Shown piece after piece: positions 1 to 64,000 of a stretch of 64,000 nt of DNA; the first letter of the stretch is position 1, and every line of letters starts with the position of its first letter. The stretch spans positions 29,759-93,758 of the forward strand of contig JAFZUT010000018.1 in assembly GCA_017618175.1 (NCBI GenBank). Reading direction: 5' to 3'. A model generated the notes under the pieces. It had not been told where the DNA came from and made no database searches. It was given only the letters and a program-made list of their open reading frames with translations. The position numbers were made by a program, and so were the translations under genes. The DNA comes from Alphaproteobacteria bacterium (GTDB lineage Bacteria; Pseudomonadota; Alphaproteobacteria; Rs-D84).

Positions 1-1
1 G

Positions 2-334
2 GCGGATGTGTGGACATTGGAAAAAACCGGTGTGTTTAATGGTCGGTATCATATCTTGGGTGGTTTGTTGTCGGGTGTTGCCGGTATCACGCCCGGGGAT
101 TTGAACATAGGGAATTTACCGCAACGCATAATTGATGAAAAAATAAATGAAATAATTTTTGCTTTGCCAAATACCGTCGAAGGCAAAACGACCCAGCAGT
201 ATATTATCTCAACATTAACGAACGCGAATGTTAAATTTACAGAATTGGCGTCCGGCGTACCGTTGGGTGGTGATTTGGATTACATAGATGACGGCACTCT
301 GTCTTTGGCATTTGGGGGGCGGCGCGCATTATGA
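2..334 (+). CDS. recR: Recombination protein RecR, C-terminal part (5' end outside window)
   Basis: ORF is open to the window start. It shows the Toprim-type RecR C-terminus (GRYHILGG, EGKTTQQYI, GVPLGGDLDYIDDGTL). Its stop overlaps the rsmA ATG. Confidence 0.85.
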   Translation, partial: ADVWTLEKTGVFNGRYHILGGLLSGVAGITPGDLNIGNLPQRIIDEKINEIIFALPNTVEGKTTQQYIISTLTNANVKFTELASGVPLGGDLDYIDDGTLSLAFGGRRAL

Positions 335-1158
335 TGGATAAATTGCAATCTTTGCCACCGGTTTCACAAATGATGCGTGATGCGGGATTAGAACCCAAAA
401 AACAATTTGGCCAGAATTTTTTGTTTGATTTGAATTTGACCGGTCGCATCGCGCGCAGTGTTCCCGATGTTGAAAATTCCACGATTATCGAGGTTGGCCC
501 GGGTCCGGGTGGCCTTTCGCGTGCATTGCTGACCGTTGGTGCGCGCAAACTGATTGCGATTGAAAAAGATAAAACCACCGAACCAATTTTATCGCAAATT
601 GTTGCGGCGGCGGCCGGGCGGTTCAACGTCATTTACGATGATGCGTTGCGCGTAGATATGAAAAAAATTGCGGGTGGAAAATTTTCCATCTGTGCGAATT
701 TGCCGTACAATGTCGGCACAGAATTATTGATAAATTGGTTGCATGATATTGCGCGTGGTGTGCCGATAACATCTATGACGTTGATGTTTCAACGCGAAGT
801 GGCGGAACGCATTGTCGCACGCAAGGCGGACGCGCAATACGGACGATTAAGTGTGTTGACCGCTTTGGTTGCAGATGCAAAAATTTTGTTTGGTGTTCCA
901 TCGACCGCATTTGTTCCGCGCCCGCGCGTTGAAAGTGCGGTTGTGCAAATTATTCCAAATGCAACCAAGATAAAAAATATTGATGATATTGGCGCGTTGG
1001 AAAACCTTACGGCGCGATTGTTTGGAATGCGGCGTAAAATGATACGCGGAATAATGCGTGATGTTGATTGGGCATATTTTGGTTTGACCGGAACCGAACG
1101 TGCCGAAGATTTAACGCCGGAAAAATTTTTAGAAATTTCTAAAAAACTGGTTGCATAG
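331..1158 (+). CDS. rsmA: 16S rRNA (adenine1518/1519-N6)-dimethyltransferase
   Basis: 275-aa ORF with the KsgA/Dim1 N-terminus (FGQNFL) and the SAM-binding motif EVGPGPGGLS. Confidence 0.93.
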   Translation: MMDKLQSLPPVSQMMRDAGLEPKKQFGQNFLFDLNLTGRIARSVPDVENSTIIEVGPGPGGLSRALLTVGARKLIAIEKDKTTEPILSQIVAAAAGRFNVIYDDALRVDMKKIAGGKFSICANLPYNVGTELLINWLHDIARGVPITSMTLMFQREVAERIVARKADAQYGRLSVLTALVADAKILFGVPSTAFVPRPRVESAVVQIIPNATKIKNIDDIGALENLTARLFGMRRKMIRGIMRDVDWAYFGLTGTERAEDLTPEKFLEISKKLVA

Positions 1159-1208
1159 GTTACATATTTTTTTGCTATAATAACCCTGAGTTATTTTAGG
1201 GGAGAGAG

Positions 1209-2918
1209 ATGTCTTTATCTGTGTTGATATTTTTTTCAATGTTATTTGTGTTGGTGTTTTTGTTGCGCACACTGCGCATTGGCGCAATAGTTGCGTTTTT
1301 AGTGGCGGGTATAATTTCCGGACCGTTTGTTTTGGATTTGTTCCAAGTAAATTCCACATGGACATTTTTGGGTGATTTAGGAATTTTATTCTTGTGGTTT
1401 AACATTGGTTTGGAAATAAATATGAAACGCCTGTGGAAAATGCGGCGAACAATCTTTGGTTTCGGTGCGGCCCAGGTTTTAATGGTCGCGGTAATGTTGT
1501 TTCCAATCTTGGTTGGGATAACAACGTGGTCAATAATGGGCGTGATAACAATTTCATTGTTGTTGGCAATGTCCAGCACATCCGAAGACTTGCAATTATT
1601 GACAGACAGAAATCAATTAAACACGGTTATGGGACATCAAACATTTTCGATATTATTGTTCCAAGATTTGTTATCAATTCCGTTGTTGGCAATGTTACCC
1701 GTGTTCGCGGGGCGTTCATTAAACTTTGGTGCAACAGTCATAGACGTTGTTGTCACTTCTGTTGCGTTGATTTGCGGTGTGGTTGTTGTTGGGCGTTTCG
1801 TGTTGAACCCACTGATGCGGCGCGTATCAAAATTAAAATCACGTGAAGCATTCTTATTGGTGGTAATGTTAAATATCGCGCTGTGGGCGGTGTTTATGGA
1901 TTTGATGGGGTTGCCGGTGGGATTGGGGGCGTTCTTGGCCGGTATGTTAATGTCGGAAACAATATACAATCACCAAGTGCGCGCAGAAATTGGACCGTAT
2001 GCATTATTGTTCTTGTCATTATTCTTTGTGTCATTGGGTATGGGATTAAATTTGGATGTATTGTTGGCAAATTGGTACATCGTTGTTTTGGGTATGGTCG
2101 CGTTGGTCTTAATCAAATTTGCGGCACTGTTTATGGTTGCGCGTGTTCGCAATATTCCATTGCATGATGCGCGCCTTATTGCATTGGTGTTAAGCCAAGG
2201 CGGCGAATTTGCATTGTTGATGTTCCAAACAATGAAGACCAGTGGTATTTCGGCCATCCCCCCCGCACACCAAGAAATTTTAACGGCGATAATAATATTA
2301 TCTATGGTATCAACACCGTTCTTGTTGGCAATTCACGATCGGATTATGCGTTCTACAAAATGGTTCACACGTGCACGCACCCGGCAATTGAACGGTGGTG
2401 GCAACAATGTTCAACCAGAAGTCATAATTTGTGGATTTGGGCGTGTTGGTCAAATTATTGCATACGTGTTGGGAACGCGCAAGATACCATACGTCGCGCT
2501 TGATTTAGATGTAAATGCAATTATGATGGGGCGCGAACACGGGTATAATGTTTTCTATGGCGACAGCACGAATTCCAGTGTTCTGCGTGATTTTGGTTTA
2601 GCATCGCGGCGCGTGCGTGCGGTTGTTGTCGCGTTGGATAATGCAAGCACGGCGCGCAACGCGGTTTTAAGTGTACGCGGTGTCGCCCCGCGCGTAAAAA
2701 TATTTGCACGTGCGCGCAATTTAACCGAAACACGTGAATTATTAAAAGACGGTGTTCAAGAGGCATGGCCCGAAACCATAGAATCTTCGTTGATGTTGGC
2801 GCGTGGCGTTTTGGGTCAATTGGGTATTTCGGATGGTGTTATATCAAGTATGTTGGATGAAATGCGCAGTGAAAATTACGCAGAACTGGATAACGCCATC
2901 ACCGACAGAAATAATTAA
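1209..2918 (+). CDS. CPA2-family monovalent cation:proton antiporter with C-terminal RCK/TrkA-N domain (KefB/KefC-like)
   Basis: 569 aa. A multi-TM N-terminal half is followed by a Rossmann motif ICGFGRVGQ. RBS GGGGAGAGA lies upstream. Confidence 0.8.
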   Translation: MSLSVLIFFSMLFVLVFLLRTLRIGAIVAFLVAGIISGPFVLDLFQVNSTWTFLGDLGILFLWFNIGLEINMKRLWKMRRTIFGFGAAQVLMVAVMLFPILVGITTWSIMGVITISLLLAMSSTSEDLQLLTDRNQLNTVMGHQTFSILLFQDLLSIPLLAMLPVFAGRSLNFGATVIDVVVTSVALICGVVVVGRFVLNPLMRRVSKLKSREAFLLVVMLNIALWAVFMDLMGLPVGLGAFLAGMLMSETIYNHQVRAEIGPYALLFLSLFFVSLGMGLNLDVLLANWYIVVLGMVALVLIKFAALFMVARVRNIPLHDARLIALVLSQGGEFALLMFQTMKTSGISAIPPAHQEILTAIIILSMVSTPFLLAIHDRIMRSTKWFTRARTRQLNGGGNNVQPEVIICGFGRVGQIIAYVLGTRKIPYVALDLDVNAIMMGREHGYNVFYGDSTNSSVLRDFGLASRRVRAVVVALDNASTARNAVLSVRGVAPRVKIFARARNLTETRELLKDGVQEAWPETIESSLMLARGVLGQLGISDGVISSMLDEMRSENYAELDNAITDRNN

Positions 2919-2919
2919 A

Positions 2920-2942
2920 AAATGCCCAATTGGGCATTTTTA
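2920..2942 (+). terminator. Rho-independent terminator
   Basis: Hairpin ATGCCCAATTGGGCAT followed by a T-run, directly after the stop codon. Confidence 0.7.
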
Positions 2943-2999
2943 TGTTTGATTTTGCGCACTTATACTGCTATATTGACCCCATATTAAAAAGGAAATAAA

Positions 3000-3530
3000 A
3001 TGAACAGAAAGTCAAAGATTTTTGCCGGCATTTTTGGTGTGATTTTATTGGACCAAATTGCCAAGGGAATACTTTTGTTTCTAATCACCGGTTCGGCGTT
3101 TGTGTTTGGTCCCGCTTGGTCGGTTGTTCCGGTACCATACTTGATGGCACGCGTAACAAATTTCTTTAATATTGTTTTCACTTGGAATCCGGGAACGGCG
3201 TTTTCAATGTTTCGAAGCCTGGGTGATAATGCGCCGTTGATAATGATTATTGCAACGGGCGTGATAATTGCATTGTTGATTTATTATTTGTTGCGGCGTG
3301 CGCGGGAATATGAGGTTGCACCTTTGGTGTTGATTGTTGGCGGTGCACTGGGTAATTTAATTGATAGAATTCGTTTTGGCGCAGTGATCGATTTCTTGGA
3401 TTTTCATATTGGGGCAATTCATTGGCCGGCGTTTAATGTTGCCGACATGTTTATAACGATTGGTGTGTTGTTTTATATTTTGAATTGGTGGTTGGCGCGC
3501 CGCAAATGTTTGAAAAATGTTAGGGGGTAA
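3000..3530 (+). CDS. lspA: Lipoprotein signal peptidase II
   Basis: 176 aa, 4 TM segments, LspA motifs (FTWNPGTAFS, FNVADMFITIG). Confidence 0.9.
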   Translation: MNRKSKIFAGIFGVILLDQIAKGILLFLITGSAFVFGPAWSVVPVPYLMARVTNFFNIVFTWNPGTAFSMFRSLGDNAPLIMIIATGVIIALLIYYLLRRAREYEVAPLVLIVGGALGNLIDRIRFGAVIDFLDFHIGAIHWPAFNVADMFITIGVLFYILNWWLARRKCLKNVRG

Positions 3531-3534
3531 TTTA

Positions 3535-5124
3535 ATGGTAAAATATTTAGATAATAATTCTGGCTTTAATATGTGGAACGCGAATAAAACCGCATCGTCC
3601 AATGATAAACCGAAATCACGCTTGGGTAATTTTTTATGGTGGGGAATTTTGTTTTTGGGAACTTGGTGGTTGTTCAGTATGTGGAACGCACCGAAAAATG
3701 TTCCCGTACCAACAGATACCGAAAGTGCGATTATTGCGACCGATGTTTCAAATGTACCGGCGCATGAAATATCTGGGAATAAAATTACGGCAAATGCGCA
3801 GGGATTGCGCGTTTCAAATATAGCACTGAATGATTTTGCGGCTTCGGCCAAGGCGGATGATAATGCGTGTGTCACACTTTTGGGTGGTGATGGCGATTTT
3901 ATCGAAGTCGGCCTGAACGCCACCGGCACAACCGCACCCGATGCGAAAACCGTATGGCAAGATACCGGCGATACAATGCGTTGGCGTAACGTGGATGGTG
4001 TTGTATTCACGCGTTCAATCACGGTTGATGGATATTTAATAACGGTGACGGATACGGTTGAAAATAAGACCAAACATGAAATTTCTTTTGCGCCGTATGC
4101 GCGAATCGTGCGTGGTGACAAATCAAATTCTGCGGGTGTTGCAACCGGTGCAATCACGAACAGCAATTCCAAGGTTCACTATGTTGATTGGAATAAAATG
4201 TCTAAAAAGTCATATGCATATTCCACAACAAATGGATTTGTCGGTTTTGCAGACCAATATTGGGAAACAATTGCGGCCGTTCAATCACCTGATCAAACAA
4301 TACGCGCAAAATCCATTGGAAATAAATATATGACGGACGCGTCCGCGGCGGCGATTCGTGTTGCACCAAATGATACCGGTGTGTTCACAACAACAATTTT
4401 TGCCGGTCCGCGTGACCAACGTGTATTGGACGCGGCCGCAACAACAATCGGCGGGCTGGATGAAACCATAGATTATGGTTGGTTTTGGTTCTTGGCACGA
4501 CCAATGTTGTGGGCATTAAATATTTTGAATTCGTTTGTTATGAATTATGGTGTCGCAATAATTTTATTGACGATATTGTTGCGGTTATTGATGTGGCCAT
4601 TGACGCGCAAGTCATACACTTCATCAATTGCGATGCAGAAAATGCAACCAGAATTGCAACGTATCCAAAAACTTTACGCAAATGACAAAGCGCGCCTGCA
4701 ATTGGAAATGATGAATCTGTACAAAACACACAAGACTTCACCAATGTCTGGGTGTTTGCCGATGCTGATTCAAATCCCGATTTTCTTTGCATTGTACAAG
4801 GCGTTATTGGTATCGGTGCAAATGCGAAATGCGCATTTCCTTTGGATAAATGATTTGGCGGCGATGGACCCGTATTTCATATTGCCGATTTTGATGGGCG
4901 CGACAATGTGGTTGCAACAATATATACAATCGGGCCGTATGCGTAAAGATGCACCGAAAAATGATGCGATGGCGGCAACGGCACGTATGATGAAATGGTT
5001 GCCGATAATATTTGCGGTTATGTTTGCGTGGATGCCGGCGGGGTTGGTCCTGTATTGGACGGTTTCAAATATGTTCGGTATATTGCAAACATATATAATA
5101 AAAAAACAGTTAAATAAAAAATAA
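3535..5124 (+). CDS. yidC: Membrane protein insertase YidC
   Basis: The ORF track starts at 3517, but the ATG at 3535 has a GGGGG RBS and avoids overlap with lspA. N-terminal TM, large periplasmic domain, conserved C-terminal insertase core (MQKMQPELQ, PMLIQIPIFFALY). Confidence 0.93.
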   Translation: MVKYLDNNSGFNMWNANKTASSNDKPKSRLGNFLWWGILFLGTWWLFSMWNAPKNVPVPTDTESAIIATDVSNVPAHEISGNKITANAQGLRVSNIALNDFAASAKADDNACVTLLGGDGDFIEVGLNATGTTAPDAKTVWQDTGDTMRWRNVDGVVFTRSITVDGYLITVTDTVENKTKHEISFAPYARIVRGDKSNSAGVATGAITNSNSKVHYVDWNKMSKKSYAYSTTNGFVGFADQYWETIAAVQSPDQTIRAKSIGNKYMTDASAAAIRVAPNDTGVFTTTIFAGPRDQRVLDAAATTIGGLDETIDYGWFWFLARPMLWALNILNSFVMNYGVAIILLTILLRLLMWPLTRKSYTSSIAMQKMQPELQRIQKLYANDKARLQLEMMNLYKTHKTSPMSGCLPMLIQIPIFFALYKALLVSVQMRNAHFLWINDLAAMDPYFILPILMGATMWLQQYIQSGRMRKDAPKNDAMAATARMMKWLPIIFAVMFAWMPAGLVLYWTVSNMFGILQTYIIKKQLNKK

Positions 5125-5128
5125 AAAA

Positions 5129-5153
5129 ATCCCCACGTTTGTGGGGATTTTTT
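5129..5153. terminator. Bidirectional terminator between convergent yidC and the 112-aa ORF
   Basis: Hairpin ATCCCCACGTTTGTGGGGAT flanked by an A-run and a T-run. Confidence 0.7.
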
Positions 5154-5490
5154 AATCGCATAATTTTTTGTACAATGCATCGGGTGTTTGTATAAACGGT
5201 GCGTGCATACCAATTGCGCGCTTTGCCATATCAACGCAAGTCCACGCGTTGCGGGGATTAAAACCCGAATTTATTTCGCACGGCACATAAACAAATCGCC
5301 ACCCATATCGCCCCAGTATTCGTATATCGCGCGTGTGAATAAAAATTTCTGCCACGTTTTTATGTGATGAAAATTGATACATAATAAAACCATTTTTATC
5401 ACGCACCAAAACGGCGCAGTGTTTGAAATGCCTGCAAAATATATTTGGTAAAACTTTACTGGATTTCGGTGCAAACGCAATTATAACCAT
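5152..5490 (-). CDS. Hypothetical protein (112 aa)
   Basis: Lies 11 nt downstream of the preceding minus-strand ORF, so probably the same operon. No family recognised. The His...Cys arrangement (FKHCAVLV ... WTCVDMAKRAIG) only faintly resembles permuted papain-like amidases. Confidence 0.5.
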   Translation of the reverse strand: MVIIAFAPKSSKVLPNIFCRHFKHCAVLVRDKNGFIMYQFSSHKNVAEIFIHTRDIRILGRYGWRFVYVPCEINSGFNPRNAWTCVDMAKRAIGMHAPFIQTPDALYKKLCD

Positions 5491-5501
5491 CTTATTCTCC
5501 T

Positions 5502-5846
5502 TTATTCAATCCAACCTTTTTCGCGGGCGGCCGCATCCAAAGTATTCATCGCCGTATTCCAAATTGCGGCGGCGTGATTTTCCCGCCATATATATTGATG
5601 CGGCGCGCGCCGGCGATCACCAAATTCTTTCATAACGGCCAATTGGGCATCGTTCAGTTTCCCAGATAAATACAGTTTTGTAATCAATGTTTCAACGTCA
5701 ACCAATTCGCACACACGCCGCGTAGATGCCCGTCCATTGTTTTGCCCTATATCATTTCGCACCGATTTAGAATATAAAAACCAGAACCAAATTTGTTCTG
5801 CGTTTTGAAATTTTTCGGGTGTATAATTTGCTTGTATTTCCGTCAT
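5502..5846 (-). CDS. Hypothetical protein (114 aa)
   Basis: ORF with a good RBS (AAGGAG). No family recognised. Confidence 0.5.
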   Translation of the reverse strand: MTEIQANYTPEKFQNAEQIWFWFLYSKSVRNDIGQNNGRASTRRVCELVDVETLITKLYLSGKLNDAQLAVMKEFGDRRRAPHQYIWRENHAAAIWNTAMNTLDAAAREKGWIE

Positions 5847-6008
5847 AATCTTTTCTCCTTGGTTTTTTTGACGTTCTCAATTTTTTATATATTATGTAAT
5901 TGACCAAAATAAACAATTACAACCAACAATTGAATACAAGCCCAGATTTACGATTCGTTTAGGATTTTATTCTTATGTGTTGCGAATCGCATACATCAAT
6001 CGTTTTGT

Positions 6009-6032
6009 AAAAAAAAGGCGCAAAAATGCGCC
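6009..6032 (-). terminator. Second tandem terminator downstream of the virB10-like gene
   Basis: GGCGCA-AAAA-TGCGCC hairpin followed by a T-run on the minus strand. Confidence 0.55.
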
Positions 6033-6093
6033 ACAAATATTTTGGTCGTGAAAAAAACAACGGAATTCTATGTCATATTAAATCCTTTTGGTT

Positions 6094-6118
6094 AAAAAAA
6101 ACCGCCATAAGTGGCGGT
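6094..6118 (-). terminator. Rho-independent terminator ending the virB8-B9-B10-like operon
   Basis: ACCGCCACTTATGGCGGT hairpin followed by T8 on the minus strand, about 20 nt after the stop. Confidence 0.75.
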
Positions 6119-6138
6119 TTATGTTTTCGGTTTTGTCA

Positions 6139-8553
6139 CTATAACTCAATCGGCGGGAAACAATCACCACCCGCATCCGGACAGCAATTGAAACCTTGGT
6201 CACCCATATCGGTGTATGTTTCCCCCGGACAGCATCCATTCGCATCCGGTGCCGCCCCACCATCACACGTCACAACCGAGGTGCTTTGTGTTGTGGTGGA
6301 TGAACCAGACGAAGAAGTTTTCTTGAACGGATTTTGAATTGAACCATCGTCGTTATATTTCAATCCCAAAACCTGTTCATTATATGCCTGGGAACCTTGT
6401 GGGGTTTTGGTTGCCATCTGTTGTTGCTGGTTTTCAAACACCGCCTTTTGTTTTGCATTATTTATCGCATCATATGTCCCCATCGAACGGCAATAGAAAT
6501 CAACAGTATTGAAATTATAACCCCGCCGTTCCATTTCCGTTTTTTCATCGATGTCCGCCATATATGCCCCGGTTTCTTTACCATTAGTATCTTTAACAGG
6601 GGTGCAAAATTCACTTATATTTGCGACCAACATTGAACGAACCTGACCAATCAATTCTTCTGTCTTGGATGGATCTGTTTCCGTAAAGTCATCTTCTTTG
6701 CCATCACGCTTTGGTGAATCCGGATAAGGCAATATTGCGCATCTGCGTGTATCGCCATTGTCTTGACCACAGGTCACAAACAAATCAACAGGTGAAAACA
6801 CCGTGATACGTGTACCGGCGGCGATTGAAAAAGGCGGTGTGGTGTTATCCATTAAATCCACCAATAATTTTGTGGCAACATTGTTCCACGCGGTAATAAT
6901 CTCGTTTTTGGCCAATTCAGATGAACGCACGGTGCCGGTCTGCACAACCGTGTTGTTATCCAAGTCAATTTGATTCACAAATGCATCAGATATAGGTGCA
7001 ATCATATTCACGGCCGCCGGTACAATTGCGGTCAACATCGGCATAACAAATTGTTGCAGATAATCGGTGCTGCCGTGACCGGGAACGCCTTTGCGTCCCT
7101 GGGAATCAGCGGCAAACGGCTGTTTTTTATTATCTGTAAAGTTAAATTCCACACCATCGGGGCGAATAAACTGGTACCATTTTATTTCCATACGACCAAC
7201 CGCCTTGTACGGGCCGGGCAATTCGCCCGTCACATATCCCAACATCAATGTTCCGGTTGGAATAATAACCGTACGACCATTGTCGGAATAAACATTACGG
7301 TCAACCGTTGCGCGTACCGGCAAACCACTTTGCAATAATTTAGAATCTGCCTGAATATCCGATACAATTGTTGCCGGAATCGGTTTATATTGACGCAGAA
7401 CAAAACTGCGGTCATATGGACGTGTTCCAACAACACCTTTATCATTATCGTATCCAGTAAATTCAGTTGTCTTTTTGCGCGGTTTTAACCTAACACCCGG
7501 TTGACGTGCCCCCGGCATAGATGCCAATTGTGAAGCCAACATATCCATATTATCAATTTGTTCCGCACGGGTGACGGTGTGACGCGTTGATGTGCCGCCA
7601 CCAAGCCGGGGCAGGCGGTCCGTCACAACAAAACGTATGTGTTCTGCGTCCGATCCAATTTTGCGTGTTGGATTATTTATGTCCATAATATAACCCGTGT
7701 CTGCATTATACATTCCGGTCGGCGTGTCACAGTTCGTATCAGAAAACGGGTGATAATAATACGCGCCCCCCATTGGTTTTATCCAACCACTTTGAATACC
7801 GGCGGTGTTATATGCCGGAAACGCAAAGTCCGAACAATTATTTTTGAACATATTGCGCGGCACGGCAACCGGTGCATTGTATGTGGGTTCATTAAAACTG
7901 ATTGGTGCCGCAATATTGTTCAGGTCATCTTGAAAATCCGTATCGTAAGCCCAATCATCAATTAAAGGTTCCGGTTCTGGCTCCGGCTCTGGTTCTGGGG
8001 CGGGCGCATCCGTACGTGACATTGGTTTTTCGCGCGCCCCGATAACCAGTGTAATAGCCTTGGGGTTATCAACTTCGGCACCGGTTTCAAACGCACTCCA
8101 CGTAATTGCGACATTTGCGTCAGTGGTGTTAATTGGGTGTTCTGGTTGATATTTAATATTTATGACGCACGGGGCATTTTCTTCGATAATGGTCTGGTCA
8201 TTTTTACATGTTTCGGTTGCAGAAATTCCAACGGCATCATTTGTATCGCCTTCGACCCGCACAACAACATTTGTAATCTGAACGCGCGTATTTGCAGAAA
8301 CAAAAAATTCTGTTTCGCGAACTTCACCCACCACCGTATCAGACCAATCGACCGGCGCATCGGGCGTAATAATCAATTCCGGTGTGGCCGGCAAAGAATT
8401 CGGGTCAATCACAACGCGTTGTGCCTTGCGATTTCCAACCAATATCATCAGTAACACAACCACGATAATAATTGCCGCCGCCAACAATATCCATTGAACA
8501 TATTGTGGCGTAGTTTTGCGAAACTCCGAAAATTGTTCACCGATTTTACTCAT
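6139..8553 (-). CDS. virB10: VirB10/TrbI-like type IV secretion core protein, enlarged (804 aa) with extra N-terminal, proline-rich and Cys-rich C-terminal regions
   Basis: N-terminal TM (WILLAAAIIIVVVLLMILV) and a (PE)n linker (APAPEPEPEPEPEP). VirB10/TrbI-type beta-barrel region at about aa 385-592 (LPVRATVDRNVYSDNGRTVIIPTGTLMLGY...RMEIKWYQFIRPDGVEF...AGTRITVFSPVDL). A further 212 aa follow, ending CDGGAAPDANGCCPGETYTDMGDQGFNCCPDAGGDC. Confidence 0.8.
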   Translation of the reverse strand: MSKIGEQFSEFRKTTPQYVQWILLAAAIIIVVVLLMILVGNRKAQRVVIDPNSLPATPELIITPDAPVDWSDTVVGEVRETEFFVSANTRVQITNVVVRVEGDTNDAVGISATETCKNDQTIIEENAPCVINIKYQPEHPINTTDANVAITWSAFETGAEVDNPKAITLVIGAREKPMSRTDAPAPEPEPEPEPEPLIDDWAYDTDFQDDLNNIAAPISFNEPTYNAPVAVPRNMFKNNCSDFAFPAYNTAGIQSGWIKPMGGAYYYHPFSDTNCDTPTGMYNADTGYIMDINNPTRKIGSDAEHIRFVVTDRLPRLGGGTSTRHTVTRAEQIDNMDMLASQLASMPGARQPGVRLKPRKKTTEFTGYDNDKGVVGTRPYDRSFVLRQYKPIPATIVSDIQADSKLLQSGLPVRATVDRNVYSDNGRTVIIPTGTLMLGYVTGELPGPYKAVGRMEIKWYQFIRPDGVEFNFTDNKKQPFAADSQGRKGVPGHGSTDYLQQFVMPMLTAIVPAAVNMIAPISDAFVNQIDLDNNTVVQTGTVRSSELAKNEIITAWNNVATKLLVDLMDNTTPPFSIAAGTRITVFSPVDLFVTCGQDNGDTRRCAILPYPDSPKRDGKEDDFTETDPSKTEELIGQVRSMLVANISEFCTPVKDTNGKETGAYMADIDEKTEMERRGYNFNTVDFYCRSMGTYDAINNAKQKAVFENQQQQMATKTPQGSQAYNEQVLGLKYNDDGSIQNPFKKTSSSGSSTTTQSTSVVTCDGGAAPDANGCCPGETYTDMGDQGFNCCPDAGGDCFPPIEL

Positions 8554-8577
8554 AATGACCCACCGTATTTTTGCGTA

Positions 8578-10131
8578 CTATTGAATACGAACCACTTGGC
8601 AACTGGCACCACTGAACTTTAACAATTGGTCGCAAAGTTTTTGTGCCGTATCAATATCCGGCATAGGCCCAATGCGCAACCGATACAAACGTGCCGCCGA
8701 AGATGTCGCGCCCAATTCGCCGACACCCTGTTCATCAACCGCATAAAATACGCTGTCTTTATATTTGGTCAGCAATCCTTGACCATCATTGCCACTGAAA
8801 CGCGCCATCAAATCTGCCCAGTAATCGTCCAATGCCTTGACACTGGTGTCTGATTTTAACTCGACCGCAACACCGCCTTGGTTCGTGGTAATAAGCGGAA
8901 TATTAGATTGCGGTAAATATGCCCCCGCCGTATTGCGCACCGTTGGCAACATGGTCATGCCGTTTGATGTTCCGCCGGTCGGCGTTCCATACATATTCAT
9001 CATAATTGCCCCCGATGTTGCCGCCGGCATATTCATTTGCACGCCATTTGTGGCCGGCATAGTGTTGTTTATATATGTTGGTGTCGTTGTGTAATTACCA
9101 TAACCGTTTTGAATTGCAACCTGGTCCGCGGTGTACAGGACGTTGTTCAACGATTGTCCCGACAACATACTTTGCGCAACATTCGCCTCGGCCAAGGCCA
9201 TAACACTTGCGGTGTCGGCAATCAAGAACGGTTTAGAACGTTTTTTGATACAAACAATGCGTTGACCACTGCGCAGAACCATATCGCCAACGGCCTCGAC
9301 AATCAACAACCGTCCGTCTTCGCCATCTGTGCGGAAACCAACCGGCGATTCGCCACCTTCGACCAACAACGATACAACCGGGCGTTGGGTCATAGAAATA
9401 ACTTTGTCGCCGAAATCAATATATGTAAACACCCGGTCGCGCCACACGCGTTCCGGCGCAATCACATAATCATCCGGGTTTGGAACAAATATATCTAAAT
9501 CAAAACGAAATTCGGACGGGTCAATTTTCATTGTTTTAATCCAATCATAATCTTCGCCGTCAACACCAATGGTTCCGCTTTTTGCCGGTGTCTTTTTGAA
9601 TATGGAATTCATGGCCCCACCGGTTTGTGCACCCGCAACGGCCATAGACGCCGGCAACCGTGCGCCACCATCCAATACAACATCAACCTGGGAATATGTG
9701 ATTTCCGATGCGTTTGACGGTTCGCTGCGCAGATAGAAAGTATAAACATTCCCAGATTTCCCCGTCACAATCAGGTTTGTATCGGAACCCATATTATCGG
9801 CCGCGGGCGTAATATACATTGTGCGACCACCCTGGGTTGCGTCAATGGAAAAGAATCCGTCATTGCCGACGATGGCCTCTTCTATTTGTTCGCCAACCGG
9901 TAAATTCACCATGGTCACCATACCATTGCGCAATTTAACCGGTAACACGGTTCCCGCATCCCAAGATAATTGGGCATATCCGGGTTTAATACTGCCCGAT
10001 GCCATATTTGCATTTGGGTTGTCCCATGCACCTTGGACGCCATAGTTCACCGCACGTGCGTCAAACGCAACAAACGCGACAATCGCGCCGATTAAAGATA
10101 TCTTTCCCGCAAATGATTTTAACAGTGTCAT
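8578..10131 (-). CDS. virB9: VirB9/CagX/TrbG-like type IV secretion core protein fused to a C-terminal SPOR-like domain
   Basis: Signal peptide. VirB9 N-domain pattern (VKLRNGMVTMVNLPVGEQIEEAIVGN...TNLIVTGKSGNVYTFYLRS) and C-domain pattern (PERVWRDRVFTYIDFGD...LLIVEAVGDMVLRSGQRIVCIKK). A Met/Asn/Thr/Gly-rich linker leads to the last ~99 aa, which match the SPOR pattern (LYRLRIGPMPDIDTAQKLCDQLLKFSGASCQVVRI). Confidence 0.8.
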   Translation of the reverse strand: MTLLKSFAGKISLIGAIVAFVAFDARAVNYGVQGAWDNPNANMASGSIKPGYAQLSWDAGTVLPVKLRNGMVTMVNLPVGEQIEEAIVGNDGFFSIDATQGGRTMYITPAADNMGSDTNLIVTGKSGNVYTFYLRSEPSNASEITYSQVDVVLDGGARLPASMAVAGAQTGGAMNSIFKKTPAKSGTIGVDGEDYDWIKTMKIDPSEFRFDLDIFVPNPDDYVIAPERVWRDRVFTYIDFGDKVISMTQRPVVSLLVEGGESPVGFRTDGEDGRLLIVEAVGDMVLRSGQRIVCIKKRSKPFLIADTASVMALAEANVAQSMLSGQSLNNVLYTADQVAIQNGYGNYTTTPTYINNTMPATNGVQMNMPAATSGAIMMNMYGTPTGGTSNGMTMLPTVRNTAGAYLPQSNIPLITTNQGGVAVELKSDTSVKALDDYWADLMARFSGNDGQGLLTKYKDSVFYAVDEQGVGELGATSSAARLYRLRIGPMPDIDTAQKLCDQLLKFSGASCQVVRIQ

Positions 10132-10158
10132 ATTTCCTTTCCCTTTTGCCTTTCATAT

Positions 10159-10818
10159 TTACTGTTTATACACCGTATCCAGTGGATCTCCACCACCTTC
10201 GACCGTATACCGCGAAACTTTGACCCCCAATGGGTTGTTCAAACGTTCCGCCCATTTAATTTGTGCATCATCCGTCATAGTAATTCCAATCAGGATTGTA
10301 TAATCTTTTTTGTCGGTTTGTCCATTATTATCTGAGCAATAATATTCAAATTTTACCGTGTATTGGTTGTCGCGTAATTGCATTGGCCGACCGCGGAAAT
10401 TCACGACACAGTTAAATGCAACATCGGGATAATCACTCATAATCGCCTGGTACAGTCCCGTTTTCTGGAACGCTTTGTATACATCTGGTGTGGACCATGC
10501 GGCAACGACGCCGTTGCTGCTACCCCATTTTTGCCGCATTATCGACATATTTTGTTCAATCTCATTGCGCGCACGCACATATTCCATAACAAATGCCTGG
10601 CGATAAGCCTCAAGATTTTCGTCATTTGGTGGCAATTCAGTAATTTGAATAACCGATGCACCTTCGGGTTTTGACGTTATAAAGAACACTTCCGGCCGGT
10701 TCAGCGGAAACATTTTTTCCAATGTCATAAACATTACAAACAACACAACCACGCACCCGGCGAACACAAAAACAAGCAATCTTGATAATAAAACCGGCGG
10801 TTCTATGCGGTTTTGCAC
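10159..10818 (-). CDS. virB8: VirB8-like type IV secretion inner-membrane protein
   Basis: 219 aa, single N-terminal TM, then a VirB8-type periplasmic domain (AFVMEYVRARNEIE ... NNPLGVKVSRYTVE, compare the canonical NPLGFxVTSYR ending). Confidence 0.75.
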   Translation of the reverse strand: MQNRIEPPVLLSRLLVFVFAGCVVVLFVMFMTLEKMFPLNRPEVFFITSKPEGASVIQITELPPNDENLEAYRQAFVMEYVRARNEIEQNMSIMRQKWGSSNGVVAAWSTPDVYKAFQKTGLYQAIMSDYPDVAFNCVVNFRGRPMQLRDNQYTVKFEYYCSDNNGQTDKKDYTILIGITMTDDAQIKWAERLNNPLGVKVSRYTVEGGGDPLDTVYKQ

Positions 10819-10947
10819 GGCACAATTCTCCCTTTACTTAAAACGATTGTAGAAAAATATTTACACCCAATGCAAGTGTTTTTTTAGTGATTTGTGCGAG
10901 TATTTGTTGTCAACAAAAAACGAATGCAATTCATTACATCCATAACA

Positions 10948-10978
10948 CCGCGCCATCACAATTTTTGTGATGGCGCGG
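10948..10978 (-). terminator. Strong hairpin terminator after the 199-aa secreted-protein gene
   Basis: CCGCGCCATCACAA-TTT-TTGTGATGGCGCGG perfect inverted repeat, about 25 nt downstream of the stop at 11004. Confidence 0.65.
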
Positions 10979-11003
10979 ATGGTATGAACAGAATTGTCGG
11001 ATT

Positions 11004-11603
11004 TTACGTTAACGGCGTATAGCACTTATTATTGCCGCACGCGCCACTGCAACAAGATTCGTTTTCGCTGCAATATTCGCCATCAACTTTACAATTACTT
11101 GCCTTGCCGCTTGGACGGCTGCTGTCGAATCCATCGGGTCCATAAACGATGCGTCCATGCAAGTTCCACAATAAACAATTACCGGATTCATCCGCGTCAA
11201 AACAATTTGCATAAACGGCGGTTGTTTCCGTCATTTCCGGCAAATTGTCCACCGTACTGGATATTTCATCCATCTCGTTATATAAATCATCCATAGCCGG
11301 AACAATATCACCCGCGGTCACCAGGTCCCCTTCGTGGCCTGAGACAACACCGCCGTTTTCATCGTCATAGCCTGTTTCAAAATCAAAAATCCCACGTTCA
11401 CCGATTACACCGTTACCGGTCGTTGTATATGTGACAACGGTTTCACCGGGGGTTGATGCGTTTGTTCCCGCCGCAGGTATTTTATTTTGTTTCAATGCAT
11501 CTTGGGCATCTACATAATCTTTGGATGTAACCGTGGAACTTGTTGCAAATGCGTTTAATGCTAAAACGGATGCGATTGCACCAATGAATAATGCCTGTCT
11601 CAT
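11004..11603 (-). CDS. Secreted protein (199 aa) with DYVD...KQxKI N-terminal motif, NCLLWNL motif and knottin-pattern Cys tail
   Basis: The ORF track starts at 11768, but the ATG at 11603 has RBS AAAGGGAGG and yields a signal peptide (MRQALFIGAIASVLALNAFA). Paralogous to 25848..26360. C-terminus is CKVDGEYCSENESCCSGACGNNKC. Confidence 0.75.
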   Translation of the reverse strand: MRQALFIGAIASVLALNAFATSSTVTSKDYVDAQDALKQNKIPAAGTNASTPGETVVTYTTTGNGVIGERGIFDFETGYDDENGGVVSGHEGDLVTAGDIVPAMDDLYNEMDEISSTVDNLPEMTETTAVYANCFDADESGNCLLWNLHGRIVYGPDGFDSSRPSGKASNCKVDGEYCSENESCCSGACGNNKCYTPLT

Positions 11604-11757
11604 AATATTCCTCCCTTTTTCCTTGTCGTCATCCCGATATAAATCGGGATCCCTTCTTTTTTCCTGATTTATAGTGTAACAAAAAGGTACCTTTTTTGTG
11701 ACCAGGTACCTTATTTTGTAAGTAATTGATTTTACTGAATCGCATTTTCTAAAAAAA

Positions 11758-11791
11758 GTGATGGACAAAAACGTACGTTTTTGACCATCAC
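11758..11791 (-). terminator. 34-nt near-perfect palindrome followed by T7 on the minus strand (terminator or attenuator in the leader of the 11603 gene)
   Basis: GTGATGGACAAAAACGT/ACGTTTTTGACCATCAC with one mismatch. The T-run follows on the minus strand. Confidence 0.5.
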
Positions 11792-11825
11792 AACTAAAAA
11801 ATTATGAACTTTTTAAAAATTTTAT

Positions 11826-11930
11826 TATCGGGCGGAACGCTAACACCGGGCCATGGCACCGCAACGCGGTGACTGGCGCAGTCTCGGCATAGCAATTGTA
11901 AAATTGCGAAGACGGATAACCATTGCCAAA
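11826..11930 (-). promoter_or_regulatory. Candidate structured RNA element (three adjacent hairpins closed by an outer stem)
   Basis: GC-rich island in an AT-rich spacer. Hairpins are GCAATT-TTAC-AATTGC, GACTG-CGC-CAGTC and CACCGC-GTT-GCGGTG. Possible closing pairing GTTATC/GATAAT. No known riboswitch class recognised. Confidence 0.3.
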
Positions 11931-11937
11931 AAAACAC

Positions 11938-11966
11938 TTGCGCCATATTTACAAAATATTTATAAT
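11938..11966 (+). promoter_or_regulatory. Sigma70-like promoter for tRNA-Trp-secE-nusG
   Basis: TTGCGC, a 17-nt spacer, then TATAAT, about 100 nt upstream of tRNA-Trp. Confidence 0.5.
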
Positions 11967-12067
11967 ATTTGCGCTTGATTTTCCGATAAACTGTGCTAAT
12001 CTTTACCGGAATATTGGGTGTGCGTTCGAACCAAATGCGCGGAAATGCGCGGGTTTGTCGTGGATAC

Positions 12068-12141
12068 AGGGGCATGGTTCAATGGTAGAACATCGGTCTC
12101 CAAAACCGCAGATGAGGGTTCGATTCCTTCTGCCCCTGCCA
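12068..12141 (+). tRNA. trnW: tRNA-Trp (anticodon CCA)
   Basis: 74-nt cloverleaf folded by hand. Anticodon loop CTCCAAA, T-loop TTCGATT, encoded CCA. Sits in the canonical position upstream of secE. Confidence 0.9.
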
Positions 12142-12197
12142 TAAAAAATGGGGTGGATGCACACCGAATGTTAAAAACAAAGGAAATTGGTGCGTCA

Positions 12198-12377
12198 ATG
12201 AAAAAAATAATGGATTTTATACGTGGGGTGCGGGCCGAATGGTTCAAAATTGTTTGGCCAACCCGGGCCGAGGTTGTACGCGCAACCATCATGATTCTGG
12301 TGTTTTCCGGTCTTGCCGCACTGTTTTTCTTTGTAGTGGACAGCATTTTAAACGCACTTGTTGGGTGGATTTTCTAA
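12198..12377 (+). CDS. secE: Preprotein translocase subunit SecE
   Basis: 59 aa with a single C-terminal TM. Position between tRNA-Trp and nusG fits. The longer track ORF (12018) would overlap the tRNA. Confidence 0.85.
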   Translation: MKKIMDFIRGVRAEWFKIVWPTRAEVVRATIMILVFSGLAALFFFVVDSILNALVGWIF

Positions 12378-12402
12378 CGTAGGTTTGCCAAAGGGAATGA
12401 TA

Positions 12403-12936
12403 ATGGAAGATAAAATGCAATGGTTTGTTGTAAATGTTCATACAGGTTGTGAAGATAAAGTTGCACGTAACCTGCGTGAACAGATTGATAAACGCCGCCT
12501 GAACGCGTATTTTGGTGAAATTTTGGTGCCAACACGCGAAGTGACGGAAATCAAGGCCGGCAAACGTGTTAAAACCGAAAAGAAGTTTTTCCCGGGGTAT
12601 ATCGTTGTTCAAATGGTTATGAATAACGAAACGTTTTCGTTGGTCAAATTAATGCCCCAGGTTGTAATGTTCCTTGGGGCGCGCCAAAAACCGGTCGCGG
12701 TCAGTGAAGAAGAAGCGCGCCGTTTGTTGAAACAGGTAGAAGAGGGCAGCACCGTCCCAGATGATATGGTGTACGAAGTTGGCCAAGAAGTTCACGTTAT
12801 CGATGGACCGTTTGCAAACTTTAATGGTGTTGTGTCTGATGTTGATAATGTAAAGCAAAAAATGACCGTCACGATTTTGGTATTTGGTCGTGAAACCAGT
12901 GTTTCGCTGGATTTTGAACAGGTCGAACGAGTTTAA
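12403..12936 (+). CDS. nusG: Transcription termination/antitermination factor NusG
   Basis: NGN domain start (WFVVNVHTGCEDKV) and KOW motif (GQEVHVIDGPFANFNGVV). RBS AAGGGA. The start could instead be 12397. Confidence 0.92.
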   Translation: MEDKMQWFVVNVHTGCEDKVARNLREQIDKRRLNAYFGEILVPTREVTEIKAGKRVKTEKKFFPGYIVVQMVMNNETFSLVKLMPQVVMFLGARQKPVAVSEEEARRLLKQVEEGSTVPDDMVYEVGQEVHVIDGPFANFNGVVSDVDNVKQKMTVTILVFGRETSVSLDFEQVERV

Positions 12937-13039
12937 CCGATTTTGAAAAATCGGCGGGCGTGTGAGATGCACGCAAAAACAAACCGTGGAAGATGCGCCA
13001 CATCGCACCACGAATCCAAAAACAAAAAAAGGATGAGAA

Positions 13040-13471
13040 ATGGCAAAAAAAGAGTTGAAGGGGATTGTGAAATTGGTTGTCCCCGCAAAACAGGCAAATC
13101 CTGCGCCACCGATTGGGCCGGCGTTGGGTGCGGCGGGTGTGAATATCGCCGAATTCTGCAAACAATTTAATGATAAAACGTCTGATAAAGAACCGGGTAT
13201 GCCGATTCCGTGCATTATCACCGTCTATACGGACCGCAGTTTCGAATTTATTATGAAATTGCCACCGGTTTCTTACTATATTAAAAAGGCGTTGAAATTA
13301 AAAATTGGTTCGCATAAACCGGGTCGTGACTTTGTTGGTACAATAACCAAGGCACAAATCAAGGAAATTGCGGAAAACAAAATGCCGGACTTGAATTGCT
13401 CTACCATTGAATCTGCGATGAACATTGTTGCGGGTCAATGCCGTTCAATGGGCGTAAAGGTGGAGGAATAA
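13040..13471 (+). CDS. rplK: 50S ribosomal protein L11
   Basis: 143 aa with the conserved [16 protein letters not shown] motif. Confidence 0.97.
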
Positions 13472-13474
13472 GCC

Positions 13475-14149
13475 ATGAAAATTACGAAAAGACAAAAAAC
13501 ATGGGCGGAATTGGATACCGCAAAAACATATTCTTTTGCCGATGCAATCGAAGCGTTGCGTCCATATGCGTCCAAGAAATTTGATGAAACGTTGGAAATT
13601 GCGGTTCGGTTGAGCATTGATGTGACCAAGGCCGATCAAAATATTCGCGGAATGTTGTCTTTGCCGAATGGCACGGGCAAAAAGGTTCGCGTTGCCGTGT
13701 TTACTAATGACAAGACCGAAGAAGCCAAAAAGGCCGGTGCAGATGTTATTGGTGGCGAAGATTTAATCGAAAAAGTTGCGGCGGGTCAAATTGACTTTGA
13801 CCGTGTTATTGCGACACCGGATATGATGCCGAAAATGTCCAAGGTTGCACGTGTTCTGGGACCAAAAGGTTTGATGCCGAATCCAAAATTGGGAACGGTC
13901 ACAAACGATGTCGCGGCGGCGGTGAAAACGGCCAAGGCGGGTCAAATCGAATATCGTGCAGAAAAGAACGGTATCATTCATGCAGGCATTGGTAAAATGT
14001 CGTTTTCAACCGAAAAATTGGTCGAAAATGCAAATGCATTGGTCGAACAATTGAAAAAGGTTAAACCGGCATCGACCAAGGGTCAATATATCTTGGGTAT
14101 TGCGGTTGCAACAACCCAAGGTCCGGGTCTGCAAATCGATGCAAAATAA
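13475..14149 (+). CDS. rplA: 50S ribosomal protein L1
   Basis: 224 aa, L1 family, synteny with rplK. Confidence 0.97.
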   Translation: MKITKRQKTWAELDTAKTYSFADAIEALRPYASKKFDETLEIAVRLSIDVTKADQNIRGMLSLPNGTGKKVRVAVFTNDKTEEAKKAGADVIGGEDLIEKVAAGQIDFDRVIATPDMMPKMSKVARVLGPKGLMPNPKLGTVTNDVAAAVKTAKAGQIEYRAEKNGIIHAGIGKMSFSTEKLVENANALVEQLKKVKPASTKGQYILGIAVATTQGPGLQIDAK

Positions 14150-14355
14150 TAAATGTGGTTTATGGCGCGTGTTATAAACCACGAACAAGATTTCTGTCCG
14201 AGACTGATGGTGCAGTAAAACGCTTAATTTCCATCATAGACAAAGAAAAATTCTTTGGGACGGAAAATGGTCCCATCCCGGGCAAAACCGGATGGAAAGT
14301 TTAACAAAGGTTGGTTTATGTGTTCGCATATAAACCAAGAAGTAAGGGTAAAAAG
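14150..14355 (+). promoter_or_regulatory. rplJ leader (probable L10 autoregulatory leader region)
   Basis: 206-nt untranslated spacer with hairpins (for example GTGGTTTAT...ATAAACCAC) in the position of the L10 leader. Assignment is by position only. Confidence 0.35.
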
Positions 14356-14835
14356 ATGAAACGCGAAGAAAAGTCAAACTTGATTTCTGCGTTGCAGTCG
14401 TCTCTTCAAGATGCGAACGGCGTTTTTGTCGTTGAAAACCACGGGCTTACCGTGAAAGAAATGGAAGGTTTGCGCAATGAATTGCGTCCTTTGGTTTCGG
14501 TTTTCAAAGTTGTCAAAAATCGTTTGATGAAATTGGCGTTGCAAGACACCGATTTCGCGCCTGTGTCTGATTTGATGAAGCGCCCGACCGCGGTTGCCGT
14601 TGCAACCGATGGATTGGCGGTGACCAAGGTTTTGGTCAAATTCGCCGAAGAACATCCAAACCTTACCATCGTTGGTGGTAAAATGGAGGCGGGTGTTTTG
14701 GGTGTGGACGACATTGTGCAATTATCCAAGCTTCCGTCACTGTTGGAAATTCGTGGTCAAATCGCGCGTATCTTGGTCGAACCGGGTTCGCGCCTTGCAC
14801 GTGTTTCATCAGAGTATGGAAAAAAGAATCAATAA
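14356..14835 (+). CDS. rplJ: 50S ribosomal protein L10
   Basis: An internal ATG of track ORF 14311 gives the typical ~160-aa L10 (MKREEKSNLISALQ...). Confidence 0.93.
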   Translation: MKREEKSNLISALQSSLQDANGVFVVENHGLTVKEMEGLRNELRPLVSVFKVVKNRLMKLALQDTDFAPVSDLMKRPTAVAVATDGLAVTKVLVKFAEEHPNLTIVGGKMEAGVLGVDDIVQLSKLPSLLEIRGQIARILVEPGSRLARVSSEYGKKNQ

Positions 14836-14872
14836 ACATCGGGAATAATTTCCGATAAAAAGGAGTAAAAAC

Positions 14873-15238
14873 ATGGCAGACATTCAAAAATTAGTTGAAG
14901 AATTGTCAAAATTGACCGTCTTGGAAGCAGTCGAATTGTCCAAGGCGTTGGAAGAAACATGGGGCGTTAGCGCGGCCGCTGCGGTTGCCGTTGCTGCGGG
15001 TCCTGCGGCCGCTGCCGCCGAAGAAAAGACCGAATTTGATGTTGTGTTGACCGATATCGGCGCAAACAAATTGGCGGTTATCAAGGCAGTCAAAGATATC
15101 ACAGGTTTGGGATTGGGTGAAGCCAAAGCTTTGGTTGAATCCGCACCAAAGGCCGTGAAAGAAGCCGTTGCAAAAGATGAAGCCGAAAAAATGAAGGCCA
15201 CCATCGAAGCAGCCGGTGCAAAAGTGGAATTGAAATAA
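14873..15238 (+). CDS. rplL: 50S ribosomal protein L7/L12
   Basis: 121 aa. Ala-rich hinge and conserved C-terminal domain ([24 protein letters not shown]). Confidence 0.97.
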
Positions 15239-15273
15239 TTATTCCAACCCGAACCGATATGGTTCAAAAATGT

Positions 15274-15332
15274 GTCACGGTTTTCCGTGACGCGTCCATG
15301 CCCGCCCAATGAGATAAATCATTAGGGCGGGC
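15274..15332 (+). terminator. Hairpins in the rplL-rpoB spacer (partial terminator/attenuator)
   Basis: GTCACGGTTTTCCGTGAC and GCCCGCCC...GGGCGGGC hairpins. A known attenuator lies at this position in other bacteria. Confidence 0.5.
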
Positions 15333-15399
15333 AATGGGCGTAAAAAAGTATACGCAATAGTTTCGTTTGCAAAACACATAAAAAAAAGGATTAAAACCC

Positions 15400-18300
15400 A
15401 TGGCAGTCATCCAGAAACTTAGAAAATCTTTTGGTAAAAGTTTTTTGCAAACTCCGCTTCCTGATTTAATAGAAATTCAATACAACTCCTATCGGGACTT
15501 CTTGCAGGCCGATGTTGCACCCCAAAATCGCAAAAATATGGGGTTGCAAAGTGTATTCACTTCTATGTTCCCAATCAAGGATTATGCGGGGGCCGCCGAA
15601 TTGGAATTTGTGGAATATAATTTGGAAAAACCTGCGTACAATGTGAAAGAATGCCTTGCACGCAAAATGACATATTCCAGCAAATTAAAATTAAAACTAA
15701 GATTGATTTTATGGGATGTCGCCGAAGACGGTAAAAAGTCTTTGCGTGATATCAAAGAACAAGAAATCTTTATGGGCGAAGTGCCGTTGATGACCGAACG
15801 CGGCAGTTTTATCGCATCGGGCGTGGAACGTGTTATCGTTTCACAAATGCATCGCGCCCAAGGTGTGGTTTTCGCAACAACCAAAGAAGCCAAAGTCGCC
15901 GGAAATCCTATTACGTATACCGCGCGTATCATCCCGGAACACGGTTCTTGGATTGATTTTGAAGAATCCAAGGGGATCATTTATGTTCGTATTGATCGCC
16001 GCCGCAAAGTACCGGCAACTGTGCTGTTGCGCTGTCTGCCGTGTGCGGAAGACGAAAAGAAATGGATTGCCGAACCACGCAAGACCACAATTCGCGGAAT
16101 GACAGATACAGAAATATTGTCTGTATTTTATAAACGCATCCCGTTAAAGACAAACGGCAAAATGTGGGTCGGCCAAACATCTGTATTTGAAGGTTTGGAC
16201 AAATATCGTTTGAATTATGATTTAATCAATCCCAAAGACAAAAAAGAATTGGCATCCAAGGGTGACCGTTTGAACGCAAAACGTTTGAACAAGATTGTCA
16301 CCGCGTCCAAGGAATTCGGTATTTTACCGGATGCGTTGGTTGGCGAATACTTGTTTGACCCAATTATGTCGGGTAATGACGTTATTTATCCGGTTGGTAC
16401 CGAAATCACCGAAGAGGTTTTGGCGGATATCGAAAAATTGGGTATCAAAGAAATATCTTTGATTTCGATTGATAACACAACAATAACCGCACATATGCGG
16501 AATACCCTTGTTGCGGATAAAACAACAAATCGTGAAGATGCATTGATTGAAATCTATAACATCATCCGTCCGGGTGAACGTCCAACGCTTGAGGCCGCAA
16601 TTAACTTGTTCCTGCGTCAAGGTTTTGAATCTGCATATTATGATTTGTCGCCGGTTGGTCGTTTCAAAATGAACAAGCGTTTGAAAATCGATTCTGGAAA
16701 AAAACCGGAAGATGAACGTTTATTGACCAAAAATGATTTCTTGGCGGTGTTGAAAACTTTGACCAACATTATCGACCACAAAGATACGATTGATGATATT
16801 GATAATTTGTCAAATCGTCGTGTTCGCACCGTTGGCGAATTGTTGGAACAAAATTTCCGTACCGGTATGGTTCGTATTGAACGTTTGGTTCGTGAAAGTT
16901 TGTCTTCACCGAATATTGCAACAATGCAACCCCAAGATGTTGTCAATGTAAATCCGTTGATGTCTTTGGTTGCAGAATTCTTGGGAACAAGTCAGTTGTC
17001 CCAATTTATGGACGCGTACAATCCGTTGTCTGAATTGGAACACAAACGTCGTATTTCTGCATTGGGTCCCGGTGGATTGAACCGTGAACGTGCCGGCATC
17101 GATGTCCGCGACGTTCATCCAACACACTATGGTCGTTTATGCCCAATTAACACACCCGAAGGCGCAAACATTGGTTTGATTAACCACCTTGCATCCTATG
17201 CGCGTGTGAACCCATACGGATTTATCGAAACGCCGTACTATGTTGTCGAAAAAAGTAAAATCACCGACAAAATGGTTTATTTGACCGCGGATGAAGAATT
17301 GGGCCATAAAATTGCCCAAGGTAACACCCCGACAAATGACAAAGGTGTTTTGACCGAAGAATTGGTTACGGCACGTGTTGACGGTGAATTTACCCGTGTT
17401 CCGCGTGAAGAAATCGACCTTATTGACGTCGAACCGCGCCAGGTTGTGTCCATTTCAACGGGACTTATTCCGTTCGTTGAAAACGACGACGCAAACCGTG
17501 CTTTGATGGGTTCAAATATGCAACGCCAGGCCGTTCCATTGATGCGTGTTCAAACGCCATTGGTTGGAACCGGCATTGAACGCGAAGTTGCACGTGATTC
17601 ACGTACCGGCAAGGTTGCAAAACACAGCGGTATTGTTGAATCTGCGGACGCAAAACGTATTGTGGTCAAATGTATGAACAGCCGCAATGTCGTGACCGGT
17701 GTTGATATTTACAATTTGGAAAAATATGAACGTTCAAACAACGACACAATTTTGCACCAAAAACCGTTGGTCAAGGCCGGCGACCGTATTTCTGCGGGTG
17801 ATATTATCGCAGACGGTTCGTCAATGAACTATGGTGAATTGGCGTTGGGTCGCAACGTGTTGGTGGCGTTTGTGCCGTGGCGTGGTTATAACTATGAAGA
17901 TTCTATTGTTATTTCCGAACGCATTTCCCGTGACGATGTTTATACATCTGTAAAAATCGTTGAAAAGGAAATCAAGGTTCGTGATACACAGTTAGGACCG
18001 GAAAGTTTGACACGCGACATTCCAAACGTTAGTGAAGAAGCATTAAAGAATTTGGATGAATCCGGTATTATCTATATCGGTGCGCGCGTGAAACAGGGCG
18101 ACATTTTGGTTGGTCACGTTTCGCCAAAATCTGAAACATTGCTTACCCCCGAAGAAGCGCTGTTGCGTAACATCTTTGGTGAAAAAGCGTTGAATGTCAA
18201 AGATACATCGTTGCGCGTTGGGCCGAACGAAGAAGGTACAGTTATCGGTGTGAACATCTTGACACGTCACGGTGTTAAAAAAGACGAACGCACCCAGATG

Positions 18301-19536
18301 ATTGAATTGGAAAAGATTGAAAAAATCAATAAAGACCGTGATGAAGAAATCCTTATTATCGAAAAGGGTTTCGCAGACCAGGTTTTCCAAATCGCCGAAG
18401 GTTATACAATCGAATCTGGCACCGGCAGTTTGAAACCATTCATTGGTAAAAAATTGACGGGCGAAGTGTTCGAAGGTATTAAACCGGTCGATGTTAAAAA
18501 ATTGGTCGTTTCTAACAAAGAAGCCCAGGCCAAGATTGATGAATTGCGTGAACAACATATCATTAAACTGAAACAGTTGAATGAAAATGCCGATCGCGAA
18601 ATTGAAAAGGCAACCGAAAGTAATTCTTTGAATGCGGGTGTCTTGAAAGAAGTCAAGGTCTATATCGCCCACAAGATGAAATTGCAACCGGGTGATAAAA
18701 TGGCGGGTCGTCACGGAAACAAGGGTATCGTTTCCCGCGTTGTTCCAATCGAAGATATGCCACATATGGAAGATGGAACCCCGGTCGACATCGTGCTGAA
18801 TCCGTTGGGTGTGCCAAGTCGTATGAACTTTGGGCAAATTTTGGAAACGCACCTTGGTATGGCGGCACGCAGCTTGGGTGAACAAATCGGTGCGGTTTTG
18901 GATGAAGTCAAACAAAAACGCGCGGTGACCGATGATTTGCGCGCGATTATGGGCAAGATTTATGGTAAAGAAACCGCCGAAAAATTGGCCAAAATGACAG
19001 ATACCGAGGTTCGCGCACATGCGGCGTTGTTGCGTGATGGTGTTCCAATGGCAACTCCGACATTTGACGGTGCAACCCCCGAAGATGTCCGCCGTATGCT
19101 GAAATTGGCAAAGTTGCCGGAAACCGGTCAATTCACACTGTATGACGGTGTGACGGGTGAAAAATTTGCTCGCCCGGTGACGGTTGGTGTTATGTATATG
19201 TTGAAATTGCACCACTTTGTCGATGAAAAGATTCACGCACGTTCCACCGCAAGTTATTCGTTGGTGACCCAGCAACCTTTGTCAGGTAAGGCGCATATGG
19301 GTGGTCAACGTTTGGGTGAAATGGAAGTTTGGGCGTTAGAGGCACACGGTGCCGCACACCTGTTGCGTGAAATGTTAACGGTGAAATCCGATGATATTAC
19401 CGGCCGAAACAAGATGTATGAAGCCATCATTTCGGGCAGTGATGATATTCAAACCGGAACACCCGAGGCATTTAATGTGTTCGTTCGCGAACTGCGCGGA
19501 TTGGGGTTGGCGATGACGCCAAAGAAGATTGATTAG
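15400..19536 (+). CDS. rpoB: DNA-directed RNA polymerase subunit beta
   Basis: 1378-aa ORF with full-length RpoB conservation. Confidence 0.99.
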   Translation: MAVIQKLRKSFGKSFLQTPLPDLIEIQYNSYRDFLQADVAPQNRKNMGLQSVFTSMFPIKDYAGAAELEFVEYNLEKPAYNVKECLARKMTYSSKLKLKLRLILWDVAEDGKKSLRDIKEQEIFMGEVPLMTERGSFIASGVERVIVSQMHRAQGVVFATTKEAKVAGNPITYTARIIPEHGSWIDFEESKGIIYVRIDRRRKVPATVLLRCLPCAEDEKKWIAEPRKTTIRGMTDTEILSVFYKRIPLKTNGKMWVGQTSVFEGLDKYRLNYDLINPKDKKELASKGDRLNAKRLNKIVTASKEFGILPDALVGEYLFDPIMSGNDVIYPVGTEITEEVLADIEKLGIKEISLISIDNTTITAHMRNTLVADKTTNREDALIEIYNIIRPGERPTLEAAINLFLRQGFESAYYDLSPVGRFKMNKRLKIDSGKKPEDERLLTKNDFLAVLKTLTNIIDHKDTIDDIDNLSNRRVRTVGELLEQNFRTGMVRIERLVRESLSSPNIATMQPQDVVNVNPLMSLVAEFLGTSQLSQFMDAYNPLSELEHKRRISALGPGGLNRERAGIDVRDVHPTHYGRLCPINTPEGANIGLINHLASYARVNPYGFIETPYYVVEKSKITDKMVYLTADEELGHKIAQGNTPTNDKGVLTEELVTARVDGEFTRVPREEIDLIDVEPRQVVSISTGLIPFVENDDANRALMGSNMQRQAVPLMRVQTPLVGTGIEREVARDSRTGKVAKHSGIVESADAKRIVVKCMNSRNVVTGVDIYNLEKYERSNNDTILHQKPLVKAGDRISAGDIIADGSSMNYGELALGRNVLVAFVPWRGYNYEDSIVISERISRDDVYTSVKIVEKEIKVRDTQLGPESLTRDIPNVSEEALKNLDESGIIYIGARVKQGDILVGHVSPKSETLLTPEEALLRNIFGEKALNVKDTSLRVGPNEEGTVIGVNILTRHGVKKDERTQMIELEKIEKINKDRDEEILIIEKGFADQVFQIAEGYTIESGTGSLKPFIGKKLTGEVFEGIKPVDVKKLVVSNKEAQAKIDELREQHIIKLKQLNENADREIEKATESNSLNAGVLKEVKVYIAHKMKLQPGDKMAGRHGNKGIVSRVVPIEDMPHMEDGTPVDIVLNPLGVPSRMNFGQILETHLGMAARSLGEQIGAVLDEVKQKRAVTDDLRAIMGKIYGKETAEKLAKMTDTEVRAHAALLRDGVPMATPTFDGATPEDVRRMLKLAKLPETGQFTLYDGVTGEKFARPVTVGVMYMLKLHHFVDEKIHARSTASYSLVTQQPLSGKAHMGGQRLGEMEVWALEAHGAAHLLREMLTVKSDDITGRNKMYEAIISGSDDIQTGTPEAFNVFVRELRGLGLAMTPKKID

Positions 19537-19619
19537 TGGATAGTGTAAGTGGTTAGTGGTTGGTAATTTTTACCAACCACGGCCAACACTAACACTAAAC
19601 ACTAACACTAAACACTAAG
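19533..19619. repeat. TTAGTG(G)/CACTAA(A) short tandem repeats forming a long imperfect inverted repeat in the rpoB-rpoC spacer
   Basis: TTAGTGG ATAGTG TAAGTGG TTAGTGG TTGGTAA-TTTTT-ACCAACCAC..CACTAA CACTAAA CACTAA CACTAAA CACTAAG, running up to the rpoC RBS. Confidence 0.85.
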
Positions 19620-19635
19620 TAAGGAGCTTAGAAAA

Positions 19636-22600
19636 ATGGCAAATATGTTGCAAAAGATATTTGGACAAATTGAAACCAGGGAACAATTTGATGCGTTGCG
19701 TGTGACAATTGCGTCACCCGAAGAAATTCTTTCTTGGTCCCATGGCGAGGTGACAAAACCGGAAACCATAAACTATCATTCTTTGAAACCGGAAACCGAT
19801 GGGTTGTTCTGCCAGAAAATTTTTGGACCTGTCAAAGATTATGAATGCGCATGCGGAAAATATAAAAGAATCAAATTCCGCGGTGTTATCTGTGAACGTT
19901 GCGGGGTCGAGGTTGGTTCTTCTTCGGTTCGCCGTGAACGTATGGGACACATTAAATTGGCGATGCCGGTTGCGCACACATGGTTTTTGCGTGAAGGTAA
20001 AATCGCAACATTGTTAAATAACCTGTCGCAAAAGAAATTGGACCAAGTTGTATCTTATGATGCCTATATCGTTATTGAACCGGGTTTAACAAATTTGAAA
20101 CAATACGATGTCATCAGTGAAGATGAATATCGCGCCGCGGTCGAAGAATTTGGACCGGATGCATTCCGCGTGGGTATTGGTGCCGAAGGTGTTCGCAGCA
20201 TTATTGCAAACCTTGATATGGGCGATGAAAGAACACGTCTGCGTGCGGAATTGGCCGAAACAAAATCCGAAGCAAAACGCAAGGCGATTATCAAACAATT
20301 GAAATTGGTCGAAGCGTTCTTGGATTCTAAAACCGAACCGGCGTGGATGTTGCCGGATATTATCCCGGTTATTCCACCAGATATGCGCCCCCTTGTCACA
20401 CTGGATGCGGGACATGTTGCGGCGTCTGATTTGAACGATTTATATCGTCGCGTTATTATCCGTAACAATCGTTTGAAACGATTTATGGAAATGCATGCAC
20501 CGGAAATTATCATCCGCAATGAAAAGCGTATGTTACAAGAAGCGGTTGATTCCTTGTTCGATAATGAACACAAGGCACGTCCGATGGTTTCACAAAACCG
20601 CAGACCGCTTAAATCTTTGTCGGGGTCATTGCGTGGTAAATCCGGTCGTTTCCGTATGAATATGTTGGGTAAACGTGTGGATTATTCGGGCCGCAGTGTT
20701 ATTGTGTCTGGTCCGTCATTAAAAATGCACCAGGTCGGTTTGCCCAAGGCAATGGCGTTGGAATTGTTCAAACCGTTCGTGTTTGCGCGCCTTATGGCGG
20801 GTGATTATGCCAACACATTAAAGACCGCGCGTAAAATGGTTGAAAACGGCGAAGATATTGTTTGGGAAATCTTGGAAAAGGTTATTCATGAACATCCGGT
20901 CTTGTTGAACCGTGCGCCGTCTTTGCACCGTTTGTCATTGTTGGCGTTTGAACCGGTTTTGATTGAAGGCAAGGCCATTCGTCTGCACCCGTTGGTATGT
21001 AAGGGATTTAACGCCGACTTTGACGGTGACCAGATGGCTGTGCACGTGCCGATTTCATTAGAGGCACAATTAGAAGCACGCACATTGATGTTATCAACAA
21101 ATAACATTTTGTCGCCGGCAAATGGGGAACCTATGACGGTGCCTTCGCAAGACATGGTTTTGGGTATTTACTATATTTCTTTGATAAACGGTGAACATAC
21201 CGAAAAATCACCGCGTTTCAGTGGAATGGACGAAGTCGAATTGGCGTTGGAAAACAAAACAATCACTTTGCATACACCAATTGTCGCACGCATCAATGGC
21301 AAAAATTACAAAACAACCGCCGGTCGTATGATTATTGGTCAGTTATTGCCGAAATCGGAAAATATGCCGTTTGATTTGGTGAACAAGGTTATGGGTCAGC
21401 CGGAAATTAAAAAATTATTGTCCACCACTTACGAACGTTGTGGCGATAAAGCAATGATTATGTTGGCCGATGCTTTGAAGAATACCGGATTTGAACAGGC
21501 GGCACGCAGTGGTATTTCCATTGGGTTTGACGATGTTGTTATTCCAGAAGAAAAAGAAAAGATGATTGCCGATGCAGAAAAGTCCGCGGCGGATATCGAA
21601 GAACAATATCAAAACGGTTTGTTGTCATCGGGTGAACGTTACAACAAATTGATTGACATGTGGCAAAGAACCACAGACAACCTTGGAAAAATGGCATATG
21701 CCGCGTTGGGTCGGTCAACCGGGGATGATTGGAATTCTATTTATATGATGGCGGATTCCAAGGCACGTGGTTCGAAAAACCAGATTCAACAGTTGGCGGG
21801 TATGCGTGGTATGATGCAGAAGCCCGATGGTTCGATTATCGAAGTTCCAATTATTTCAAACTTTAAGGAAGGTTTGACAATGGCGGAATACTTTACATCA
21901 ACCCACGGTGCGCGTAAAGGTTTGTCTGATACCGCGTTGAAAACGGCCCAGGCGGGTTATTTGACACGTCGTTTGGTCGATTTGGCGTTGAACACCGTTA
22001 TTACCGAACACGATTGCGGAACAACCGAATATATTACCGCAAAACCGGTGTACCAAGGCAGCACACTGTCCGTGCCATTGGGCGATGTCGTTTTGGGTCG
22101 TACCGCGGCGCATGATATTATTCACCCAATTACCAAGGAAGTTATCGTGCCGGCCGGCGAATTGATTACCAAGGTTGCCGCACGTCAAATTAATGAATCT
22201 GGACTGCCAAGCGTTGATGTTCGCAGCGTTTTGACATGTTGCAGTGATGGGTTGTGCGCAAAATGCTATGGTATGGATTTGTCACGTCAGTCTTTGGTCC
22301 ATGTTGGCGAAGCGGTCGGTGTTGTTGCCGGTCAATCCATTGGTGAACCGGGTACTCAGTTGACGTTGCGTACTTTCCACATTGGTGGTATTGCGTCCGG
22401 CGGTGCCGAAAGTCATTATATTGAAGCCCCAGTTGCCGGTAAAATCAAATTATCCGGTATAAACACAATCAAAAATTCTGCGGGTCGTGTGGTCGTTTTG
22501 TCGCGTAATGGGAAAATTGCGGTTACATCACCCAAGGGCGAAGAATTGTTCAGTTGCGGTTTGCCATATGCGTCTATGTTGATTGTCAACGACGGCGATA

Positions 22601-23745
22601 CGGTTGAAAAGGGTGCCAAGGTTGCAGAATGGGATCCGTATTCCAACACGATTATCGCGGAAAAAGACGGTATTGTGAAGTTTAATGATTTGGTTGAAAA
22701 CGTTTCTTTCCAAGAAGAAGTCGATTCTACAACCGGTATCATTTCCCGCAAGGTTATCAATTGGAAAACAAACACCAAAAAGGCGATGCAACCGGCAATT
22801 CGTTTGGTAAATGAAAACGGCGATGTATTGTCGTTGGGTGGCAAAAAGGTTGCTGAATACCTGTTGCCAATACATTCTGTTTTGAATGTTGCAGACGGTG
22901 CAACCGTTGCGGCGGGCGATATTTTGGCGCGCATTCCGGTCCAGGCGAAACGTACGGGCGATATTACGGGTGGTTTGCCACGCGTAGAAGAATTGTTAGA
23001 GGTTCGCCGTCCTGCGAATCCTGCGTTGTTGGCGGAAATTGATGGAACGGTTGAATTGGAAGATGCAAAATCCAAAATCATCGTTCGCATTGAACCAGAC
23101 GATGGAACCGCACCGGTTGAATACGCGGTACCAAAGGGAACCAACCTTTTGGTGCGCAGCGGTGATGTTGTTAAAAAGGCCGATAAATTGGTCGATGGTG
23201 ATCCGGTTCCGCAAGATATCTTGCGCATATTGGGTCAAAAGGCATTGGCAACATTTATGGTCGAACAAATTCAACAGGTTTATCGCCTTCAGGGTGTGTC
23301 CATCAACGACAAGCATATTGAAATCTTGATTCGTGAAATGACACGTCGTGTTGAAATCACAGACCCGGGTGACACAGGATTCCTTATGGGACATGTTGTT
23401 GACCGTGTTGATTTCGAAGAAGAAAATGCACGCGTTGTTCATGACGGTGGTCGTCCGGCGGTTGCGTCCCAGGTTTTGGTTGGACTTACCCGCGCGTCAC
23501 TTACCACACGTTCGTTCATTTCCAACGCATCGTTCCAACAAACCACCAAGGTTTTGGTTGATGCGGCAATCAATGGTTCGACCGATAAATTGGTTGGTAT
23601 AAACGAAAACTTGATTGTTGGTCGTTTGATACCGATTGGAACCGGTGCATATGTCCGTCGCGTTCGTGAAATTGCGCGGGCCGAAGAAAAGGCAGAAAAA
23701 TTGGCACGCGAAGGTGGTGATCATCAACAATTGTTGGATTTGTAA
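19636..23745 (+). CDS. rpoC: DNA-directed RNA polymerase subunit beta'
   Basis: 1369-aa ORF with the NADFDGD catalytic motif and Zn-binding Cys cluster. RBS AAGGAG. Confidence 0.99.
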   Translation: MANMLQKIFGQIETREQFDALRVTIASPEEILSWSHGEVTKPETINYHSLKPETDGLFCQKIFGPVKDYECACGKYKRIKFRGVICERCGVEVGSSSVRRERMGHIKLAMPVAHTWFLREGKIATLLNNLSQKKLDQVVSYDAYIVIEPGLTNLKQYDVISEDEYRAAVEEFGPDAFRVGIGAEGVRSIIANLDMGDERTRLRAELAETKSEAKRKAIIKQLKLVEAFLDSKTEPAWMLPDIIPVIPPDMRPLVTLDAGHVAASDLNDLYRRVIIRNNRLKRFMEMHAPEIIIRNEKRMLQEAVDSLFDNEHKARPMVSQNRRPLKSLSGSLRGKSGRFRMNMLGKRVDYSGRSVIVSGPSLKMHQVGLPKAMALELFKPFVFARLMAGDYANTLKTARKMVENGEDIVWEILEKVIHEHPVLLNRAPSLHRLSLLAFEPVLIEGKAIRLHPLVCKGFNADFDGDQMAVHVPISLEAQLEARTLMLSTNNILSPANGEPMTVPSQDMVLGIYYISLINGEHTEKSPRFSGMDEVELALENKTITLHTPIVARINGKNYKTTAGRMIIGQLLPKSENMPFDLVNKVMGQPEIKKLLSTTYERCGDKAMIMLADALKNTGFEQAARSGISIGFDDVVIPEEKEKMIADAEKSAADIEEQYQNGLLSSGERYNKLIDMWQRTTDNLGKMAYAALGRSTGDDWNSIYMMADSKARGSKNQIQQLAGMRGMMQKPDGSIIEVPIISNFKEGLTMAEYFTSTHGARKGLSDTALKTAQAGYLTRRLVDLALNTVITEHDCGTTEYITAKPVYQGSTLSVPLGDVVLGRTAAHDIIHPITKEVIVPAGELITKVAARQINESGLPSVDVRSVLTCCSDGLCAKCYGMDLSRQSLVHVGEAVGVVAGQSIGEPGTQLTLRTFHIGGIASGGAESHYIEAPVAGKIKLSGINTIKNSAGRVVVLSRNGKIAVTSPKGEELFSCGLPYASMLIVNDGDTVEKGAKVAEWDPYSNTIIAEKDGIVKFNDLVENVSFQEEVDSTTGIISRKVINWKTNTKKAMQPAIRLVNENGDVLSLGGKKVAEYLLPIHSVLNVADGATVAAGDILARIPVQAKRTGDITGGLPRVEELLEVRRPANPALLAEIDGTVELEDAKSKIIVRIEPDDGTAPVEYAVPKGTNLLVRSGDVVKKADKLVDGDPVPQDILRILGQKALATFMVEQIQQVYRLQGVSINDKHIEILIREMTRRVEITDPGDTGFLMGHVVDRVDFEEENARVVHDGGRPAVASQVLVGLTRASLTTRSFISNASFQQTTKVLVDAAINGSTDKLVGINENLIVGRLIPIGTGAYVRRVREIARAEEKAEKLAREGGDHQQLLDL

Positions 23746-23781
23746 AATTAAATGCCGGTCGGGTAACACGACCGGCACATA

Positions 23782-24186
23782 ATGCCCATGAACGAAAAAC
23801 CTGCAATCTTTTGTGACATAGACGGTGTGGTCAGTAAAAAGTGGGCCATTGCCGATTATGACCGCTTTGGTGAACCAAACGACAATATGATACGAATTTT
23901 GGAAACATTGGGCCGTGATTTTACAATCGTGTTCATAACCGGTCGGTGGGCAATGGGCCAGGCGAAGGTTGATGCGTTCATAGATAATCTTTTGCCGAAC
24001 ATTAAAAAATTAGTGTTTTGCAAACCGCACGATTATCCGGGTACAACGGCGGAATATAAATTGGCGAAAATAAAAGATTTGGAATCGAACGGTTACAAAT
24101 TCTATATGGGTTTGGACGACCATAGCGCGGTAATTGGATTGATGCACAACCACGGTATGTTTGTCGCCAAGGTGATATCGGATTAA
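23782..24186 (+). CDS. Small HAD-superfamily phosphatase-like protein
   Basis: 134 aa with the DxDGV nucleophile motif (FCDIDGVV), FITGR and a late DD motif. Resembles PNK-phosphatase/NT5C-type HAD proteins. Confidence 0.55.
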   Translation: MPMNEKPAIFCDIDGVVSKKWAIADYDRFGEPNDNMIRILETLGRDFTIVFITGRWAMGQAKVDAFIDNLLPNIKKLVFCKPHDYPGTTAEYKLAKIKDLESNGYKFYMGLDDHSAVIGLMHNHGMFVAKVISD

Positions 24187-24252
24187 ACTTTTTCTTGCAA
24201 AAATTCGATATTATAATAAAATGAACGGAAGAAAATAAAAAAGGATAGCAAA

Positions 24253-24402
24253 ATGGCAGTTCCAAGAAGTAAAACAAGTAAAGCACGCAGCGCGCAACGT
24301 CGTTCACACGATGCGTTGGCAACAATGCCGTGCGGCGTATGCAAAACATGCGGTGAAAAGAAACGTCCGCATCATGTATGCCCTGCATGTGGTGCAAAAT
24401 AA
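24253..24402 (+). CDS. rpmF: 50S ribosomal protein L32
   Basis: 49-aa ORF below the track cutoff: MAVPRSKTSKARSAQRRSHDAL...CGEKKRPHHVCPACG. Canonical position upstream of plsX. Confidence 0.9.
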   Translation: MAVPRSKTSKARSAQRRSHDALATMPCGVCKTCGEKKRPHHVCPACGAK

Positions 24403-24420
24403 CAACTGAAACAATATGTC

Positions 24421-24456
24421 CGCAGATACGGCGCGGTCGCGCCTGTCTGCGTTTTT
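24421..24456 (+). terminator. Hairpin plus T5 between rpmF and plsX (attenuator/terminator)
   Basis: CGCAGATACGGCGC-GGTC-GCGCCTGTCTGCG followed by TTTTT. Confidence 0.55.
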
Positions 24457-24465
24457 AGTGCCAAA

Positions 24466-25524
24466 ATGGAAAACGATAAAAAAATTATTGCGATTGATGC
24501 GATGGGGGGCGACAAAGGCCCCGCCGCGGTTCTTGGTGGCATAAATCAGTTTTTATATCAACACAACGAATCCGGTGTGTATTTTCACATATTTGGCGAT
24601 GAAAAACGTTTGCGCAAAATGTTGGCGCGTTATCCGCGTGTCGCGCGTAATTCCACCGTTATAAATGCGCCGGGTGTGATTCGTATGACGGACAAGATTC
24701 GCGATGTTATTCGTCATGCCCAAGATACATCTATGTATATGGCAATCAAAGATGTTCGCGAAGGCAACGCGTCTGCGGTGGTCAGTGCGGGCAACACCGG
24801 CGTTTTAATGTCACTTGCAAAATTGGCGTTAAAGACGGTTGATGGAATTTCACGCCCGGCAATAACGACAATGTTGCCGTCGGGTGCGGGTGATTCCCGT
24901 GTGGTCGTGTTGGATTTGGGTGCAAATGTCAAATGTGATGCCGGCGATTTGTTTGACTTTGCGATTCTGGGTGGTGTTTATGCCGAGGTTATCGGGAAAA
25001 TGCCACGCCCGAAACTTGGTGTATTAAATATCGGCGAGGAGACCACCAAGGGCAACGAAACATTACAACAGATAAACAATTTACTGACCGCGCACCGCGA
25101 TGAATTGCCTTATGAATACCTTGGGTTTGTTGAACCCACAGATATCAGTGCCGGCCGGGTCCAGGTTGTCGTGACGGATGGTTTCACCGGAAACATTGTT
25201 TTGAAAACGGTCGAAGGAACCGCGAAACTTATCAAACGCGTAATCAGTGAAAATATGAAAAAATCGTGGCTGGCCATAATTGGTGCGTTTTTCTTGGTGC
25301 ACGTTTTCAAACGCCTTAAACATAAAATTGACCCGCGTTCATATGCCGGGGCGACATTTTTGGGATTAAAGGGTTTTGCGGTTAAAACGCATGGCAATTC
25401 GGATGCATTGGCATTTGCAAATGCAATTCAATACGCGGCGGATTTGGCCAAGAACGATTTGAACGATATAATCCGCACGCGTGCGGCGAACATGGCCCCC
25501 ATCCGCGCCGAATTACAAGAATAA
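24466..25524 (+). CDS. plsX: Phosphate acyltransferase PlsX
   Basis: 352 aa with full-length PlsX similarity (IAIDAMGGDKGP, SAGNTG, TDGFTGNIVLK). Confidence 0.95.
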   Translation: MENDKKIIAIDAMGGDKGPAAVLGGINQFLYQHNESGVYFHIFGDEKRLRKMLARYPRVARNSTVINAPGVIRMTDKIRDVIRHAQDTSMYMAIKDVREGNASAVVSAGNTGVLMSLAKLALKTVDGISRPAITTMLPSGAGDSRVVVLDLGANVKCDAGDLFDFAILGGVYAEVIGKMPRPKLGVLNIGEETTKGNETLQQINNLLTAHRDELPYEYLGFVEPTDISAGRVQVVVTDGFTGNIVLKTVEGTAKLIKRVISENMKKSWLAIIGAFFLVHVFKRLKHKIDPRSYAGATFLGLKGFAVKTHGNSDALAFANAIQYAADLAKNDLNDIIRTRAANMAPIRAELQE

Positions 25525-25558
25525 TTATTGTCGTATTTGGTATTTTTATAAAAAACGC

Positions 25559-25588
25559 TTGCATTAAAAATCATATTTTTGATAAAAT
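25559..25588 (+). promoter_or_regulatory. Candidate extended -10 promoter for the 170-aa secreted-protein gene
   Basis: TTGCAT, an 18-nt spacer, then TGATAAAAT (TGn + TAAAAT). Confidence 0.35.
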
Positions 25589-25594
25589 TACAGT

Positions 25595-25847
25595 TGAATC
25601 GAATGGGAATTCGTTTCGGGACCTTCAAAAGTCCATATTTCCCGGTGCCTGATGGACATCGTAATTCCGCGATAATTCCGTTTTTTGGCACCGAAAGAAT
25701 TATCCCCGACCGAGTGCGGTTCGGGGTGCCGGCGAAATATACAACAGGCATTGCCGAAATTCGTCGGGATCGTTGGAAATATGATTTTTGAACACCCCGA
25801 CCGTCATTTCCATTGACGGTTATTTATTTGAAACAAAGAGGGGAAAT
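25595..25847 (+). promoter_or_regulatory. Long (~250 nt) structured 5' leader
   Basis: Nested pairings: GGCACC...GGTGCC encloses CCCCGACC-GAGTGC-GGTTCGGGG. Also GAATCGAATGGGAATTCGTTTC, plus hairpin ACCGTCA-TTTCCAT-TGACGGT just before the RBS. Confidence 0.3.
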
Positions 25848-26360
25848 ATGAGTAAAGTTTTATTATTCGGGCTAATCGCATCGGTTTTAACAATCAACGC
25901 ATTTGCCGATCCGGTCACAATCACGACCCAAGATTATGTTGATACCACGGTCGCCACCAAACAAGATAAAATATCCGCCCATGGTACGGTTAGTATTGGA
26001 AACGTTTCTGCCTATGGGCTTCCTGATTCTGTTATAACCGACACCGATACAGACGGTGTTGTCGCAAAACGGGTTATTATGTATGGTGCCGGTCCGTGGT
26101 ACGTTACAACCGACTATATGGGCAATGCTCTTAAACAAGGCGTACTTTTGACGCAAAACTCGATTAAGAGTATGGCGAACACTATGGGGTACAGTGACGA
26201 TGATTTGGACAAGGCATTGGTTTCCGCCGGTGTGATAAATGATGCCTTTCGTAAAACGAACGAGACAATATTAAATAGACAACTTAAAAAAGTCTGTGTT
26301 CAATGGATTGAAAATGTGGCCGAAACCGATGCAAATTGTTTGTTGTGGAATTTACCGTAA
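25848..26360 (+). CDS. Secreted protein (170 aa), paralogue of 11004..11603 (DYVD...KQDKI and NCLLWNL motifs)
   Basis: An internal ATG with RBS AGAGGGG gives the signal peptide MSKVLLFGLIASVLTINAFA. Shares TxDYVDxxxAxKQxKI and the C-terminal NCLLWNL with the 199-aa protein. Confidence 0.75.
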   Translation: MSKVLLFGLIASVLTINAFADPVTITTQDYVDTTVATKQDKISAHGTVSIGNVSAYGLPDSVITDTDTDGVVAKRVIMYGAGPWYVTTDYMGNALKQGVLLTQNSIKSMANTMGYSDDDLDKALVSAGVINDAFRKTNETILNRQLKKVCVQWIENVAETDANCLLWNLP

Positions 26361-26380
26361 ATAGCAAATTTCTTATAAAA

Positions 26381-26406
26381 ACACCGGCGGGAAACCGCCG
26401 ATGTTT
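26381..26406 (+). terminator. Rho-independent terminator
   Basis: CGGCGG-GAAA-CCGCCG hairpin followed by a T-run. Confidence 0.65.
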
Positions 26407-26463
26407 TTACCATCGCCCACTTTCGCGCGTTGCACTTCGGTGGACAGGGCCTGACGAAAGTGA

Positions 26464-26604
26464 CCGTCATCCCGTGCTTTTTCTTCGTCATCCCGGCGAA
26501 TGCCGGGATCTCTTCGTTATCAGGTGAGACTGAAAAGATACCGCCCTATATCACCCACAAAAATGCAGCTCATTTTTGCGGGACCCGATGTGGCGGTATG
26601 ACGG
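26464..26604. repeat. MITE-like nested palindromic repeat, copy 1 (~140 bp)
   Basis: Termini CCGTCATCCCGTG ... GGCGGTATGACGG. Internal modules GTCATCCCGGCGAATGCCGGGATCTCTTCG and CACCCACAAAAATGCAGCTCATTTTTGCGGGACCCGA are shared with 33695..33834. Confidence 0.8.
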
Positions 26605-26633
26605 TGTTATGATAATTACTAATACAAAAATAC

Positions 26634-26657
26634 ATATCGGCGGTTACCCGCCGATAT
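26634..26657 (-). terminator. Terminator of the 111-aa minus-strand gene
   Basis: ATATCGGCGG-GTAA-CCGCCGATAT followed by a T-rich tract on the minus strand. Confidence 0.6.
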
Positions 26658-26706
26658 GCTCTCCTTCCTTCCGGAAACCGGAAACTGTTTGTTTGTGTGT
26701 AAAAAA

Positions 26707-27042
26707 TTATGCCGCCATTGCCACGGTGTTTTCAGATTTGCCTTCTTCGGCGTCCATAATCCGCTTGGCTTCGGCAAAGACCATTTCTTTCACACGCAAC
26801 GCCAATTCTTTCGTGTCCAGCGATTCCGCCGCAACATCGAAATTATCGGTACGAATTTGCAATGAAACATAGGCGCCGACCAAAGAAGTGCGTGGCAAAT
26901 CTTCGATTGAACGTGGCGCGTTGTTGTGACCGATTTGCAATTCATCGCTAAGCGATATTATCTGTCGGTCGGCATTGACCCACACGGTTGTGCTTAACAC
27001 TTTGTGCAGGGCAATCATGATTTCTTTGATGTTTTTTGGCAT
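26707..27042 (-). CDS. Hypothetical protein (111 aa)
   Basis: Strong RBS (AGGAGGGA), its own terminator, no signal peptide, no family recognised. Confidence 0.6.
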   Translation of the reverse strand: MPKNIKEIMIALHKVLSTTVWVNADRQIISLSDELQIGHNNAPRSIEDLPRTSLVGAYVSLQIRTDNFDVAAESLDTKELALRVKEMVFAEAKRIMDAEEGKSENTVAMAA

Positions 27043-27090
27043 GTGGCGTTCCCTCCTTTCTGGGCGTTGTCAAAAATTCAAAGCAGTTTT

Positions 27091-27113
27091 TGTATTTACA
27101 CGATGTATTTACA
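27091..27113. promoter_or_regulatory. Operator-like duplicated 10-bp palindrome
   Basis: TGTATTTACA-CGA-TGTATTTACA lies ~50-70 nt upstream of the 26707..27042 start. Each unit is TGTA-N2-TACA. Confidence 0.35.
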
Positions 27114-27302
27114 AATCACTGAATCAAATTTTTTGGTTGTTCCTTGTTTTTCCCAGAAAACCGCGTTTTCCTTAGATTTCTGGGCTTTTTTGTTTTGGTC
27201 CCTTTGTCTATACACGGATGATAGAACAAAAACGAATCGATGGTCAAGAGAAAAAATGAAAAAAATTAAAAAAAATTTTATTTTTTGAAAAAGTCTTTGC
27301 AA

Positions 27303-28886
27303 TTACACGAATTTTTCAGGGATGATTTTGGTCATTTTTTTGAATATGCGTCTAAAAATTGTTGTGTCGGGGTCACGGGTGTACACACGTGGTTTTGTAT
27401 CCCCGGTTCTGCGCCCGGTCCATATTGTTTTATCGCCGTCTGTGGTCACGTGCCAAGATGTCTGGGTGTCGCGCATAATCATATCACGCACGCGCGCCGC
27501 GAATTCTGGGCTTTCAAATATCGCTACATTTTCTGTATTGTAATATGCGCTGCGTGGGTCCAGGTTAAAACTGCCTATCCACGAAATTTTGTCATCAAAA
27601 ACAATTGTTTTACTGTGCATAACCGAAAAGCACGATGGTTTGTTCAGGTGTCTGCGCCGTCCACCGCGCAAATTTTCCGCCGACAACATAAATTCATACA
27701 CGTCCGCACCGCCATTTATTAAATCGCGCCGATAATTTTCCCATTTTCCAAAGACGGTTGGCGCATTTGTTGATGCCAAAGAATTTGTAACAATGGTTAT
27801 ATGAACGCCGGCCTTTTGTTCGTTTTGCATCAATTTCATTCCGCCAATTCCCGGCACAAAATATGCCGCAGACACATACACACTGTGTCGGGTTTCGCGC
27901 CAAAGCCGGTTTAATGCCAACATAATTTCACCACGATATCGTTCTTTGCGTTCCATCGGCATTTCGACTTTTTCCGGTGGGTCTGCAATAAATCGACCGT
28001 GTCCCCAACAAAAATCGAACAGTTTATTTTTGAATTCGTATATCACCAAAGATATAATTTTATTATATCGGCGAACGCTTTCGTTACTGGTCCGTTCTAA
28101 TTCGGCAAAATTCCGTTCAAATTTGTTCATTGCGCAACGCGATTTAGCCTTTGGAATAACGAACGCAGGTACCGCCAAGTGATGCATCCAATATTTATTA
28201 AAACTGTCCGCGGCGCCACGCGTGATTTCGCCCAAGAACAAAACGTCTGTGTCGGAAAAATTTGATGCATCATCGGGCATAAAATAATTACTGCCCACAT
28301 TGCGACCGCCGGTAATCAACGCGACATTATCAACAATGAACAGTTTATTATGCATCCGCGAATTCAACCGGTTAAAATCCATCAATATCTGGGGATAGTA
28401 CAAAATGCGCGACCGATTTTTGACGGCATTAAAGATTTTCACTTCTATATTTGGATGTTGGTTCAGTAAAATTACATCTGCGATATCGGAACGTGTGCCA
28501 TAATCGTCAATCAGTATGCGCACCTTGACCCCGCGGTCGGCGGCATTTTTAAGTTCCCCAATTAAAATTCGCGAAGAAAAATCATTACTGTAAATATATG
28601 TTTGAATGTCAATGGTTTTTGTTGCCATACGCGCAAATGCGGCGCGAATGACAAACGCAGACAGGCCGTCTTCAATCAGTGTTGCGCCACTAACATTTTT
28701 CGATTGATTTAATTCAGTTTCATATTGTTTGGCAATTGGCGTCTGCATCGGGTCATATTCCGCATCCGCTGCGACAATTTTTGGGTTATATGTTGCCAAA
28801 CGTTTGTCGCGCAAACTGGTTGGGATGGTTGTGCAACCAACAAACGGCAACGCCAATAATAACCAAGAAAAATTACTCAAAGCCAT
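27303..28886 (-). CDS. Phospholipase D-family lipoprotein (two HKD motifs; ClsC/PLD-like)
   Basis: Lipobox signal (LLLALPFVGC). HKD motifs HNKLFIVDNVALITGGRN and HSKTIVFDDKISWIGSFN. Confidence 0.85.
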   Translation of the reverse strand: MALSNFSWLLLALPFVGCTTIPTSLRDKRLATYNPKIVAADAEYDPMQTPIAKQYETELNQSKNVSGATLIEDGLSAFVIRAAFARMATKTIDIQTYIYSNDFSSRILIGELKNAADRGVKVRILIDDYGTRSDIADVILLNQHPNIEVKIFNAVKNRSRILYYPQILMDFNRLNSRMHNKLFIVDNVALITGGRNVGSNYFMPDDASNFSDTDVLFLGEITRGAADSFNKYWMHHLAVPAFVIPKAKSRCAMNKFERNFAELERTSNESVRRYNKIISLVIYEFKNKLFDFCWGHGRFIADPPEKVEMPMERKERYRGEIMLALNRLWRETRHSVYVSAAYFVPGIGGMKLMQNEQKAGVHITIVTNSLASTNAPTVFGKWENYRRDLINGGADVYEFMLSAENLRGGRRRHLNKPSCFSVMHSKTIVFDDKISWIGSFNLDPRSAYYNTENVAIFESPEFAARVRDMIMRDTQTSWHVTTDGDKTIWTGRRTGDTKPRVYTRDPDTTIFRRIFKKMTKIIPEKFV

Positions 28887-28988
28887 ACGAACATTATACC
28901 GTCCCCATCACATTTAGCAAGTCAAATCAGCGTGAAAAAAATCCCAACACAGATAAAATTCATTTCATCCGTGTTTTTCACTTGCGTT

Positions 28989-29014
28989 GATAATCGTGAT
29001 AATGATAAAATAAT
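28989..29014. promoter_or_regulatory. Fur-box-like GATAAT hexamer array
   Basis: GATAAT-CGT-GATAAT-GATAAA-ATAAT lies 25-50 nt upstream of the 29039 start. GATAATGATAA matches the first 11 nt of the classical Fur consensus. Confidence 0.35.
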
Positions 29015-29038
29015 ACGGAACGGAAGGAAGATTTTACA

Positions 29039-32000
29039 ATGAAAAGACTTGCTATATTTATTGGTGGCCTGCTTGTGTTGCCCGCATTTGCTGAGGTTGC
29101 ACCTGTTTTATATGAAGATATTGAATACGCGGATGTTGTGTATGATGAATACGGCAATCCGGTGTATTACACCGATTATACGGACGCGGATTTAACCCCG
29201 GAAATGGACGAAAATGTGACGATGCCTTCTGTTCCTGCGTCACGCAGTGGATCCGCATCGCGTGCAAACACTAACCGCACAACAATCGGTCGAACGGTAC
29301 CCACAACCAATGCGGGTGCGGCCACGGGTCGTGCGTCTGCGGCAAATTCGTCACGTGTGGTGGCGGCGCGTACAACATCGAATTCTTCCCCACGTTCAAA
29401 CACCAATTCGCGCAGTGTTTCATCGCGTACAACATCAACCACGGCAACGCGCACAACAACCGATACAGATGCCACGCGGGCGGCGGCAACCCGTGCAACG
29501 GGCGGGGCGGGGCGTACCGCAACATCAACCCGCACAGGCGCATCCGGTGGTGCGACGGTGGCACGAACAACAACATCGCGTAATGCGACATCATCGCGCA
29601 CGGCAACGACCGGTGCACGTGTAAATCGTGCATCGACCAACGCGGCGGTGGGGGTGACCGGCAATGTTATATCTGCTGCGCCCATCCGGGTAACCACGGC
29701 CAGCGGCACAACAAACGCGGATTACCTTACCGACAGTGGCCAAAGATTATATAACGCAAACGGTGCACGTGTCAGTGTTGCGAACCGTGTTCCAACAATT
29801 CGTATGTCATCGGTCAGTGGCATTTCCACCGATACCACATCGGTCAGTGCGACCACCCCCGCAGAAATGGACGAATTGGCGGAATTAACCGATTATTGCA
29901 AGGCCCAATATGCGGCGTGCATGGATAATTATTGTAACGTCTTGGACGACAACCAAGGCCGTTGCAGTTGCAGTGCCAATATTAAAAATTATGCCAAGGC
30001 CGAGGCCGCATTGAAACAGGCAACCGAAGAATTGCAAGAGGTTGCACAAAAGATTCAATACATTGGTTTGTCCGCGCGCGAGGTTGAAACCCTGTTCACC
30101 CAGACCGAGGCGGAATTGAAAATGCAATCCACCACCGATACCAGTCAGTTAAAGACCAGTCTGGACAAGATAAAAGATATGATTATCGAGGTTCAATCCG
30201 GCAACGCATCATCTTCGAATTCGTCTTTCCTTTCGTTTGATTTATCGGGTCTGTTGGACTTTACTATTGACAGCACCGGTTTTGATTTATCTTCGTTCTT
30301 GGGTGGTTTTGGCACGAATTCAAACGGTATCAATAACCAACGCGGCGAAGAATTGTTCAAAACCGCAACAAATCGTTGCAAGGCGAACGTCTTAAAGGCC
30401 TGCACGGCCCAGGGTGTTGACGGTTCATTGGTTACGAACGCGTATGATTTAGAAATTGACCGCGAATGTATCGCCTATGAACGCAGCCTGAACGATTCCA
30501 ACGACCAAATGGTTGCAACGGTGCGCAACGCCAAAAGCGTTCTGCAAAAGGCGCGCCTGTTGGTGGAACAATCGAAAAACGAATACGATATGCGCGGATG
30601 CATAAACGCACTTGATTCCTGTATGCAGGATGAATACGTTTGCGGCACGGATTATGAAAAGTGCCTTGATCCGTCCGGCCGCTATATCGTGAACGGCGAA
30701 ATAGTTATTGGTACCGACCCGGGTCGCGCGGTGAATGGCATTGGAGACGCCACAAATGCCACGGGTGTGTTGGACGGCGATATATGCAGTATGAATTTGT
30801 ATAACGTTTGGAATTATGGTTCATCCACGGCGGGCCAAACAACGGCCGGTTGCAAAAACGCATGGAACAGTTACAGCCTGAACGGTTCCAACAATGGTAA
30901 TTTGGCGGATTATATAAACACAACCGTGACGGCAACTGCGGCCAAGAACGGCGGTTTGGGTATGTCTGAATTTATCCAAAACAAAATCGGTTATGTTGAT
31001 GGCGACAAAAATTATGGTATGTGCATATCGGTGCTGAATAAATGCCAAGATTACACATACACCGGCAAGGGTTCTTCGCGTAAATATAACCCCGTGAACG
31101 AGGTTGTAAAACAATACTTGGATCGTATGTTGATTCAAATCAAGGCAAAGCAAGACCAAATCTTGGCGGAACACGCGGAAAGTTGTATAACGGACGTGAC
31201 AACATGCCTGTCCCAGAACAATTATCCGTTTGATGAGGCATCAACGAACCAGGTTCAGGCGAATATCGCAATCAACGCGTGCCGTTCAACAATCGTGACA
31301 TGTATGTCGGTGAATGGTTATTCGGTTGAAAACCCGACCCCATCTGATTTATCACGTTGGATTTGTGGTATTACCACCGGCAGTGTCGATTGCATCCCAA
31401 ATTCCGGCGGCGGTTCCGGGGGGGGTGAGACAACAACCTATACAGTTACATACAATTGCAACGGTGGAACTGGGACGGCACCGGCGTCACAAACGGTTCA
31501 ATATAACACTCAATTCATGACACGTGCCAACACATGTACCAAACCGAGTGCAAGTCAAACGTTTGATGGGTGGCTTGTGGGAAGTACGTCATCTGATAGT
31601 GTTGTTTGGCTTGCAAATAGGACATATACATACAATTATCAATCTGATAAAACACTTTATGCGCGTTGGACTACGGTGACGGGTTCTTGCACTCCAACGA
31701 CACTTGGAAATTGTAACGAAACAACGTGCGGAAGTTTGGGGGGAAATTACATATGGTGTACTACCGGGTCTAGCAGACCGTCTTGTAAATTAAGAACAGA
31801 TTGTCCGGCCGCATGCAGCGCGACCAATTTGCCGGCATGCGACAGTGATGAGTGTGGGTTGTACAATGGTAATTGGTGCGCATCGGGAACAACGATTAAC
31901 TTCTCATGCAGTGATACTGCAGGTGCCTGTTGTTTGGGCAATCCAACCGGTTGCACGCGCAATCAGTGTGATGCCCTGAATTATAAATGGTGTGTCCAAA

Positions 32001-32200
32001 GAACTGGCGATACACCCAAGTGTACGAGTCAGTCATATCAAGTGGAATGTTGTGTTGGTTCTGTCGCGGGTTGCGCACGCGAGCCGGATTGTATCGCCGT
32101 TGGTGGAACGTGGAATGGGACCAGTTGCAGTGGCAGTGGAGATGATGGTAGGTACCAATATAATACGATAGAAATTGAAGGTGCGGAAGTAAATCCATAA
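29039..32200 (+). CDS. Large secreted multidomain Cys-rich protein (1053 aa)
   Basis: Signal peptide (LLVLPAFAEV). Arg/Ser/Thr/Ala-rich low-complexity region at about aa 66-215. Long helical region with six C-x6-7-C motifs. One Listeria-Bacteroides (InlB B-repeat) type domain at aa 800-878 (YTVTYNCNGGTG...FDGW...TLYARW). Four tandem 4-Cys modules at aa 884-1030. Confidence 0.8.
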   Translation: MKRLAIFIGGLLVLPAFAEVAPVLYEDIEYADVVYDEYGNPVYYTDYTDADLTPEMDENVTMPSVPASRSGSASRANTNRTTIGRTVPTTNAGAATGRASAANSSRVVAARTTSNSSPRSNTNSRSVSSRTTSTTATRTTTDTDATRAAATRATGGAGRTATSTRTGASGGATVARTTTSRNATSSRTATTGARVNRASTNAAVGVTGNVISAAPIRVTTASGTTNADYLTDSGQRLYNANGARVSVANRVPTIRMSSVSGISTDTTSVSATTPAEMDELAELTDYCKAQYAACMDNYCNVLDDNQGRCSCSANIKNYAKAEAALKQATEELQEVAQKIQYIGLSAREVETLFTQTEAELKMQSTTDTSQLKTSLDKIKDMIIEVQSGNASSSNSSFLSFDLSGLLDFTIDSTGFDLSSFLGGFGTNSNGINNQRGEELFKTATNRCKANVLKACTAQGVDGSLVTNAYDLEIDRECIAYERSLNDSNDQMVATVRNAKSVLQKARLLVEQSKNEYDMRGCINALDSCMQDEYVCGTDYEKCLDPSGRYIVNGEIVIGTDPGRAVNGIGDATNATGVLDGDICSMNLYNVWNYGSSTAGQTTAGCKNAWNSYSLNGSNNGNLADYINTTVTATAAKNGGLGMSEFIQNKIGYVDGDKNYGMCISVLNKCQDYTYTGKGSSRKYNPVNEVVKQYLDRMLIQIKAKQDQILAEHAESCITDVTTCLSQNNYPFDEASTNQVQANIAINACRSTIVTCMSVNGYSVENPTPSDLSRWICGITTGSVDCIPNSGGGSGGGETTTYTVTYNCNGGTGTAPASQTVQYNTQFMTRANTCTKPSASQTFDGWLVGSTSSDSVVWLANRTYTYNYQSDKTLYARWTTVTGSCTPTTLGNCNETTCGSLGGNYIWCTTGSSRPSCKLRTDCPAACSATNLPACDSDECGLYNGNWCASGTTINFSCSDTAGACCLGNPTGCTRNQCDALNYKWCVQRTGDTPKCTSQSYQVECCVGSVAGCAREPDCIAVGGTWNGTSCSGSGDDGRYQYNTIEIEGAEVNP

Positions 32201-32221
32201 AATATTACGAGGGATGATAAT

Positions 32222-33658
32222 ATGAAGAAATTTTTGACATGTGCGTTATGTTTTATGCCGTCTATTGCCGGTGCGGTGACTTTGTATTACACTCCGGGCC
32301 GTGAATGTCCCGGTTTGTACTTGAATTCTGCTGAAATCGGTTGCCCGGCGGATTCCCTGCGTGTGACACAATTAAATGTGACATCCCGTGCAGACGCAGA
32401 TTTTACTGGATATAATGTTGGCAATGTTGAAATTGTAGATTCCACCGGCAATATTAAATCAAACGCGGTTGAAACATTGGCCGCCGCAGCCGCAGCCGGC
32501 AATACTGTTTCCAAAGTCACCGGAAATTACGAATGCCAAACCGGCGCCCGGGAAAACAGCAACGGTGTGTGTGTCAATGCACTGTCTTTGGACACATCCA
32601 CATCTGAAAATATCGCATATATTGATTGGGAATCTTTGGTGAATAACACAAATCTTGATTCTGGTTACGAAATAGATCCCAATCAAATAAAAGATGATGG
32701 CGGCAAAGGCTGCTATTACGACAGGGATTTCGATATAGTGATTCATTGGTGCCCAAAAAATTATTCCGCAATTGATTATTCATATGGTGGTGCACATATT
32801 GCATACGGAAATAATCCCGTTGATTGGTCCGCTTTGCCATGCAATCAATCGACCGAGACATATCATTATCATTGGAACGGGGGAACATCTCTTGGAACAT
32901 ATACCAAAAATGGTGTTACACAAACTGAACTGGTGTTTCCATCTGCACTGGGTTGGTCTCCGCGCGGTTTGTATATTGTGGGTTATCCGGAATTCAAACC
33001 GAACGACAGTTCGTTTAATAACATTCCGTATTATTCGTTGCTTAAAACAATTGCAGATAATTTGGTGACAGAACAAAGTACGACGTGGGGACGTGCACGT
33101 TTGGGTTTACCTTTTAATCAGGCAAATGTCACCGATAGAATAATATTAAACAACACTGTGAATGGTTATGGCGACGCAAATGCAAATTGGCAGATTTGGA
33201 CGTGCCGTGGCGATGTGCAAACTGTTCATATGTATGCGGCATGGGCGCGTGATTGTGCCCCAGGTGATAGCAGCGCAACATGCACACGTCAAATTCAACG
33301 TCATGGTTTATCAAATCCGGACAAAGGCGACACCATGTATTACACATCGTGCACCAGTGGCACGCTTTCCGGCGATGGCACATATAACCCGTCTTGCGGC
33401 GAATGTTCGGCGACAAATTTAGGTCAATGTAGTAAAAAAGACTGCGTATTTTCGAACGCACATTGGTGTGTGGTTGGTGGTACGGAACAATGTGTGGCCC
33501 AAGGCGCATCCGCCAGAAGTTGTTGCGTTGACGATTTTACCGGCTGTGACAGCAAGGGTTGCGGCCTGATGGGTGGCACATGGGATGACACGACATTGAC
33601 ATGTACAGGCAATGACGGTGATGGTGACACCGGAGACGAAAGTCAAGAGGGTGCATAA
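32222..33658 (+). CDS. Secreted Cys-rich protein (478 aa) sharing the C-terminal 4-Cys module
   Basis: Starts 21 nt after the previous gene with RBS GAGGGA. Signal peptide present. The C-terminus carries two copies of the same module (CSATNLGQCSKKDCVFSNAHWCVVGGTEQC, CCVDDFTGCDSKGCGLMGGTWDDTTLTC) and an acidic tail. Confidence 0.8.
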   Translation: MKKFLTCALCFMPSIAGAVTLYYTPGRECPGLYLNSAEIGCPADSLRVTQLNVTSRADADFTGYNVGNVEIVDSTGNIKSNAVETLAAAAAAGNTVSKVTGNYECQTGARENSNGVCVNALSLDTSTSENIAYIDWESLVNNTNLDSGYEIDPNQIKDDGGKGCYYDRDFDIVIHWCPKNYSAIDYSYGGAHIAYGNNPVDWSALPCNQSTETYHYHWNGGTSLGTYTKNGVTQTELVFPSALGWSPRGLYIVGYPEFKPNDSSFNNIPYYSLLKTIADNLVTEQSTTWGRARLGLPFNQANVTDRIILNNTVNGYGDANANWQIWTCRGDVQTVHMYAAWARDCAPGDSSATCTRQIQRHGLSNPDKGDTMYYTSCTSGTLSGDGTYNPSCGECSATNLGQCSKKDCVFSNAHWCVVGGTEQCVAQGASARSCCVDDFTGCDSKGCGLMGGTWDDTTLTCTGNDGDGDTGDESQEGA

Positions 33659-33664
33659 AAAATT

Positions 33665-33690
33665 AAAAACGGGTGTTGCCCCGTTTTTTT
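33665..33690 (+). terminator. Terminator after the two-gene Cys-rich operon
   Basis: A-run, short CGGG...CCCG hairpin, then T7. Confidence 0.5.
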
Positions 33691-33694
33691 ATAT

Positions 33695-33834
33695 CGTCAT
33701 CCCGGCGCAAGAACCCGTCATACCGCCGAAAGGCGGTATCTCTTCAGTATCGCCTAATAACGAAGAGATCCCGTGTCAAAGTCACCCACAAAAATGCAAC
33801 GCATTTTTGCGGGACCCGACGCACGGGATGACGG
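33695..33834. repeat. MITE-like nested palindromic repeat, copy 2 (~140 bp)
   Basis: The right module CACCCACAAAAATGCAACGCATTTTTGCGGGACCCGA has the same orientation as copy 1. The central ~42-nt module (GGCGGTATCTCTTCAG...CGAAGAGATCCCG) is the reverse complement of the copy-1 module. Terminus CACGGGATGACGG complements the copy-1 left terminus. Confidence 0.8.
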
Positions 33835-33841
33835 AATAAAT

Positions 33842-34177
33842 TTAATGATGTGCGATTATATGTGCCGCAATCCCGGCGATTGTTAAAACCGTGATGATTA
33901 TCAAAATAATCTTTTGCGTGTGGTGGTGGTGTGTTTCGCCACAGTGTTCGCAATCACATTCTTGATTATGAAAATACAAAATCCACGACAGCGCCAACAT
34001 TACCCCGGAAAATATAAACAACCATATTTCCGCGCGTTCGGGAATAATTTTATGGTCGGCAAAATCCGGTGCCACCATACCAATAATACCCAACACCACC
34101 GGCAATACACAGCAAAACAGGTGCGGTAATATGCCCGCCAAAATTCCAATACCAATCGCATGATTTTTTTTCTTCAT
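33842..34177 (-). CDS. Small membrane protein with CC and CxCxxC/His-rich motifs (putative metal-binding or transport)
   Basis: 111 aa, 3-4 TM. Motifs HLFCCVLP (as in MerT/MerC-type transporters) and ECDCEHCGETHHHH. Confidence 0.55.
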   Translation of the reverse strand: MKKKNHAIGIGILAGILPHLFCCVLPVVLGIIGMVAPDFADHKIIPERAEIWLFIFSGVMLALSWILYFHNQECDCEHCGETHHHHTQKIILIIITVLTIAGIAAHIIAHH

Positions 34178-34196
34178 CTTATCACCATTTTTTTCT

Positions 34197-34272
34197 TGGT
34201 ATCCCCAGCCGGAATCGAACCAGCATCTAATTCTTAGGAGGAACTTGTTCTATCCAATTGAACTATGGGGAC
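34197..34272 (-). tRNA. tRNA-Arg (anticodon CCT)
   Basis: 76-nt cloverleaf folded by hand. Anticodon loop CTCCTAA, T-loop TTCGATT, encoded CCA. Confidence 0.88.
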
Positions 34273-34364
34273 ACGATGCGCATTTATTTTAACCCCAGAT
34301 TTTGATATTGCAAGTTATATTAAAACCTGTATAATACCAAGGCACGAAAATATAAGGAATTTAT

Positions 34365-35303
34365 ATGGGAAACAAACTTGTTGGATACGGTTCTTATTTG
34401 CCGGCGCGCGTGATGACCAATGCTGATTTTGAACGCGTGATGGATACAACCGACCAATGGATTGTCGAACGCACAGGAATTCATTCTCGGCAATTTGCGG
34501 CCGCCGATGAAACGGTTGCCGATATGGCGGCAAATGCGGCGCGCGCGGCGTTGAAAAATGCGAATTTGACAATTGATGATATTGATATGGTAATTGTCGC
34601 AACGACTACGCCGGAATTGGATTTCCCATCTGTCGCGGTTCAAGTGACCGGTATGTTGGGCGCAACGAAAAATATGCCTGCGTTCGATGTGCGTGGCGCG
34701 TGCACCGGGTTTATATATGCGTTGCATTGCGCGCGCGGGTTCTTTGCGGCGGGCATACACGAACGCATAATGGTTGTTGGCGCAGAAAAAATGTCGCGAT
34801 TTATCGATATGACCGACCGTTCAACGGCTGTTCTGTTTGGTGATGGCGCGGGCGCGTTGATTTTTGAACGTTCCACGTCCAGTTATTCTGGGATAATTGA
34901 TACCGTCGTTATGGCGGACGGGAAAAAGTTTGAAATGCTGCACGGGTCACCGGACCACAAAATTATTATGAATGGACCAGAAACATATAAAATGGCGGTG
35001 TCACTGATGCCGGACGCCGCGCGATATATTATGGAACACGCCGGAATCACCCAAGATGATATAGACTGGATTGTGCCGCACCAGGCGAACATTCGTATAA
35101 TTCAATCGTGCGCGGCGCGCCTTGGGTTTCCAATGGAAAAGATTTTAATAACTGTTGACCGGCACGCGAATACGTCCGGTGCATCAGGCGCATTGGCGTT
35201 GGCGTACGCGTTCGATAATAAAATAATAAAACACGGACAATTGGTTTTGTATCCTGCGTTCGGCAGTGGCCTGACCTGGGGTGCGACACTTATAAGAGTA
35301 TAA
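34365..35303 (+). CDS. fabH: 3-oxoacyl-ACP synthase III
   Basis: 312 aa. Active-site region ACTGFIYAL and HQANIRI motif. Confidence 0.95.
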   Translation: MGNKLVGYGSYLPARVMTNADFERVMDTTDQWIVERTGIHSRQFAAADETVADMAANAARAALKNANLTIDDIDMVIVATTTPELDFPSVAVQVTGMLGATKNMPAFDVRGACTGFIYALHCARGFFAAGIHERIMVVGAEKMSRFIDMTDRSTAVLFGDGAGALIFERSTSSYSGIIDTVVMADGKKFEMLHGSPDHKIIMNGPETYKMAVSLMPDAARYIMEHAGITQDDIDWIVPHQANIRIIQSCAARLGFPMEKILITVDRHANTSGASGALALAYAFDNKIIKHGQLVLYPAFGSGLTWGATLIRV

Positions 35304-35322
35304 ACAAAAAGGGGTAAAAGAA

Positions 35323-35610
35323 ATGGCAACAATAACAAGAAGTAAATTGGCAAAAGATGTGCGCGATGAATTTGGGTTCACAACGGCGCAATCAACACGG
35401 TTGGTCGATGCAATTTTCGATGAAATCTGTGAAAGCTTGATTAGGGGTGAAGAGGTTAAATTCGCCGGTTTCGGCACGTTCAAGATTTTGGATAAATCTG
35501 CGCGTGTGGCACGCAATCCAAAAACAGGTGAAACCGCAATTGTTTCTGCACGCCGTGTCGCGGCATTCCGTCCGTCTAATGAATTTCGCGAACGCGTTTC
35601 CAAGAAATAA
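35323..35610 (+). CDS. ihfA: Integration host factor subunit alpha
   Basis: 95 aa HU/IHF family (GFGTFKILDKSARVARNPKTGE). The fabH-ihfA synteny is typical of alphaproteobacteria. Confidence 0.88.
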   Translation: MATITRSKLAKDVRDEFGFTTAQSTRLVDAIFDEICESLIRGEEVKFAGFGTFKILDKSARVARNPKTGETAIVSARRVAAFRPSNEFRERVSKK

Positions 35611-35634
35611 TTGTAAATGTGAAATTGTATTAGT

Positions 35635-35662
35635 GCGGGCGCAGATTTGCGCCCGTGTTTAT
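35635..35662 (+). terminator. Rho-independent terminator after ihfA
   Basis: GGGCGCA...TGCGCCC hairpin followed by a T-rich tract. Confidence 0.6.
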
Positions 35663-35829
35663 TCTTGACCGTATTATTGGTCGTATGATAAAATAAAACT
35701 GAAAACAAGCAAAGCTTGGTTCAATATTACTTCGGCCTATATGAAACATACACAAGCATATCTTTTATTTATGTTGATGTGATTTTGACCCGAAATAAAT
35801 TTATTCTAAATAATAAAAGGGAAATTAGT

Positions 35830-36843
35830 ATGTTTCATAAAAGTTTGCCGTTGGCGGTATGCCTGGGGGTTGTGTTTGAAGTTGGTGTTGCGTTTGGTGC
35901 GGCATCATTACGGACCGGTCCGGTAAAAAGTTCCATTGATGCATCGGGTGCGGTCAAACGCGGGGGAATTTTACGGACATCCAATGTTCAGTCATTATCT
36001 GGTAAATCATCGATGGCGGTGTCCGCGCCAGATTTGAATTCTACGGCACGTTTAGCCACCGTTTCGGTTGGAACACCAAATAATTTTAACAAGTCTGTGT
36101 CCAGTAAAATGCCAAGTATGACAACCGGCGATTCGGATAAAATTCAAGAATTAAATTCGCGTATAGATTTGTTGGAAAATAATCAAGACAAGGTATTATC
36201 GGATATCGATTTAATCAAAACCGAGATAGCAGATAATGCCAATGACATTTATAACAAAACAGAAATCGATAAATTCATTCCAACGGCCAGTGCAGATGGC
36301 GATAATATGACATGGACCGATACAAAAGGTAATTTCCTTATTTATCCATTGCTTTTTTTTAATCGTGTTTCTGAATATAATTCTCCGCAATTGGTTAACC
36401 GTTATGTATATCGTACGAATACCGCCGAACCGCAAATTTATGCGTATGTCAATCGATTCTGTAATGGCGAAACAGAATGGTGGTGCTATATATCGGGGAA
36501 TATAGAAATATTGGAAAACGGCAACAGAGAATTTGTACTTGTTCAAAGGTTCCCCGGTTATGGTTTTATGTATTCGTTTATCCAAGAATATAATGGTCGA
36601 ACATGGCTGACCAGTAATTTTTATACCAATGAACAAAATCCTGCGGAATATATAAGGACCGCCGTTTGCGAAGACAGACCAGAGGCCGATTGTTATGTAT
36701 CTGCGGTTTTTAACATGTTGGAAATAAATAATAATATAAGCCCGGGTTTGGGTGAATACGCCGCACGTTATCAAGTAAATGTTATGTCTGCAATTGAAAA
36801 GGCATCTGGAAAACCGCGTACCGTTTACCAGGCGTTAATGTAA
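35830..36843 (+). CDS. Secreted hypothetical protein (337 aa)
   Basis: An internal ATG with RBS AAAGGGAAA gives a signal peptide (MFHKSLPLAVCLGVVFEVGVAFG). Short coiled-coil segment and two Cys pairs. No family recognised. Confidence 0.65.
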   Translation: MFHKSLPLAVCLGVVFEVGVAFGAASLRTGPVKSSIDASGAVKRGGILRTSNVQSLSGKSSMAVSAPDLNSTARLATVSVGTPNNFNKSVSSKMPSMTTGDSDKIQELNSRIDLLENNQDKVLSDIDLIKTEIADNANDIYNKTEIDKFIPTASADGDNMTWTDTKGNFLIYPLLFFNRVSEYNSPQLVNRYVYRTNTAEPQIYAYVNRFCNGETEWWCYISGNIEILENGNREFVLVQRFPGYGFMYSFIQEYNGRTWLTSNFYTNEQNPAEYIRTAVCEDRPEADCYVSAVFNMLEINNNISPGLGEYAARYQVNVMSAIEKASGKPRTVYQALM

Positions 36844-36845
36844 AT

Positions 36846-36873
36846 AAAAACGGTTGCGATGGCAACCGTTTTT
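36846..36873. terminator. Bidirectional terminator (convergent genes)
   Basis: AAAAACGGTTGCGATGGCAACCGTTTTT. Confidence 0.7.
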
Positions 36874-36875
36874 CT

Positions 36876-38864
36876 TTACCACAACTTTACGCGTTTTTCT
36901 GGTGCGACATACAATTTGTTTTTGGGGCCAACACCAAAGGCATCGTACCACGCATCAATGTGCGGCAATATGCCGTTTACGCGCCAACGATTCAACGAAT
37001 GTTCGTTGGTTTTCGTTTGAACCAAAACTTGTTCGGGGCGTATTGTTCCAGCCCACGCACCCGCGTACGCAATAAAGAACCGCATATCGGGCGTAAAGTT
37101 TTGCGTCGTTTCAGATTTGCGACCAAAATTTTTATATGCTGTGTACGCAATCGTCACGCCGCCATAATCCGCCAAATTTTCACCCAATGTAAATTCTCCG
37201 TTTGCATGGGTGTTTGGCGCAACCAAAATGTTATCAAAGAATTTTCTCATCACATTTGCACGCGCATTGAATGCATCTGCATCCGCGGGTGTCCACCAAT
37301 CGCGCATATTACCGTCTTTATCAAAGTGGCGGCCCATATCGTCAAATCCGTGTGTCATTTCGTGACCAATAATTGCGCCAATTGCGCCATAGTTAAATGC
37401 ATCATCCGCATCCATATCAAAGAACGGTGGTTGCAATATACCCGCCGGGAAACAAATTTCATTTGTAGATGGATCATAGTATGCATTGATTTCGTGTGCG
37501 TTCATATACCAAATGCTGTCGTCTTTTTCGTGACCGATTTTTTCCATCCAAAAATCATCTTCGAATTTTGCAACGCGCATCATATTTTCAAACAAACTTT
37601 CGTTTTTATCCAAATTCAGTTTTGAATAATCACGCCATTTATCCGGATATCCAATCTTGGCACGGAACGCGTTCAGTTTTTCAATTGCGCGTCCGCGCGT
37701 GTCCGCCGACATCCAGTCCAGTTTTTCGATTCGAATTTTGTACGCACGGCGCAGGTTTTCAACCAATTGTTCCATACGTTTTTTTGCGTCCGCCGGAAAA
37801 TATTTTTCAACATACAACCGTCCAATTTCTTCACCGATTGTTCCGTTCAATGTTGCCACCGCGCGTTTCCAACGTGGTTTCTTTTCTTTTTGCCCAGACA
37901 TAGTGTGGTTAAAGAAATCAAAAGATATATCATATGTTTTGTCATCCAAAAATGCATCCGCCGATAAAATCACACGATATTTCAAATAAGACTTTAGTAA
38001 ATCTAAATCTGTATCATTTATGATTTTTATCGATTCACGTATCGCGTCCGGTTGCCCAACATTAAGAAAATCCGCCGCGGTTGCACCACGGACATCAAAA
38101 TATTTTTCCCAATCAAATCCGGCAAAGTCACGCATAAATTCATCACGTGACATTTTGTGATAGTTTGCATGTGGGTCGCGCAAAACTTCTTTGGTGTGGA
38201 AAGATTTGGCCATACGTTCTTCCATTGCATAAATTTTTTTTGCATCCGCCTGCACCCCAAAATTTTTGAGTTGCGATGCAATAAATTCAATATACTTTTT
38301 ACGAATTTCCACCGTGCGTGCATCTTCATCAAAATAATAATCCCGCGAAAGCCCGATGCCACCTTGGTGTATGTTGTAAAGATAATGTTCGCTGTCGCGT
38401 TCATCTAATGCGACTGCATCACCCCAAAATGAAGAAATAAAGCCGTGTATCTTGCCCAAATATTCCGGCAATTCAGATTTAGATTTTATTGCGTCAATTT
38501 CATCAAAATATTTCTTTACAGGTGTGATGCCGTCCGCGTTCAAACGCGATTCATCCATTGTTATTTTATACAGCATTCCAATTTTACCACCATCATTTTC
38601 GGCAATTTCACGAACGCGATTCAAATTGGTATCATGCAAAATATCAAACACGCCATATCGCGTGTAATCATCCGGAATCGGGTTCGCACGCCGCCAACGC
38701 AATGTCGCATAATCAAAAAAGTCATCCGCCGGATTGACCAATGTTTCAATGCTGTTTATATCAATACCTGTGTTCATTTTTTTGCCCCCTTTGAATTGTA
38801 TTGCAAATATTATTGCCGCCATTACGGCAATAATACCCAAAATATTTAACAACGTATGTCGCAT
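36876..38864 (-). CDS. pepO: M13-family zinc metalloendopeptidase (PepO / endothelin-converting-enzyme-like)
   Basis: 662 aa. N-terminal anchor, HEMTHGFDD (HExxH) and GENLADYGG motifs. Confidence 0.9.
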   Translation of the reverse strand: MRHTLLNILGIIAVMAAIIFAIQFKGGKKMNTGIDINSIETLVNPADDFFDYATLRWRRANPIPDDYTRYGVFDILHDTNLNRVREIAENDGGKIGMLYKITMDESRLNADGITPVKKYFDEIDAIKSKSELPEYLGKIHGFISSFWGDAVALDERDSEHYLYNIHQGGIGLSRDYYFDEDARTVEIRKKYIEFIASQLKNFGVQADAKKIYAMEERMAKSFHTKEVLRDPHANYHKMSRDEFMRDFAGFDWEKYFDVRGATAADFLNVGQPDAIRESIKIINDTDLDLLKSYLKYRVILSADAFLDDKTYDISFDFFNHTMSGQKEKKPRWKRAVATLNGTIGEEIGRLYVEKYFPADAKKRMEQLVENLRRAYKIRIEKLDWMSADTRGRAIEKLNAFRAKIGYPDKWRDYSKLNLDKNESLFENMMRVAKFEDDFWMEKIGHEKDDSIWYMNAHEINAYYDPSTNEICFPAGILQPPFFDMDADDAFNYGAIGAIIGHEMTHGFDDMGRHFDKDGNMRDWWTPADADAFNARANVMRKFFDNILVAPNTHANGEFTLGENLADYGGVTIAYTAYKNFGRKSETTQNFTPDMRFFIAYAGAWAGTIRPEQVLVQTKTNEHSLNRWRVNGILPHIDAWYDAFGVGPKNKLYVAPEKRVKLW

Positions 38865-38865
38865 T

Positions 38866-39921
38866 TTATTTCACCAATTTTTCTATTAAATTATCCAAGA
38901 CCAAAATTCCCGCATCTGTGGCACGCATTCGGTCGCCAGAAAACATTAGCACATCATTGTGTGATTTTGCAAATTCTATATTTAATATTTTTTTTAATTC
39001 TGGGTCTGTGCGTACCCCGCGCATTGTGCGCATTCCTGTGATAACACGTTCAATCGCGCGTGCATCATTTGACATTGGTTTGAACATTTTTCCACCACCC
39101 AATTCTTCGTACCAAGTGGCGTCTAAAAATATACGTCCCGCCGCACCATTGCCAATGCCAATATATGGTTCACCATCCCAAACGTTTTGGTTGTGACGAC
39201 ATTCAAATCCATCTTGGGCATAGTTTGAAACTTCGTAACGTGGCAATTTCAAATTGTTTTGAATTGCAATGTACATTTCCGCCATTGTGTCGTTTGTTGG
39301 CATATCAAGGTTCATTTTGCCAAATGGCGTATTCGGTTCTATTGTCAATTCGTACAAAGAACAATGTGTAATTCCAATACGATTTATTTCGTCACATATT
39401 TTGATAACATCGTCCACGCTTTCGCCCGGCAAACCATATATAAAATCGGCCGACACGCGAATGCCGCGGCGCATACCATTATCAATCAGTTGGCGTGCAT
39501 CATACGCATTATGAATTCGCCCCAAGAATTTCAATTTTTCATCATCCAGCGATTGCGCACCAACCGACATTCGATTTACACCCGCCGCACAAAATTCGCC
39601 AAGTTTTTTGTTATCCAATGTTCCCGGGTTAGCTTCGATGGTGATTTCTGCATACGGGGCGACATCGAAATGTTTGTAAATTGCGTCCATAATTGTGGCA
39701 AATTTTTTGGGTGGCATCAATGACGGTGTTCCGCCACCAAAAAATACGGTTGGCACAGAAATTCGCCCCAAAATGCCGGAAAAATGTCCAATTTCATCAA
39801 TGATTCTGTCCGTATATGTGTCCCAATCGGGTGCGCGCAACGCACGCGAGAAAAATGCGCAATACCGGCACTTGGCCACACAGAACGGAACGTGAATATA
39901 AATATTATGGGGCGTATTCAT
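38866..39921 (-). CDS. hemW: Radical SAM heme chaperone HemW / HemN-like protein
   Basis: 351 aa with YIHVPFCVAKCRYCAF (CxxxCxxC radical-SAM motif). Size is typical of HemW rather than HemN. Confidence 0.85.
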   Translation of the reverse strand: MNTPHNIYIHVPFCVAKCRYCAFFSRALRAPDWDTYTDRIIDEIGHFSGILGRISVPTVFFGGGTPSLMPPKKFATIMDAIYKHFDVAPYAEITIEANPGTLDNKKLGEFCAAGVNRMSVGAQSLDDEKLKFLGRIHNAYDARQLIDNGMRRGIRVSADFIYGLPGESVDDVIKICDEINRIGITHCSLYELTIEPNTPFGKMNLDMPTNDTMAEMYIAIQNNLKLPRYEVSNYAQDGFECRHNQNVWDGEPYIGIGNGAAGRIFLDATWYEELGGGKMFKPMSNDARAIERVITGMRTMRGVRTDPELKKILNIEFAKSHNDVLMFSGDRMRATDAGILVLDNLIEKLVK

Positions 39922-40014
39922 ATCGCAAATATATTACAACCCTTTTGTACGGTGGCAAGTGATAAATTGCTTTCTCTGTTATAAATTTTGTGATATAATA
40001 CCCCAAGAAAAGGA

Positions 40015-41568
40015 ATGAGAAAGGCGTTAGTTTCGTTTTTGCCGGCAATTTTACTTCATTTTGTGGCCGTTGGGTCAAATGAAGGGGTGCCGGTTTATTA
40101 TCAAAAAGACAAGGCCGCAACATCTAATCAGTTAAATTATGGCGAATACGCGGACAAAGGATATACCAAATACGTCGGTACATCTGGTTCCAAACAGGTG
40201 GTCGGCACACGAACATACACATATCGTAATGAACGCACAAAAACCCAGGATATCCCAACATATATCGATGGTATGACATATACAAATTCTGGGGCGATGA
40301 CGGTGAACGGTGTTGCGACATCAATGGAACTTGAACGCAGAACACACATTTATGCCGGATATTCGCGGCGGTTTGCAGACTTTGAATTTCAAACGGGTGT
40401 AAATTCTATTCTTGAATGGGATGATATGGTTTTTAACGAGGTCAATGTTGGTGCCCGTCATGTATTTTCTTTGCACAATTTTGATTTGTTTGCGTTTGGT
40501 GAATACACATATGGCGATATGTCCCACGGTGGGCTGTCTATGGATTATGATTTGGAACCGTATGATTGGAATACGCCGAACGATGGAATTTTCACTATAT
40601 CTATGGGTGACCAATCCGGGCGTTCGCATCATTTGCGTTTCGGCATTGGGGCGCACCACGTGTGGGATATCGGCGGGTGGAAATTTTCACCGGTTATCGG
40701 TTATGAAATTTTCAAGCACGATTTGAAAATGTCCGATCACCTGTATCCTAACCAGGGTGTATACCTGCCATTGATGACCAGTGGTGGCGAATATGTATAT
40801 GGTGATGCCGAAGGAAACTATTTTTCTATGCCGACCAATGTCACACCACCCGATAATTGGTACCAGGTTTGTATGGGCCCCGAAGATATGCGTGTCGTGA
40901 ACCAATCCACCGGCAGCGCGATTGGTGGGTACGTGACGGGTTATGGAAACTTGTTGACCACGATGGAATATGACCCAAGTTGGGGTATTGTGCCGTGGGG
41001 CGTACCCGAAGGTGATTGCGTTATCATCGGTGGTGACGGCCCGATTAAGGTTGGTGGTGTGACGCACATTTACAACACAACGTGGAGTGGTTTCTATTTC
41101 GGGTTAGAGGTGGAAAAGCAAATGACGCTTGCGGATAAATTGCGTTTCTATTTCCAGGTCGGTTTGCCCAAGTATTCATCCGAAGGCATTTGGCCGAACC
41201 GTACCGATTGGCAACAAAGCCCAAGTTTCTTGGACGAAGGCAGCAACGGATCGTATTCTTATGCCGCGGAAATGGAATATGACCTGCGGTTGTCATCGCG
41301 TTTGCAATTGGCGTTAAAGGTTGACACAAATCTGTTCCATGTGGGCAAGATTCCGGGAAAACTGTATATTGCCGAATACACAGATTTCGTGTATGACGAA
41401 AATGGTCAATTGGTGGTATATGAAGGTATAGATCCAATAACGGGCGAAACGGTTCTGTATCCAGAATTAAATCAGGTTGCCGCCCATACCGAACACATCA
41501 GCAATTCTTTGAAACAGGCAACCTGGCAATCATTTGGATTGCACATAGGATTTAAATACGCATTTTAA
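40015..41568 (+). CDS. Outer-membrane beta-barrel protein (517 aa)
   Basis: Hydrophobic N-terminus, alternating beta-strand pattern rich in Tyr/Gly, aromatic C-terminus ...GFKYAF. Confidence 0.6.
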   Translation: MRKALVSFLPAILLHFVAVGSNEGVPVYYQKDKAATSNQLNYGEYADKGYTKYVGTSGSKQVVGTRTYTYRNERTKTQDIPTYIDGMTYTNSGAMTVNGVATSMELERRTHIYAGYSRRFADFEFQTGVNSILEWDDMVFNEVNVGARHVFSLHNFDLFAFGEYTYGDMSHGGLSMDYDLEPYDWNTPNDGIFTISMGDQSGRSHHLRFGIGAHHVWDIGGWKFSPVIGYEIFKHDLKMSDHLYPNQGVYLPLMTSGGEYVYGDAEGNYFSMPTNVTPPDNWYQVCMGPEDMRVVNQSTGSAIGGYVTGYGNLLTTMEYDPSWGIVPWGVPEGDCVIIGGDGPIKVGGVTHIYNTTWSGFYFGLEVEKQMTLADKLRFYFQVGLPKYSSEGIWPNRTDWQQSPSFLDEGSNGSYSYAAEMEYDLRLSSRLQLALKVDTNLFHVGKIPGKLYIAEYTDFVYDENGQLVVYEGIDPITGETVLYPELNQVAAHTEHISNSLKQATWQSFGLHIGFKYAF

Positions 41569-41577
41569 TGGGGGTAA

Positions 41578-42609
41578 ATGATGCGGCGCGTTTCGGCGTT
41601 TTTCGCACTTTTGTTGGTTTGCGGACCGGCCTTGGCCGATGTTGGTGCGTTTGATATGACGCGATGGGATTCTGTTATTGCCGATATTCGCACACGTGCG
41701 GCGGCCAAGAATATTTCGGCGGATACAATAAACGCCACCGTACGCAATCCGGCGTTTGTTCCGTCCATTGTTAAAAGCGATAAGAATCAAAGTGAATTCA
41801 AATTGACACTGGACGAATACCTGGCGCGGACAGTAAATTCGACGCGTGTTACGCGTGGCCGTCAAATGCGTGCAAAATATCCAACGATGTTAAATCGGGT
41901 CGAAAGTATTTACGGTTTGCCACCGCACGTTATTTTGGCATTTTGGGGAATGGAATCAAACTATGGCGAAGTGAAGGCACGCCACCGGTTGGTGGATGCG
42001 TTTTTTACGCTGATTTATGATGGGCGGCGCGAAAAATTCTTTACCGACCAATTGTTGGCATTGATGAAAATCGCAGACGACAATAAATTAGATATCAATA
42101 ATATTCGTGGCAGTTGGGCCGGCGCCATGGGGCATTTCCAATTTATTCCAACAACACTTGCGATGTATGGTGTTGATGGCAATGATGACGGTCGTGTCGA
42201 TATTATCGACAGTGTTGGTGACGCGATGGCCAGTGCCGGCAATTACCTGAACAAATTGGGGTGGAATAAAAACGAACGCATTGTGCGGCGCGTTGTTTTG
42301 CCGGCGGATTTTGATACATCCCTTTTGGACGGCAAAACCAAAAAGACACTGACCGAATGGTCAAAATATGGAATTCTAAATGCTGATGGTGGGCCGATTC
42401 CCACGGGAAATATGGTTGCGGGATTGGTGGCGGATGTTGCAAATTTGCCGACCAATGCGGCGGATGATTTTGCCCCCGATGCCGATGTTGCGCCACAACC
42501 GGTTATTACCGCATATTTAACATACCCGAATTTCTATCGCATTAAAAAGTGGAACAATTCGAACTGGTACGCAATCGCCATTGCCGAACTGTCCGATAAA
42601 TTGAAATAA
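41578..42609 (+). CDS. mltB: Lytic murein transglycosylase (MltB/SLT_2 family)
   Basis: Signal peptide. Catalytic region FWGMESNYG and GAMGHFQFIPTT. Confidence 0.85.
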   Translation: MMRRVSAFFALLLVCGPALADVGAFDMTRWDSVIADIRTRAAAKNISADTINATVRNPAFVPSIVKSDKNQSEFKLTLDEYLARTVNSTRVTRGRQMRAKYPTMLNRVESIYGLPPHVILAFWGMESNYGEVKARHRLVDAFFTLIYDGRREKFFTDQLLALMKIADDNKLDINNIRGSWAGAMGHFQFIPTTLAMYGVDGNDDGRVDIIDSVGDAMASAGNYLNKLGWNKNERIVRRVVLPADFDTSLLDGKTKKTLTEWSKYGILNADGGPIPTGNMVAGLVADVANLPTNAADDFAPDADVAPQPVITAYLTYPNFYRIKKWNNSNWYAIAIAELSDKLK

Positions 42610-42703
42610 ATTTTCCAATATTTATCAAAATAAAAAAGATTGCGCGGACTTGCAATGTTTGGTATTCTTTGTACAATGTTATTGAAAACCAAGGGGTTAT
42701 TTT

Positions 42704-43657
42704 ATGGCTATCAAGGTTCGTGATTTCGAAGTTCGCCTTACGCGGAACAAAGAAGAACGCCGTATGGTGCGCAATCTGCGCTATGACGTTTTTGTCACTG
42801 AAGAAGGCGCATCCGCGACGGATGAACAACACGAATTGCACGAAGAATTTGATGAATTTGATAAATACGCGGACTATATGGCGGTGTTTCATAACGGAAA
42901 AATCGTTGGCACGTACAGGATTATAGATAAGCGGGCCGCGGATAAAATGGGCGGCTTCTATACCGAAACAGAATTTAATATTTCCAAGATTAAAAAGGCA
43001 TCGGACAATATCGCCGAAATGTCGCGTGCCTGTGTCGCACGCGAATATCGTGAAAATGCGTTGGTTATGCGTATGTTGTGGGCGGGACTAAGTGAATATG
43101 TTTTACGCCGGCGTATCGCGGTTCTGTTCGGCGTGGCGTCTTGGGTTGGACAAAAGCCCGTAGAATCGGCCCAGGCAATATCATATCTGTATTACAATCA
43201 TTTGTCGCCACTGCGTTTGCGCGCACGCGTGATACCGGAAAACTTTGCCGACGGTGCAGACCCGCGTATGTCGAAAATGAACATATTGCCACGCGCATTT
43301 GTTGATGAAGAAATGGCAAAAAAACAAATGACACCACTTATCAAGGGATACCTGCGTATGGGTGCCACATTTGGCCAGGGTGTGTTTATTGATAAACCAT
43401 TTAACACGTACGATGTTTTCGTTATGATGCAGTCTAAAAATATGGATGCCGCGTATCAAAAACATTTCTATGGTCGTGCAAATGCGTTGGATCATTTGGA
43501 TGTTAAACCGCACCCGATGCAGACATTGGGGAAAATTATGCTGATGCCGATTACGGGGCCATTGAATATGTTGGGGGCGTTCTTTGAATTCTTGCTGCGT
43601 GAAGATGCGGCGGATGCGGAATTTATTGATGAACCTGCAAACGAGACCGAGGATTAA
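42704..43657 (+). CDS. olsB: GNAT-type N-acyltransferase, OlsB-like (ornithine lipid synthesis step 1)
   Basis: 317 aa, hemolysin-like/OlsB-type N-terminus (RNLRYDVFVTEEG). Followed 1 nt later by a PlsC-type acyltransferase. Confidence 0.6.
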   Translation: MAIKVRDFEVRLTRNKEERRMVRNLRYDVFVTEEGASATDEQHELHEEFDEFDKYADYMAVFHNGKIVGTYRIIDKRAADKMGGFYTETEFNISKIKKASDNIAEMSRACVAREYRENALVMRMLWAGLSEYVLRRRIAVLFGVASWVGQKPVESAQAISYLYYNHLSPLRLRARVIPENFADGADPRMSKMNILPRAFVDEEMAKKQMTPLIKGYLRMGATFGQGVFIDKPFNTYDVFVMMQSKNMDAAYQKHFYGRANALDHLDVKPHPMQTLGKIMLMPITGPLNMLGAFFEFLLREDAADAEFIDEPANETED

Positions 43658-43658
43658 G

Positions 43659-44486
43659 ATGTCGCATACTTGCAAACAGAATTTTTTTAACACAATAACC
43701 GGAACATCGCGGTTCGTGGCGTTTTGGATAATGGTTTTGATTCAATTGCCGATTATAATTTTGTTGCCTTCGCGGTCGCGGATTTCGGTAAAATATATGG
43801 CGGTGTTTATGAAAATCTTGCTGATTTTGGCAAGTATCAAGATTGTAAAACATGGAACCATTTCTAAAAAACGTCCGTTATTGGTTGCGGGTAATCACAT
43901 ATCGGTTTTTGAAATTGCGACTTTCCCGGTAATGTTCGGGGGCAGTTTTATTTCCAAAAACGATGTCCGTAATTGGCCTTTGGTTGGATATATCGCGAAT
44001 AAGTTTGGTGTCGTGTTTATTGACCGTCGGCCATCCCACGCGATGGATGCATTAAAATTGGTTCAAGACGAAATAGCCAAGATTACATATCCGTTGTATA
44101 TCTTTCCCGAAGGTACAACGACCAACGGTGCATATGTCAAAGAGTTCAAAAGCAGTCTGTTCAATGTTGCCGAAGGTACCGATGTCACGGTTCAACCGGT
44201 TGTGACGCGTTATTGTTATCATGATGGCACGCCAATTGCGGATGAAGATTTGGCGGAACACTTTGCATATTTTGATAATGCGAAACAAACCCAGGGCCCA
44301 CGGTGTTCGCGTGAACGCAGTGCGTTTGGTCAAATTTTTCACGTAATGGTTTTGGGCGGTTTCCGCGTAGATGTATATATGTTGCCGCCACCACCCCTTG
44401 GGGGTATGGACAGAAAACAAATGGCAGAAACAATGCACAAAATAATTTCAGATAAATATATGGAAACCAAGGATTTAAAAAAATGA
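43659..44486 (+). CDS. olsA: Lyso-ornithine lipid O-acyltransferase / PlsC-family acyltransferase
   Basis: An internal ATG directly after the olsB stop. N-terminal TM, acyltransferase boxes AGNHISVFE and IFPEGTTTNG. Confidence 0.6.
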   Translation: MSHTCKQNFFNTITGTSRFVAFWIMVLIQLPIIILLPSRSRISVKYMAVFMKILLILASIKIVKHGTISKKRPLLVAGNHISVFEIATFPVMFGGSFISKNDVRNWPLVGYIANKFGVVFIDRRPSHAMDALKLVQDEIAKITYPLYIFPEGTTTNGAYVKEFKSSLFNVAEGTDVTVQPVVTRYCYHDGTPIADEDLAEHFAYFDNAKQTQGPRCSRERSAFGQIFHVMVLGGFRVDVYMLPPPPLGGMDRKQMAETMHKIISDKYMETKDLKK

Positions 44487-45763
44487 AAATTGAAAATTTA
44501 TGTGTTCGGCGTTTAATCGGTGATGTCGCCGGCGCAACAACACGCGGTCATAAAATTGCGGTCAAAGGTGGATACATTTACCAAACTTTCCAGGGCGGTT
44601 ATACTTTGACCCCGTTGGGTTGGCGTGTTGTTCACAAAATTGAAAATATTATTCGCGATGAAATGGATAAAATTGACGGCCAAGAAATTTTGATGCCGGT
44701 TGTTTGCACGGCCGACCTGTGGCGGGAAACGGGCCGTTATGATGCGATGGCGGTATTGGCAAAATTCAAAGGCAGTTCCGGCGCAGACTATGTAATATGT
44801 CCAACACACGAAGAAGTTGTGACGGATTATGCGCGCTCGGTAATAAGTTCTTATCGCCAATTGCCGTTTATGTTGTACCAAATTCAAACAAAGTTTCGTG
44901 ATGAATTGCGTGTGCGCGCCGGTTTGATAAGAACACGTGAATTTATTATGAAAGACGGTTATTCTTTCCACGAAACCCAAGAGGATTTGGAACACTATTA
45001 CAAACTTTGTTTTGATGCGTATTACAGAATATTCCGTCGTTGCGGATTAAAGAACTTTATTGACGTAATGTCGTCCACTGGGGATATGGGTGGTGCGGTT
45101 GCCCACGAATTCCAATTGGTAAACGAAATGGGTGAAGACACGCTGTATGTGTGTGATTGTGGATTCCGCGCAAACAAAGAATTGGAAGATACGGATTCCA
45201 CCAATTGTCCAAAGTGCGGTGGCAAGATGAAAAAGATTCGCGGTATTGAAATTGGGAACATATTCCAATTGGGTAAGAAATACACGGAATCTATGCATAT
45301 GACATACACGGCGGCGGATGGTACCGAAAAAACGCCGATTATGGGTTGCTATGGTATTGGGGTTGGTCGCACAATGGCGGCAATCTTGGAAGAAAGTGCG
45401 GACGATAACGGACCGGTTTGGAATATGGAAACCGCGCCTTTTGCGGTCGAAGTAATCGGTTTGGCCGATAAAGAAAACAAAACTTTCGAATTGGCCGAAA
45501 AAATCTATAACGATTTGCACGCGGCGGGGGTTGAGGTTTTGTTGGATAATCGTGACGCGCGCGCGGGTGAAAAATTTGCAGATGCAGATTTGATTGCGGC
45601 GCCAATTCGTCTAATCGTTTCACAAAAGAACCTGGACAAAAATGTCATAGAAGTTAAATATCGTGTGAACGATATTGATACATCAAAGATGCCAAATTCT
45701 TTTGATATTAAAACATGTGTTGATGATACGATAAAGACAATCCAAAAACTTTTACATAAGTAA
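44483..45763 (+). CDS. proS: Prolyl-tRNA synthetase, short form lacking the INS editing domain
   Basis: Class II motifs (FRDELRVRAGLIRTREF, GIEIGNIFQLGKKY, GCYGIGVGR) and an anticodon-binding domain. Start overlaps the olsA stop (ATGA). Confidence 0.9.
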   Translation: MKIENLCVRRLIGDVAGATTRGHKIAVKGGYIYQTFQGGYTLTPLGWRVVHKIENIIRDEMDKIDGQEILMPVVCTADLWRETGRYDAMAVLAKFKGSSGADYVICPTHEEVVTDYARSVISSYRQLPFMLYQIQTKFRDELRVRAGLIRTREFIMKDGYSFHETQEDLEHYYKLCFDAYYRIFRRCGLKNFIDVMSSTGDMGGAVAHEFQLVNEMGEDTLYVCDCGFRANKELEDTDSTNCPKCGGKMKKIRGIEIGNIFQLGKKYTESMHMTYTAADGTEKTPIMGCYGIGVGRTMAAILEESADDNGPVWNMETAPFAVEVIGLADKENKTFELAEKIYNDLHAAGVEVLLDNRDARAGEKFADADLIAAPIRLIVSQKNLDKNVIEVKYRVNDIDTSKMPNSFDIKTCVDDTIKTIQKLLHK

Positions 45764-45767
45764 AAAG

Positions 45768-45792
45768 AACGGATGCGATTGCATCCGTTTTT
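45768..45792 (+). terminator. Rho-independent terminator after proS
   Basis: GAACGGATGCGATTGCATCCGTTTTTT. Confidence 0.75.
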
Positions 45793-45795
45793 TAT

Positions 45796-45826
45796 ACTAA
45801 CACTAACCACTAACACTAATCACTAA
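45796..45826. repeat. CACTAA short tandem repeat (5 units)
   Basis: ACTAA CACTAA CCACTAA CACTAA TCACTAA lies between the proS terminator and an extended -10 element (TGCTATAAT at 45831-45839) upstream of ldh. Confidence 0.85.
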
Positions 45827-45859
45827 AATGTGCTATAATGTTTCCAACAGGAGATCGAT

Positions 45860-46789
45860 ATGAAGATAGCAATTATTGGTGTTGGTTCGGTTGGTTCGGC
45901 CGTTGCAACGGCGGTGAAAAATACCGGTCTGGTTCATGAAATCGTTTTATATGACCGTGACGGTATTCGCGCACGTGCCGCCGCCGAAGATTTAGGCCAT
46001 GCCGCCGCATTCGGTTTTGATGTTAAAATTTCTGCGGCGAATAATTATCGTGGAATTCGTGGTTCAGACATAGTTATTATTTCTGCCGGCGCAAATCAAA
46101 AACCGGGCGAAACCCGCACAGATTTATTACAAAACAATGCCGAAGTTATTCGCGATATTGTGCCACGTGTTATGGCGAATGTTGACCCGAAACGTGTCAT
46201 TTTGATTTTGGTCACAAATCCATTAGACGTTATGGTTATGTTGGCACAAAGTCTTTCTAAGTTGCCACCGTCACGCGTAATTGGAACGGGAACAATGTTG
46301 GACACGGCGCGTTTGCGTACGATATTGTCGCGTGGATTGAACGTATCGCCACAATCAATTCATTCTTATGTTTTGGGCGAACACGGCGACAGCAGCGTTA
46401 TTGATTGGTCGTCCATCACGGTTGGTGGATTGTCTTTGGAAGATTTTTGTCACCAATCCAAGATAACAATGACCACCGCCACGCGCGAAACAATTGAATA
46501 TCGTGTCCGCAATGCCGCGTATGAAATTATTCGCGGACGTGGCGCAACATGGGATGGTATTGGTGCCGCGGTTTCTGATTTGTTGAAATGCATTATAAAT
46601 GATGAACACAGGATATTGACGGTGTCCATTGTTGCCGGTACCGGCGCGCACACGTGTGCAATGTCTTTGCCACGCGTTGTTGGAAATAACGGGGTCGTTA
46701 TGACTTTGATGCCGAAAATGTCATCGACCGAATCGGCCATGCTGCGGCGCAGTGGAAAAATAATTCAAAAGAATTTTTCACGTGTTTAA
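45860..46789 (+). CDS. ldh: L-lactate dehydrogenase-type NAD-dependent 2-hydroxyacid dehydrogenase
   Basis: GVGSVGS NAD motif, the GEHGDS LDH signature, and Gln in the GANQKPGETR specificity position (MDHs have Arg). Confidence 0.75.
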   Translation: MKIAIIGVGSVGSAVATAVKNTGLVHEIVLYDRDGIRARAAAEDLGHAAAFGFDVKISAANNYRGIRGSDIVIISAGANQKPGETRTDLLQNNAEVIRDIVPRVMANVDPKRVILILVTNPLDVMVMLAQSLSKLPPSRVIGTGTMLDTARLRTILSRGLNVSPQSIHSYVLGEHGDSSVIDWSSITVGGLSLEDFCHQSKITMTTATRETIEYRVRNAAYEIIRGRGATWDGIGAAVSDLLKCIINDEHRILTVSIVAGTGAHTCAMSLPRVVGNNGVVMTLMPKMSSTESAMLRRSGKIIQKNFSRV

Positions 46790-46882
46790 TGGTGGCGGGG
46801 AAAATATCCCCGCCTTTTGGCAAACATTCATATTTATGCACGCGCATTCGCGTGCTATTTTTTTATCAAAAGGAAAACAAAA

Positions 46883-47185
46883 ATGCAAAATGATATAGAA
46901 TACGAAGAATTACAAAACAGTCACGGATTTTGCGCGCGTCGTGGAAACGTGCAAATTGGTGAAATAGATATTGCGATTGTTGGTGGAAATCGACTTATTA
47001 TTGAACATACGCACATAGATGATGAATACGATGGTGGCGATGTGTGTAAAAACCTGGTTCAATGTGTTGTGGAATTTGCGCGTAGAACAGGTCGCAAAAT
47101 TTTATGCCTGTGTCCACGCGCGCAATCCGTATTTAATAAATATCCAGAATTTGATGACGTACGCCTTATACAAATGGTAAAATAA
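46883..47185 (+). CDS. Small GNAT-like acetyltransferase-fold protein (YjdJ-like)
   Basis: 100 aa from an internal ATG. C-terminal pattern ARRTGRKILCLCPRAQSVFNKYPEFDDV is typical of this family. Confidence 0.55.
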   Translation: MQNDIEYEELQNSHGFCARRGNVQIGEIDIAIVGGNRLIIEHTHIDDEYDGGDVCKNLVQCVVEFARRTGRKILCLCPRAQSVFNKYPEFDDVRLIQMVK

Positions 47186-47211
47186 AGATGCGGACATTTG
47201 CCCGCATTTTT

Positions 47212-47799
47212 TTATTCGATATTCATATTATCGATTACAAATTTCCAATCTATTAAACCATTCAAAAACACATCGACAAAATCTGCACGTCTATTTTGAT
47301 AATCTAAATAATATGCGTGTTCCCATAAATCCAAAGTCAATATTGGTTTTTTGCCGTGTGCAATGGGCGTGTCTGCATTTTTTGTCGCAATAATTTCGAA
47401 TCTTTTATTATCATATGTCAACCAAACCCAGCCCGATCCAAAAACATCATTGGCGACAGATTTGAATTTTTCTTTGAATTCGGCCGCGCCACCAAATGCA
47501 TCTGATATTAAATCGGGAATCAAATTATTTCCGCGTCCCAAACAATTGAAAAAGAATTCATGATTAAAGACCTGGGCCGCGTTATTAAATATTTTTTGTG
47601 CGGACGCATCGCGTGCCGAATTCACAATTATTTCGCGCAAATCCATATCTGCATATTTTGTGTCTGCAATCAGTTTATTTAGGTTGGCAATATATGTCGC
47701 CAAATGCTTATCGTGATGCAATCGCACGGTTTCAACCGACATAATGGGAACCAAATCTGTTTCGCGAAAAGGCAATGGAAAATCATTTAGGTTAAACAT
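47212..47799 (-). CDS. sodB: Fe/Mn superoxide dismutase
   Basis: 195 aa from an internal ATG with RBS AAAGGAG. Motifs LHHDKHLATY and DLWEHAYYLDYQNRR. Confidence 0.93.
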   Translation of the reverse strand: MFNLNDFPLPFRETDLVPIMSVETVRLHHDKHLATYIANLNKLIADTKYADMDLREIIVNSARDASAQKIFNNAAQVFNHEFFFNCLGRGNNLIPDLISDAFGGAAEFKEKFKSVANDVFGSGWVWLTYDNKRFEIIATKNADTPIAHGKKPILTLDLWEHAYYLDYQNRRADFVDVFLNGLIDWKFVIDNMNIE

Positions 47800-47884
47800 A
47801 TCTTTAACTCCTTTTGAAAAATATTGTACAGAATAAAATTTTTGCCGCCACAGGAAAAATAGTTTAATTTTTTTCAAAAACAAC

Positions 47885-47914
47885 TTGCACCGATGCATAT
47901 GTTATTTCTATAAT
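47885..47914 (+). promoter_or_regulatory. Sigma70-like promoter
   Basis: TTGCAC, an 18-nt spacer, then TATAAT, 27 nt upstream of the 47941 ATG (RBS AAAGGAG). Confidence 0.5.
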
Positions 47915-47940
47915 CAAGAAAAATTACAAAAGGAGAAAAA

Positions 47941-48531
47941 ATGAAAAAAATATCTATGTTTGGGGCATTGATTGGTGCGTTATTTGGGGTGACCGCATAC
48001 GCGGCGGATATCACCGTTTATTATTCGCCAACATGTCCGCATTGTCATCATGCACGCGATTTTATTTCTAATAATTTAATTTATGAATATCCGGAATTGA
48101 ATGTGACCATGGTCAATGTTATGGAATCTGCAAATCGTCCGGAATTTATGGACACATTGAAGAAATGCGAATACGAATCGGGCGGCGTTCCGGTTTTGGT
48201 TATCGGTGAAAAATGTTTCCAAGGTTACGCGGATTCTATGGCGGATGATTTGCGTGCCGCGGTCGAGGCCGATATGACGGACGCGGCCAAATCCATCGCG
48301 GCGGAAAATAAAAAGGCGATTGAGGCGGATGCAGACGCGTTCAAGCGGGTGCACGAAGACAGGCTAAATGCAATTGTCGAACGCGAAATCAAAAGCGCCG
48401 ATGATGACGCGCAAAAAAAAAATAGAACGGTAAATAAAAAATCGAACGATAGTTGGGTTTTCTATGTAATCTTGGTCGTGTTGGTTTTGGGATTGGGATT
48501 CGTGTTAACGCGTAAAGGCAACAAAAAATAA
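47941..48531 (+). CDS. Exported thioredoxin-fold protein (CPHC) with C-terminal membrane anchor
   Basis: Signal peptide, YYSPTCPHCHHARDF redox motif, charged linker, terminal TM (WVFYVILVVLVLGLGFVL). Confidence 0.6.
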   Translation: MKKISMFGALIGALFGVTAYAADITVYYSPTCPHCHHARDFISNNLIYEYPELNVTMVNVMESANRPEFMDTLKKCEYESGGVPVLVIGEKCFQGYADSMADDLRAAVEADMTDAAKSIAAENKKAIEADADAFKRVHEDRLNAIVEREIKSADDDAQKKNRTVNKKSNDSWVFYVILVVLVLGLGFVLTRKGNKK

Positions 48532-48544
48532 TGGATAATAGGCT

Positions 48545-49306
48545 ATGTTTAATTTAACTGGACTTGATTATATTTACATCGGCGTATTGTTGGCATCAAC
48601 AGTATGGGCGACAATTCGTGGCGGAATTTACGAAACCGTTGCCACACTGTCGTGGGTTGTGGCGGCGGTGACGGCGCGTTTTGTGTCGCCTTGGTTGGAT
48701 GGATTGTTGCAATCTTGGTTTGGGCTTACCGAATCAACGGTTGGAACATTGGTCGCGTCATATTTTATTGTGTTCTTTGTGATATTGTTGATTGCCGGAT
48801 TCTTTAACCAGAAACTGCGCGACAGAATTCAAGACAGTGTGATGAATGTCACCGATCATACACTGGGGGTGATATTCGGCATTGTTCGTGGCGTCATTGT
48901 TATGGGCGTGGCATATTGGGTTGCATTGTGGTATTATTCGGATGCCCCGCGTATGCCGCATTGGATAGAAGATGCGCGCACACGTCCAATTATGCAAATG
49001 ACCGCGGTTAAATTGGATGAATGGTTTGTCCCGGGACCGGAAAACAAATTGTTGCAACGTGATGTCGCGGGTTCGCGTGAATCGAAAAAGATTTTTGATA
49101 ACCTGATTAATCCACGGGTTGTTGACGGTGAAAATACGGCAACACAAAATAATGCCGCAAATCCATCGCCGAAGCCAAATGAAGAAACCGGTTATAAAAA
49201 TTCTGAACGCAGCGCATTGGAAAATCAATTACTGCAAATAGAAAGCGTTGCAAACGCGGTTGACCGGCACGAAAAAGAACGCGCCAAACAAGAAAACAAA
49301 GAATAA
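48545..49306 (+). CDS. cvpA: CvpA-family membrane protein
   Basis: Four N-terminal TM segments in the CvpA/colicin V production pattern, plus a hydrophilic tail. Confidence 0.7.
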   Translation: MFNLTGLDYIYIGVLLASTVWATIRGGIYETVATLSWVVAAVTARFVSPWLDGLLQSWFGLTESTVGTLVASYFIVFFVILLIAGFFNQKLRDRIQDSVMNVTDHTLGVIFGIVRGVIVMGVAYWVALWYYSDAPRMPHWIEDARTRPIMQMTAVKLDEWFVPGPENKLLQRDVAGSRESKKIFDNLINPRVVDGENTATQNNAANPSPKPNEETGYKNSERSALENQLLQIESVANAVDRHEKERAKQENKE

Positions 49307-49314
49307 ATTAAAAA

Positions 49315-49339
49315 CGGAATCAAATGATTCCGTTTTTTT
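49315..49339 (+). terminator. Rho-independent terminator
   Basis: CGGAATC-AAAT-GATTCCG followed by T7. Confidence 0.75.
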
Positions 49340-49344
49340 AATTC

Positions 49345-49420
49345 TGGTGCCGGTTATCGGACTTGAACCAATGACCTACTGATTACAAATCAGCCGCTCT
49401 ACCAACTGAGCTAAACCGGC
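49345..49420 (-). tRNA. tRNA-Thr (anticodon TGT)
   Basis: 76-nt cloverleaf folded by hand. Anticodon loop TTTGTAA, T-loop TTCAAGT, encoded CCA. Confidence 0.88.
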
Positions 49421-49523
49421 AATGCCACATAATTATACATATGCCCGGAATCAAAGCAAGCAAAAATTTGCCAGAATTAAAATAAATCTTGAAAATGCCG
49501 TCCGGCAGGCTAGTATTACCCAT

Positions 49524-50768
49524 ATGATTAAATTACCTGAACTTTTGGCGCCGGCGGGGACGTTGGACGCATTCAAAACCGCAATTCTGTATGGTGCGGA
49601 TGCTATCTATGCCGGATTGCCCGGGTTTTCTATGCGCGCGCGTGCGAAAATTACAACCGAAGAAGTCCGTACCGGGGTTGAATTGGCACATGCCGCCGGT
49701 CGCAAAGTTTATTTGGCATTCAACCTGTTTGCACACGACCGCGAATACGCGAATATGCCCCGTGTATCCGAAACCATACGATATTTGAATCCGGATGCGT
49801 TGATTGTGGCCGACCCGGGTGTTTTAATGTGGGTACGCGAACACCATCCCGATATGCCAATTCATATTTCAACCCAGGCGAACATTTGTTCGGGCGCATC
49901 TGTAAAGTTTTGGCAAAACGCGGGGGCGTCACTGTGCGTGTTGGCGCGTGAAGTTTCGCACGCGGAATTTGCCGCGATTCGTCGCACATGTCCAGATATA
50001 AAACTGGAAATCTTTGTACACGGTGCAATGTGCATGGCGTATTCTGGTCGGTGTTTGTTGTCGAACTTTATAACGGGCCGGCCGGCAAATCGTGGTGCGT
50101 GTGCGCAACTGTGTCGGTGGAAATACGATGTTATCCTGCGCGAATGCGAATCGGGAATAGAAATGCCAATTACCGAGGATGAACGTGGTGCGTATATTAT
50201 GAATTCGCGTGATTTATGTTTAATGCCACGTTTAGCCGAGGTTTTAGAATCCGCCCCGGATTCATTAAAAATAGAAGGCCGTAACCGCAGCGAATATTAC
50301 GTGGGCAGTGTTGTTCACGCGTATCGTTGTGCAATGGATGCATATGCGCGCGACCCGGAAAATTTTGACCCGACAAAATATATGGAAATGTTAAATGTTT
50401 TGGAATCGCGCGGTTATACAACGGCGTTCTTTGATGGACCGGTTCCACCCGATGCACACAATTACGATACGGCCCGTTCGGTGTCCGCCTATCATGCGGC
50501 GGGTGTTGTCACCGCGGTGGATGGCGACGGTGTCACAATGGAATTGCGTAATGAAATTAGGGCCGGCGAAGAAATAAACTTTGTTTTGCCGAACGCAGTT
50601 GATGTTGTGACGGTTCACATTGAGAAAATAATAAATGCCCGCGATGGTGCGGTGCAGCCAAAAATGTCTGCGGGTCAAAATAATGCAATAAAAATTCCGC
50701 GAAAATGGTTCCCCGCGGAGAATGTAAATAAAATATCGCCATACATTTTGGCATATAAACGGAAATAG
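49524..50768 (+). CDS. Peptidase U32 family protein
   Basis: An internal ATG avoids overlap with tRNA-Thr. N-terminus ELLAPAGTLDAFKTAILYGADAIYAG is typical of U32. Conserved Cys cluster present. Confidence 0.8.
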   Translation: MIKLPELLAPAGTLDAFKTAILYGADAIYAGLPGFSMRARAKITTEEVRTGVELAHAAGRKVYLAFNLFAHDREYANMPRVSETIRYLNPDALIVADPGVLMWVREHHPDMPIHISTQANICSGASVKFWQNAGASLCVLAREVSHAEFAAIRRTCPDIKLEIFVHGAMCMAYSGRCLLSNFITGRPANRGACAQLCRWKYDVILRECESGIEMPITEDERGAYIMNSRDLCLMPRLAEVLESAPDSLKIEGRNRSEYYVGSVVHAYRCAMDAYARDPENFDPTKYMEMLNVLESRGYTTAFFDGPVPPDAHNYDTARSVSAYHAAGVVTAVDGDGVTMELRNEIRAGEEINFVLPNAVDVVTVHIEKIINARDGAVQPKMSAGQNNAIKIPRKWFPAENVNKISPYILAYKRK

Positions 50769-50770
50769 TT

Positions 50771-51307
50771 TTATTTGCCTTTCTGTTGTAAAATGTATTT
50801 CTTGTACGCTTTTTCAAACGAACGCGGTTTGCTAAAATCAACCACGATATCTTCCGGTTGATTTTCCACCCAATTATAGAAATTTTTGCCGACCGGTTTG
50901 TCAATCGGTTTGCATACAATCAACACTTCACCACCAATAACAGATTGAATTGCGTTTTGCAAATTTTGGGTTTCTTGTTTTACTTTGTCCGATGCGGCCG
51001 TGACAATTGCCGGGTTTGATTCAATTGTGTTAAAGCGTTCTTTGGCGGTCATCATTTTTTTTATTTCACCCTTACGATGCGACATAAAAAAACGTTTCAA
51101 ATAATCCAGTGCCACATTTGATTGGTCTGATTTCAGTATATCAGATATTTTGAACAGCGCGTTGTACCAAGATGTCCCAAGACTCATATTTTGGGCCTGG
51201 CCTTCGGCGACCAACGCTTCGTACAATGACATATACGCGTTTCCAAGTTTTATTTTGGAATAACTGTCAAGTTTTACCTGGGGTTGAGCATCTTTTTGTG
51301 AACTCAT
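50771..51307 (-). CDS. Hypothetical protein (178 aa)
   Basis: Clean ORF with no signal peptide. No family recognised. Confidence 0.5.
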   Translation of the reverse strand: MSSQKDAQPQVKLDSYSKIKLGNAYMSLYEALVAEGQAQNMSLGTSWYNALFKISDILKSDQSNVALDYLKRFFMSHRKGEIKKMMTAKERFNTIESNPAIVTAASDKVKQETQNLQNAIQSVIGGEVLIVCKPIDKPVGKNFYNWVENQPEDIVVDFSKPRSFEKAYKKYILQQKGK

Positions 51308-51546
51308 AGATACACCTCTTTACTATGATTACCACCATTTCTTATAACGATATAATAAAATGGTGTTTTTTGTCAAGGCTTGTTCAATTGCATTATTGTT
51401 TTGACTTTATTCCCACATTGCGTCATCATATTATGGTTATATTCTCGGTATGCGCTGTTGCCAAGAATGGGCGGTGCAGGGGTATAATACCAATCTTGCC
51501 AATAATGGGGGTTGGTGGTGAACAAAATAAACATAAGGAAAATTTT

Positions 51547-52539
51547 ATGAAAAAAATCATTAGTTTGGCGGTCGCGTCTGCGGCGATTACAACGTCTGCG
51601 ATGGCTGCGAATATGGAAAATCCGTTGTTTTTACCATCGGCCGGTGATGTGTATTCAAAAACATCAATCGGTTTGATGTACAAGATCACAGATTCCACCG
51701 ATAACCAAGAATTACGTAACCATGATGGCGAAGTCGAATTCCCAATTTGGCGCCCGGTTCAAGAATTGGGTGTTGGTATCACCGATCGTTGGGCGGTTCA
51801 CGGTGCCATCGGGTACACATATGATGGTGACATTGACCGCAAAGGTTTTCACCTTGGACGTTTGGGAACAACGTACCGCGTGATTAAATCTTTGGATGGT
51901 TATGTATGGGATTTATATGGTGATTTGCATATGGGTGGTATCGAAAAGATGAAGGGTTCTTTGAATATGGTGTCCCCGGGTAAATTTGTGTTTAATTACG
52001 ACAATTATTCAAATGGTCGTTGGGGGGCACATGTTGGAACAAAGTTCGGTCGTACTTGGTCGAATTTAACCGCCAGCATTTTTGGTGAAGTATTGCGCAC
52101 ATGGGGCAACCATAACAATGAAATCAATGTTTCCGAATTGGCCGCAATGTTGCCCGGGTTGCCGGACAAATTGTCGGTTGATATAAAATCCACGTGGGAG
52201 GTTAATGCCGGTGCGAACATATTCTATCAAATGACTAATCGTTGGTCTGGCGGTTTAGGTTTCCAATATAAATATCACGCAACCAACGGATTGGAAGGCG
52301 TTTATACCGATTTACCGGCCGCGATTGCACCGACCGTTGAAGGTATGTTGGCGGAATACAAAGATATGAAAGATCATTTTAACGAATATGCGATTACTTT
52401 GACGCTGGCGTATCAATTGCGTGACGGTGCCCAGGTTGCATGGTATATCGAAGATACACTGGATACCGGTGCGCGTTTGTCGGCAAATACGACGGATGTC
52501 AAGATTGAAACAGGGTTCCGTGTGAACTTTTTGTTCTAA
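51547..52539 (+). CDS. Outer-membrane beta-barrel protein (330 aa)
   Basis: An internal ATG with RBS AAGGAAA gives the signal peptide MKKIISLAVASAAITTSAMA. Ends ...GFRVNFLF. Confidence 0.7.
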   Translation: MKKIISLAVASAAITTSAMAANMENPLFLPSAGDVYSKTSIGLMYKITDSTDNQELRNHDGEVEFPIWRPVQELGVGITDRWAVHGAIGYTYDGDIDRKGFHLGRLGTTYRVIKSLDGYVWDLYGDLHMGGIEKMKGSLNMVSPGKFVFNYDNYSNGRWGAHVGTKFGRTWSNLTASIFGEVLRTWGNHNNEINVSELAAMLPGLPDKLSVDIKSTWEVNAGANIFYQMTNRWSGGLGFQYKYHATNGLEGVYTDLPAAIAPTVEGMLAEYKDMKDHFNEYAITLTLAYQLRDGAQVAWYIEDTLDTGARLSANTTDVKIETGFRVNFLF

Positions 52540-52651
52540 TTTTTGATTTGATGGGAATAAAACGGGTCCAATTTGGACCCGTTTTATATTAAACGCTTTT
52601 TTTAATGTCTTTTTTATGATATAATACTCCAAGAAAGGTAAGAAAAAGAGA

Positions 52652-53758
52652 ATGAGAAAAATCAAGGTTTCTGCCGCTTTTATGGGGTTTTCTATTGTCG
52701 CGATGGGTGCGGCCGGTGCCGCCTATCCGGTGTACCAGCAACAGTATCAACAACAATATTCACGTGACGTAAATTATCAACGGACCGGTGTTGTCCAGTT
52801 GCCTGCGACAAATAGCACGGTTTTGACGGTGAATTCTGCGGTTGCGGCGCAACCAACACGTGTGACCGGGGCTTTGCCAAAGGTTGGCGCGGCGGCGACC
52901 GCGGCGGGACGTCAATATTATCAACCGGCGGATTATGATCGCTTAGCCGATAGTGGTTTATATGTTGGTATTTCTGCGGCCTATGCCGCCAGTATATCGG
53001 GCAGTATTCATGCAGATTATTCGGGCGAAAAAGATGCCTATGTTGTTCCGGGTGCATTTGCGTCTGCGGATTTTGATACAGATACCGTTATACCGCTTCA
53101 GGTTTCGGTTGGTGCGGCATTAAATAACGATTTTCGTGTAGATTTTTCTTATACGCGTTATTCGGGCCTTGGGTATCCGGATAATGTAATGACGGCGGAT
53201 TATACCGGTGCGGCAAATATAAGCGCATCGGTCGAAGGTGGCGCCATAACCGCAAATACAACAATGTTGAATTTGTATTATAATCTGGATTCTTATACCG
53301 GTTATTTGGCGGGCGGTTCTTTGCGGCCATATATCGGTGTTGGTGTCGGTATTTCATTGAATACTATTTCCGATTATGTTGTTTATGATGACACGTATTA
53401 TAAAATCATCGAAGATTTGGGTACAACAATTGGTAATGCGGGCAAATTGACGGGTATATCGGATGTTTACGCGTATCATAATGGTGGCACGAACGAACAA
53501 TTGGCATTTATGGTCGAAGGTGGTATAACGACCGACCTTGGCGGTGGAATCAAGATGGATTTCTTTGCGCGGTATGCAAACCTGGGCAAGGTTAAAACAT
53601 CGGGCAGTATCGTTTTATCTCAAACCGAATGGTTGTCTGATGGGTACGGTGGCGAAGTTATGGCGGACTATGACAGTGTATTTCATTATACCAATTGGTA
53701 TGAAAGCGGCCGTCTTTCTATGATTGATGTTGGTGCGCGTTTAAGATTACAATTCTAA
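52652..53758 (+). CDS. Outer-membrane beta-barrel protein (368 aa, Omp25/31-like)
   Basis: Signal peptide, Gln/Tyr-rich N-terminal extension, beta-barrel region ending ...GARLRLQF. Confidence 0.65.
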   Translation: MRKIKVSAAFMGFSIVAMGAAGAAYPVYQQQYQQQYSRDVNYQRTGVVQLPATNSTVLTVNSAVAAQPTRVTGALPKVGAAATAAGRQYYQPADYDRLADSGLYVGISAAYAASISGSIHADYSGEKDAYVVPGAFASADFDTDTVIPLQVSVGAALNNDFRVDFSYTRYSGLGYPDNVMTADYTGAANISASVEGGAITANTTMLNLYYNLDSYTGYLAGGSLRPYIGVGVGISLNTISDYVVYDDTYYKIIEDLGTTIGNAGKLTGISDVYAYHNGGTNEQLAFMVEGGITTDLGGGIKMDFFARYANLGKVKTSGSIVLSQTEWLSDGYGGEVMADYDSVFHYTNWYESGRLSMIDVGARLRLQF

Positions 53759-53785
53759 GGTTCACCGTAACAGGAGAGAGTGCGG

Positions 53786-55471
53786 ATGAAAAGAAACAAA
53801 GTAGTTTTTTATTCTCTTTTGGGTGCGATTGTTGCCGGTCACGCGTTTGCAGGCATTCGTGTTGGGAACATATCACGGAATTATGCCGGAACGTATAAAA
53901 ATGTGGTTGGATTGGAACAACAATATTACAATTCTATTGCCGATACCACGGCCGATACCATCGTTGACCAGTCTTTGCCCGTGCCGGTTGCAAACCAAGA
54001 ATTGGCGGATAAAATCCGCAACGGCACGGACGAGAACACAAATCTTGAAACATTAAATACGTGTGCAATGATTTACCCCGATGGCGAATTTGTTTGGGAT
54101 AAACCGACACTTGGCCGTGGTGCCGGCGGTTCGCCGACATGTGTTGCCGTTGTTGAAATTCGTGCAATTGGCGCAAACGGAAGTGCAGAATATCGCACCG
54201 TGGCGCGCGGAAAATTGGCGGCGGGCGATATTGTAAATTGCAACATATCGGATTTTCCAACCGCGACATACCTGCCGGATATTACCAGTGTTGTATTCCC
54301 GGCGGACAGCGCCCCGACACGCGAAGATGTTATTCGTGTTTTGAACGAAGAACAAAAAAACAAGGCCGGATTAAAAATTGCGGCGGCAACCGTTGCGGCG
54401 GGCATTGCGGGAAATATGGTCGGTAAATCAGAAATCGGCAGCGACAGTTTGTTCGGCACGAACAGTGAGAAATTAAAATCCACTGCGGCGGGTGCGGCGA
54501 TTGGTGCGGCATTGATGACGGCCAGTACTTATTCAGGCAAAGTTGCGGGCGATGTAATATTGCATACGGGTGTAAATGCGGCGGCGGGTGGCATTGTGGG
54601 TAATATGATGGCGACCGGCGATGCGGTTCTGCGCGTGGAAAAATGCGTTGATGGCGGCGTTGAAACGACATGCCTTTGGGGAAATTTGCAAAAAACGGAT
54701 TCCAACGTTCCTACCGATAAAAAGTATTACTACAGTCCGGACAAGGGTGATGGCATCATAGTATGCAACACGGACAACAAAGAATGTAAATACGATGGAA
54801 CATTGGTGTTTAAGCATATTGATGATGCATCCGGCAAAAAATTCACATTGGCGGACTTTGTGGGCAAAGAATCCAGGGTCGTTTTAACCGGTACAACCAG
54901 TTATACGTTAAATGAAGATGACCCAAACAATAAAGAAATGCGGGAAACCTCGGGTTCCGGTGCATATTATCGTGCCACGGTTGCAAAACGCGCGGGCGCA
55001 CCATCGGCGGCGGTAATTGTTGGGTTCAAAGATTCTGCGTTCGGTATCAAAGCCAAAGATTGGTACAATTGGCGCAGCGCGAATGGTTCATCTGCGCGGA
55101 TTTGTTTGCGTGATTCACGCGGAAATCCGTATAATTGCGGCGATAAAATCGATGTCGAAGATCAAAATGCCGATAAGACGGTGGTATATGATATAAACGA
55201 CTTTAACCCGATTAAGTTAGAGGCCGATGATGGCGGTGTCGTTGATTTTTCAAACAAGGCACGTCTTGGGTCAACATTAAAGGGTGCAGGTGTCGGCGGC
55301 GCATTGGGCGGGTTTGCCGGATACCAAGGCGCGCAAAGTGATATAGAAGACCGCTTTGTCCAGGCAACACGTGAATACAACGATTCGTTGGAAAAATTCT
55401 ATTGCGGCACGGGCCGAAAGTTCCTGTCGTTCTATAATGACGAAGTAATAATCCCAACAATGAAGAAATAA
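53786..55471 (+). CDS. Secreted protein with glycine-zipper segments (561 aa)
   Basis: Signal peptide (FYSLLGAIVAGHAFA). Three Gly/Ala-rich segments (AATVAAGIAGNMVG, AAGAAIGAALM...AAAGGIVGNMMATG, GAGVGGALGGFAGYQG). No family recognised. Confidence 0.6.
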   Translation: MKRNKVVFYSLLGAIVAGHAFAGIRVGNISRNYAGTYKNVVGLEQQYYNSIADTTADTIVDQSLPVPVANQELADKIRNGTDENTNLETLNTCAMIYPDGEFVWDKPTLGRGAGGSPTCVAVVEIRAIGANGSAEYRTVARGKLAAGDIVNCNISDFPTATYLPDITSVVFPADSAPTREDVIRVLNEEQKNKAGLKIAAATVAAGIAGNMVGKSEIGSDSLFGTNSEKLKSTAAGAAIGAALMTASTYSGKVAGDVILHTGVNAAAGGIVGNMMATGDAVLRVEKCVDGGVETTCLWGNLQKTDSNVPTDKKYYYSPDKGDGIIVCNTDNKECKYDGTLVFKHIDDASGKKFTLADFVGKESRVVLTGTTSYTLNEDDPNNKEMRETSGSGAYYRATVAKRAGAPSAAVIVGFKDSAFGIKAKDWYNWRSANGSSARICLRDSRGNPYNCGDKIDVEDQNADKTVVYDINDFNPIKLEADDGGVVDFSNKARLGSTLKGAGVGGALGGFAGYQGAQSDIEDRFVQATREYNDSLEKFYCGTGRKFLSFYNDEVIIPTMKK

Positions 55472-55474
55472 AAA

Positions 55475-55497
55475 ACGGTTGCGATTGCAACCGTTTT
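55475..55497 (+). terminator. Rho-independent terminator
   Basis: ACGGTTGCGATTGCAACCGT followed by T5. Almost identical to the hairpin at 36846. Confidence 0.75.
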
Positions 55498-55737
55498 TGA
55501 TTATAATATTCCTGCACGGTTGACACCGTTGCGGGGTTTGAAAAGCCCCTAGAGAATTAAACTCCAGCATTGGTTGGAGGATTGCGAATATATTGAATAA
55601 GCAATACTGTATCTCTACAGCTTTTCAACCTCCAACCGTCAATTCGTCATTGACGGTATTTTTATTCCCCTTCACATTGTGAAAGGGGGGACCGGCGGAG
55701 CCGGTGGGGTAGATATAACAGCAAAGGAGGTAAAAAA

Positions 55738-55950
55738 ATGGTTGTTTTGGTTGATGCAAAATATTTTGGGAATATATTGTGCTGCGCACGCAAACACCAA
55801 AATATGAAAACAAAAGATTTGGCAAAAATGTTTCGTATATCTGTTAGACAATGGCACAGGTATGAACGCGGCAAAGAACCCATTCCGGAAAATATTTTAA
55901 TGGCAATATTTCATCGTGGTTTTTGTATGTTGCAATGCAAGATGAATTAA
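55738..55950 (+). CDS. Small XRE/Cro-family helix-turn-helix regulator (70 aa)
   Basis: RBS AAAGGAGG. HTH segment KTKDLAKMFRISVRQWHRYERGKEPIP. Confidence 0.6.
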   Translation: MVVLVDAKYFGNILCCARKHQNMKTKDLAKMFRISVRQWHRYERGKEPIPENILMAIFHRGFCMLQCKMN

Positions 55951-55971
55951 AAACGGCGCAATGCGCCGTTT

Positions 55972-56010
55972 TACTAACCACTAACATTAGCCACTACCCA
56001 CTTAGTGTGG
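55972..56010. repeat. Degenerate CACTAA/TTAGTG repeat
   Basis: ACTAA CCACTAA CATTAG CCACTA CCCACTTAG lies between a terminator hairpin and the rpmG stop, and overlaps that stop. Confidence 0.7.
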
Positions 56011-56175
56011 CATTTTCGCTTCGGTCATTTCAACGTGTTTACGCAATTTCGGGTCGTATTTACGACGTTTAACCTTGCCCGTGGCGGTTTTATTATTTTT
56101 TGACACAGTGTAAAAATAACCGGTTTCTTTGTTTTCCAGTTTGATAATTTCTTTGCTGCCTTTCTTAGATGCCAT
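56002..56175 (-). CDS. rpmG: 50S ribosomal protein L33
   Basis: 57-aa ORF below the track cutoff: MASKKGSKEIIKLENKETGYFYTVSKNNKTATGKVKRRKYDPKLRKHVEMTEAK. Confidence 0.88.
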   Translation of the reverse strand: MASKKGSKEIIKLENKETGYFYTVSKNNKTATGKVKRRKYDPKLRKHVEMTEAKMPH

Positions 56176-56270
56176 TTTATTTGCCTTTTTTATTTGTACT
56201 GCACGCGATTCTAGGTTATTTTTTACTGGAAATCAAGTCTTTTTTATCATAACATTGTCTGCACATAATT

Positions 56271-56355
56271 GGGCCCGTGGCGAAATTGGTAGACGCGATG
56301 GATTTAGGTTCCATTGGGGAAACCTGTGGGGGTTCAAATCCCCCCGGGCCCACCA
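56271..56355 (+). tRNA. tRNA-Leu (anticodon TAG)
   Basis: 85-nt class II tRNA folded by hand. GGGCCCG acceptor, GCGAAATTGGTAGAC D-region, anticodon loop TTTAGGT, long variable arm, GGGGGTTCAAATCCCCC T-arm, CCA. Confidence 0.88.
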
Positions 56356-56405
56356 CCGAAAATTGTTATCGCGTACAATCAAGTACGCGATTAAAATTTT
56401 TGAGT

Positions 56406-56600
56406 GCCGCGCCGTAGCATTGTTCGAATCAAGGGAAATATATTTCATAATTAGCGGCGAAGGCGGGCAAAATTCCAGATTACTTTAATGCCGCGCCGTT
56501 CCGCTTTCACTTCGTTACAGCGAGATTATGCATAAATGGCGCCTGTGCCACAAAGCCTTGGCGCAGTGGCAAGGGCGGACAAAATTCCAAATATTTTAAT
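56406..56600 (+). repeat. Two degenerate tandem units (84 and 111 nt) downstream of tRNA-Leu
   Basis: Both units start GCCGCGCCGT and end GGCGG(G/A)CAAAATTCCA(G/A)AT(T/A)(A/T)(C/T)TTTAAT. Confidence 0.55.
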
Positions 56601-56743
56601 ACACCGGGTAATCGCGCAATGGCCCATCCGGTCGCGACAGTCCCGATTTCACTCCACATCCCGCAGTTGCCAAGGTTGAAATACAAATCAAAAATAATAA
56701 AACCTTTCTCATACCGTAAATTATACCATACATTGTCGTGTTG

Positions 56744-57247
56744 TCAAACGTGGCACGCGGCAAACAAATTCCATTCTTGGGTTCGGCGACGGATTAGGCC
56801 CGGCATCACACGTCCGCCCGATTTATTCCATGCCAACCACGACGATTTCAAATCCGGGTATATCGAACTTTTGAAATTCGGCTTATTTATATATTTTACA
56901 ACGGTCGAGTTTGCAAAATTCTTTGCACCAATGTTGTATGCAAAAATCACCAACGCATCATATTGATTCTGGGTCAATGGCACAGTGATATTATTTCGCA
57001 CTGCGCGTTCCGCCCCGGCGATATCCGCGCGCAATAATTCGGTCGCGCATGTCTCGGTAATGCCACCGGAAAAATTTTCACCCGGTTTTATTAAATGTCC
57101 ATAACCAATCGTTGCCCCGTGTGGCAATGACACGTTGATGTCCACGGACCGGCCGGTTTTATCGTCATAGACAATGTGTTTGTCACCTTTTTTGACACAG
57201 CCTTCTAATTGTTTTAATAATTCGATTCCGTTATTGCTGAATTTCAT
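56744..57247 (-). CDS. Phage-type lysozyme (glycoside hydrolase family 24)
   Basis: 167 aa. LKQLEG (catalytic Glu region), YDDKTGR...TIGYGH, LTQNQYDALVIFAYNIG, GLIRRRTQE. Confidence 0.85.
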   Translation of the reverse strand: MKFSNNGIELLKQLEGCVKKGDKHIVYDDKTGRSVDINVSLPHGATIGYGHLIKPGENFSGGITETCATELLRADIAGAERAVRNNITVPLTQNQYDALVIFAYNIGAKNFANSTVVKYINKPNFKSSIYPDLKSSWLAWNKSGGRVMPGLIRRRTQEWNLFAACHV

Positions 57248-57393
57248 AATTTTCCCCGTAAATAAAAAAACGGTGGCAAAACACCACCAATTGAATGGTC
57301 ACATTATATCACAAAACGCGATAAAAATCAATATGCAATAATTGACAAAGGCGTTTAAATTGCTAAAATACGCGCAATAATAAAGGGTAAAAA

Positions 57394-57720
57394 ATGAAAA
57401 GACCAACACCATATAAAATTGAAAAAGAAAAACAAGAAACATACAAATTAAATGTTCAAAATTTGATTAATTTGATTCCGAATGCGACTGTGGCAAAACA
57501 GGTTGCCCCAGAAGAATTTCAGACATCCACCAAACATCCAATCAAATGGAGTATCGACAACAGTTATGCGATTTATTCTTCACGGTTTGTCTATACGATT
57601 GCAAACGACGGTACCGAAAATTTTCAGTTTTTTATGAAACCGCAAGATTACAAAGAATTTGTGGCGGCGTGTGAACAACGCCGTGCCGAATTGTTCGGAC
57701 GAAAAAACAAAAGCAAATAA
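57394..57720 (+). CDS. Hypothetical protein (108 aa)
   Basis: ORF followed by a hairpin terminator (CAACCACCATTTGGTGGTCG). No family recognised. Confidence 0.5.
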   Translation: MKRPTPYKIEKEKQETYKLNVQNLINLIPNATVAKQVAPEEFQTSTKHPIKWSIDNSYAIYSSRFVYTIANDGTENFQFFMKPQDYKEFVAACEQRRAELFGRKNKSK

Positions 57721-57878
57721 TAAAACAACCACCATTTGGTGGTCGTTTTATTTAACCGATTCACACGCCAACGGGACACTCGATTTGTGGTGGTCTGGGA
57801 AAAAAATATTAAGTTTTTTTAAGACATGTTTTGCAATTTATTATAAATTATGTCATACTTTCCCCAAGAGGGAACGAC

Positions 57879-58427
57879 ATGCAAAAAAACAACAAAACAT
57901 CTGTGATTGCCAATGAAAAAATTGATAATTCAAAACTGATTAAGGCCAGTAAAATTATGCTGGATTTACAGCAAGAGTTAAAAAAATATATCAATAAAGG
58001 TTATGGACCGTTTTTGGCCGCTGTTTATGATTCAAACGGAAATCTTGTCGCCAAGGCCGCCAATAATGTCGTGGATAAATCTTGCAGTAATAATCACGCC
58101 GAAATAAACGCGATAAAGTTAGCGGAAAAGAAACTGGGGACTTATGATTTATCGCCGTATGATTTAAGTATATATGTGACATCTGAACCGTGTATGATGT
58201 GCCTGGGGGCAATTATGTGGTCCGGGATAAAGGCGATTTATTACGGGGTTCCATCTGAACGTGTCACAAAAATCACTGGATTTGACGAAGGTTTCAAACC
58301 AAATTGGTATAATGAATTCAAAAAACGTGGCATAACCGTTTATGGCCAAATTGAAACGGATGCGGGCGAACAAGTTCTAAAAGATTATGTGGTACTTGGT
58401 CATACCGTTTATAAACCAAAGAGATAA
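57879..58427 (+). CDS. CDA-fold nucleoside/nucleotide deaminase (TadA/guanine-deaminase-like)
   Basis: An internal ATG with RBS AGAGGGA. Zinc motifs NHAEINAI and SEPCMMCLGAI. Confidence 0.75.
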   Translation: MQKNNKTSVIANEKIDNSKLIKASKIMLDLQQELKKYINKGYGPFLAAVYDSNGNLVAKAANNVVDKSCSNNHAEINAIKLAEKKLGTYDLSPYDLSIYVTSEPCMMCLGAIMWSGIKAIYYGVPSERVTKITGFDEGFKPNWYNEFKKRGITVYGQIETDAGEQVLKDYVVLGHTVYKPKR

Positions 58428-58614
58428 TTATTCTGGCAGAATGCCCTGTGCAATTCACGAGTTGATTTTATGCGTGATTTGTGGCTGTTTGGGAAAGAAT
58501 TAAGGTGTTTTTGAATCAACAAATTTAATTCTTATGTTTAAATTTTGCAAAACAGTTAATATCACGAAAACTTCGTTTTCAAACGGCACTGTCGTGCCGT
58601 TGACACTCTTGCGC

Positions 58615-58692
58615 AATCCGAGTGGGGCATTTAGGCAAAAATAAAAAATACCCAAACGGGTATTTTTGATTTTTGGCAGCCCCACTCGGATT
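58615..58692. repeat. 78-nt extended palindromic element
   Basis: AATCCGAGTGGGGC...GCCCCACTCGGATT arms enclose AGGCAAAAATAAAAAATACCC-AAAC-GGGTATTTTTGATTTTTGGCAG. Confidence 0.7.
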
Positions 58693-58792
58693 TCGCTCGC
58701 TCGGCACAAAGTGCCGGCTGCGCGGCATTCGTGACGCATCGCGATAAATCGCTCTGCTACTCATTGTGAACCGCGGTTCAAACCGGTGGGGC

Positions 58793-58843
58793 GCAGGCAA
58801 AATAAAACGACCACCGTTTTGGTGGTCTTTTTATTTTGGCAGC
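58793..58843. repeat. Related 51-nt palindromic element
   Basis: GCAGGCAAAATAAAACGACCACC-GTTT-TGGTGGTCTTTTTATTTTGGCAGC. Shares the GGCAAAA(A)TAAAA / TTTTGGCAGCCC flanks with 58615..58692. Confidence 0.7.
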
Positions 58844-59168
58844 CCAAGACCTTACAAATTTGAACCGGTTTATGGAACAAACTATAAATATCGCGGAATC
58901 CCTAATGGATGTGGATTTTGCACTTTATGCCCGATACAAACACACACAAACGCAAACCCCACAAAACCAAATAAATATAATCCAGAACAATATTCTAACC
59001 AGGGATGATAACAAGGGTATAGATGGGATATAAAGGTCAAGATAATACCCCTAACATGAACCATAACTTAATGGCATGTGGTGTAAAGAAAAGCATTCTT
59101 TTATCCTGTGCGTCTGATTCTAATCCGATGCACATGGGGGTGGTGGGGGATAAGGTTTGTTTAAGCGC

Positions 59169-59984
59169 TTATAATTTGTATCCGAGTTTCTTCATTTCTG
59201 TTTTCCAGTTTTTTACCGAACAAAAATGTTCATTGCCGAATTCGGATATATCGCTTTTTATACTACTTATGATTTCTGAATATGACATTTTCCTAGAGTG
59301 TGCATATATATTGGCCGAGAAATAATCACCAACAGCAGCCGCCAAATTGGCTGCTTGCATAGGGCTAAAATTAATCTGATGTTCATACCAACCTCCCTGT
59401 TCTTTCAACAAATTGGTGTATTCTTGTTCGTATAGTATTTTGCAATCAACCAATTGTGTCGCCATATTCCTAGTGTTGTCTTGAACTTTTTCCATGCAAG
59501 CCGCATATTCTGTTGTGGTTGTCTTGTCATTCTTTTTACACCCATTATCAGAATTAAAGTATTTGACCCATTTCTTAAAATCATCGTCTGTTTTTATTGG
59601 ACTGTTTTTTGGCAAAAAGCGTTTATAATCAAAAGTCACTTCGTATTGTGTATGATTCCGGCGATATATTATACAATCATCGGAATCGTAAAATTCTGAA
59701 CCGTTAAATTTCTTTTCCATACACCCAAATTCAGTCCCAGGAACCGAAACACTTAATTCATTATAGCATTCTTGTGACTGCCTATCGAAAATAGGTATCC
59801 CACTTTTGTTCAGAGCATATTCATCGCATTGGCCATTGACGGCATTATACGCCTTTATTATATCGATTGGGTCTGTGGATACCTCTAAATCGCTTGCAAA
59901 CTTTTCTGCATTTTGTATTTTGGTTTGTGTCGTTGCACAAGCCGATAAAATAAAGCACATAGATACGATTAGTATTTTTTTCAT
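59169..59984 (-). CDS. Lipoprotein, hypothetical (271 aa)
   Basis: RBS AAGGAG. Lipobox MKKILIVSMCFILSAC. Cys-rich mature part. Confidence 0.65.
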   Translation of the reverse strand: MKKILIVSMCFILSACATTQTKIQNAEKFASDLEVSTDPIDIIKAYNAVNGQCDEYALNKSGIPIFDRQSQECYNELSVSVPGTEFGCMEKKFNGSEFYDSDDCIIYRRNHTQYEVTFDYKRFLPKNSPIKTDDDFKKWVKYFNSDNGCKKNDKTTTTEYAACMEKVQDNTRNMATQLVDCKILYEQEYTNLLKEQGGWYEHQINFSPMQAANLAAAVGDYFSANIYAHSRKMSYSEIISSIKSDISEFGNEHFCSVKNWKTEMKKLGYKL

Positions 59985-60003
59985 TTTTTACTCCTTTGTT
60001 TTT

Positions 60004-60648
60004 TTATTCTGCACATGCGGCAACCGCATTTCGCATTTTTGTCATGATGCTAACGGTCATTTGTTGTTTTTCTTTGGTATTCGCCATCCAACCATAACCC
60101 GGAAAGAATTGCCCATAACTTTTTAATGCTTTGAATTCGGCTTCAGACAAATGCGACATATAATTATCAACCACACACAAACATTCGACTTCGCTTTTAC
60201 CAAATGTTGATTGACAAGAATTTGTTAAATGCGCCAATTTGCTTAAATACAAAACATTATCTTGTTGCCATATGGCGGGACACAAAGCATCGACCCCTGC
60301 CTTTTCACTGGCCGCAACAAACCTTTCATTAAAGTTCGGATCGGCGCATTGGAAACTGCCTAAACCGTCAATGACTTTAGCAGCGGCTATAATGGTTTCG
60401 TCTGATTTTTGGTTTGAACAAAAATACGCACCCCAAAAACAAAAAGCATTGATATTATTATACCCGTCTGAATTAAGTGTCTTAACAAATGTCGGCATAT
60501 TCCCAAGAACACATTTGCAAACATTCTGATGAAAAGCCCGAAAAGTTATTACACTTTTTACTAGTGGTGATTGTTGCTTTTTGTTTTCGTTTTGGTCACA
60601 TGCACACAACACACATAGCAAGCCCAAAGCGCACAATAATTTTTTCAC
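60004..60648 (-). CDS. Lipoprotein, hypothetical (214 aa, GTG start)
   Basis: A GTG at 60648 preceded by AAAGGGGA gives VKKLLCALGLLCVLCAC (lipobox). Lies 19 nt upstream of the next lipoprotein gene. Confidence 0.55.
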   Translation of the reverse strand: MKKLLCALGLLCVLCACDQNENKKQQSPLVKSVITFRAFHQNVCKCVLGNMPTFVKTLNSDGYNNINAFCFWGAYFCSNQKSDETIIAAAKVIDGLGSFQCADPNFNERFVAASEKAGVDALCPAIWQQDNVLYLSKLAHLTNSCQSTFGKSEVECLCVVDNYMSHLSEAEFKALKSYGQFFPGYGWMANTKEKQQMTVSIMTKMRNAVAACAE

Positions 60649-60731
60649 ATTTCCCCTTTTTATTAAATAAAATCGACCGCCAAAAGATTGACGGTCGGGG
60701 AGTTGATAAATCACCTTGTTAAGGATTTCGC

Positions 60732-60866
60732 GGGTTTCGGGTTGCCCCTATTGTATAACCACGACTCCCCGGCCATGCGGGGAAATCAACGGTGCGAAAA
60801 ACACCGAGATAATAGATTACGATGCTTTCGCACCGAACAAGGTAGGCTTATCACAGCCCCGAACCC
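60732..60866. other. GC-rich ~135-nt element with a three-stem fold (possible structured RNA, strand unknown)
   Basis: Perfect 9-bp stem GGTGCGAAA...TTTCGCACC. Hairpin TCCCCG-GCCATG-CGGGGA. Outer pairing GGGTTTCGGG / CCCCGAACCC. No ORF. Confidence 0.3.
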
Positions 60867-61134
60867 AATCTCTTGGATTCATTGAAAACTTTACAGAGAA
60901 ACATGAAAAAAGTCAAAATATAAATTGTCTGCGCTGGTTTTATATTTGATGTGCGACAATCGCATTGTCGTGCCCGACGTCGCAATGTTTTGTTTTTCGG
61001 CATACCGACTATTCCAAAACCAAGACATCGCGTGTCGAGGCAAAATAACACTATTTACGAATCGATTATGTTTTAACGCAACCATGTCAACATACCAGAA
61101 AACCGACAAAAACAAAAAAATATGCATCAATGGC

Positions 61135-61163
61135 TTGACATTTTATCGTTTTTTAATTATAAT
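61135..61163 (+). promoter_or_regulatory. Consensus sigma70 promoter
   Basis: TTGACA, a 17-nt spacer, then TATAAT (perfect hexamers), reading toward the TTATGAT array and the 257-aa ORF. Confidence 0.6.
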
Positions 61164-61210
61164 AAAAATCGTTCAAAACCACGGTCACAAAGGAGTTGCG
61201 AGGATTTTAA

Positions 61211-61370
61211 GATGACAATTTATGATTCGGCTTTTATGATTCGTTGATTGATTTCTTATTAGCCCCCATTCTACCCATTGTGACTATATTATGATCGTGC
61301 TCTTTATGAGCATTTTTTTATGATTCGGGTTTATGACAACCTTTTATGATCCCCCTTTTATGATTTGCAT
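61211..61370 (+). repeat. Iteron-like array of TTATGA(T/C/G) motifs (8-9 copies in 160 nt)
   Basis: GATGACA, TTTATGATTCGG, TTTATGATTCG, TTATGATCG, TTTATGAGC, TTTATGATTCGGG, TTTATGACA, TTTATGATCC, TTTATGATTT at irregular 10-40 nt spacing. Confidence 0.7.
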
Positions 61371-61529
61371 CTGTTTGTTTCCACGCACGCAATTTTATTG
61401 CGTTCATTTTGTCTTTTTTTGTCTGCGGACTTGACTCGACAAGTGGACGAGAGCAACAATCCTGACACAAAATGACTTGTGGTGGGCAAGTGTTGCGAAT
61501 TTTGCGAAAAAAAAATAAAGGAGTAAAAG

Positions 61530-62303
61530 ATGCAAAATTCAAATTATGTAAACATTGAAAAAATATCACAAGAAACCAACGCATTTTTCGATGCGTTCGC
61601 AACCAGTGCCAAACAGATTGATTGGTTCAATCTTAATAGGCATATATCCGGCATCGGCGACTTCTTACCGGGCAACATACAACATGTGCTAAAAGAATGG
61701 GCAACCCGGGGGCTGATTCATGTGGCCTCCGGACAGGCAATGTCCATTCGTGATACCGCGATGTTAAGTGTGCTGACCGTGCTAAAAAAGCGCGGTCTTT
61801 CTTTATCTGCACTGCGACAAATACGAGACGCATTGAATTTGCCAATGTATGATAACTGTTCGGTGTTAGAATTCGCCACATTACTATGTCGCAATTTAGC
61901 ATTAGAACAACCGGATGCCGACAAAATGCCATACTTGGTTATTGATGGCGAAAATCGCATTACATTAGCATTGAAACGCGACATGAACAAAATCATTACA
62001 GACCCGGATATAAACACATATTCACATATCATACTGAATGCTATGCAGATATTCAATGAATGCGATGTGGTGCTAAAAATCAACGAATCCAGGATGGGTG
62101 AATTTGTGGATATACCAACAAACATTGCCAACAAACTATATGACCCTGGGGTTAAAAAACTGAATATCGATAAAACAGCAAACCGCATCCATACAGTATC
62201 AGATGGTGGCACAAGCCCAAACTATGGGGAACGCACAATCAAATACCAAAATGGGCGCGAGGTTTTTAATGAGGTCAAATCAACGGAGGTCTTGTATGAA
62301 TAA
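61530..62303 (+). CDS. Hypothetical protein (257 aa), possible DNA-binding or replication/regulatory protein of the element
   Basis: RBS AAAGGAG. No family recognised. Sits directly downstream of the iteron-like array and upstream of the recombinase. Confidence 0.55.
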   Translation: MQNSNYVNIEKISQETNAFFDAFATSAKQIDWFNLNRHISGIGDFLPGNIQHVLKEWATRGLIHVASGQAMSIRDTAMLSVLTVLKKRGLSLSALRQIRDALNLPMYDNCSVLEFATLLCRNLALEQPDADKMPYLVIDGENRITLALKRDMNKIITDPDINTYSHIILNAMQIFNECDVVLKINESRMGEFVDIPTNIANKLYDPGVKKLNIDKTANRIHTVSDGGTSPNYGERTIKYQNGREVFNEVKSTEVLYE

Positions 62304-62604
62304 AATACGCCATATAAACATGCTGAGAATAACTATCGAACAAATCGAAATTATTACCAGCGCAAATGAACAACTTTGTTTTAGTGACTGGACAAACCAG
62401 AGCCAAAACGCAACCAAAAAGGTGTTGCGATGGCTTTATTGTCAATCACTGAGGCAAAGCGCATTTTAGGTTCTACAAACATGCCAATAGAACAATTACA
62501 GGGAATCCTGCAACTGATTGAAGAGTATGCGTGGATAATATGCGAACAAATATAAACTAACCCCGGGTGTTTCGGCATCCGGGACAAAACTTAAAGGGAA
62601 AAAT

Positions 62605-64000
62605 ATGAAAAAATATATACCAACCAAAGAAAAACCAATTGAAACATTGTGTCTATGCCGTGTTTCATCAGATAAACAAGCAAAGAAAGAAACTATCATG
62701 TCGCAAAAACAAGCATGTTTGGACTATGCGAAAAACAACGGCTTTGTTATAGACAGATTTTTTTATGAAGATGGTGTGTCTGGGTGGAAAACCGACCGAC
62801 CAGGGCTCGACATGATGGCGGAATATATAACACAAGAACAGAAAAACAAAAGAATAAGGGTCTTGTTCTTTGATATGTCGCGATTGTCGCGCAATTTAGA
62901 AGTGTTTAGCCGGTTTGAAAACTTGGTTATAAAATACGATATTGAGTTGCTGACGGTCACCGGTGGAAAGACCGCAAACAATGCTGCAGGTCGCTTTATG
63001 CGCGGATTTGATGTTTTGCGTGCCCAAATGTTTAGCGATGAATTATCGGAAACTACAATTGCAAAAATGCGGTCACAAATGCAAATGGGATATTACCCAT
63101 TAAATCCACCAGTGGGGTTAAAACGGGTAAAGGATGAACACAAAAAGGTCATATTAGTGCCGGATGAGCCAAAGGCCACATTGATACGGCAAGCGTTTGA
63201 AAAATATGCCTCGGGCGAATTGGCGACCAAACATGCGGTTGCAGATTTCTTAAATTCGCATGATGTGTGGAATGGGCGCAATATAACCGATACTTTGGCC
63301 AATGATATTTTGCACAATGTTGTTTATACCGGCATATTTGCTTATGACCCTTGGGGAATACCGCTCCAGGAGTGGAAAATTACCAAAATAATACCAATGG
63401 AATTGTTTGATGCAGTTCAAGCCCGATTAGATAAAAGTGGTTATAAATCATACAAATCCACTATTGGCGATGATTTTCCACTGAGACACGAGATATTTTG
63501 TGAACATTGCGGTCATCCATTAACTGGATATTACGCCAAAAGCGGCACCAAGGCATGTAAACATCCATATTACAGGTGCCATAACAAAGACTGTGAATTT
63601 CACAAGAAATCTATACGCAGAAACATTATTGAAAGGGCTTTTGTTGAAAAACTGCACACAGTAAAGGCCACAGATAAGTTCCTTGATTTATGCTGTGCTA
63701 TGATTGCCAAGATAGGCAAAATTAGGGAAAACGAAATAACCAGCGCAAACAACAAGACAAACGATAAGATAACGGCCATAAAGCAACGGATATCTGGAAT
63801 TACTGCGCTGGTTATGGATGCTATGGCAAGTGGAGATACAGATTTGGCCAACATATACCAGGGGCAAATTAAAGAACTAAATGCCAACAAGCAGGCATTG
63901 GAAAAACAATTGGAAAGCAACACCATATCCAATGTTGCCGAAAAATTTCGAACCGCCATTGAAAACGGACGCGAATTTTTCAAACGACCGGATTTACTGT
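62605..64000 (+). CDS. Large serine recombinase (integrase), 3' end outside window
   Basis: Open frame from the ATG at 62605 (RBS AAAGGGAAA) to the window end. Not in the ORF track because it has no stop. Resolvase catalytic motif LCRVSSDKQ, recombinase domain, Zn-ribbon CEHCGHPL...YYRCHNKDC, then coiled coil. Confidence 0.85.
   Translation, partial: MKKYIPTKEKPIETLCLCRVSSDKQAKKETIMSQKQACLDYAKNNGFVIDRFFYEDGVSGWKTDRPGLDMMAEYITQEQKNKRIRVLFFDMSRLSRNLEVFSRFENLVIKYDIELLTVTGGKTANNAAGRFMRGFDVLRAQMFSDELSETTIAKMRSQMQMGYYPLNPPVGLKRVKDEHKKVILVPDEPKATLIRQAFEKYASGELATKHAVADFLNSHDVWNGRNITDTLANDILHNVVYTGIFAYDPWGIPLQEWKITKIIPMELFDAVQARLDKSGYKSYKSTIGDDFPLRHEIFCEHCGHPLTGYYAKSGTKACKHPYYRCHNKDCEFHKKSIRRNIIERAFVEKLHTVKATDKFLDLCCAMIAKIGKIRENEITSANNKTNDKITAIKQRISGITALVMDAMASGDTDLANIYQGQIKELNANKQALEKQLESNTISNVAEKFRTAIENGREFFKRPDLL

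Follow-up and report, generated by a model that had tools for sequence, protein, structure and literature searches.

The gene described here encodes a secreted protein of 199 aa on the minus strand of a 64-kb window (the whole stretch of DNA that was analysed) from a tiny-genome gut bacterium of the Candidatus Enterousia / Rs-D84 group. The features of the locus are collected in Table 1. An identical copy of the protein is found on five metagenome contigs. A sequence-only reading of the window had placed an inhibitor-cystine-knot (ICK, or knottin) cysteine pattern at the C-terminus of this protein, and the translation bears out its location, with the coding on the minus strand. The protein contains eight Cys (residues 134, 143, 171, 178, 184, 185, 189 and 194), and its signal peptide is kept in all family members. 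Searched as a whole against Pfam, NCBIfam and PHROGs, it gave nothing above threshold. The hairpin in the 5′UTR ends in a 10-mer that occurs five times in the window, against 0.14 copies expected; an Rfam search of positions 10800-12200 returned tRNA-Trp only, and this element had no match. As read from the sequence, the GC-rich hairpin beyond the stop codon probably marks the end of the transcription unit. It was left uncalled by the terminator scan because no T-run follows it.

The gene had also been described as lying directly upstream of a virB8-B9-B10-like operon on the same strand. The adjacency stands, with a spacing of 185 bp to virB8, while a shared operon is only putative. The GC-rich hairpin follows the stop codon of the knottin gene, and a promoter-like sequence, TTGCAT-18-TACAAT, can be read ahead of virB8. 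The link of the knottin gene to the type IV secretion system (T4SS) is adjacency only. Between related species the virB8-10 genes are 79-93% identical and the flanking genes 79-99%, and the family gene at this position is 48% identical or alignable at its N-terminus only. In three species (represented by the window, L001/L006 and L067) the interval from secE-nusG to virB8 contains a family member; the one in L067 lacks a Cys tail and differs in architecture, and in L089 the same gene lies beside a different upstream neighbour. Among the 79 family loci, virB genes occur within 6 kb of two distinct ones. VirB10 carries a conserved Cys-rich C-terminal tail of its own. Farther away in the window, a candidate periplasmic disulfide oxidase contains the sequence CPHC, the active-site motif of DsbA.

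Table 1. Features of the knottin gene, its upstream switch and its surroundings, in window coordinates.
Feature	Position	Strand	Basis or remark
VirB10/TrbI	6139-8553	-	
VirB9/CagX with C-terminal SPOR domain	8578-10131	-	
VirB8	10159-10818	-	PF04335, E=2.7e-15
virB8-virB9-virB10 genes (context)	6139-10818	-	Pfam and NCBIfam
GC-rich hairpin, 12 bp, CCGCGCCATCAC-AAAAATT-GTGATGGCGCGG	10948-10978	-	26 nt past stop codon; read from sequence
CDS of the 199-aa secreted protein	11004-11603	-	ORF and translation; stop codon 11004-11006; starts at ATG
Knottin (ICK-type) module, aa 171-194, CKVDGEYCSENESCCSGACGNNKC	11022-11093	-	C-x6-C-x5-CC-x3-C-x4-C
Low-confidence linker, aa 154-170, GPDGFDSSRPSGKASN	11094-11144	-	pLDDT 52-62; <50 for residues 164-168
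Disulfide-stapled β-hairpin, aa 127-153 (C134..C143-LLWNL..VYG)	11145-11225	-	Conserved junction before variable tip
N-terminal module, aa 24-74 (TVTSKDYVD..KQNKIP..GTN..TPG.TVVTYT..G.IGERGI)	11382-11534	-	Homologous to phage tail-fibre repeat unit
Sec signal peptide, aa 1-20, MRQALFIGAIASVLALNAFA/TSS	11544-11603	-	Read from sequence: n-, h- and c-regions, AFA at -3 to -1 (AxA rule)
5′UTR hairpin ending in CGGGATGACG	11631-11650	-	Repeated REP-like element
Gene-proximal hix/gix-like palindromic recombination site, GGTCACAAAAAAGG/TA/CCTTTTTGTTAC	11676-11703	-	Boundary of inverted segment
Invertible segment, 86 bp	11689-11774	-	Centre to centre of two GTAC cores; exact reverse complement in L087
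Distal hix/gix-like palindromic site, GGTCAAAAACG/TA/CGTTTTTGTCC	11763-11786	-	
Paralogue ending CLLWNLP-stop, no Cys-rich tail, no upstream switch	25848-26360	+	tblastn E=2e-12; translation; upstream sequence
Candidate periplasmic disulfide oxidase: signal peptide, thioredoxin-fold CPHC, C-terminal TM segment	47941-48531	+	Glutaredoxin Pfam, E=4.7e-6

The ICK framework proposed for the tail is present as described, with loops of 6, 5, 0, 3 and 4 residues that fall in the ICK range. A generic ICK regular expression matched once in the six frames of the 64-kb window, compared to 0.06 matches expected from 100 shuffles. The C-C-CC-C-C framework is present in about 19 distinct homologous tails, with the consensus CxxxGxxC..(E/Q)CCSGxC..N..C. 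All six Cys are invariant in an alignment of 14 tails (A3); in an alignment of 17 tails (A2) five are invariant, and two members with long loops displace the sixth. When the tail profile was compared with PDB sequences, 30 of 30 matches were knottins, the best being 6nk9 (E=4.5e-5). Pfam returned UPF0506, Conotoxin and Conotoxin_I2 for the tail, all below gathering thresholds. The profile of the whole family gave three non-significant knottin matches among PDB sequences, located in the tail columns (E 1.7-4.4), and none for its N-terminal part.

The AlphaFold2 monomer mixes β-hairpins with one long helix. The pLDDT values are 92-94 in the β-hairpin of aa 127-153, 83-86 in the tail and just 50-58 in the N-terminal module. 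The credible Foldseek matches of the tail are ICK toxins only, over 25 residues at 36-40% identity (1hvw, TM 0.82, rmsd 0.8 Å; 5fzv, rmsd 0.5 Å). With the tail-only model, eight of eight matches are ICK or related toxins, and the full model found no credible match among the BFVD viral structures. The predicted fold of the tail is ICK-like, as the earlier assignment implied, and superposes on ICK toxins at 0.5-0.8 Å; the I-IV, II-V, III-VI connectivity of a knot, with its third bond threading the ring, is suggested only indirectly, by this superposition. Conservation, fold and the profile matches among PDB sequences, though not the sub-threshold Pfam matches, support the tail as an inhibitor-cystine-knot module. 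Conservation of the Cys among homologues, also at issue in the earlier reading, holds within the knottin-tail subfamily but not across the whole family, in which other tips use other frameworks. Since the framework is kept in one subfamily only, the knottin is one interchangeable tip and does not define the family. The rarity of such modules in bacteria, likewise pointed out beforehand, agrees with a recent survey of AlphaFold proteomes (2025 preprint), which found no knottins in bacteria and suggested that the ER is needed for their folding.

We found 163 homologues, all unnamed and from MAG Alphaproteobacteria. The family loci, all in Enterousia or rumen MAGs, belong to a family seen only in Enterousia/Rs-D84 genomes. 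RUG585 (0.86 Mb) has 16 of them and a single Enterousia MAG has 20, giving a copy number of at least 16-20 loci per ~0.9-Mb genome. Common to all members are the signal peptide, the N-terminal tail-fibre repeat unit, a helix and the disulfide-stapled β-hairpin, in which conservation is complete for C143 and L145 and at least 90% for C134. The C-terminal module that follows can be a knottin, another 6-Cys frame, a larger domain, a poly-Asn tail, or none; in most homologues the tail has a different Cys framework, is a large domain of the non-Cys kind, or is missing. Some paralogues stop directly after the hairpin. The Cys module comes directly after the VYG junction in most paralogues, the linker of aa 154-170 being shorter or missing in most homologues. 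Ten other tail types were compared with Pfam and matched small eukaryotic Cys-rich families, scorpion toxin, WAP and late-nodulin among them, all sub-threshold; five long family members gave no Pfam matches. One large tip is similar to the C-terminal part of PHROG 18629, a 'tail protein' (E=1.2e-8).

The N-terminal module has 17 invariant columns in 22 sequences, and its profile (aa 24-74) matched 278 clusters. It recurs 17-20 times in proteins of 1319-2052 aa (E 1e-22 to 6e-17), which in turn match PHROG tail-fibre families 16641, 8378 and 19567 (E 3.5e-61 to 2e-103); the 199-aa window protein itself has no PHROG match. The module is homologous to the tail-fibre repeat unit, whose pattern is ..ATKxYVDxxDxxKLxL.., and probably serves as an oligomerisation or attachment stalk. 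Because the N-terminal half models poorly as a monomer, it is the homology of the repeat unit alone from which a trimeric fibre is proposed.

Upstream of the gene, two hix/gix-like palindromes delimit a segment that is observed in both orientations. They are the only matches to such sites in the window, with 0.11 expected by chance. In L087, which encodes the same protein and comes from a different sample, the 86-bp segment is the exact reverse complement, while L085 and L086 have it as in the window. The DNA distal to the switch in L087 differs from that of the window and the contig stops 246 bp upstream, so that a rearrangement beyond simple inversion is possible. The same switch element is present upstream of 25 distinct loci and flipped in four; loci P0031, P0114 and P0057 each show a single orientation across several assemblies. 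Scans of JGI metagenome DNA with this locus and with the switch core gave zero matches each. The gix sites of Mu, read from the phage record, have an AAAACC-NN-GGTTT layout comparable to the window sites, and the site centre in the window clade is GTAC, not AA/TT. A likeness of the sites to hixC and hixL is presumptive.

The orientation of the segment changes the sequences that precede the gene. Flipped copies have T[GA]GACA at 17 or 18 nt from the -10, compared to TGGTCA at 18 to 21 nt, or GGGACA, in unflipped copies. At the present gene the flipped state places a TGGACA -35 at 17 nt from a fixed TGn-TACACT -10, and the window orientation has TGGTCA with a 20-nt spacer; good -35/-10 geometry is found in the flipped state only. 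As the segment seems to carry the -35 only, the promoter would form at the junction. From consensus matching we infer that the flipped state is ON and the window orientation OFF or weak. A Hin-type synapse would have very little room in 86 bp, and this size argues for a variant mechanism.

A candidate for the enzyme comes from related loci. In L045, a small serine recombinase that resembles Gin (E=6e-12 to Mu Gin; PF00239 and PF02796) and is named 'DNA invertase Pin-like' is encoded next to a switch with hix-like flanks, which precedes a family gene. In L102-L107 the same invertase and switch arrangement is found ahead of a gene for an adhesin with a YadA anchor. The adhesin switches of L102 and L104 are in opposite orientations, with 105 of 111 nucleotides identical as the reverse complement and 66 of 111 directly. 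The small serine recombinase (resolvase domain and HTH_7) is highly conserved in related MAGs; none was found in the 64-kb window or in ~1 Mb of family-flanking loci, L045 excepted. The recombinase among the 30 window ORFs is one large serine recombinase at 62.6-64 kb, running off the window end, and as it lies beside a phage lysozyme it is probably a prophage integrase. By analogy with the related loci, the invertase acting on the present switch would be of the Pin/Hin-type small serine class.

Several identities were rejected for the protein itself. It is not VirB7, as its signal peptide ends in AFA/T with no lipobox Cys and no family match was obtained, nor VirB5, as no VirB-type family was matched in Pfam or NCBIfam and the model, made of hairpins and one helix, is not all-helical. 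It is not a trimeric autotransporter either: PF03895 is absent and the C-terminus is a knottin, whereas the switch-linked adhesins of L102-L107 do have the anchor. No outer-membrane route was apparent in the protein, which has no lipobox, no β-barrel and no YadA anchor.

We favour, with slightly better than even confidence, a phase-variable binding protein that is Sec-exported, resembles a tail fibre and bears a knottin tip stable to proteases. Expression would be governed by inversion of the upstream segment between its palindromes by a small serine invertase, the segment end supplying the -35 in the ON state. After Sec export, four disulfides would form in the periplasm, namely C134-C143 and the expected pairs 171-185, 178-189 and 184-194, with the CPHC thioredoxin-fold protein as candidate oxidase. 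The knottin would then act as a compact knob for recognition that resists proteases and is carried by a flexible linker, and the protein would be exposed at the surface and bind a target. With a repertoire of paralogues under independent switches, the cell could vary what it binds or exposes. Rs-D84 genomes are smaller than 1 Mb and lack respiration and standard transporters, dependence on a partner cell has been proposed for them, and they show no accumulation of pseudogenes (PMC12306168). A switchable binding repertoire would fit such a partner-dependent lifestyle. Counting against this reading are the lack of an apparent outer-membrane route, the poor monomer model of the N-terminal half, the failure to find a small serine invertase in the window, the GTAC site centres, the shortness of the segment, the divergent distal DNA of L087 and the single orientations at P0031, P0114 and P0057.

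The tail could instead belong to the precursor of a secreted toxin, antimicrobial or inhibitor, with the N-terminus as carrier or pro-region and the Cys-rich C-terminus cut free as the effector, be it a channel blocker, a protease inhibitor or a bacteriocin-like peptide. Most of its structure and sequence matches are venom toxins, the others being knottin inhibitors of plants and sponges, and the weak matches of other tails to scorpion toxin, WAP and late-nodulin families point the same way, as does the flexible linker ahead of the knottin in this copy. A conserved N-terminus followed by a hypervariable Cys-rich C-terminus also mirrors the organisation of toxin precursors, those of conotoxins for instance. 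However, no conserved processing site is seen, the Cys module directly following VYG in most paralogues, and the next gene downstream is virB8, not an immunity-like gene. Many paralogues have no Cys tail or have large β-rich domains, one of them phage-tail-like; moreover the N-terminus is a tail-fibre repeat, and in sister lineages an adhesin is under control of the same switch. A toxin precursor is unlikely in our opinion. The context of the tail favours a ligand-binding tip over a toxin, either role being putative.

More improbable still is a role as a T4SS accessory or surface component, that is, a VirB5/VirB7 analogue or a Trw-like variant pilus subunit exported by the VirB8-10 machine or decorating it. 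The recurrence of a family member between secE-nusG and virB8 in three species would be accounted for, and the protein would be a Sec-dependent periplasmic intermediate next to the sole outer-membrane-spanning secretion machinery identified in the 64-kb window, whose VirB10 has a Cys-rich C-terminal tail as well. Pertussis toxin is exported from the periplasm by Ptl. Yet a switch of its own, with a promoter-like junction, precedes the gene, which is set off from virB8 by the hairpin and the promoter-like sequence described above. The ~20 paralogues are scattered, without T4SS neighbours but for the two loci already mentioned; the lipobox that VirB7 requires is absent, as is any VirB-type family match; and the differing architecture in L067 and the different upstream neighbour in L089 also speak against a T4SS part. 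The homology of the N-terminal module to tail-fibre repeats, the one tip that matches the C-terminus of a phage tail protein and the prophage genes adjoining P0003 could be taken to indicate remnants of phage tail-fibre or tailocin genes without cellular function, the knottin-like tail being a chance Cys-rich extension. This we consider very improbable, as every member has an intact ORF with a Sec signal peptide, at least 16-20 loci persist in genomes without pseudogene accumulation, the Cys are invariant within the subfamily, dedicated switches lie upstream, and most loci have no phage neighbours.

The preferred reading, a switchable binding protein with a knottin tip, can be extended, although the extension is speculative and rather doubtful. 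The ~20 genes per genome would constitute a combinatorial, invertase-switched partner-recognition library of secreted mini tail-fibres, with tips independently evolved or acquired and including the first true ICK domains of a bacterial periplasm, and the virB copy would be displayed or exported via the T4SS to dock a partner. With a separate switch ahead of each paralogue, genes could be set ON or OFF in many combinations. The prevailing view of knottins is that they are mini-proteins of eukaryotes (and viruses); a conserved bacterial subfamily, if true, would mean that the fold can form in the periplasm, and would offer bacterial scaffolds for knottin engineering. The family may outweigh the single tail, in that it bears on how uncultured, sub-1-Mb gut Alphaproteobacteria might recognise partner cells.

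Several known systems share parts of this arrangement. The tail has the common framework and the 6/5/0/3/4 loops of knottins such as ω-atracotoxin-Hv1a (1hvw), U3-scytotoxin-Sth1a (5fzv), Aca toxin 1 (6nk9) and the ω-conotoxins, but in a bacterial host and fused to a carrier of ~170 residues, where those are peptides released from a precursor. It is here one of many alternative tips, and descent and convergence are inseparable for so short a module. T4SS surface subunits (TrwL/TrwJ of the Bartonella Trw system, VirB5, VirB7) are likewise multi-copy, variable and exported, and the present gene lies at the head of virB8-10, where virB7 would be expected; unlike them, it has no similarity in sequence or fold to VirB2, VirB5 or VirB7 and no lipobox, and its copies are mostly unlinked to T4SS genes. 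Phage tail fibres and receptor-binding proteins, including those of the Mu G-segment (Gin), share the tail-fibre repeat and the conserved N-terminus with an exchangeable C-terminal module, and a Gin/Hin-family invertase and gix/hix-like sites are also associated with family genes. However, the genes described here encode Sec signal peptides, are scattered over the chromosome and provide variation through ~20 separate copies; inversion of the G-segment swaps coding segments, whereas here an upstream segment of 86-111 bp is flipped. The Hin/Gin/Pin switches, as in Salmonella flagellar phase variation, have in common with the present switch the imperfect palindromes of ~26 bp, the A-tract half-sites and the observation of both orientations, but the Hin segment is of ~1 kb, while here many short switches are dispersed in each genome and no invertase was found near this locus. 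The mpl/P35 lipoproteins of Mycoplasma penetrans and the capsule promoters of Bacteroides are surface families with one invertible promoter per gene. These systems differ from the present one in protein family, envelope (here that of a diderm alphaproteobacterium), recombinase and sites, and the tips here are disulfide-rich mini-domains. What they share with it is a set of many paralogues in which every gene is preceded by a short invertible element, in bacteria that live in association with a host; in the present case the genome is small as well.

Translation of 11022-11093 bore out the position and Cys spacing that the sequence-only reading had given for the tail of the 199-aa protein, on the minus strand (see table). 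The N-terminus, judged by eye from the sequence, has n-, h- and c-regions and an AxA site and is assigned as a Sec signal peptide. A generic regular expression for the inhibitor cystine knot (ICK, or knottin) matched once in the six frames of the window, compared to 0.06 matches expected from shuffles. Pfam matches to residues 163-197 were all sub-threshold (UPF0506, E=0.004; WAP; Conotoxin_I2; Conotoxin), and the tails of homologues provided a stronger test. The ICK framework is common to 19 distinct family tails, with six Cys invariant across 14-17 aligned tails (consensus CxxxGExC.....CCxGxC..N..C). A profile built from 17 tails was searched against all PDB chain sequences. All 30 matches were knottins, the best being Aca toxin 1 (6nk9, E=4.5e-5), and they include spinach trypsin inhibitor III, theraphotoxins, hainantoxin, conotoxins, asteropsins, wrightide and omega-atracotoxin. 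In the AlphaFold2 model, calculated from a 70-sequence family alignment, the final 30 residues have a pLDDT of 83-86. Foldseek comparison of the whole model with the PDB gave only ICK toxins as high-probability matches, all on the tail: 9nvh, 1hvw (target TM 0.82, rmsd 0.8 Å, 40% identity) and 5fzv (rmsd 0.5 Å, 36% identity). A tail-only model (pLDDT 76) matched ICK or related toxins in 8 cases out of 8; at a length of 40 residues, their weak E-values are to be expected. By Cys framework, profile and model similarity to knottins, the best-supported reading of the tail is a predicted ICK-type module; structure prediction and profile search both agree with the initial proposal. The Cys are conserved within the ICK-frame tails but not throughout the family, where other tips use other frames or have no Cys. 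The remark that such modules are rare in bacteria is fair, since a 2025 preprint reports that an AlphaFold proteome scan found no knottin in any proteome of bacteria and that the literature on bacteria describes none (10.1101/2025.05.13.653811).

Features of the window and their positions
Feature	Position	Strand	Detail
199-aa protein gene	11004-11603	-	N-terminus MRQALFIGAIASVLALNAFA-TSS
Cys-rich tail	11022-11093	-	CKVDGEYCSENESCCSGACGNNKC; C-x6-C-x5-CC-x3-C-x4-C
Proximal palindrome	11676-11703		GGTCACAAAAAAGG-TA-CCTTTTTGTTAC
Segment between GTAC centres	11689-11774		86 bp
Distal palindrome	11763-11786		GGTCAAAAACG-TA-CGTTTTTGTCC
VirB8	downstream of 199-aa gene	-	PF04335, E=2.7e-15
VirB9/CagX	downstream of 199-aa gene	-	C-terminal SPOR (peptidoglycan-binding) domain, 8578-8700, PF05036, E=8e-5
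VirB10/TrbI	downstream of 199-aa gene	-	C-terminal Cys-rich tail, 6139-6270, CDGGAAPDANGCCPGETYTDMGDQGFNCCPDAGGDCFPPIEL, six Cys, two CC pairs
tRNA-Trp, secE, nusG, rplKAJL, rpoBC	other side of 199-aa gene	divergent	
Second family member	25848-26360	+	stops right after CLLWNLP junction
Listeria-Bacteroides repeat protein and next ORF	29039-33658	+	1053 aa, then 478 aa without family match
Pom homologue	40015-41568	+	Protochlamydia-type outer-membrane protein
CPHC protein	47941-48531	+	signal peptide, thioredoxin-fold CPHC motif, C-terminal TM segment; adjoins CvpA-like gene
Phage lysozyme	56744-57247	-	
Large serine recombinase	62605-64000	+	runs off the window end
GC-rich hairpins ending in CGGGATGACG	11627, 26465, 26486, 33695, 33824		

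The protein search returned 163 homologues, all unannotated, and all belong to MAGs of Alphaproteobacteria from gut or rumen. When one genome per GTDB species was scanned, 79 family loci came up, all in Candidatus Enterousia or rumen/faecal MAGs; 16 are in RUG585, on three scaffolds totalling 0.86 Mb, 20 are in one Enterousia MAG, and at several loci there are two or three copies. Common to all members are a signal peptide, an N-terminal stretch (near-invariant TVTSKDYVD..KQNKIP..GTN..TPG.TVVTYT..G.IGERGI), a variable middle and a conserved junction, C-x(5-13)-C-[LI]LWNL..VYG, which is very confidently modelled (pLDDT 92-94) as a disulfide-stapled β-hairpin. The sequence after the junction is highly variable, the ICK frame being one type. 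Other tips comprise at least five further six-Cys frames (e.g. C5C4C10C4C1C and C5C3C2C4C5C), tandem Cys modules, poly-Asn tails and non-Cys domains of 130-220 residues, and some members have no tip. One large tip matches the C-terminus of PHROG 'tail protein' family 18629 (E=1.2e-8); the other Cys-rich tips gave only sub-threshold Pfam matches (scorpion toxin, EB, WAP, late-nodulin). The second member in the window has neither a Cys-rich tip nor an upstream switch. In one clade (loci L043, L045, L048, L053-L057, L061, L065, L070, L073, L075 and L079) members occur as tandem pairs: first a short member ending in a poly-Asn tail, then, directly after it, a 270-355-aa member with a large C-terminal domain and the motifs LPxGYTxLEYIESTGTQYIDTG and GMYDxVxxxFxxNxxxGxFxAGP.

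A profile of residues 24-74, searched against 1.84 billion representative proteins, retrieved 278 clusters at E<=1e-3. It also matches proteins outside the family, 1319-2278 aa long, in which the motif occurs 8-20 times each. Three of these long repeat proteins (17-20 repeats each, ..HAATKxYVDxADAxKLxLxGGTMTG..) match PHROG tail-fibre families with E=3.5e-61 to 2e-103, so that the family protein, as judged from its sequence, begins with a single phage tail-fibre repeat unit. The low pLDDT of this unit as a monomer (50-58) would fit an oligomeric fibre. The rest of the 199-aa protein has no match in Pfam, NCBIfam, PDB sequences or BFVD.

Upstream of many paralogues lie a palindrome, a ~75-bp block with TTCAGTAAAATCAA, a second palindrome and a -10-like box. 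The two hix/gix-like palindromes upstream of the 199-aa gene (11676-11786, minus strand) are the only such sites in the 64-kb window. Four assemblies from different samples encode an identical 199-aa protein. The switch is oriented as in the window in two of the contigs compared (L085 and L086), while in a further contig, L087, the 86 bp between the two GTAC centres are the exact reverse complement of the window and everything from the proximal site through the gene is identical. Only 246 bp of upstream sequence remain before the L087 contig ends, and in place of the window's distal flank it has a further switch-like block; a third site may thus be involved in this rearrangement. Besides the window, sites of the element include L087, L008, L044 and L038; among 25 distinct switch-bearing family loci, 4 are flipped. 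In every flipped copy T[GA]GACA stands 17-18 nt from a TACACT, TACCAT or CATAAT box, and an extended-minus-10 TG is often present. Unflipped copies carry either TGGTCA, spaced by 18-21 nt, or GGGACA. Good -35/-10 geometry is found in the flipped state only, and we infer from it that the segment end would supply the -35 box and that flipped is ON; the window copy would have been assembled in an OFF or weak state. The region is structurally unstable between samples: one contig has a 19-bp duplication of a half-site (L086:1270-1515), and in another a 99%-identical gene differs in its upstream neighbour and its 5'UTR hairpin (L089:340-600). This pattern suggests recombination between switches of different loci. 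The five CGGGATGACG hairpins of the window (0.14 expected) look REP-like and have no Rfam match; in other genomes, many family genes also have such hairpins in their 5'UTRs and flanks. In a distant clade (L030, L032 and L073), T tracts of 12-15 nt lie ~60-110 nt before the ATG of family genes, near a TTGATT-17-TATAAT promoter and with no inversion switch in place; they could provide slipped-strand phase variation.

A divergent gene for a 199-aa serine recombinase (E=6e-12 to phage Mu Gin) adjoins a ~110-bp switch upstream of a family gene in a more distant rumen MAG (L045:5070-5960). The flanks of this switch, ..AAAAAACC-AA-GGTTTTT.. and ..AAAAAACC-TT-GGTTTTTGATAC.., have the layout of the Mu gix sites in the phage record (TTATCCAAAACC-TC-GGTTTACAGGAA), and Salmonella hixL and hixC are presumably closer still. 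The invertase (PF00239 and PF02796; 'DNA invertase Pin-like' in one source) is 74-97% identical across more than 120 clusters. In two further contig sets (L102-L107:2680-3600) it adjoins a switch of this kind that precedes the gene of a YadA-anchor trimeric autotransporter adhesin, and at that locus L102 and L104 carry opposite orientations (105/111 identical as reverse complement versus 66/111 direct). No small serine invertase gene of this type was found in the 64-kb window; the only recombinase among 30 of its ORFs is the large serine recombinase at 62.6-64 kb, beside the phage lysozyme gene. These two genes flank several ORFs without Pfam match, and the region is probably a prophage or integrated element. 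A family gene at L041 has a homologue of the large serine recombinase 4 kb away.

The gene lies directly upstream of virB8-B9-B10 on the same strand, as the sequence-only reading stated, and a family member also fills the slot between secE-nusG and virB8 in RUG585 (L001/L006) and in an Enterousia MAG (L067), making three species with that of the window; the flanking genes are 79-99% identical between them. The RUG585 gene is 48% identical to that of the window and also has an ICK tip; the L067 gene (294 aa) has no Cys tail and aligns over the first 55 residues only. The T4SS link is one of conserved adjacency. A functional link is weakened by the gene's own upstream elements, a 12-bp GC hairpin 3' of its stop codon, a promoter-like TTGCAT-18-TACAAT read by eye ahead of virB8, the occurrence of virB genes within 6 kb at only two distinct places among the 79 loci, and the junction of the 99%-identical gene to a different upstream neighbour. 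The Cys-rich VirB10 tail, unusual among VirB10/TrbI proteins, is kept in L067.

The best-supported reading is that of a phase-variable, Sec-exported, tail-fibre-like protein with an interchangeable C-terminal tip, which would be a knottin in this copy. Inversion of the upstream switch would make its expression phase-variable, and export would follow the Sec route. The tip would form a disulfide-rich knob, plausibly a protease-resistant recognition element in the gut or rumen. The CPHC protein, whose motif we take to be that of the DsbA active site, is a candidate periplasmic disulfide oxidase. The main rival, a secreted precursor of a toxin or an inhibitor, is less favoured: a processing site is not evident, an immunity gene is lacking, many family tips do not belong to the Cys-rich type, and in sister lineages an adhesin is under the control of the same switch. 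Rs-D84/Enterousia genomes are below 1 Mb and have neither respiration nor standard transporters, and these bacteria are proposed to depend on partner cells (PMC12306168). A switchable repertoire of putative binding tips fits such a lifestyle. The Listeria-Bacteroides repeat protein, the 478-aa ORF and the Pom homologue are further candidate surface proteins of the organism.

We found no description in the literature of an ICK-type module combined with a swappable-tip family and junction-promoter switches. Here a bacterial ICK-type module is kept in a subfamily, within a swappable-tip family of about 20 members in a 0.9-Mb genome, with junction-promoter switches of 86-111 bp. Taken singly, the knottin fold, tail-fibre-like modular binding proteins and Hin/Gin-type inversion are each of a known kind.

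Follow-up and report, generated by a model that had tools for sequence, protein, structure and literature searches.

The two small genes studied here, A and B, are paralogous members of an as yet undescribed family of at least 664 sequence clusters, seen so far only in genome-reduced gut Alphaproteobacteria of the order Rs-D84 (Ca. Enterousia-like MAGs with genomes of about 0.9 Mb). The family has a four-part build: the signal peptide comes first, then a conserved base (about 50 residues), a variable helical centre and a two-cysteine hairpin cap. The cysteine-rich tails that follow the cap in most of its members are swapped among otherwise similar scaffolds. We tentatively read these proteins as stalks, on the cell surface or outside the cell, whose tips vary and which work in the manner of the MAT fibres of Bdellovibrio, and give this reading a substantial chance that falls somewhat short of even.

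Bacteria of the Rs-D84 / Ca. Enterousia group are common inhabitants of guts, those of livestock among them, and much of glycolysis is missing from them. The TCA cycle, respiration and standard transporters are also absent from Rs-D84, and a partner-dependent lifestyle has been proposed (PMC12306168). With its predicted export, purifying selection, shared candidate promoter cassette and exchange of tips, the family is a concrete candidate for an interface with partner cells. We know of no account of how Rs-D84 / Ca. Enterousia bacteria contact such cells.

Two paralogues and their family

Both open reading frames were confirmed in the 64 kb stretch of DNA that was analysed (hereafter the window; Table 1). 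Each begins with an ATG preceded by a Shine-Dalgarno sequence, GAGGGG ahead of position 25848 for A and GGGAGG ahead of position 11603 for B, and the resulting lengths of 170 and 199 aa are those of the database proteins P0001 (97% to A) and P0033 (99% to B). In BLASTP, A residues 1-169 align with B residues 1-148 over 175 columns at 33% identity (E 7e-15); the alignment spans nearly the whole proteins, so the similarity is not limited to the signal peptide, and the paralogy proposed in an earlier sequence-only reading of this DNA holds. The shared motifs named there are likewise present in both proteins, namely a signal-peptide end SVL(T/A)(I/L)NAFA just before the predicted cleavage site, a near-identical mature N-terminus (I/V)T(T/S)(Q/K)DYVD-x3-A-x-KQ(D/N)KI-x-A-x-GT and a C-proximal (D/S)(A/G)NCLLWNL. 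Two points had been missed: B runs 51 residues beyond NCLLWNL into a six-cysteine tail, and the C motif marks the second of two cysteines in a conserved hairpin loop. Searches with a profile HMM and with tblastn detected only A and B in the window, with no third copy (family-HMM E-values 9e-52 for A and 1e-73 for B). Weak tblastn matches in virB10 and in an outer-membrane beta-barrel ORF (52652..53758) were lost in the HMM search.

Table 1. Positions of genes A and B, their parts and neighbouring elements in the window; gene coordinates include the stop codon and residues are numbered in the respective protein.
Feature	Position	Strand	Basis or remark
Gene A, tail-less family member	25848..26360	+	ORF, start codon, 32 word-indexed homologues
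A signal peptide, Sec-type, residues 1-20	25848..25907	+	read from sequence; cleavage between AFA and D predicted by rule
A N motif TITTQDYVDTTVATKQDKISAHGT, residues 24-47	25917..25988	+	Y30, V31, D32, Q39, I42 invariant
A beta-hairpin DSVITDTDTDGVVAKRVIM, residues 60-78	26025..26081	+	T64, T66, T68, G70, R75 at least 90% conserved
A C-terminal cap QLKKVCVQWIENVAETDANCLLWNLP, residues 145-170	26280..26357	+	two-cysteine hairpin, C150 and C164
Leader element AACACCCCGACCGTC and hairpin	25791..25821	+	about 27 nt 5' of A start codon
Intrinsic-terminator-like hairpin CGGCGGGAAACCGCCG and T-run	26385..26408	+	3' of A
Gene B, knottin-like tail	11004..11603	-	ORF, start codon, 163 word-indexed homologues
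B signal peptide, residues 1-20	11544..11603	-	read from sequence; predicted cleavage between AFA and T
B conserved base TVTSKDYVDAQDALKQNKIPAAGTNASTPGETVVTYTTTGNGVIGERGI, residues 24-72	11388..11534	-	lowest-entropy stretch of family
B amphipathic helix, residues 97-120	11244..11315	-	conserved 4-3-4-3 hydrophobic spacing
B cap, long beta-hairpin with C134..C143 loop and NCLLWNL, residues 124-156	11136..11234	-	AF2, conservation
B Cys-rich tail C-x6-C-x5-CC-x3-C-x4-C, residues 169-199	11007..11099	-	cysteine pattern
Palindrome AAAGGTACCTTT, candidate promoter/operator	11683..11694		conserved cassette upstream of B
Strong hairpin	10948..10978	-	directly past B stop codon, before virB8; read from sequence
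virB8 (10159..10818), virB9/CagX (8578..10131), virB10/TrbI (6139..8553)	6139..10818	-	Pfam; downstream of B

The earlier reading could not assign the family, and neither could our searches of Pfam, NCBIfam, PHROGs, PDB sequences and folds and phage collections. Pfam, NCBIfam and PHROGs returned nothing beyond sub-threshold noise for A, B, six long relatives and a Spiroplasma repeat protein (among the PHROGs, A fell below threshold to phrog_5207 at E 0.0065, and P0231 was marginal). Foldseek gave no usable match for the B model against PDB and BFVD or for the A model against PDB (best E 0.26 to 2.8), and PDB sequence searches with the family profile, P0250, P0231 and P0174 matched in the Cys-rich tail alone. 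At E<=1e-3 an exhaustive profile search recovered 664 cluster representatives of the family itself, and at E<=1e-10 it recovered 402. Family genes are dispersed along the genome: the 0.91 Mb assembly RUG585 gave 16 profile hits, equal to about a dozen genes or more, and RGIG3338 has a minimum of 8 copies. These copy numbers are lower bounds, since the scan was built on a 15-sequence alignment and detects B-type N motifs only. In a genome of this kind, more than 1% of all genes belong to the family.

Across 109 relatives (B numbering), Y30, V31, D32, Q39, C143 and L145 are invariant, while T24, T26, I42, V56, T58, T60, G65, R70, I72, L94 and C134 (the last at 99%) are conserved in at least 90%. 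Entropy is low at residues 1-72 and 134-148, with residues 73-133 and the tail variable. The base has the consensus TVTSKDYVD-x5-KQNKI followed by the hairpin TVVTYT.T.G.IGERGI. Both A and B show the hallmarks of this 'YVD-CLLW' family: a signal peptide ending AxA (rule-based check), the N motif T.T..(D/N)YVD-x5-KQ.KI, the hairpin (S/T)V(V/I)T.T.T.G..(G/A).R.I and the cap C-x8-13-NC(L/I/T)LW.L (C150 and C164 in A, C134 and C143 in B).

The signal peptide of A is made up of an n-region MSK, an h-region VLLFGLIASVLTI and a c-region NAFA, the final A20 being 98% conserved in the family. In its AF2 monomer model (pTM 0.53) the core resembles a small and compact alpha/beta domain; confidence is low in the N motif, the base hairpin has strands at 61-65 and 72-78, and the cap has strands at 149-153 and 164-168 (pLDDT about 90). 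Cap residues Q145, C150, T160, N163, C164, L165, L166 and W167 are at least 90% conserved, and the two cysteines presumably pair in a disulfide. The B signal peptide has no lipobox, NAFA being followed by TSS and the first cysteine being residue 134. The B monomer is extended and non-globular as a whole (pTM 0.42), with confident local elements: a base hairpin (strands 55-59 and 67-72), an amphipathic helix at 97-119 (pLDDT >90) and a long cap hairpin (strands 124-137 and 143-156, pLDDT up to 97). Column hydrophobicity along the helix peaks at 100, 104, 107, 111, 114 and 121, a heptad-like spacing that is compatible with a trimer and no proof of one.

Most members are short, at 160 to 250 aa. 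Long relatives repeat the central module, as in P0174 (9 matched stretches in 1004 aa), P0250 (10 in 2278 aa), P0231 and P0277. All four start with the YVD motif, and all except P0277 finish with the CxLW cap, which a tail may or may not follow. The YVD..KQ motif also recurs as a repeat within a large repetitive Spiroplasma protein.

Exchangeable tails under a conserved base

A ends at the cap, and 70 of the 284 members analysed have no tail, whereas in B and most relatives a conserved xDKxVYG linker leads into a tail that is hypervariable and disulfide-rich. The sequence-only reading had placed the variability between conserved ends; the centre does diverge, but the most variable and exchangeable part is the Cys-rich tail past the C motif. 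Exchange is seen in 21 protein pairs whose centres are at least 65% identical and whose tails, with differing cysteine patterns, are less than 35% identical. Pairwise comparison gave no case of the converse.

The fold classes of the tails are assigned by sequence profile. The B tail is knottin-like by this measure: its spacings of 6, 5, 0, 3 and 4 follow the knottin pattern C-x3-7-C-x3-8-C-x0-7-C-x1-4-C-x4-13-C, and a profile of 15 B-like tails (B included) retrieved mostly solved knottin-type peptides at E 5e-4 to 1e-2. Weak Pfam matches to conotoxin and UPF0506 were also found, and AF2 confidence in the B tail is 52 to 71. The commonest class, 56 of the 104 six-cysteine tails, has a terminal C-x-C and is absent from both A, which is tail-less, and B, which has the knottin pattern. 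It aligns with the chickpea nodule peptide NCR13 (E 7.9e-8), with five of six cysteines as invariant alignment columns and matching DC and NG.C.C motifs, and more weakly with scorpion alpha-KTx toxins and bacterial xanthusin-1; its C2-C3 spacing is mostly 4 to 8 residues, so that the canonical CxxxC is mostly missing. The apparent likeness to NCR13 may reflect either common descent or convergence.

Among A-type orthologues dN/dS is below 1 in all regions, at 0.3 to 0.43 in the centre and 0.1 to 0.35 at the ends; the contrast between centre and termini that the sequence-only reading had suggested comparing is thus present as a somewhat more relaxed centre, yet one still under purifying selection. 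Positive selection on the A centre was considered and dropped, these pairwise values giving no sign of it. The N-terminal regions of RUG585 paralogues stay conserved at dS 0.5 to 1.7, which, with the low dN/dS, indicates that the base is kept by protein-level selection, and such divergence within one genome excludes recent gene conversion. Terminal segments of A orthologues show a mosaic dS, with the C motif at dS = 0 between loci L038 and L040 and the remainder at 0.6 to 0.9, which suggests occasional recombination.

Genomic setting and competing readings

The genes appear to be complete units. Start codon and signal peptide are present in seven RUG585 copies, most examined family genes share a conserved upstream cassette and a Shine-Dalgarno sequence, and the AAAGGTACCTTT palindrome accompanies the family gene in 20 of the 41 fetched loci, upstream of it in all but two, where it falls slightly within the called start. 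A search for transcripts turned up no usable RNA run that contains the sequence. The leader AACACCCCGACCGTC also stands ahead of A-type genes in L011, L030 and L038-L041. A had been described as opening a plsX-fabH island; in fact it comes after plsX (which ends at 25524), within an insert of about 8.8 kb that parts this gene from fabH (34365..35303), and its orthologues are syntenic, following plsX in L038-L041. Genes downstream of family members comprise virB8, HIT, thrS, an AI-2E transporter, an unannotated 111-aa ORF and, in L040 and L041, another family member. No adjacent immunity gene or recurrent small partner gene was seen at these loci.

If the proteins are stalks with variable tips, Sec export would be followed by assembly into short stalks or fibres beyond the periplasm. 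The invariant base would dock to a common envelope partner or nucleate oligomerisation, and the distal variable end, either the cap loop or the Cys-rich tip, would bind surfaces or targets on other cells, which the tips probably contact. A small-genome organism would thereby gain a repertoire of contact specificities. The giant repeat shaft of the long relatives favours a stalk or fibre over a pro-peptide. The earlier suggestion of a common export or anchoring mechanism carrying variable ligand regions survives in part, since the conserved N-terminus and variable distal parts fit it, although the key variability is not central. Four observations run against the stalk reading: no route across the outer membrane was found, the compact A core need not be a fibre, neither sequence nor fold resembles phage fibres or solved MAT fragments, and the toxin- or antimicrobial-like tails suit a released peptide equally well.

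Release of the tail is the alternative that fares best, although we consider it unlikely. The signal and scaffold would then be a pro-region from which the Cys-rich tail is cut and released as a toxin-like or antimicrobial peptide, as in conotoxin and NCR precursors. A conserved signal and N-terminal region ahead of a hypervariable Cys-rich C-terminus would fit such a precursor, as would the conserved linker and the tail profiles that match solved knottin toxins and NCR13, an antifungal and membrane-permeabilising peptide (PMC11637438). Tail-less members such as A would have to be decoys, chaperones or degenerate copies, yet they are well conserved and under purifying selection, and a pro-region in members that reach 1000 to 2278 aa would be extravagantly long. 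In the AF2 model of B, moreover, the VYG linker belongs to the cap hairpin, which makes it structural rather than an exposed cleavage loop, and no processing protease, immunity or exporter gene is consistently adjacent.

Rather less probable is that these bacteria have a venom- or NCR-like system of their own, in which one conserved Sec-exported scaffold would display or release a repertoire of swappable mini-domains and at least the virB8-linked member would exit the periplasm through VirB8-10 in a Ptl-like manner. If true, knottin-type and defensin/NCR-type mini-domains would serve for attachment to partner cells, for their permeabilisation or for their manipulation.

Slightly lower again we place a tie to type IV secretion, in which B, and perhaps the whole family, would be a component or Sec-dependent substrate of a VirB8-VirB9-VirB10 machine, perhaps a surface adaptor in the manner of VirB5 or VirB7, perhaps periplasmic cargo exported as pertussis toxin is by Ptl. 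A member does lie directly upstream of virB8-virB9-virB10 in the window and in RUG585 and related rumen contigs (P0040, the syntenic orthologue of B), and a 294-aa member holds the same position in a Ca. Enterousia MAG. VirB8/9/10 are 78 to 93% identical across these genomes; the member ahead of them either reaches only about 48% identity or belongs to another subtype, as expected of an exposed, fast-evolving partner, and the VirB10 homologue also terminates in a Cys-rich extension. The co-occurrence with VirB8-10 that the sequence-only reading had raised is nevertheless confined to one conserved slot in three genomes: VirB8/9/10 homologues are found in 5 of the 41 fetched loci, all at this slot and in the same gene order (L001-L004, L019), and the other loci have none, the five of them with called-gene tables lying among housekeeping genes. 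Because synteny is generally kept in these genomes, as it is for A after plsX, adjacency of B and virB8 is weak evidence, and the link of the family to type IV secretion genes is purely positional. B also has its own upstream cassette and the strong hairpin past its stop codon (missed by the terminator scan because it has no clean T-run), and virB8 has a promoter-like site of its own, read from the sequence and not called by the scan. The missing lipobox means that B is not VirB7-like, B has neither a fold match nor a Pfam match to the VirB2, VirB5 or VirB7 families, and the window holds no T4SS ATPase gene.

An origin as phage tail-fibre remnants, or recombinational antigenic variation with silent cassettes copied into an expression site through conserved ends, is very improbable and both were rejected: the Spiroplasma repeat, the several contigs that break within family genes and the mosaic dS of A orthologues could be taken that way, but there were no hits by tblastn in 50,697 GenBank phage records, in the IMG/VR scan or, above threshold, in PHROGs beyond the marginal one of P0231, the neighbours are housekeeping genes, and the checked copies are not promoterless cassettes but complete genes with their own start codons and, in most examined, the shared upstream cassette. 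The N-termini of paralogues also differ within a genome at the dS given above.

Comparison with known systems

Knottin, NCR and defensin modules are familiar chiefly from the venoms of animals and the nodules of legumes. In this family, modules like these occur in a new setting, at the C-terminal end of modular proteins made by bacteria, which is relevant to how the knottin and NCR/defensin folds arose and spread. The tails may also be regarded as a natural library of small, stable domains that would act in binding.

Among bacterial systems, trimeric autotransporter adhesins differ in their C-terminal YadA-type anchor, as neither YadA_anchor nor autotransporter Pfam domains were found in A, B or the long relatives. 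B resembles VirB7 as a small, exported (by prediction), cysteine-containing protein in the classical virB7 slot directly upstream of virB8, but is unlike VirB7, VirB5 and VirB2 in having no lipobox, Pfam or fold match, and its paralogues are scattered away from T4SS genes. Polymorphic toxins and contact-dependent effector families share the conserved N-terminal part, the exchangeable C-terminal modules and the many paralogues; here, in contrast, there is no adjacent immunity gene, the tails are disulfide-rich and of 30 to 90 residues rather than enzymatic toxin domains, and export would rely on a Sec signal, no T5, T6 or T7 system being linked.

At the level of the tails, B resembles omega-conotoxins, omega-atracotoxin-Hv1a and wrightide R1 in cysteine spacing and profile match (best E 5e-4), although its module forms the last 30 residues of a bacterial protein of 199 aa, whereas knottins are free animal or plant precursor peptides. 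The commonest tail class is similarly close to NCR13 and the CS-alpha/beta (cis-defensin-like) peptides by profile, but its tails are fused to a scaffold and differ in the C2-C3 spacing.

The closest parallel for the whole architecture is with the MAT fibres of Bdellovibrio bacteriovorus, which occur in 21 copies. Their signal peptide is followed directly by a conserved domain, their tips vary, and swapping of these tips has been proposed (PMC10769870). The two families differ in that no sequence or fold likeness to the solved C-terminal MAT fragments in the PDB was found, the base has about 50 residues here and about 130, beta-rich, in MAT, an S74 peptidase/chaperone domain has no Pfam match in A, B or six long relatives, most members here have only 160 to 250 aa, and the tips are tiny disulfide-rich domains rather than the lectin, beta-sandwich or beta-helix tips of MAT. 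What they have in common are many copies per genome, variable and exchangeable C-terminal tips, a Sec signal peptide followed at once by an invariant N-terminal domain (thought to be surface-located in MAT), a modular shaft of variable length and a bearer whose way of life involves contact with other cells, which for Rs-D84 is a proposal.

A large family of modular exported proteins

The sequence-only reading had singled out two proteins, A and B, as paralogues sharing N- and C-terminal motifs around diverged middles, and had proposed a common export or anchoring mechanism carrying variable ligand regions. The observation is confirmed and the interpretation is borne out in part: both reading frames exist where they had been placed, all three motifs quoted are present in A and B, and the resemblance goes well beyond a common signal peptide, as the BLASTP alignment covers A and B from one end to the other (33% identity, E 7e-15). 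Profile HMM and tblastn searches revealed no third copy in the 64-kb window.

Coordinates of features in the window
Feature	Position	Strand	Remarks
VirB10/TrbI homologue	6139..8553	-	804 aa; C-terminal extension of about 200 residues with cysteine-rich end (..CDGGAAPDANGCCPGETYTDMGDQGFNCCPDAGGDCFPPIEL)
VirB9/CagX homologue	8578..10131	-	SPOR domain at C-terminus
B	11004..11603	-	199 aa; GGGAGG Shine-Dalgarno
Palindrome AAAGGTACCTTT	11683..11694		perfect, 12 bp; upstream of B
plsX-fabH insert	25525..34364		about 8.8 kb; A, small minus-strand ORF, 1053-aa secreted protein, 478-aa unknown ORF, tRNA-Arg
A-type leader	25791..25821		AAC(A/T)CCCCGACCGTC, hairpin, ATTTATTT, AAAGGGGAAAT, start codon; before A, also A-type genes of other genomes
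A	25848..26360	+	170 aa; GAGGGG Shine-Dalgarno; terminator-like hairpin 26385..26400
PLD / cardiolipin-synthase-like gene	27303..28886	-	in plsX-fabH insert
1053-aa protein	29039..32200	+	signal peptide, long S/T/R-rich low-complexity region, several cysteine-rich blocks
Putative outer-membrane beta-barrel protein	40015..41568	+	matches Protochlamydia outer membrane protein family Pom
Putative outer-membrane beta-barrel protein	52652..53758	+	no Pfam match; ends ..RLRLQF
A-type leader, one mismatch	60690..60704	-	before unrelated lipoprotein gene (GTG about 60649, lipobox LCAC)

The family proves to be a genuine and large one, and neither the libraries nor the literature searched describe it. 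Pfam, NCBIfam and PHROGs match neither A nor B, in line with the earlier failure to assign them, and relatives are plentiful, with 32 homologous proteins retrieved by A, 163 by B and 664 cluster representatives at E<=1e-3 (402 at E<=1e-10) in an exhaustive profile search; where a source is named, the record reads 'hypothetical protein', from 'MAG: Alphaproteobacteria bacterium'. In a scan of one genome per species, the hosts were rumen and gut MAGs, including RUG585, RGIG3338, RUG10747, RUG14636 and Candidatus Enterousia sp., and the window sequence is present in DNA runs from gut and bovine-gut metagenomes. Ca. Enterousia belongs to the order Rs-D84, for which a partner-dependent lifestyle has been proposed, and has genomes of 0.75 to 1.0 Mb without TCA cycle, respiration, flagella or standard transporters (PMC12306168). 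Counted genome-wide, the paralogues number at least 8 in RGIG3338 and roughly 12 to 16 in the 0.91-Mb RUG585 assembly, where 16 profile hits were obtained but some lie at contig ends. Contig ends cut through a family gene in 6 of 28 genome loci (L009, L010, L014, L026, L028, L029), and family genes appear to act as assembly break points, either because repeats are confused or because strains vary.

The layout emerges from alignments and from the entropy of each column across 109 members. The signal peptide is well conserved and ends in NAFA; after it come a conserved base (B residues 24-72: TVTSKDYVD-x5-KQNKIP..GTNASTPG.TVVTYT.T.G.IGERGI) in which Y30, V31, D32 and Q39 are invariant, a variable centre (residues 73-133) in which an L-V-T-A-G turn and a helix of 4-3-4-3 hydrophobic spacing persist, and a cap that contains an NC(L/I/T)LW.L strand and the two conserved cysteines C134 and C143. 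AF2 models the hairpin, the helix and the long cap hairpin with pLDDT above 90, and predicts the N motif and the tail poorly. A-type proteins (70 of the 284 compared) end directly after the cap (..NCLLWNLP(D)); B-type proteins continue with a conserved xDKxVYG linker, which is part of the cap hairpin in the AF2 model, and then a tail, which is 30 to 90 residues long and contains 4 to 24 cysteines. In long relatives (430 to 2278 aa) a 'KQNKI ... hairpin ... (I/L)PT.GAV helix' module recurs, at most about ten times, and most of these proteins keep the YVD motif at the start and the cap at the end, some with a tail added and some not. A and B thus represent the smallest form of a modular protein, with a single module each.

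A large repetitive Spiroplasma protein (strain JKS002670; L031, about 1..2110, translated with genetic code 4) contains repeated TSKSYVD.QDALKQN and T.VGAINE motifs, which resemble the family N motif and helix turn. It matches the family HMM over a 38-residue stretch (E 4.7e-9), and Pfam and PHROG searches gave no informative match, so the module may, judging from this likeness, extend beyond Rs-D84.

Cysteine-rich tails and selection

Of 104 six-cysteine tails, 56 finish with C-x-C, 20 carry the CC doublet of inhibitor cystine knots and 28 show other patterns. The tail of B (C-x6-C-x5-CC-x3-C-x4-C) shares its pattern with P0040, its synteny orthologue, and a profile of 15 such tails matched mostly solved knottin-type peptides in the PDB, including Aca toxin 1 (E 5e-4), wrightide R1, omega-conotoxin SVIB and omega-atracotoxin-Hv1a. 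The major-class profile (24 tails; five of six cysteine columns invariant) matches chickpea NCR13 (E 7.9e-8), an antifungal peptide with three disulfides (PMC11637438), with aligned cysteines, and weakly matches scorpion alpha-KTx toxins and bacterial xanthusin-1. These similarities are profile resemblances between cysteine-rich sequences. They would suit a precursor from which tails are released as toxin-like peptides, the main rival to the stalk or fibre reading; against such a precursor speak the conservation of tail-less members, the existence of giant ones and the linker's structural role.

No part of these proteins changes faster, or is exchanged more readily, than the tail. In protein pairs with centres at least 60% identical, mean identity is 0.86 for the base, 0.75 for the centre and 0.48 for the tail, and in 21 pairs the centres are at least 65% identical although the tails are unrelated and differ in cysteine pattern; the opposite case was never seen. 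Purifying selection acts on all parts of the A orthologues (pairwise dN/dS 0.1 to 0.2 in the N motif, 0.3 to 0.43 in the centre, 0.12 to 0.35 in the C motif). Some of their terminal segments are mosaic, which hints at occasional recombination: when L038 is compared with L040, dS is 0 in the C motif and 0.6 to 0.9 in the rest of the gene. Across the first 72 codons of the RUG585 paralogues, dS is 0.5 to 1.7 and dN/dS roughly 0.2 to 0.4, which indicates that the base is kept by selection on the protein and not by recent gene conversion.

Genomic settings and upstream sequences

B lies directly upstream of virB8, virB9/CagX and virB10/TrbI and is oriented divergently to tRNA-Trp, nusG, rplKA and rpoBC. 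In RUG585 and related rumen contigs this slot is occupied by P0040 (48% identical to B), in a Ca. Enterousia MAG by a 294-aa, two-module, tail-less member, and VirB8/9/10 are 78 to 93% identical between genomes with an occupied slot. Adjacency to VirB8-10 therefore holds at this position, in the window and two other genomes, but not for the family, since VirB8/9/10 homologues were found in only 5 of 41 fetched loci, all five being the B slot. The window contains no T4SS genes beyond virB8/9/10, including any T4SS ATPase. From its position, the slot's occupant could possibly be linked functionally to the VirB8-10 core, as a component or as Ptl-like Sec-dependent cargo. A separate cassette lies upstream of B and a strong hairpin past its stop codon, and virB8 has a promoter-like site to itself.

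plsX and fabH adjoin in many bacteria. A follows rpmF and plsX, its orthologues P0002 and P0004 are syntenic, and one related genome carries one or two extra members at this spot (L040, L041); other paralogues occur alone or as tandem pairs or triplets amid housekeeping genes. The nearby 1053-aa protein, for which only a sub-threshold Listeria-Bacteroides repeat match was found, has syntenic orthologues 61 to 79% identical and weaker relatives in two other family loci (L012, L018).

A cassette of about 130 bp recurs upstream of many copies and contains AAAGGTACCTTT, which occurs upstream of a family gene in 20 of the 41 loci (in two, just inside the called start). This palindrome could serve as a shared promoter/operator, in which case the paralogues would be co-regulated. 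A and other A-type genes have a different leader in common, AACACCCCGACCGTC plus a hairpin, which may be a common 5' leader of exported-protein genes.

A proposed role as exported stalks with exchangeable tips

A phage origin and cassette-type antigenic variation were both tested and not supported. We infer that the proteins may best be read as exported stalks or fibres, given the modular, repeatable shaft, the base constant across hundreds of divergent members, the exchangeable tips, the many copies in a tiny genome and what may be shared regulation. Docking to a common envelope partner, or nucleation of assembly, would fall to the invariant base, and contact with other cells to the variable distal ends. 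The family is mechanistically suggestive.

An invariant base with variable contacting ends is how the mosaic adhesive trimer (MAT) fibres of Bdellovibrio are thought to work (PMC10769870). The family, however, has no S74 domain, a much shorter base and no sequence or fold similarity to solved MAT fragments, so that its inclusion in that superfamily is unsupported. We rate it as a known type of system, in which many copies of a surface or secreted protein keep one conserved base and exchange their tips. Its unusual feature is that knottin-like and NCR/defensin-like mini-domains serve as those tips.

Follow-up and report, generated by a model that had tools for sequence, protein, structure and literature searches.

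Chlamydial OmcB possesses a basic and divergent N-terminal segment, involved in polyanion adhesion, which is followed by a highly conserved cysteine-rich body (PMC2229832). The surface protein TraN of the F plasmid carries ca. 22 conserved cysteines, for each of which an intramolecular disulfide is predicted, and combines a conserved body with a variable region which decides the specificity of cell-cell contact (PMC9246713). The 1053-amino acid protein described in this manuscript resembles OmcB in being a Sec-exported, cysteine-rich, envelope-type protein of a reduced-genome bacterium, with a basic N-terminus ahead of a conserved cysteine-rich body. It differs in that sequence or fold similarity is not detectable, the body is helical, and the basic region, which follows an acidic tyrosine-rich head, is ca. 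200 residues long and has arginine as its sole basic residue; any polyanion binding is putative. The OmcB family (Chlam_OMP6) was absent from a Pfam scan at E values up to 1. Whereas TraN is mostly β-sheet, plasmid-borne and part of F-type transfer, the present protein is helical and encoded on the chromosome in a conserved housekeeping locus; there was no Pfam match to TraN and no tra linkage, the neighbours being housekeeping genes. In the twin Cx9C (CHCH) proteins and the cysteine-rich Sel1-repeat proteins of Helicobacter, evenly spaced pairs of cysteines on helices lock adjacent helices together. Here, in contrast, the core cysteines are mostly spaced C-x6-C on helices (C-x7-C once), four of them form a heptad run, and there is no internal repeat unit; Pfam gave no match to Sel1 or CHCH. 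The metacyclic invariant surface protein of Trypanosoma brucei (PDB 5vtl), one of the parasite surface proteins built as disulfide-rich helical bundles, is likewise an exported, elongated helical bundle bearing disulfides (putative in our protein), but it ranked fifth in a Foldseek search with non-significant values (E=1.9, probability 0.11, TM 0.11-0.20) and the resemblance is at most general.

The protein is specified, within the 64,000-nucleotide stretch of DNA that was analysed (the window), by a complete ORF with an ATG start (29039..32200; forward strand, as are all features below unless indicated otherwise) which was deposited as MBO4700588.1, 'hypothetical protein'. A Shine-Dalgarno sequence read from the DNA, GGAAGGAAG (29021..29029), lies 9 nt 5' of the ATG, and a consensus scan revealed a promoter-like site, TTGATA-16-AATAAT (28987..29014), which agrees at 10 of 12 positions and is a pattern match alone. 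After a gap of 21 nt follows a gene with its own SD sequence (MBO4700589.1, 478 aa; 32222..33658), the product of which has a signal peptide and two Cys-Trp modules, of the kind described below, at its C-terminus. The two genes are probably co-transcribed, and a hairpin with a 9-bp stem, AAAAACGGGG-CAAC-ACCCGTTTTT (33665..33688, no strand assigned), found by pattern matching, is the putative terminator at the 3' end of this two-gene unit. Genes of the MBO4700589.1 type were found at 19 of 82 related loci, directly downstream in most. The earlier note on this DNA had described a secreted protein of 1053 residues, and had named a sequencing error within the low-complexity part as a possible flaw. 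All of the features listed were found; the ORF is real, as an identical product occurs on five contigs and the close homologues are of similar length (1056-1071 aa). It is also intact across the low-complexity part, which is under purifying selection (dN/dS 0.2-0.37) and in which a scan for tandem DNA repeats or slippage-prone tracts gave none of note. A sequencing error or pseudogene was rejected on the basis of the five contigs and these dN/dS values.

The Sec (SPase I) signal peptide, MKRLAIFIGGLLVLPAFA (29039..29092), is near-invariant in the family, which indicates that the protein is exported; from the A-x-A rule we infer cleavage before EVAP. It is without a lipobox: the signal peptide ends in LPAFA, followed by EV, and the first cysteine is residue 287. 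The acidic tyrosine-rich head (aa 19-62; 29093..29224) has a net charge of -12 and contains neither R nor K; the family mean over 45 residues is 11.2 acidic versus 1.7 basic residues. It is followed by a basic, disordered, GC-rich region of low complexity (aa 63-267; 29225..29839) made up of T, A, S, R and G, with 25 R, no K and a net charge of +20. The order and composition of these parts had been correctly described, but the low-complexity region is ca. 200 residues in length rather than ca. 150. Short motifs (SRVVAARTT, RAAATRATG, LY, RVPTIR) are retained within it. Arginine is under selection here, because family-wide this region has 11.8% R versus 0.9% K, and because R is still frequent in a relative on a contig of 29% GC. 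The local GC richness reported earlier was observed (0.61-0.62 at 29250-29700 versus ca. 0.43 across the window) together with three overlapping ORFs in other frames, namely an antisense ORF of 177 aa (29176..29709, reverse strand), a by-product of the GC-rich stretch, and two further by-products at 29247..29624 (forward strand) and 29271..29633 (reverse strand). Since conservation and purifying selection fall on the sense frame, these ORFs are spurious. The charged N-terminal region may serve in anchoring or self-association, arginine making contacts with phosphates, polyanions or tyrosines.

In the core, which comprises ca. 500 residues, 18 cysteines are either invariant or conserved to at least 90%, even where identity falls to 31%. 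Core part A (aa 283-560; 29885..30718) consists of long helices and holds 12 of them (287, 294, 299, 309, 311, 447, 455, 477, 521, 528, 535 and 542); no other part of the protein is as well conserved, and part A alone is shared with distant paralogues. Its dN/dS is 0.04-0.11. Part B (aa 643-788; 30965..31402), a small α/β region plus a helical hairpin modelled with pLDDT values of mostly 89-98, holds the others (662, 669, 716, 723, 748 and 755). Between the two lies a variable insert (aa 561-642; 30719..30964) of high entropy and a column occupancy of 0.29-0.79, the cysteine pair of which (583, 605) is not conserved; distant relatives align to the core in two stretches, skipping this insert. 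Part A also includes an acidic/aromatic loop, FDLSGLLDFTIDSTGFDLSSF (aa 400-420; 30236..30298), with invariant or near-invariant columns among close relatives, a pLDDT of 41-49 and a similar type of motif in distant members.

All six of the C-x6-7-C motifs previously listed for a helical region of ca. 500 residues were recovered, and two further pairs, CMQDEYVC and CGTDYEKC, give rise to four cysteines at seven-residue spacing (521/528/535/542). The eight pairs observed compare with 1.76 expected in shuffled sequences (P ~1.5e-4), and most are situated on modelled helices. Internal duplication of the core was not detected by hhalign between four core segments (best probability 12.7%). Invariance or near-invariance of the cysteines is what structural disulfides would lead one to expect. 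A periplasmic thiol oxidase could form up to nine of these after export, and a candidate is the CPHC-motif thioredoxin-fold protein encoded at 47941-48531, which is secreted and anchored in the membrane. The members of a C-x6-C pair would lie two helical turns apart on the same helix face, too distant for a bond within the pair, which would mean that neighbouring helices are probably stapled into a rigid stalk. What speaks against this mechanism is the anoxic habitat and the want of respiratory chains, which put the re-oxidation of a DsbA-like oxidant in question. The same circumstances, under which stable disulfides are not guaranteed, together with the invariance and even spacing of the cysteines, could suit metal or redox ligands in a metal-binding or electron-handling envelope protein. 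We judge this to be very improbable: CxxCH, CxxC and other known metal-site spacings are missing, no Pfam metal-binding family was matched, cysteines at i/i+7 on the helices of an exported protein match helix-stapling disulfides, and the CPHC oxidoreductase with its signal peptide is encoded nearby.

An AlphaFold run with 80 close homologues resulted in a poor model (pLDDT 61), the Foldseek search of which returned generic long-helix matches. With 107 diverse homologues a confident model was obtained (pLDDT 84.2, pTM 0.71), containing 58% helix and consisting of a helical bundle plus the small α/β region; the helical nature of the core had been anticipated, while the description of the protein as fibrous was not borne out. 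Foldseek searches with this model revealed nothing significant in the PDB (best E 0.84, TM <0.25) or in BFVD (best E 1.0). Searches of the PDB by sequence (phmmer) and by profile found nothing relevant to the core, Pfam and NCBIfam gave chance-level matches to aa 268-788 (E ≥0.02), and with the neighbour of the protein and with distant and long-tailed members gave nothing for the core or for most tails. Literature searches did not reveal a description of the family. The core is a helical region without a match to a described family or solved fold. The earlier impression that no described family spans the whole protein holds, the domain scan yielding the sub-threshold Listeria-Bacteroides repeat alone and the PDB and Foldseek searches being empty; the protein is not assigned to any well-characterised family. 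A confidently modelled domain without a relative in Pfam, the PDB or BFVD merits a new family entry.

The Foldseek matches to flagellin, Tc-toxin, YaxAB, SH3BP5 and alpha-catenin were discounted as chance (E ≥0.8, TM <0.25). Those to the Tc-toxin and the YaxAB/PaxB pore proteins, weak as they are, could be taken to suggest a released soluble effector or toxin, either helical and membrane-active or delivered to a partner, whose conserved hydrophobic/acidic loop (FDLSGLLDF...GFDLSSF) might contact membranes. Export via a tripartite pump or another route could be envisaged, as an operon encoding an OEP, a membrane-fusion protein, an ABC protein and MacB immediately precedes the gene in one distant lineage. 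No other lineage has this neighbourhood, neither the window nor L001 contains it, and export of the MacB/TolC type was not adopted. We think the effector distinctly unlikely, given also that such non-significant matches are typical for any long-helix query, that nine putative staples would hamper the large rearrangements required by pore formers, and that tblastn found no match to the family in plasmid or phage collections.

A Gly/Ser linker, SGGGSGGGE (aa 789-797; 31403..31429), with GGGSGGG at aa 790-796, leads into one Listeria-Bacteroides (InlB B-repeat type) domain (31430..31678) containing cysteines 807 and 833, an arrangement which the earlier note had recognized. As in the Listeria-Bacteroides/InlB proteins, residues 798-880 show the pattern YTVTYNxNGG...F.GW...LYA.W and align to true repeats of family members; the difference is that we have here a single accessory, cysteine-containing tail domain which scores below both curated cut-offs. 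Pfam PF09479 (Flg_new) covers aa 801-875 with 24.6 bits (E=2.8e-5) against a gathering cut-off of 27, and TIGR02543 gives 13.6 against 20.95. The domain is nonetheless homologous to established copies, because aa 791-887 were aligned by BLASTP (E=5e-7 to 2e-4) with four or five of the repeats in P0103, a PF09479-positive protein named InlB B-repeat protein by NCBI, and because P0001, which is 96% identical, has a precomputed PF09479 match (PF09479.17); such matches are also present in P0002 and P0005. The repeat is uninformative on the conserved 750-residue N-terminal part. There follow, as had been claimed, four tandem four-cysteine modules (31688..32128) of the form C-x6-7-C-x4-5-C-x5-10-W-x0-5-C, which begin at aa 884, 926, 965 and 1005; the first three have two more cysteines each in the following spacer, giving 22 in total, and the C-terminus is completed by a short acidic tail. 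Pfam and NCBIfam searches with aa 881-1053, covering PSI/EGF-like and Myxococcus-type cysteine-rich repeats, returned nothing save a chance match to bCoV_NS8. An HMM of six modules proved too short, giving no match at E ≤0.01 and missing its source proteins; a regular expression and shuffles were used instead, by which the motif was found in 26 of 263 family proteins versus 0.2 in shuffles. When the Cys-module tail by itself served as the query for homologues, 15 candidates and one match were obtained, a figure which we ascribe to the word-index limit for short queries and do not regard as evidence of rarity. The Pfam scan did not reveal a β-barrel translocator domain of the autotransporter (type V) kind, be it C- or N-terminal.

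Among relatives the length of the tail ranges from 0 to 1055 aa. In many members next to nothing follows the core: the tail measures 0-10 aa and the cysteines number exactly 18; the tails of others also contain Listeria-Bacteroides repeats, up to five or more copies. The tail has evolved about 10 times faster than the core, the dN values with respect to L003 being 0.28-0.37 in the tail and 0.025 in core A. In L004 the tail has been replaced, since core A is 97% identical and the tail 33-39% identical. The family unit is defined by the signal peptide, acidic head, Arg-rich low-complexity region and 18-cysteine core, and the repeat plus Cys-Trp modules are accessory, one of many interchangeable tails. 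The four-part architecture proposed earlier is present in all its parts but is not the unit of conservation, as so many members end after the core.

The reading that we favour, with slightly less than even confidence, is that this Sec-exported protein serves in attachment at the envelope or surface, its conserved stalk bearing a variable tail which would do the binding. The division into stalk and tail is suggested by the low dN/dS of core A, the comparison with L003, the replacement in L004, the range of tail lengths and the variable insert, and the Listeria-Bacteroides repeats in its own tail and those of other members represent adhesin-type content. The insert and tail would be outward-facing, their binding target being a partner cell or the surface of a host; the surface location is inferred. 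Attachment to a partner also fits what has been proposed for the order Rs-D84, the genomes of which are ca. 0.75-1 Mb, reduced and without respiratory chains or standard transporters, namely a partner-dependent life (PMC12306168). An outer-membrane anchor, lipobox, β-barrel or sorting signal was not found in the protein, and no dedicated secretion system adjoins its gene. A Sec substrate of a diderm cell resides in the periplasm by default, and the organism is a diderm with a periplasm, since it encodes a porin of the outer-membrane type (Pom) and a lytic transglycosylase for peptidoglycan. A periplasmic envelope scaffold would account for the Sec signal alone; its Arg-rich region would bind peptidoglycan or phospholipid head groups and its stapled core act as a strut or spacer, much like that portion of chlamydial OmcB which is cross-linked in the periplasm. 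The extreme conservation of the core and the usual single copy of the gene are those of a housekeeping envelope part, and tail-mediated binding cannot be the core function of a family in which many members are tail-less. The strong purifying selection on the core is, moreover, unlike that of typical antigenically variable coat proteins, which counts against the surface reading. We nevertheless regard the scaffold as fairly unlikely: tails of up to ca. 1,000 aa made up of Listeria-Bacteroides repeats and other modules, swapped among close relatives, are a hard fit, and a variable insert inside the core suggests exposure.

Arginine-tyrosine and arginine-phosphate pairing is known from phase-separating proteins. 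A bolder version of the attachment reading, which we put forward as speculation and consider unlikely, would make the core a new disulfide-stapled helical fold and the principal means by which a partner-dependent lineage attaches to other cells or to its host; the Tyr/acidic head and Arg-only region would anchor or self-assemble at the cell surface through Arg-Tyr and Arg-phosphate contacts, and the interchangeable C-terminal cassettes would set partner specificity. At present the product remains a well-characterised hypothetical protein. Members of Rs-D84/Enterousia are widespread in the guts of humans, livestock and poultry, and their genomes are smaller than about 1 Mb; none has been brought into culture, and dependence on a partner organism is suspected. 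The 1053-aa gene is among the largest in such a genome, and its exported product combines a body that is rigid and conserved with outer parts that can be exchanged, making the family a candidate contact apparatus of Rs-D84 and a handle for antibodies, pull-downs and cell sorting.

Other genomes, in which a search for the C-x6-7-C helical region had been suggested earlier, yielded upwards of 1,226 homologues of the protein. They form a large, unannotated family with 578 clusters at 50% identity, and relatives occur in 280 GTDB species representatives. The hosts are nearly all gut or rumen Alphaproteobacteria MAGs, and the sole genus in the titles of the homologue records is Candidatus Enterousia (order Rs-D84). 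P-type VirB8, VirB9 and VirB10 genes are present within the window ca. 18 kb from the 1053-aa gene; there is no link between them, and a T4SS component or substrate was rejected. Tandem duplicates of the 1053-aa gene occur in three loci. The gene order rpoBC, plsX, PLD, 1053-aa gene, M13 peptidase is kept in a relative with 62% identity.

The open reading frame at 29039-32200 (+) is a genuine gene. It starts with ATG, specifies 1053 amino acids and is directly preceded by a strong Shine-Dalgarno sequence and a promoter-like site, the latter a pattern match. Its product is identical to MBO4700588.1, a "hypothetical protein" of an alphaproteobacterial MAG called on five contigs; its close homologues are 1056-1071 aa long; and in comparisons with relatives dN/dS is well below 1 in every region of the gene, the low-complexity region included. 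The frame is thus not broken by a sequencing error in that region and, since the domain scan assigns the protein to no well-characterised family, neither of the two findings that the earlier note had named as fatal to its proposal was made.

The N-terminus is as that note described it. A classical signal peptide (MKRLAIFIGGLLVLPAFA, cleaved before EV) is followed by an acidic Tyr-rich head (aa 19-62, net charge -12) and a T/A/S/R/G low-complexity region (aa 63-267) containing 25 arginines and no lysine. Alignments reveal that the signal peptide is near-invariant across the family (LLVLPAFAEVAP) and that the basic region contains 11.8% R versus 0.9% K, with short motifs such as SRVVAARTT and RVPTIR retained. 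The protein is exported by Sec, and its disordered charged N-terminus is selected for arginine. Local GC content reaches 0.61-0.62 at the low-complexity region versus ca. 0.44 for the window, and the three overlapping ORFs in other frames are by-products of this GC-rich stretch, as had been suspected.

The family module comprises the signal peptide, acidic head, basic region and a core of ca. 500 aa. The six C-x6-7-C motifs previously listed are all present, together with two more which create a run of four cysteines at 7-residue spacing; these eight pairs compare with 1.76 expected from shuffling (P ~1.5e-4). Eighteen core cysteines (residues 287, 294, 299, 309, 311, 447, 455, 477, 521, 528, 535, 542, 662, 669, 716, 723, 748 and 755) are invariant, or conserved to ≥90%, in relatives as distant as 31% identity. 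The first half of the core (core A, aa 283-560) has a dN/dS of 0.04-0.11, and aa 561-642 form a variable, indel-rich insert; no internal repeat was found in the core. From 80 close sequences AlphaFold gave a low-quality model (pLDDT 61); its model of the core from 107 diverse sequences (pLDDT 84.2, pTM 0.71) combines long helices with a small alpha/beta region and is 58% helical. A near-invariant acidic/aromatic loop, FDLSGLLDFTIDSTGFDLSSF (30236-30298; aa 400-420), is modelled as disordered (pLDDT 41-49), and being conserved yet unstructured it suggests a binding or membrane-contact motif.

Cysteines at i and i+7 would lie on one helix face, too far apart to bond each other, and probably bridge to neighbouring helices; this would yield a rigid stalk with as many as nine staples. 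Such bridging between neighbouring helices is known from twin Cx9C motifs, to which the proposed stapling may be likened. That the core cysteines are instead metal ligands appears very improbable. Oxidation could be supplied by the product of 47941-48531 (+), a glutaredoxin/thioredoxin-fold protein that has a signal peptide, a DsbA-type CPHC motif and, at its C-terminus, a transmembrane anchor. We regard it as a candidate thiol oxidase of the periplasm; respiratory chains are reportedly missing from this lineage. Next to its gene lies one for an Fe-type superoxide dismutase whose N-terminus is extended by 40 aa (47212-47898, -).

No described family covers the protein. Pfam and NCBIfam scans gave nothing over the core, the Cys-Trp modules (C-x6-7-C-x4-5-C-x5-10-W-x0-5-C) or the neighbour gene, the only match being a sub-threshold Listeria-Bacteroides repeat (24.6 bits versus a cut-off of 27); scans of distant and long-tailed members yielded only further such repeats. 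PDB sequence and profile searches were empty, and Foldseek with the pLDDT 84.2 model returned nothing significant (PDB, best E=0.84, TM <0.25; BFVD, best E=1.0). The family is likewise not described in the work on Enterousia that was consulted (PMC12306168), and keyword searches of the literature brought up nothing on it. The domain family is new, no relative of its fold could be detected, and it occurs in an uncultured lineage that is ecologically widespread; its general kind is nevertheless familiar, that of modular, exported Cys-rich proteins in which a conserved body bears a variable tail.

Of the four-part architecture proposed earlier every part is present in this protein, including the GGGSGGG linker, one Listeria-Bacteroides repeat and four tandem Cys-Trp modules, but the linker-repeat and Cys-Trp parts are accessories rather than family-defining, judging from the alignments, since the part after the core measures 0-1055 aa and many members end ≤10 residues past the core with exactly 18 cysteines. 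Region-specific rates agree: against the closest species representative (L003) dN is 0.025 in core A and 0.28-0.37 in the tail, and against relative L004 core A is 97% identical and the tail only 33-39%, so that the tail has been replaced. The Cys-rich helical body is strongly constrained and the C-terminus, with its adhesin-type repeats, fast-evolving and exchangeable. The Cys-Trp module occurs in 26/263 family proteins; outside the family it was found solely in the next gene downstream (32222-33658, +; 478 aa), which encodes a signal peptide and two such C-terminal modules and has no Pfam or NCBIfam match. A gap of 21 nt separates this gene from the focal stop codon, and a predicted hairpin terminator lies behind it; the focal gene and its neighbour probably form an operon. 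It was found at 19 of 82 related loci, in most of them directly 3' of the family gene.

Homology searches recovered >1,226 proteins, nearly all unnamed or "hypothetical"; exhaustive HMMER of 50%-identity representatives gave 578 clusters (E ≤1e-3; identity down to ca. 31%), and 280 species had a relative when one genome per GTDB species was scanned. The best 80 of these are MAGs of uncultured Alphaproteobacteria from the gut or rumen (cattle, goat, yak, deer, chicken, human), and many bear the label Candidatus Enterousia. This genus is placed in order Rs-D84, whose genomes measure ca. 0.75-1 Mb and have no TCA cycle, respiratory chains or standard transporters; these bacteria have been proposed to depend on a partner (PMC12306168). 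A typical member (61% identity to the core) lies on a 108 kb record titled Bacteroides fragilis (CAVGNU010000001.1), which is for that reason probably mislabelled or mis-binned. Plasmid and phage collections gave no match. The order rpoB, rpoC, plsX, phospholipase D, family gene, M13 peptidase is kept in a 62%-identical relative. The divergent phospholipase D-family gene (27303-28886, -) is a conserved neighbour at locus L001; its product is possibly a lipoprotein, from an N-terminal hydrophobic leader ending GC. As a rule the family gene is present once, but three loci (L065, L070 and L076, all Enterousia-type genomes) have it in tandem duplicate. More distant lineages have two or three paralogues sharing the signal peptide, the basic region and, of the core, only the first half, as at L083 (669-2936) and, in tandem, at L086 (5677-12125; GCA_031283185.1), the latter among mobile-element-type genes (Bro-N, RhuM, N6 methyltransferase).

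A conserved body with a variable insert and a swappable tail would fit the pattern of cell-contacting proteins. TraN has 22 conserved cysteines and a variable tip setting partner specificity (PMC9246713), and the basic N-terminus of chlamydial OmcB binds heparan sulfate (PMC2229832); the likeness (Cys-rich conserved body plus variable part, and basic N-terminus before a conserved Cys-rich body, respectively) is a functional analogy only, the protein having neither a Pfam match to TraN or OmcB nor a link to tra genes. On the strength of export, the constrained Cys-rich body, the swappable tail and these analogies, we tentatively favour a putative envelope or surface attachment protein. Its weak points are that no outer-membrane anchor or export route was found and that tail-less members exist; a periplasmic scaffold is a less likely, though still sizeable, alternative. 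A released effector or toxin seems unlikely: at L083 (5109-12391) and L085 (236-5068) the family gene directly follows an operon for an OEP, a membrane-fusion protein, an ABC ATPase and a MacB-type permease, but this neighbourhood occurs only in one distant higher-GC lineage (32% identity) and is absent from the window and from L001.

Elsewhere in the window, chromosomal type IV secretion is represented by VirB10/TrbI (6139-8553, -; 804 aa), VirB9/CagX with a C-terminal SPOR domain (8578-10131, -), to our knowledge an unusual fusion, and VirB8 (10159-10818, -); a 254-aa ORF at 11004-11768 has no Pfam match. The 517-aa product of 40015-41568 (+) matches the Protochlamydia outer membrane protein family (Pom; E=1.8e-9), and its gene has the same position in L001. 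Three consecutive ORFs (404, 368 and 563 aa; 51325-55471, +) without Pfam or NCBIfam matches lie near genes for a phage-type lysozyme (56744-57247, -) and a MafB19-like deaminase (57831-58427).
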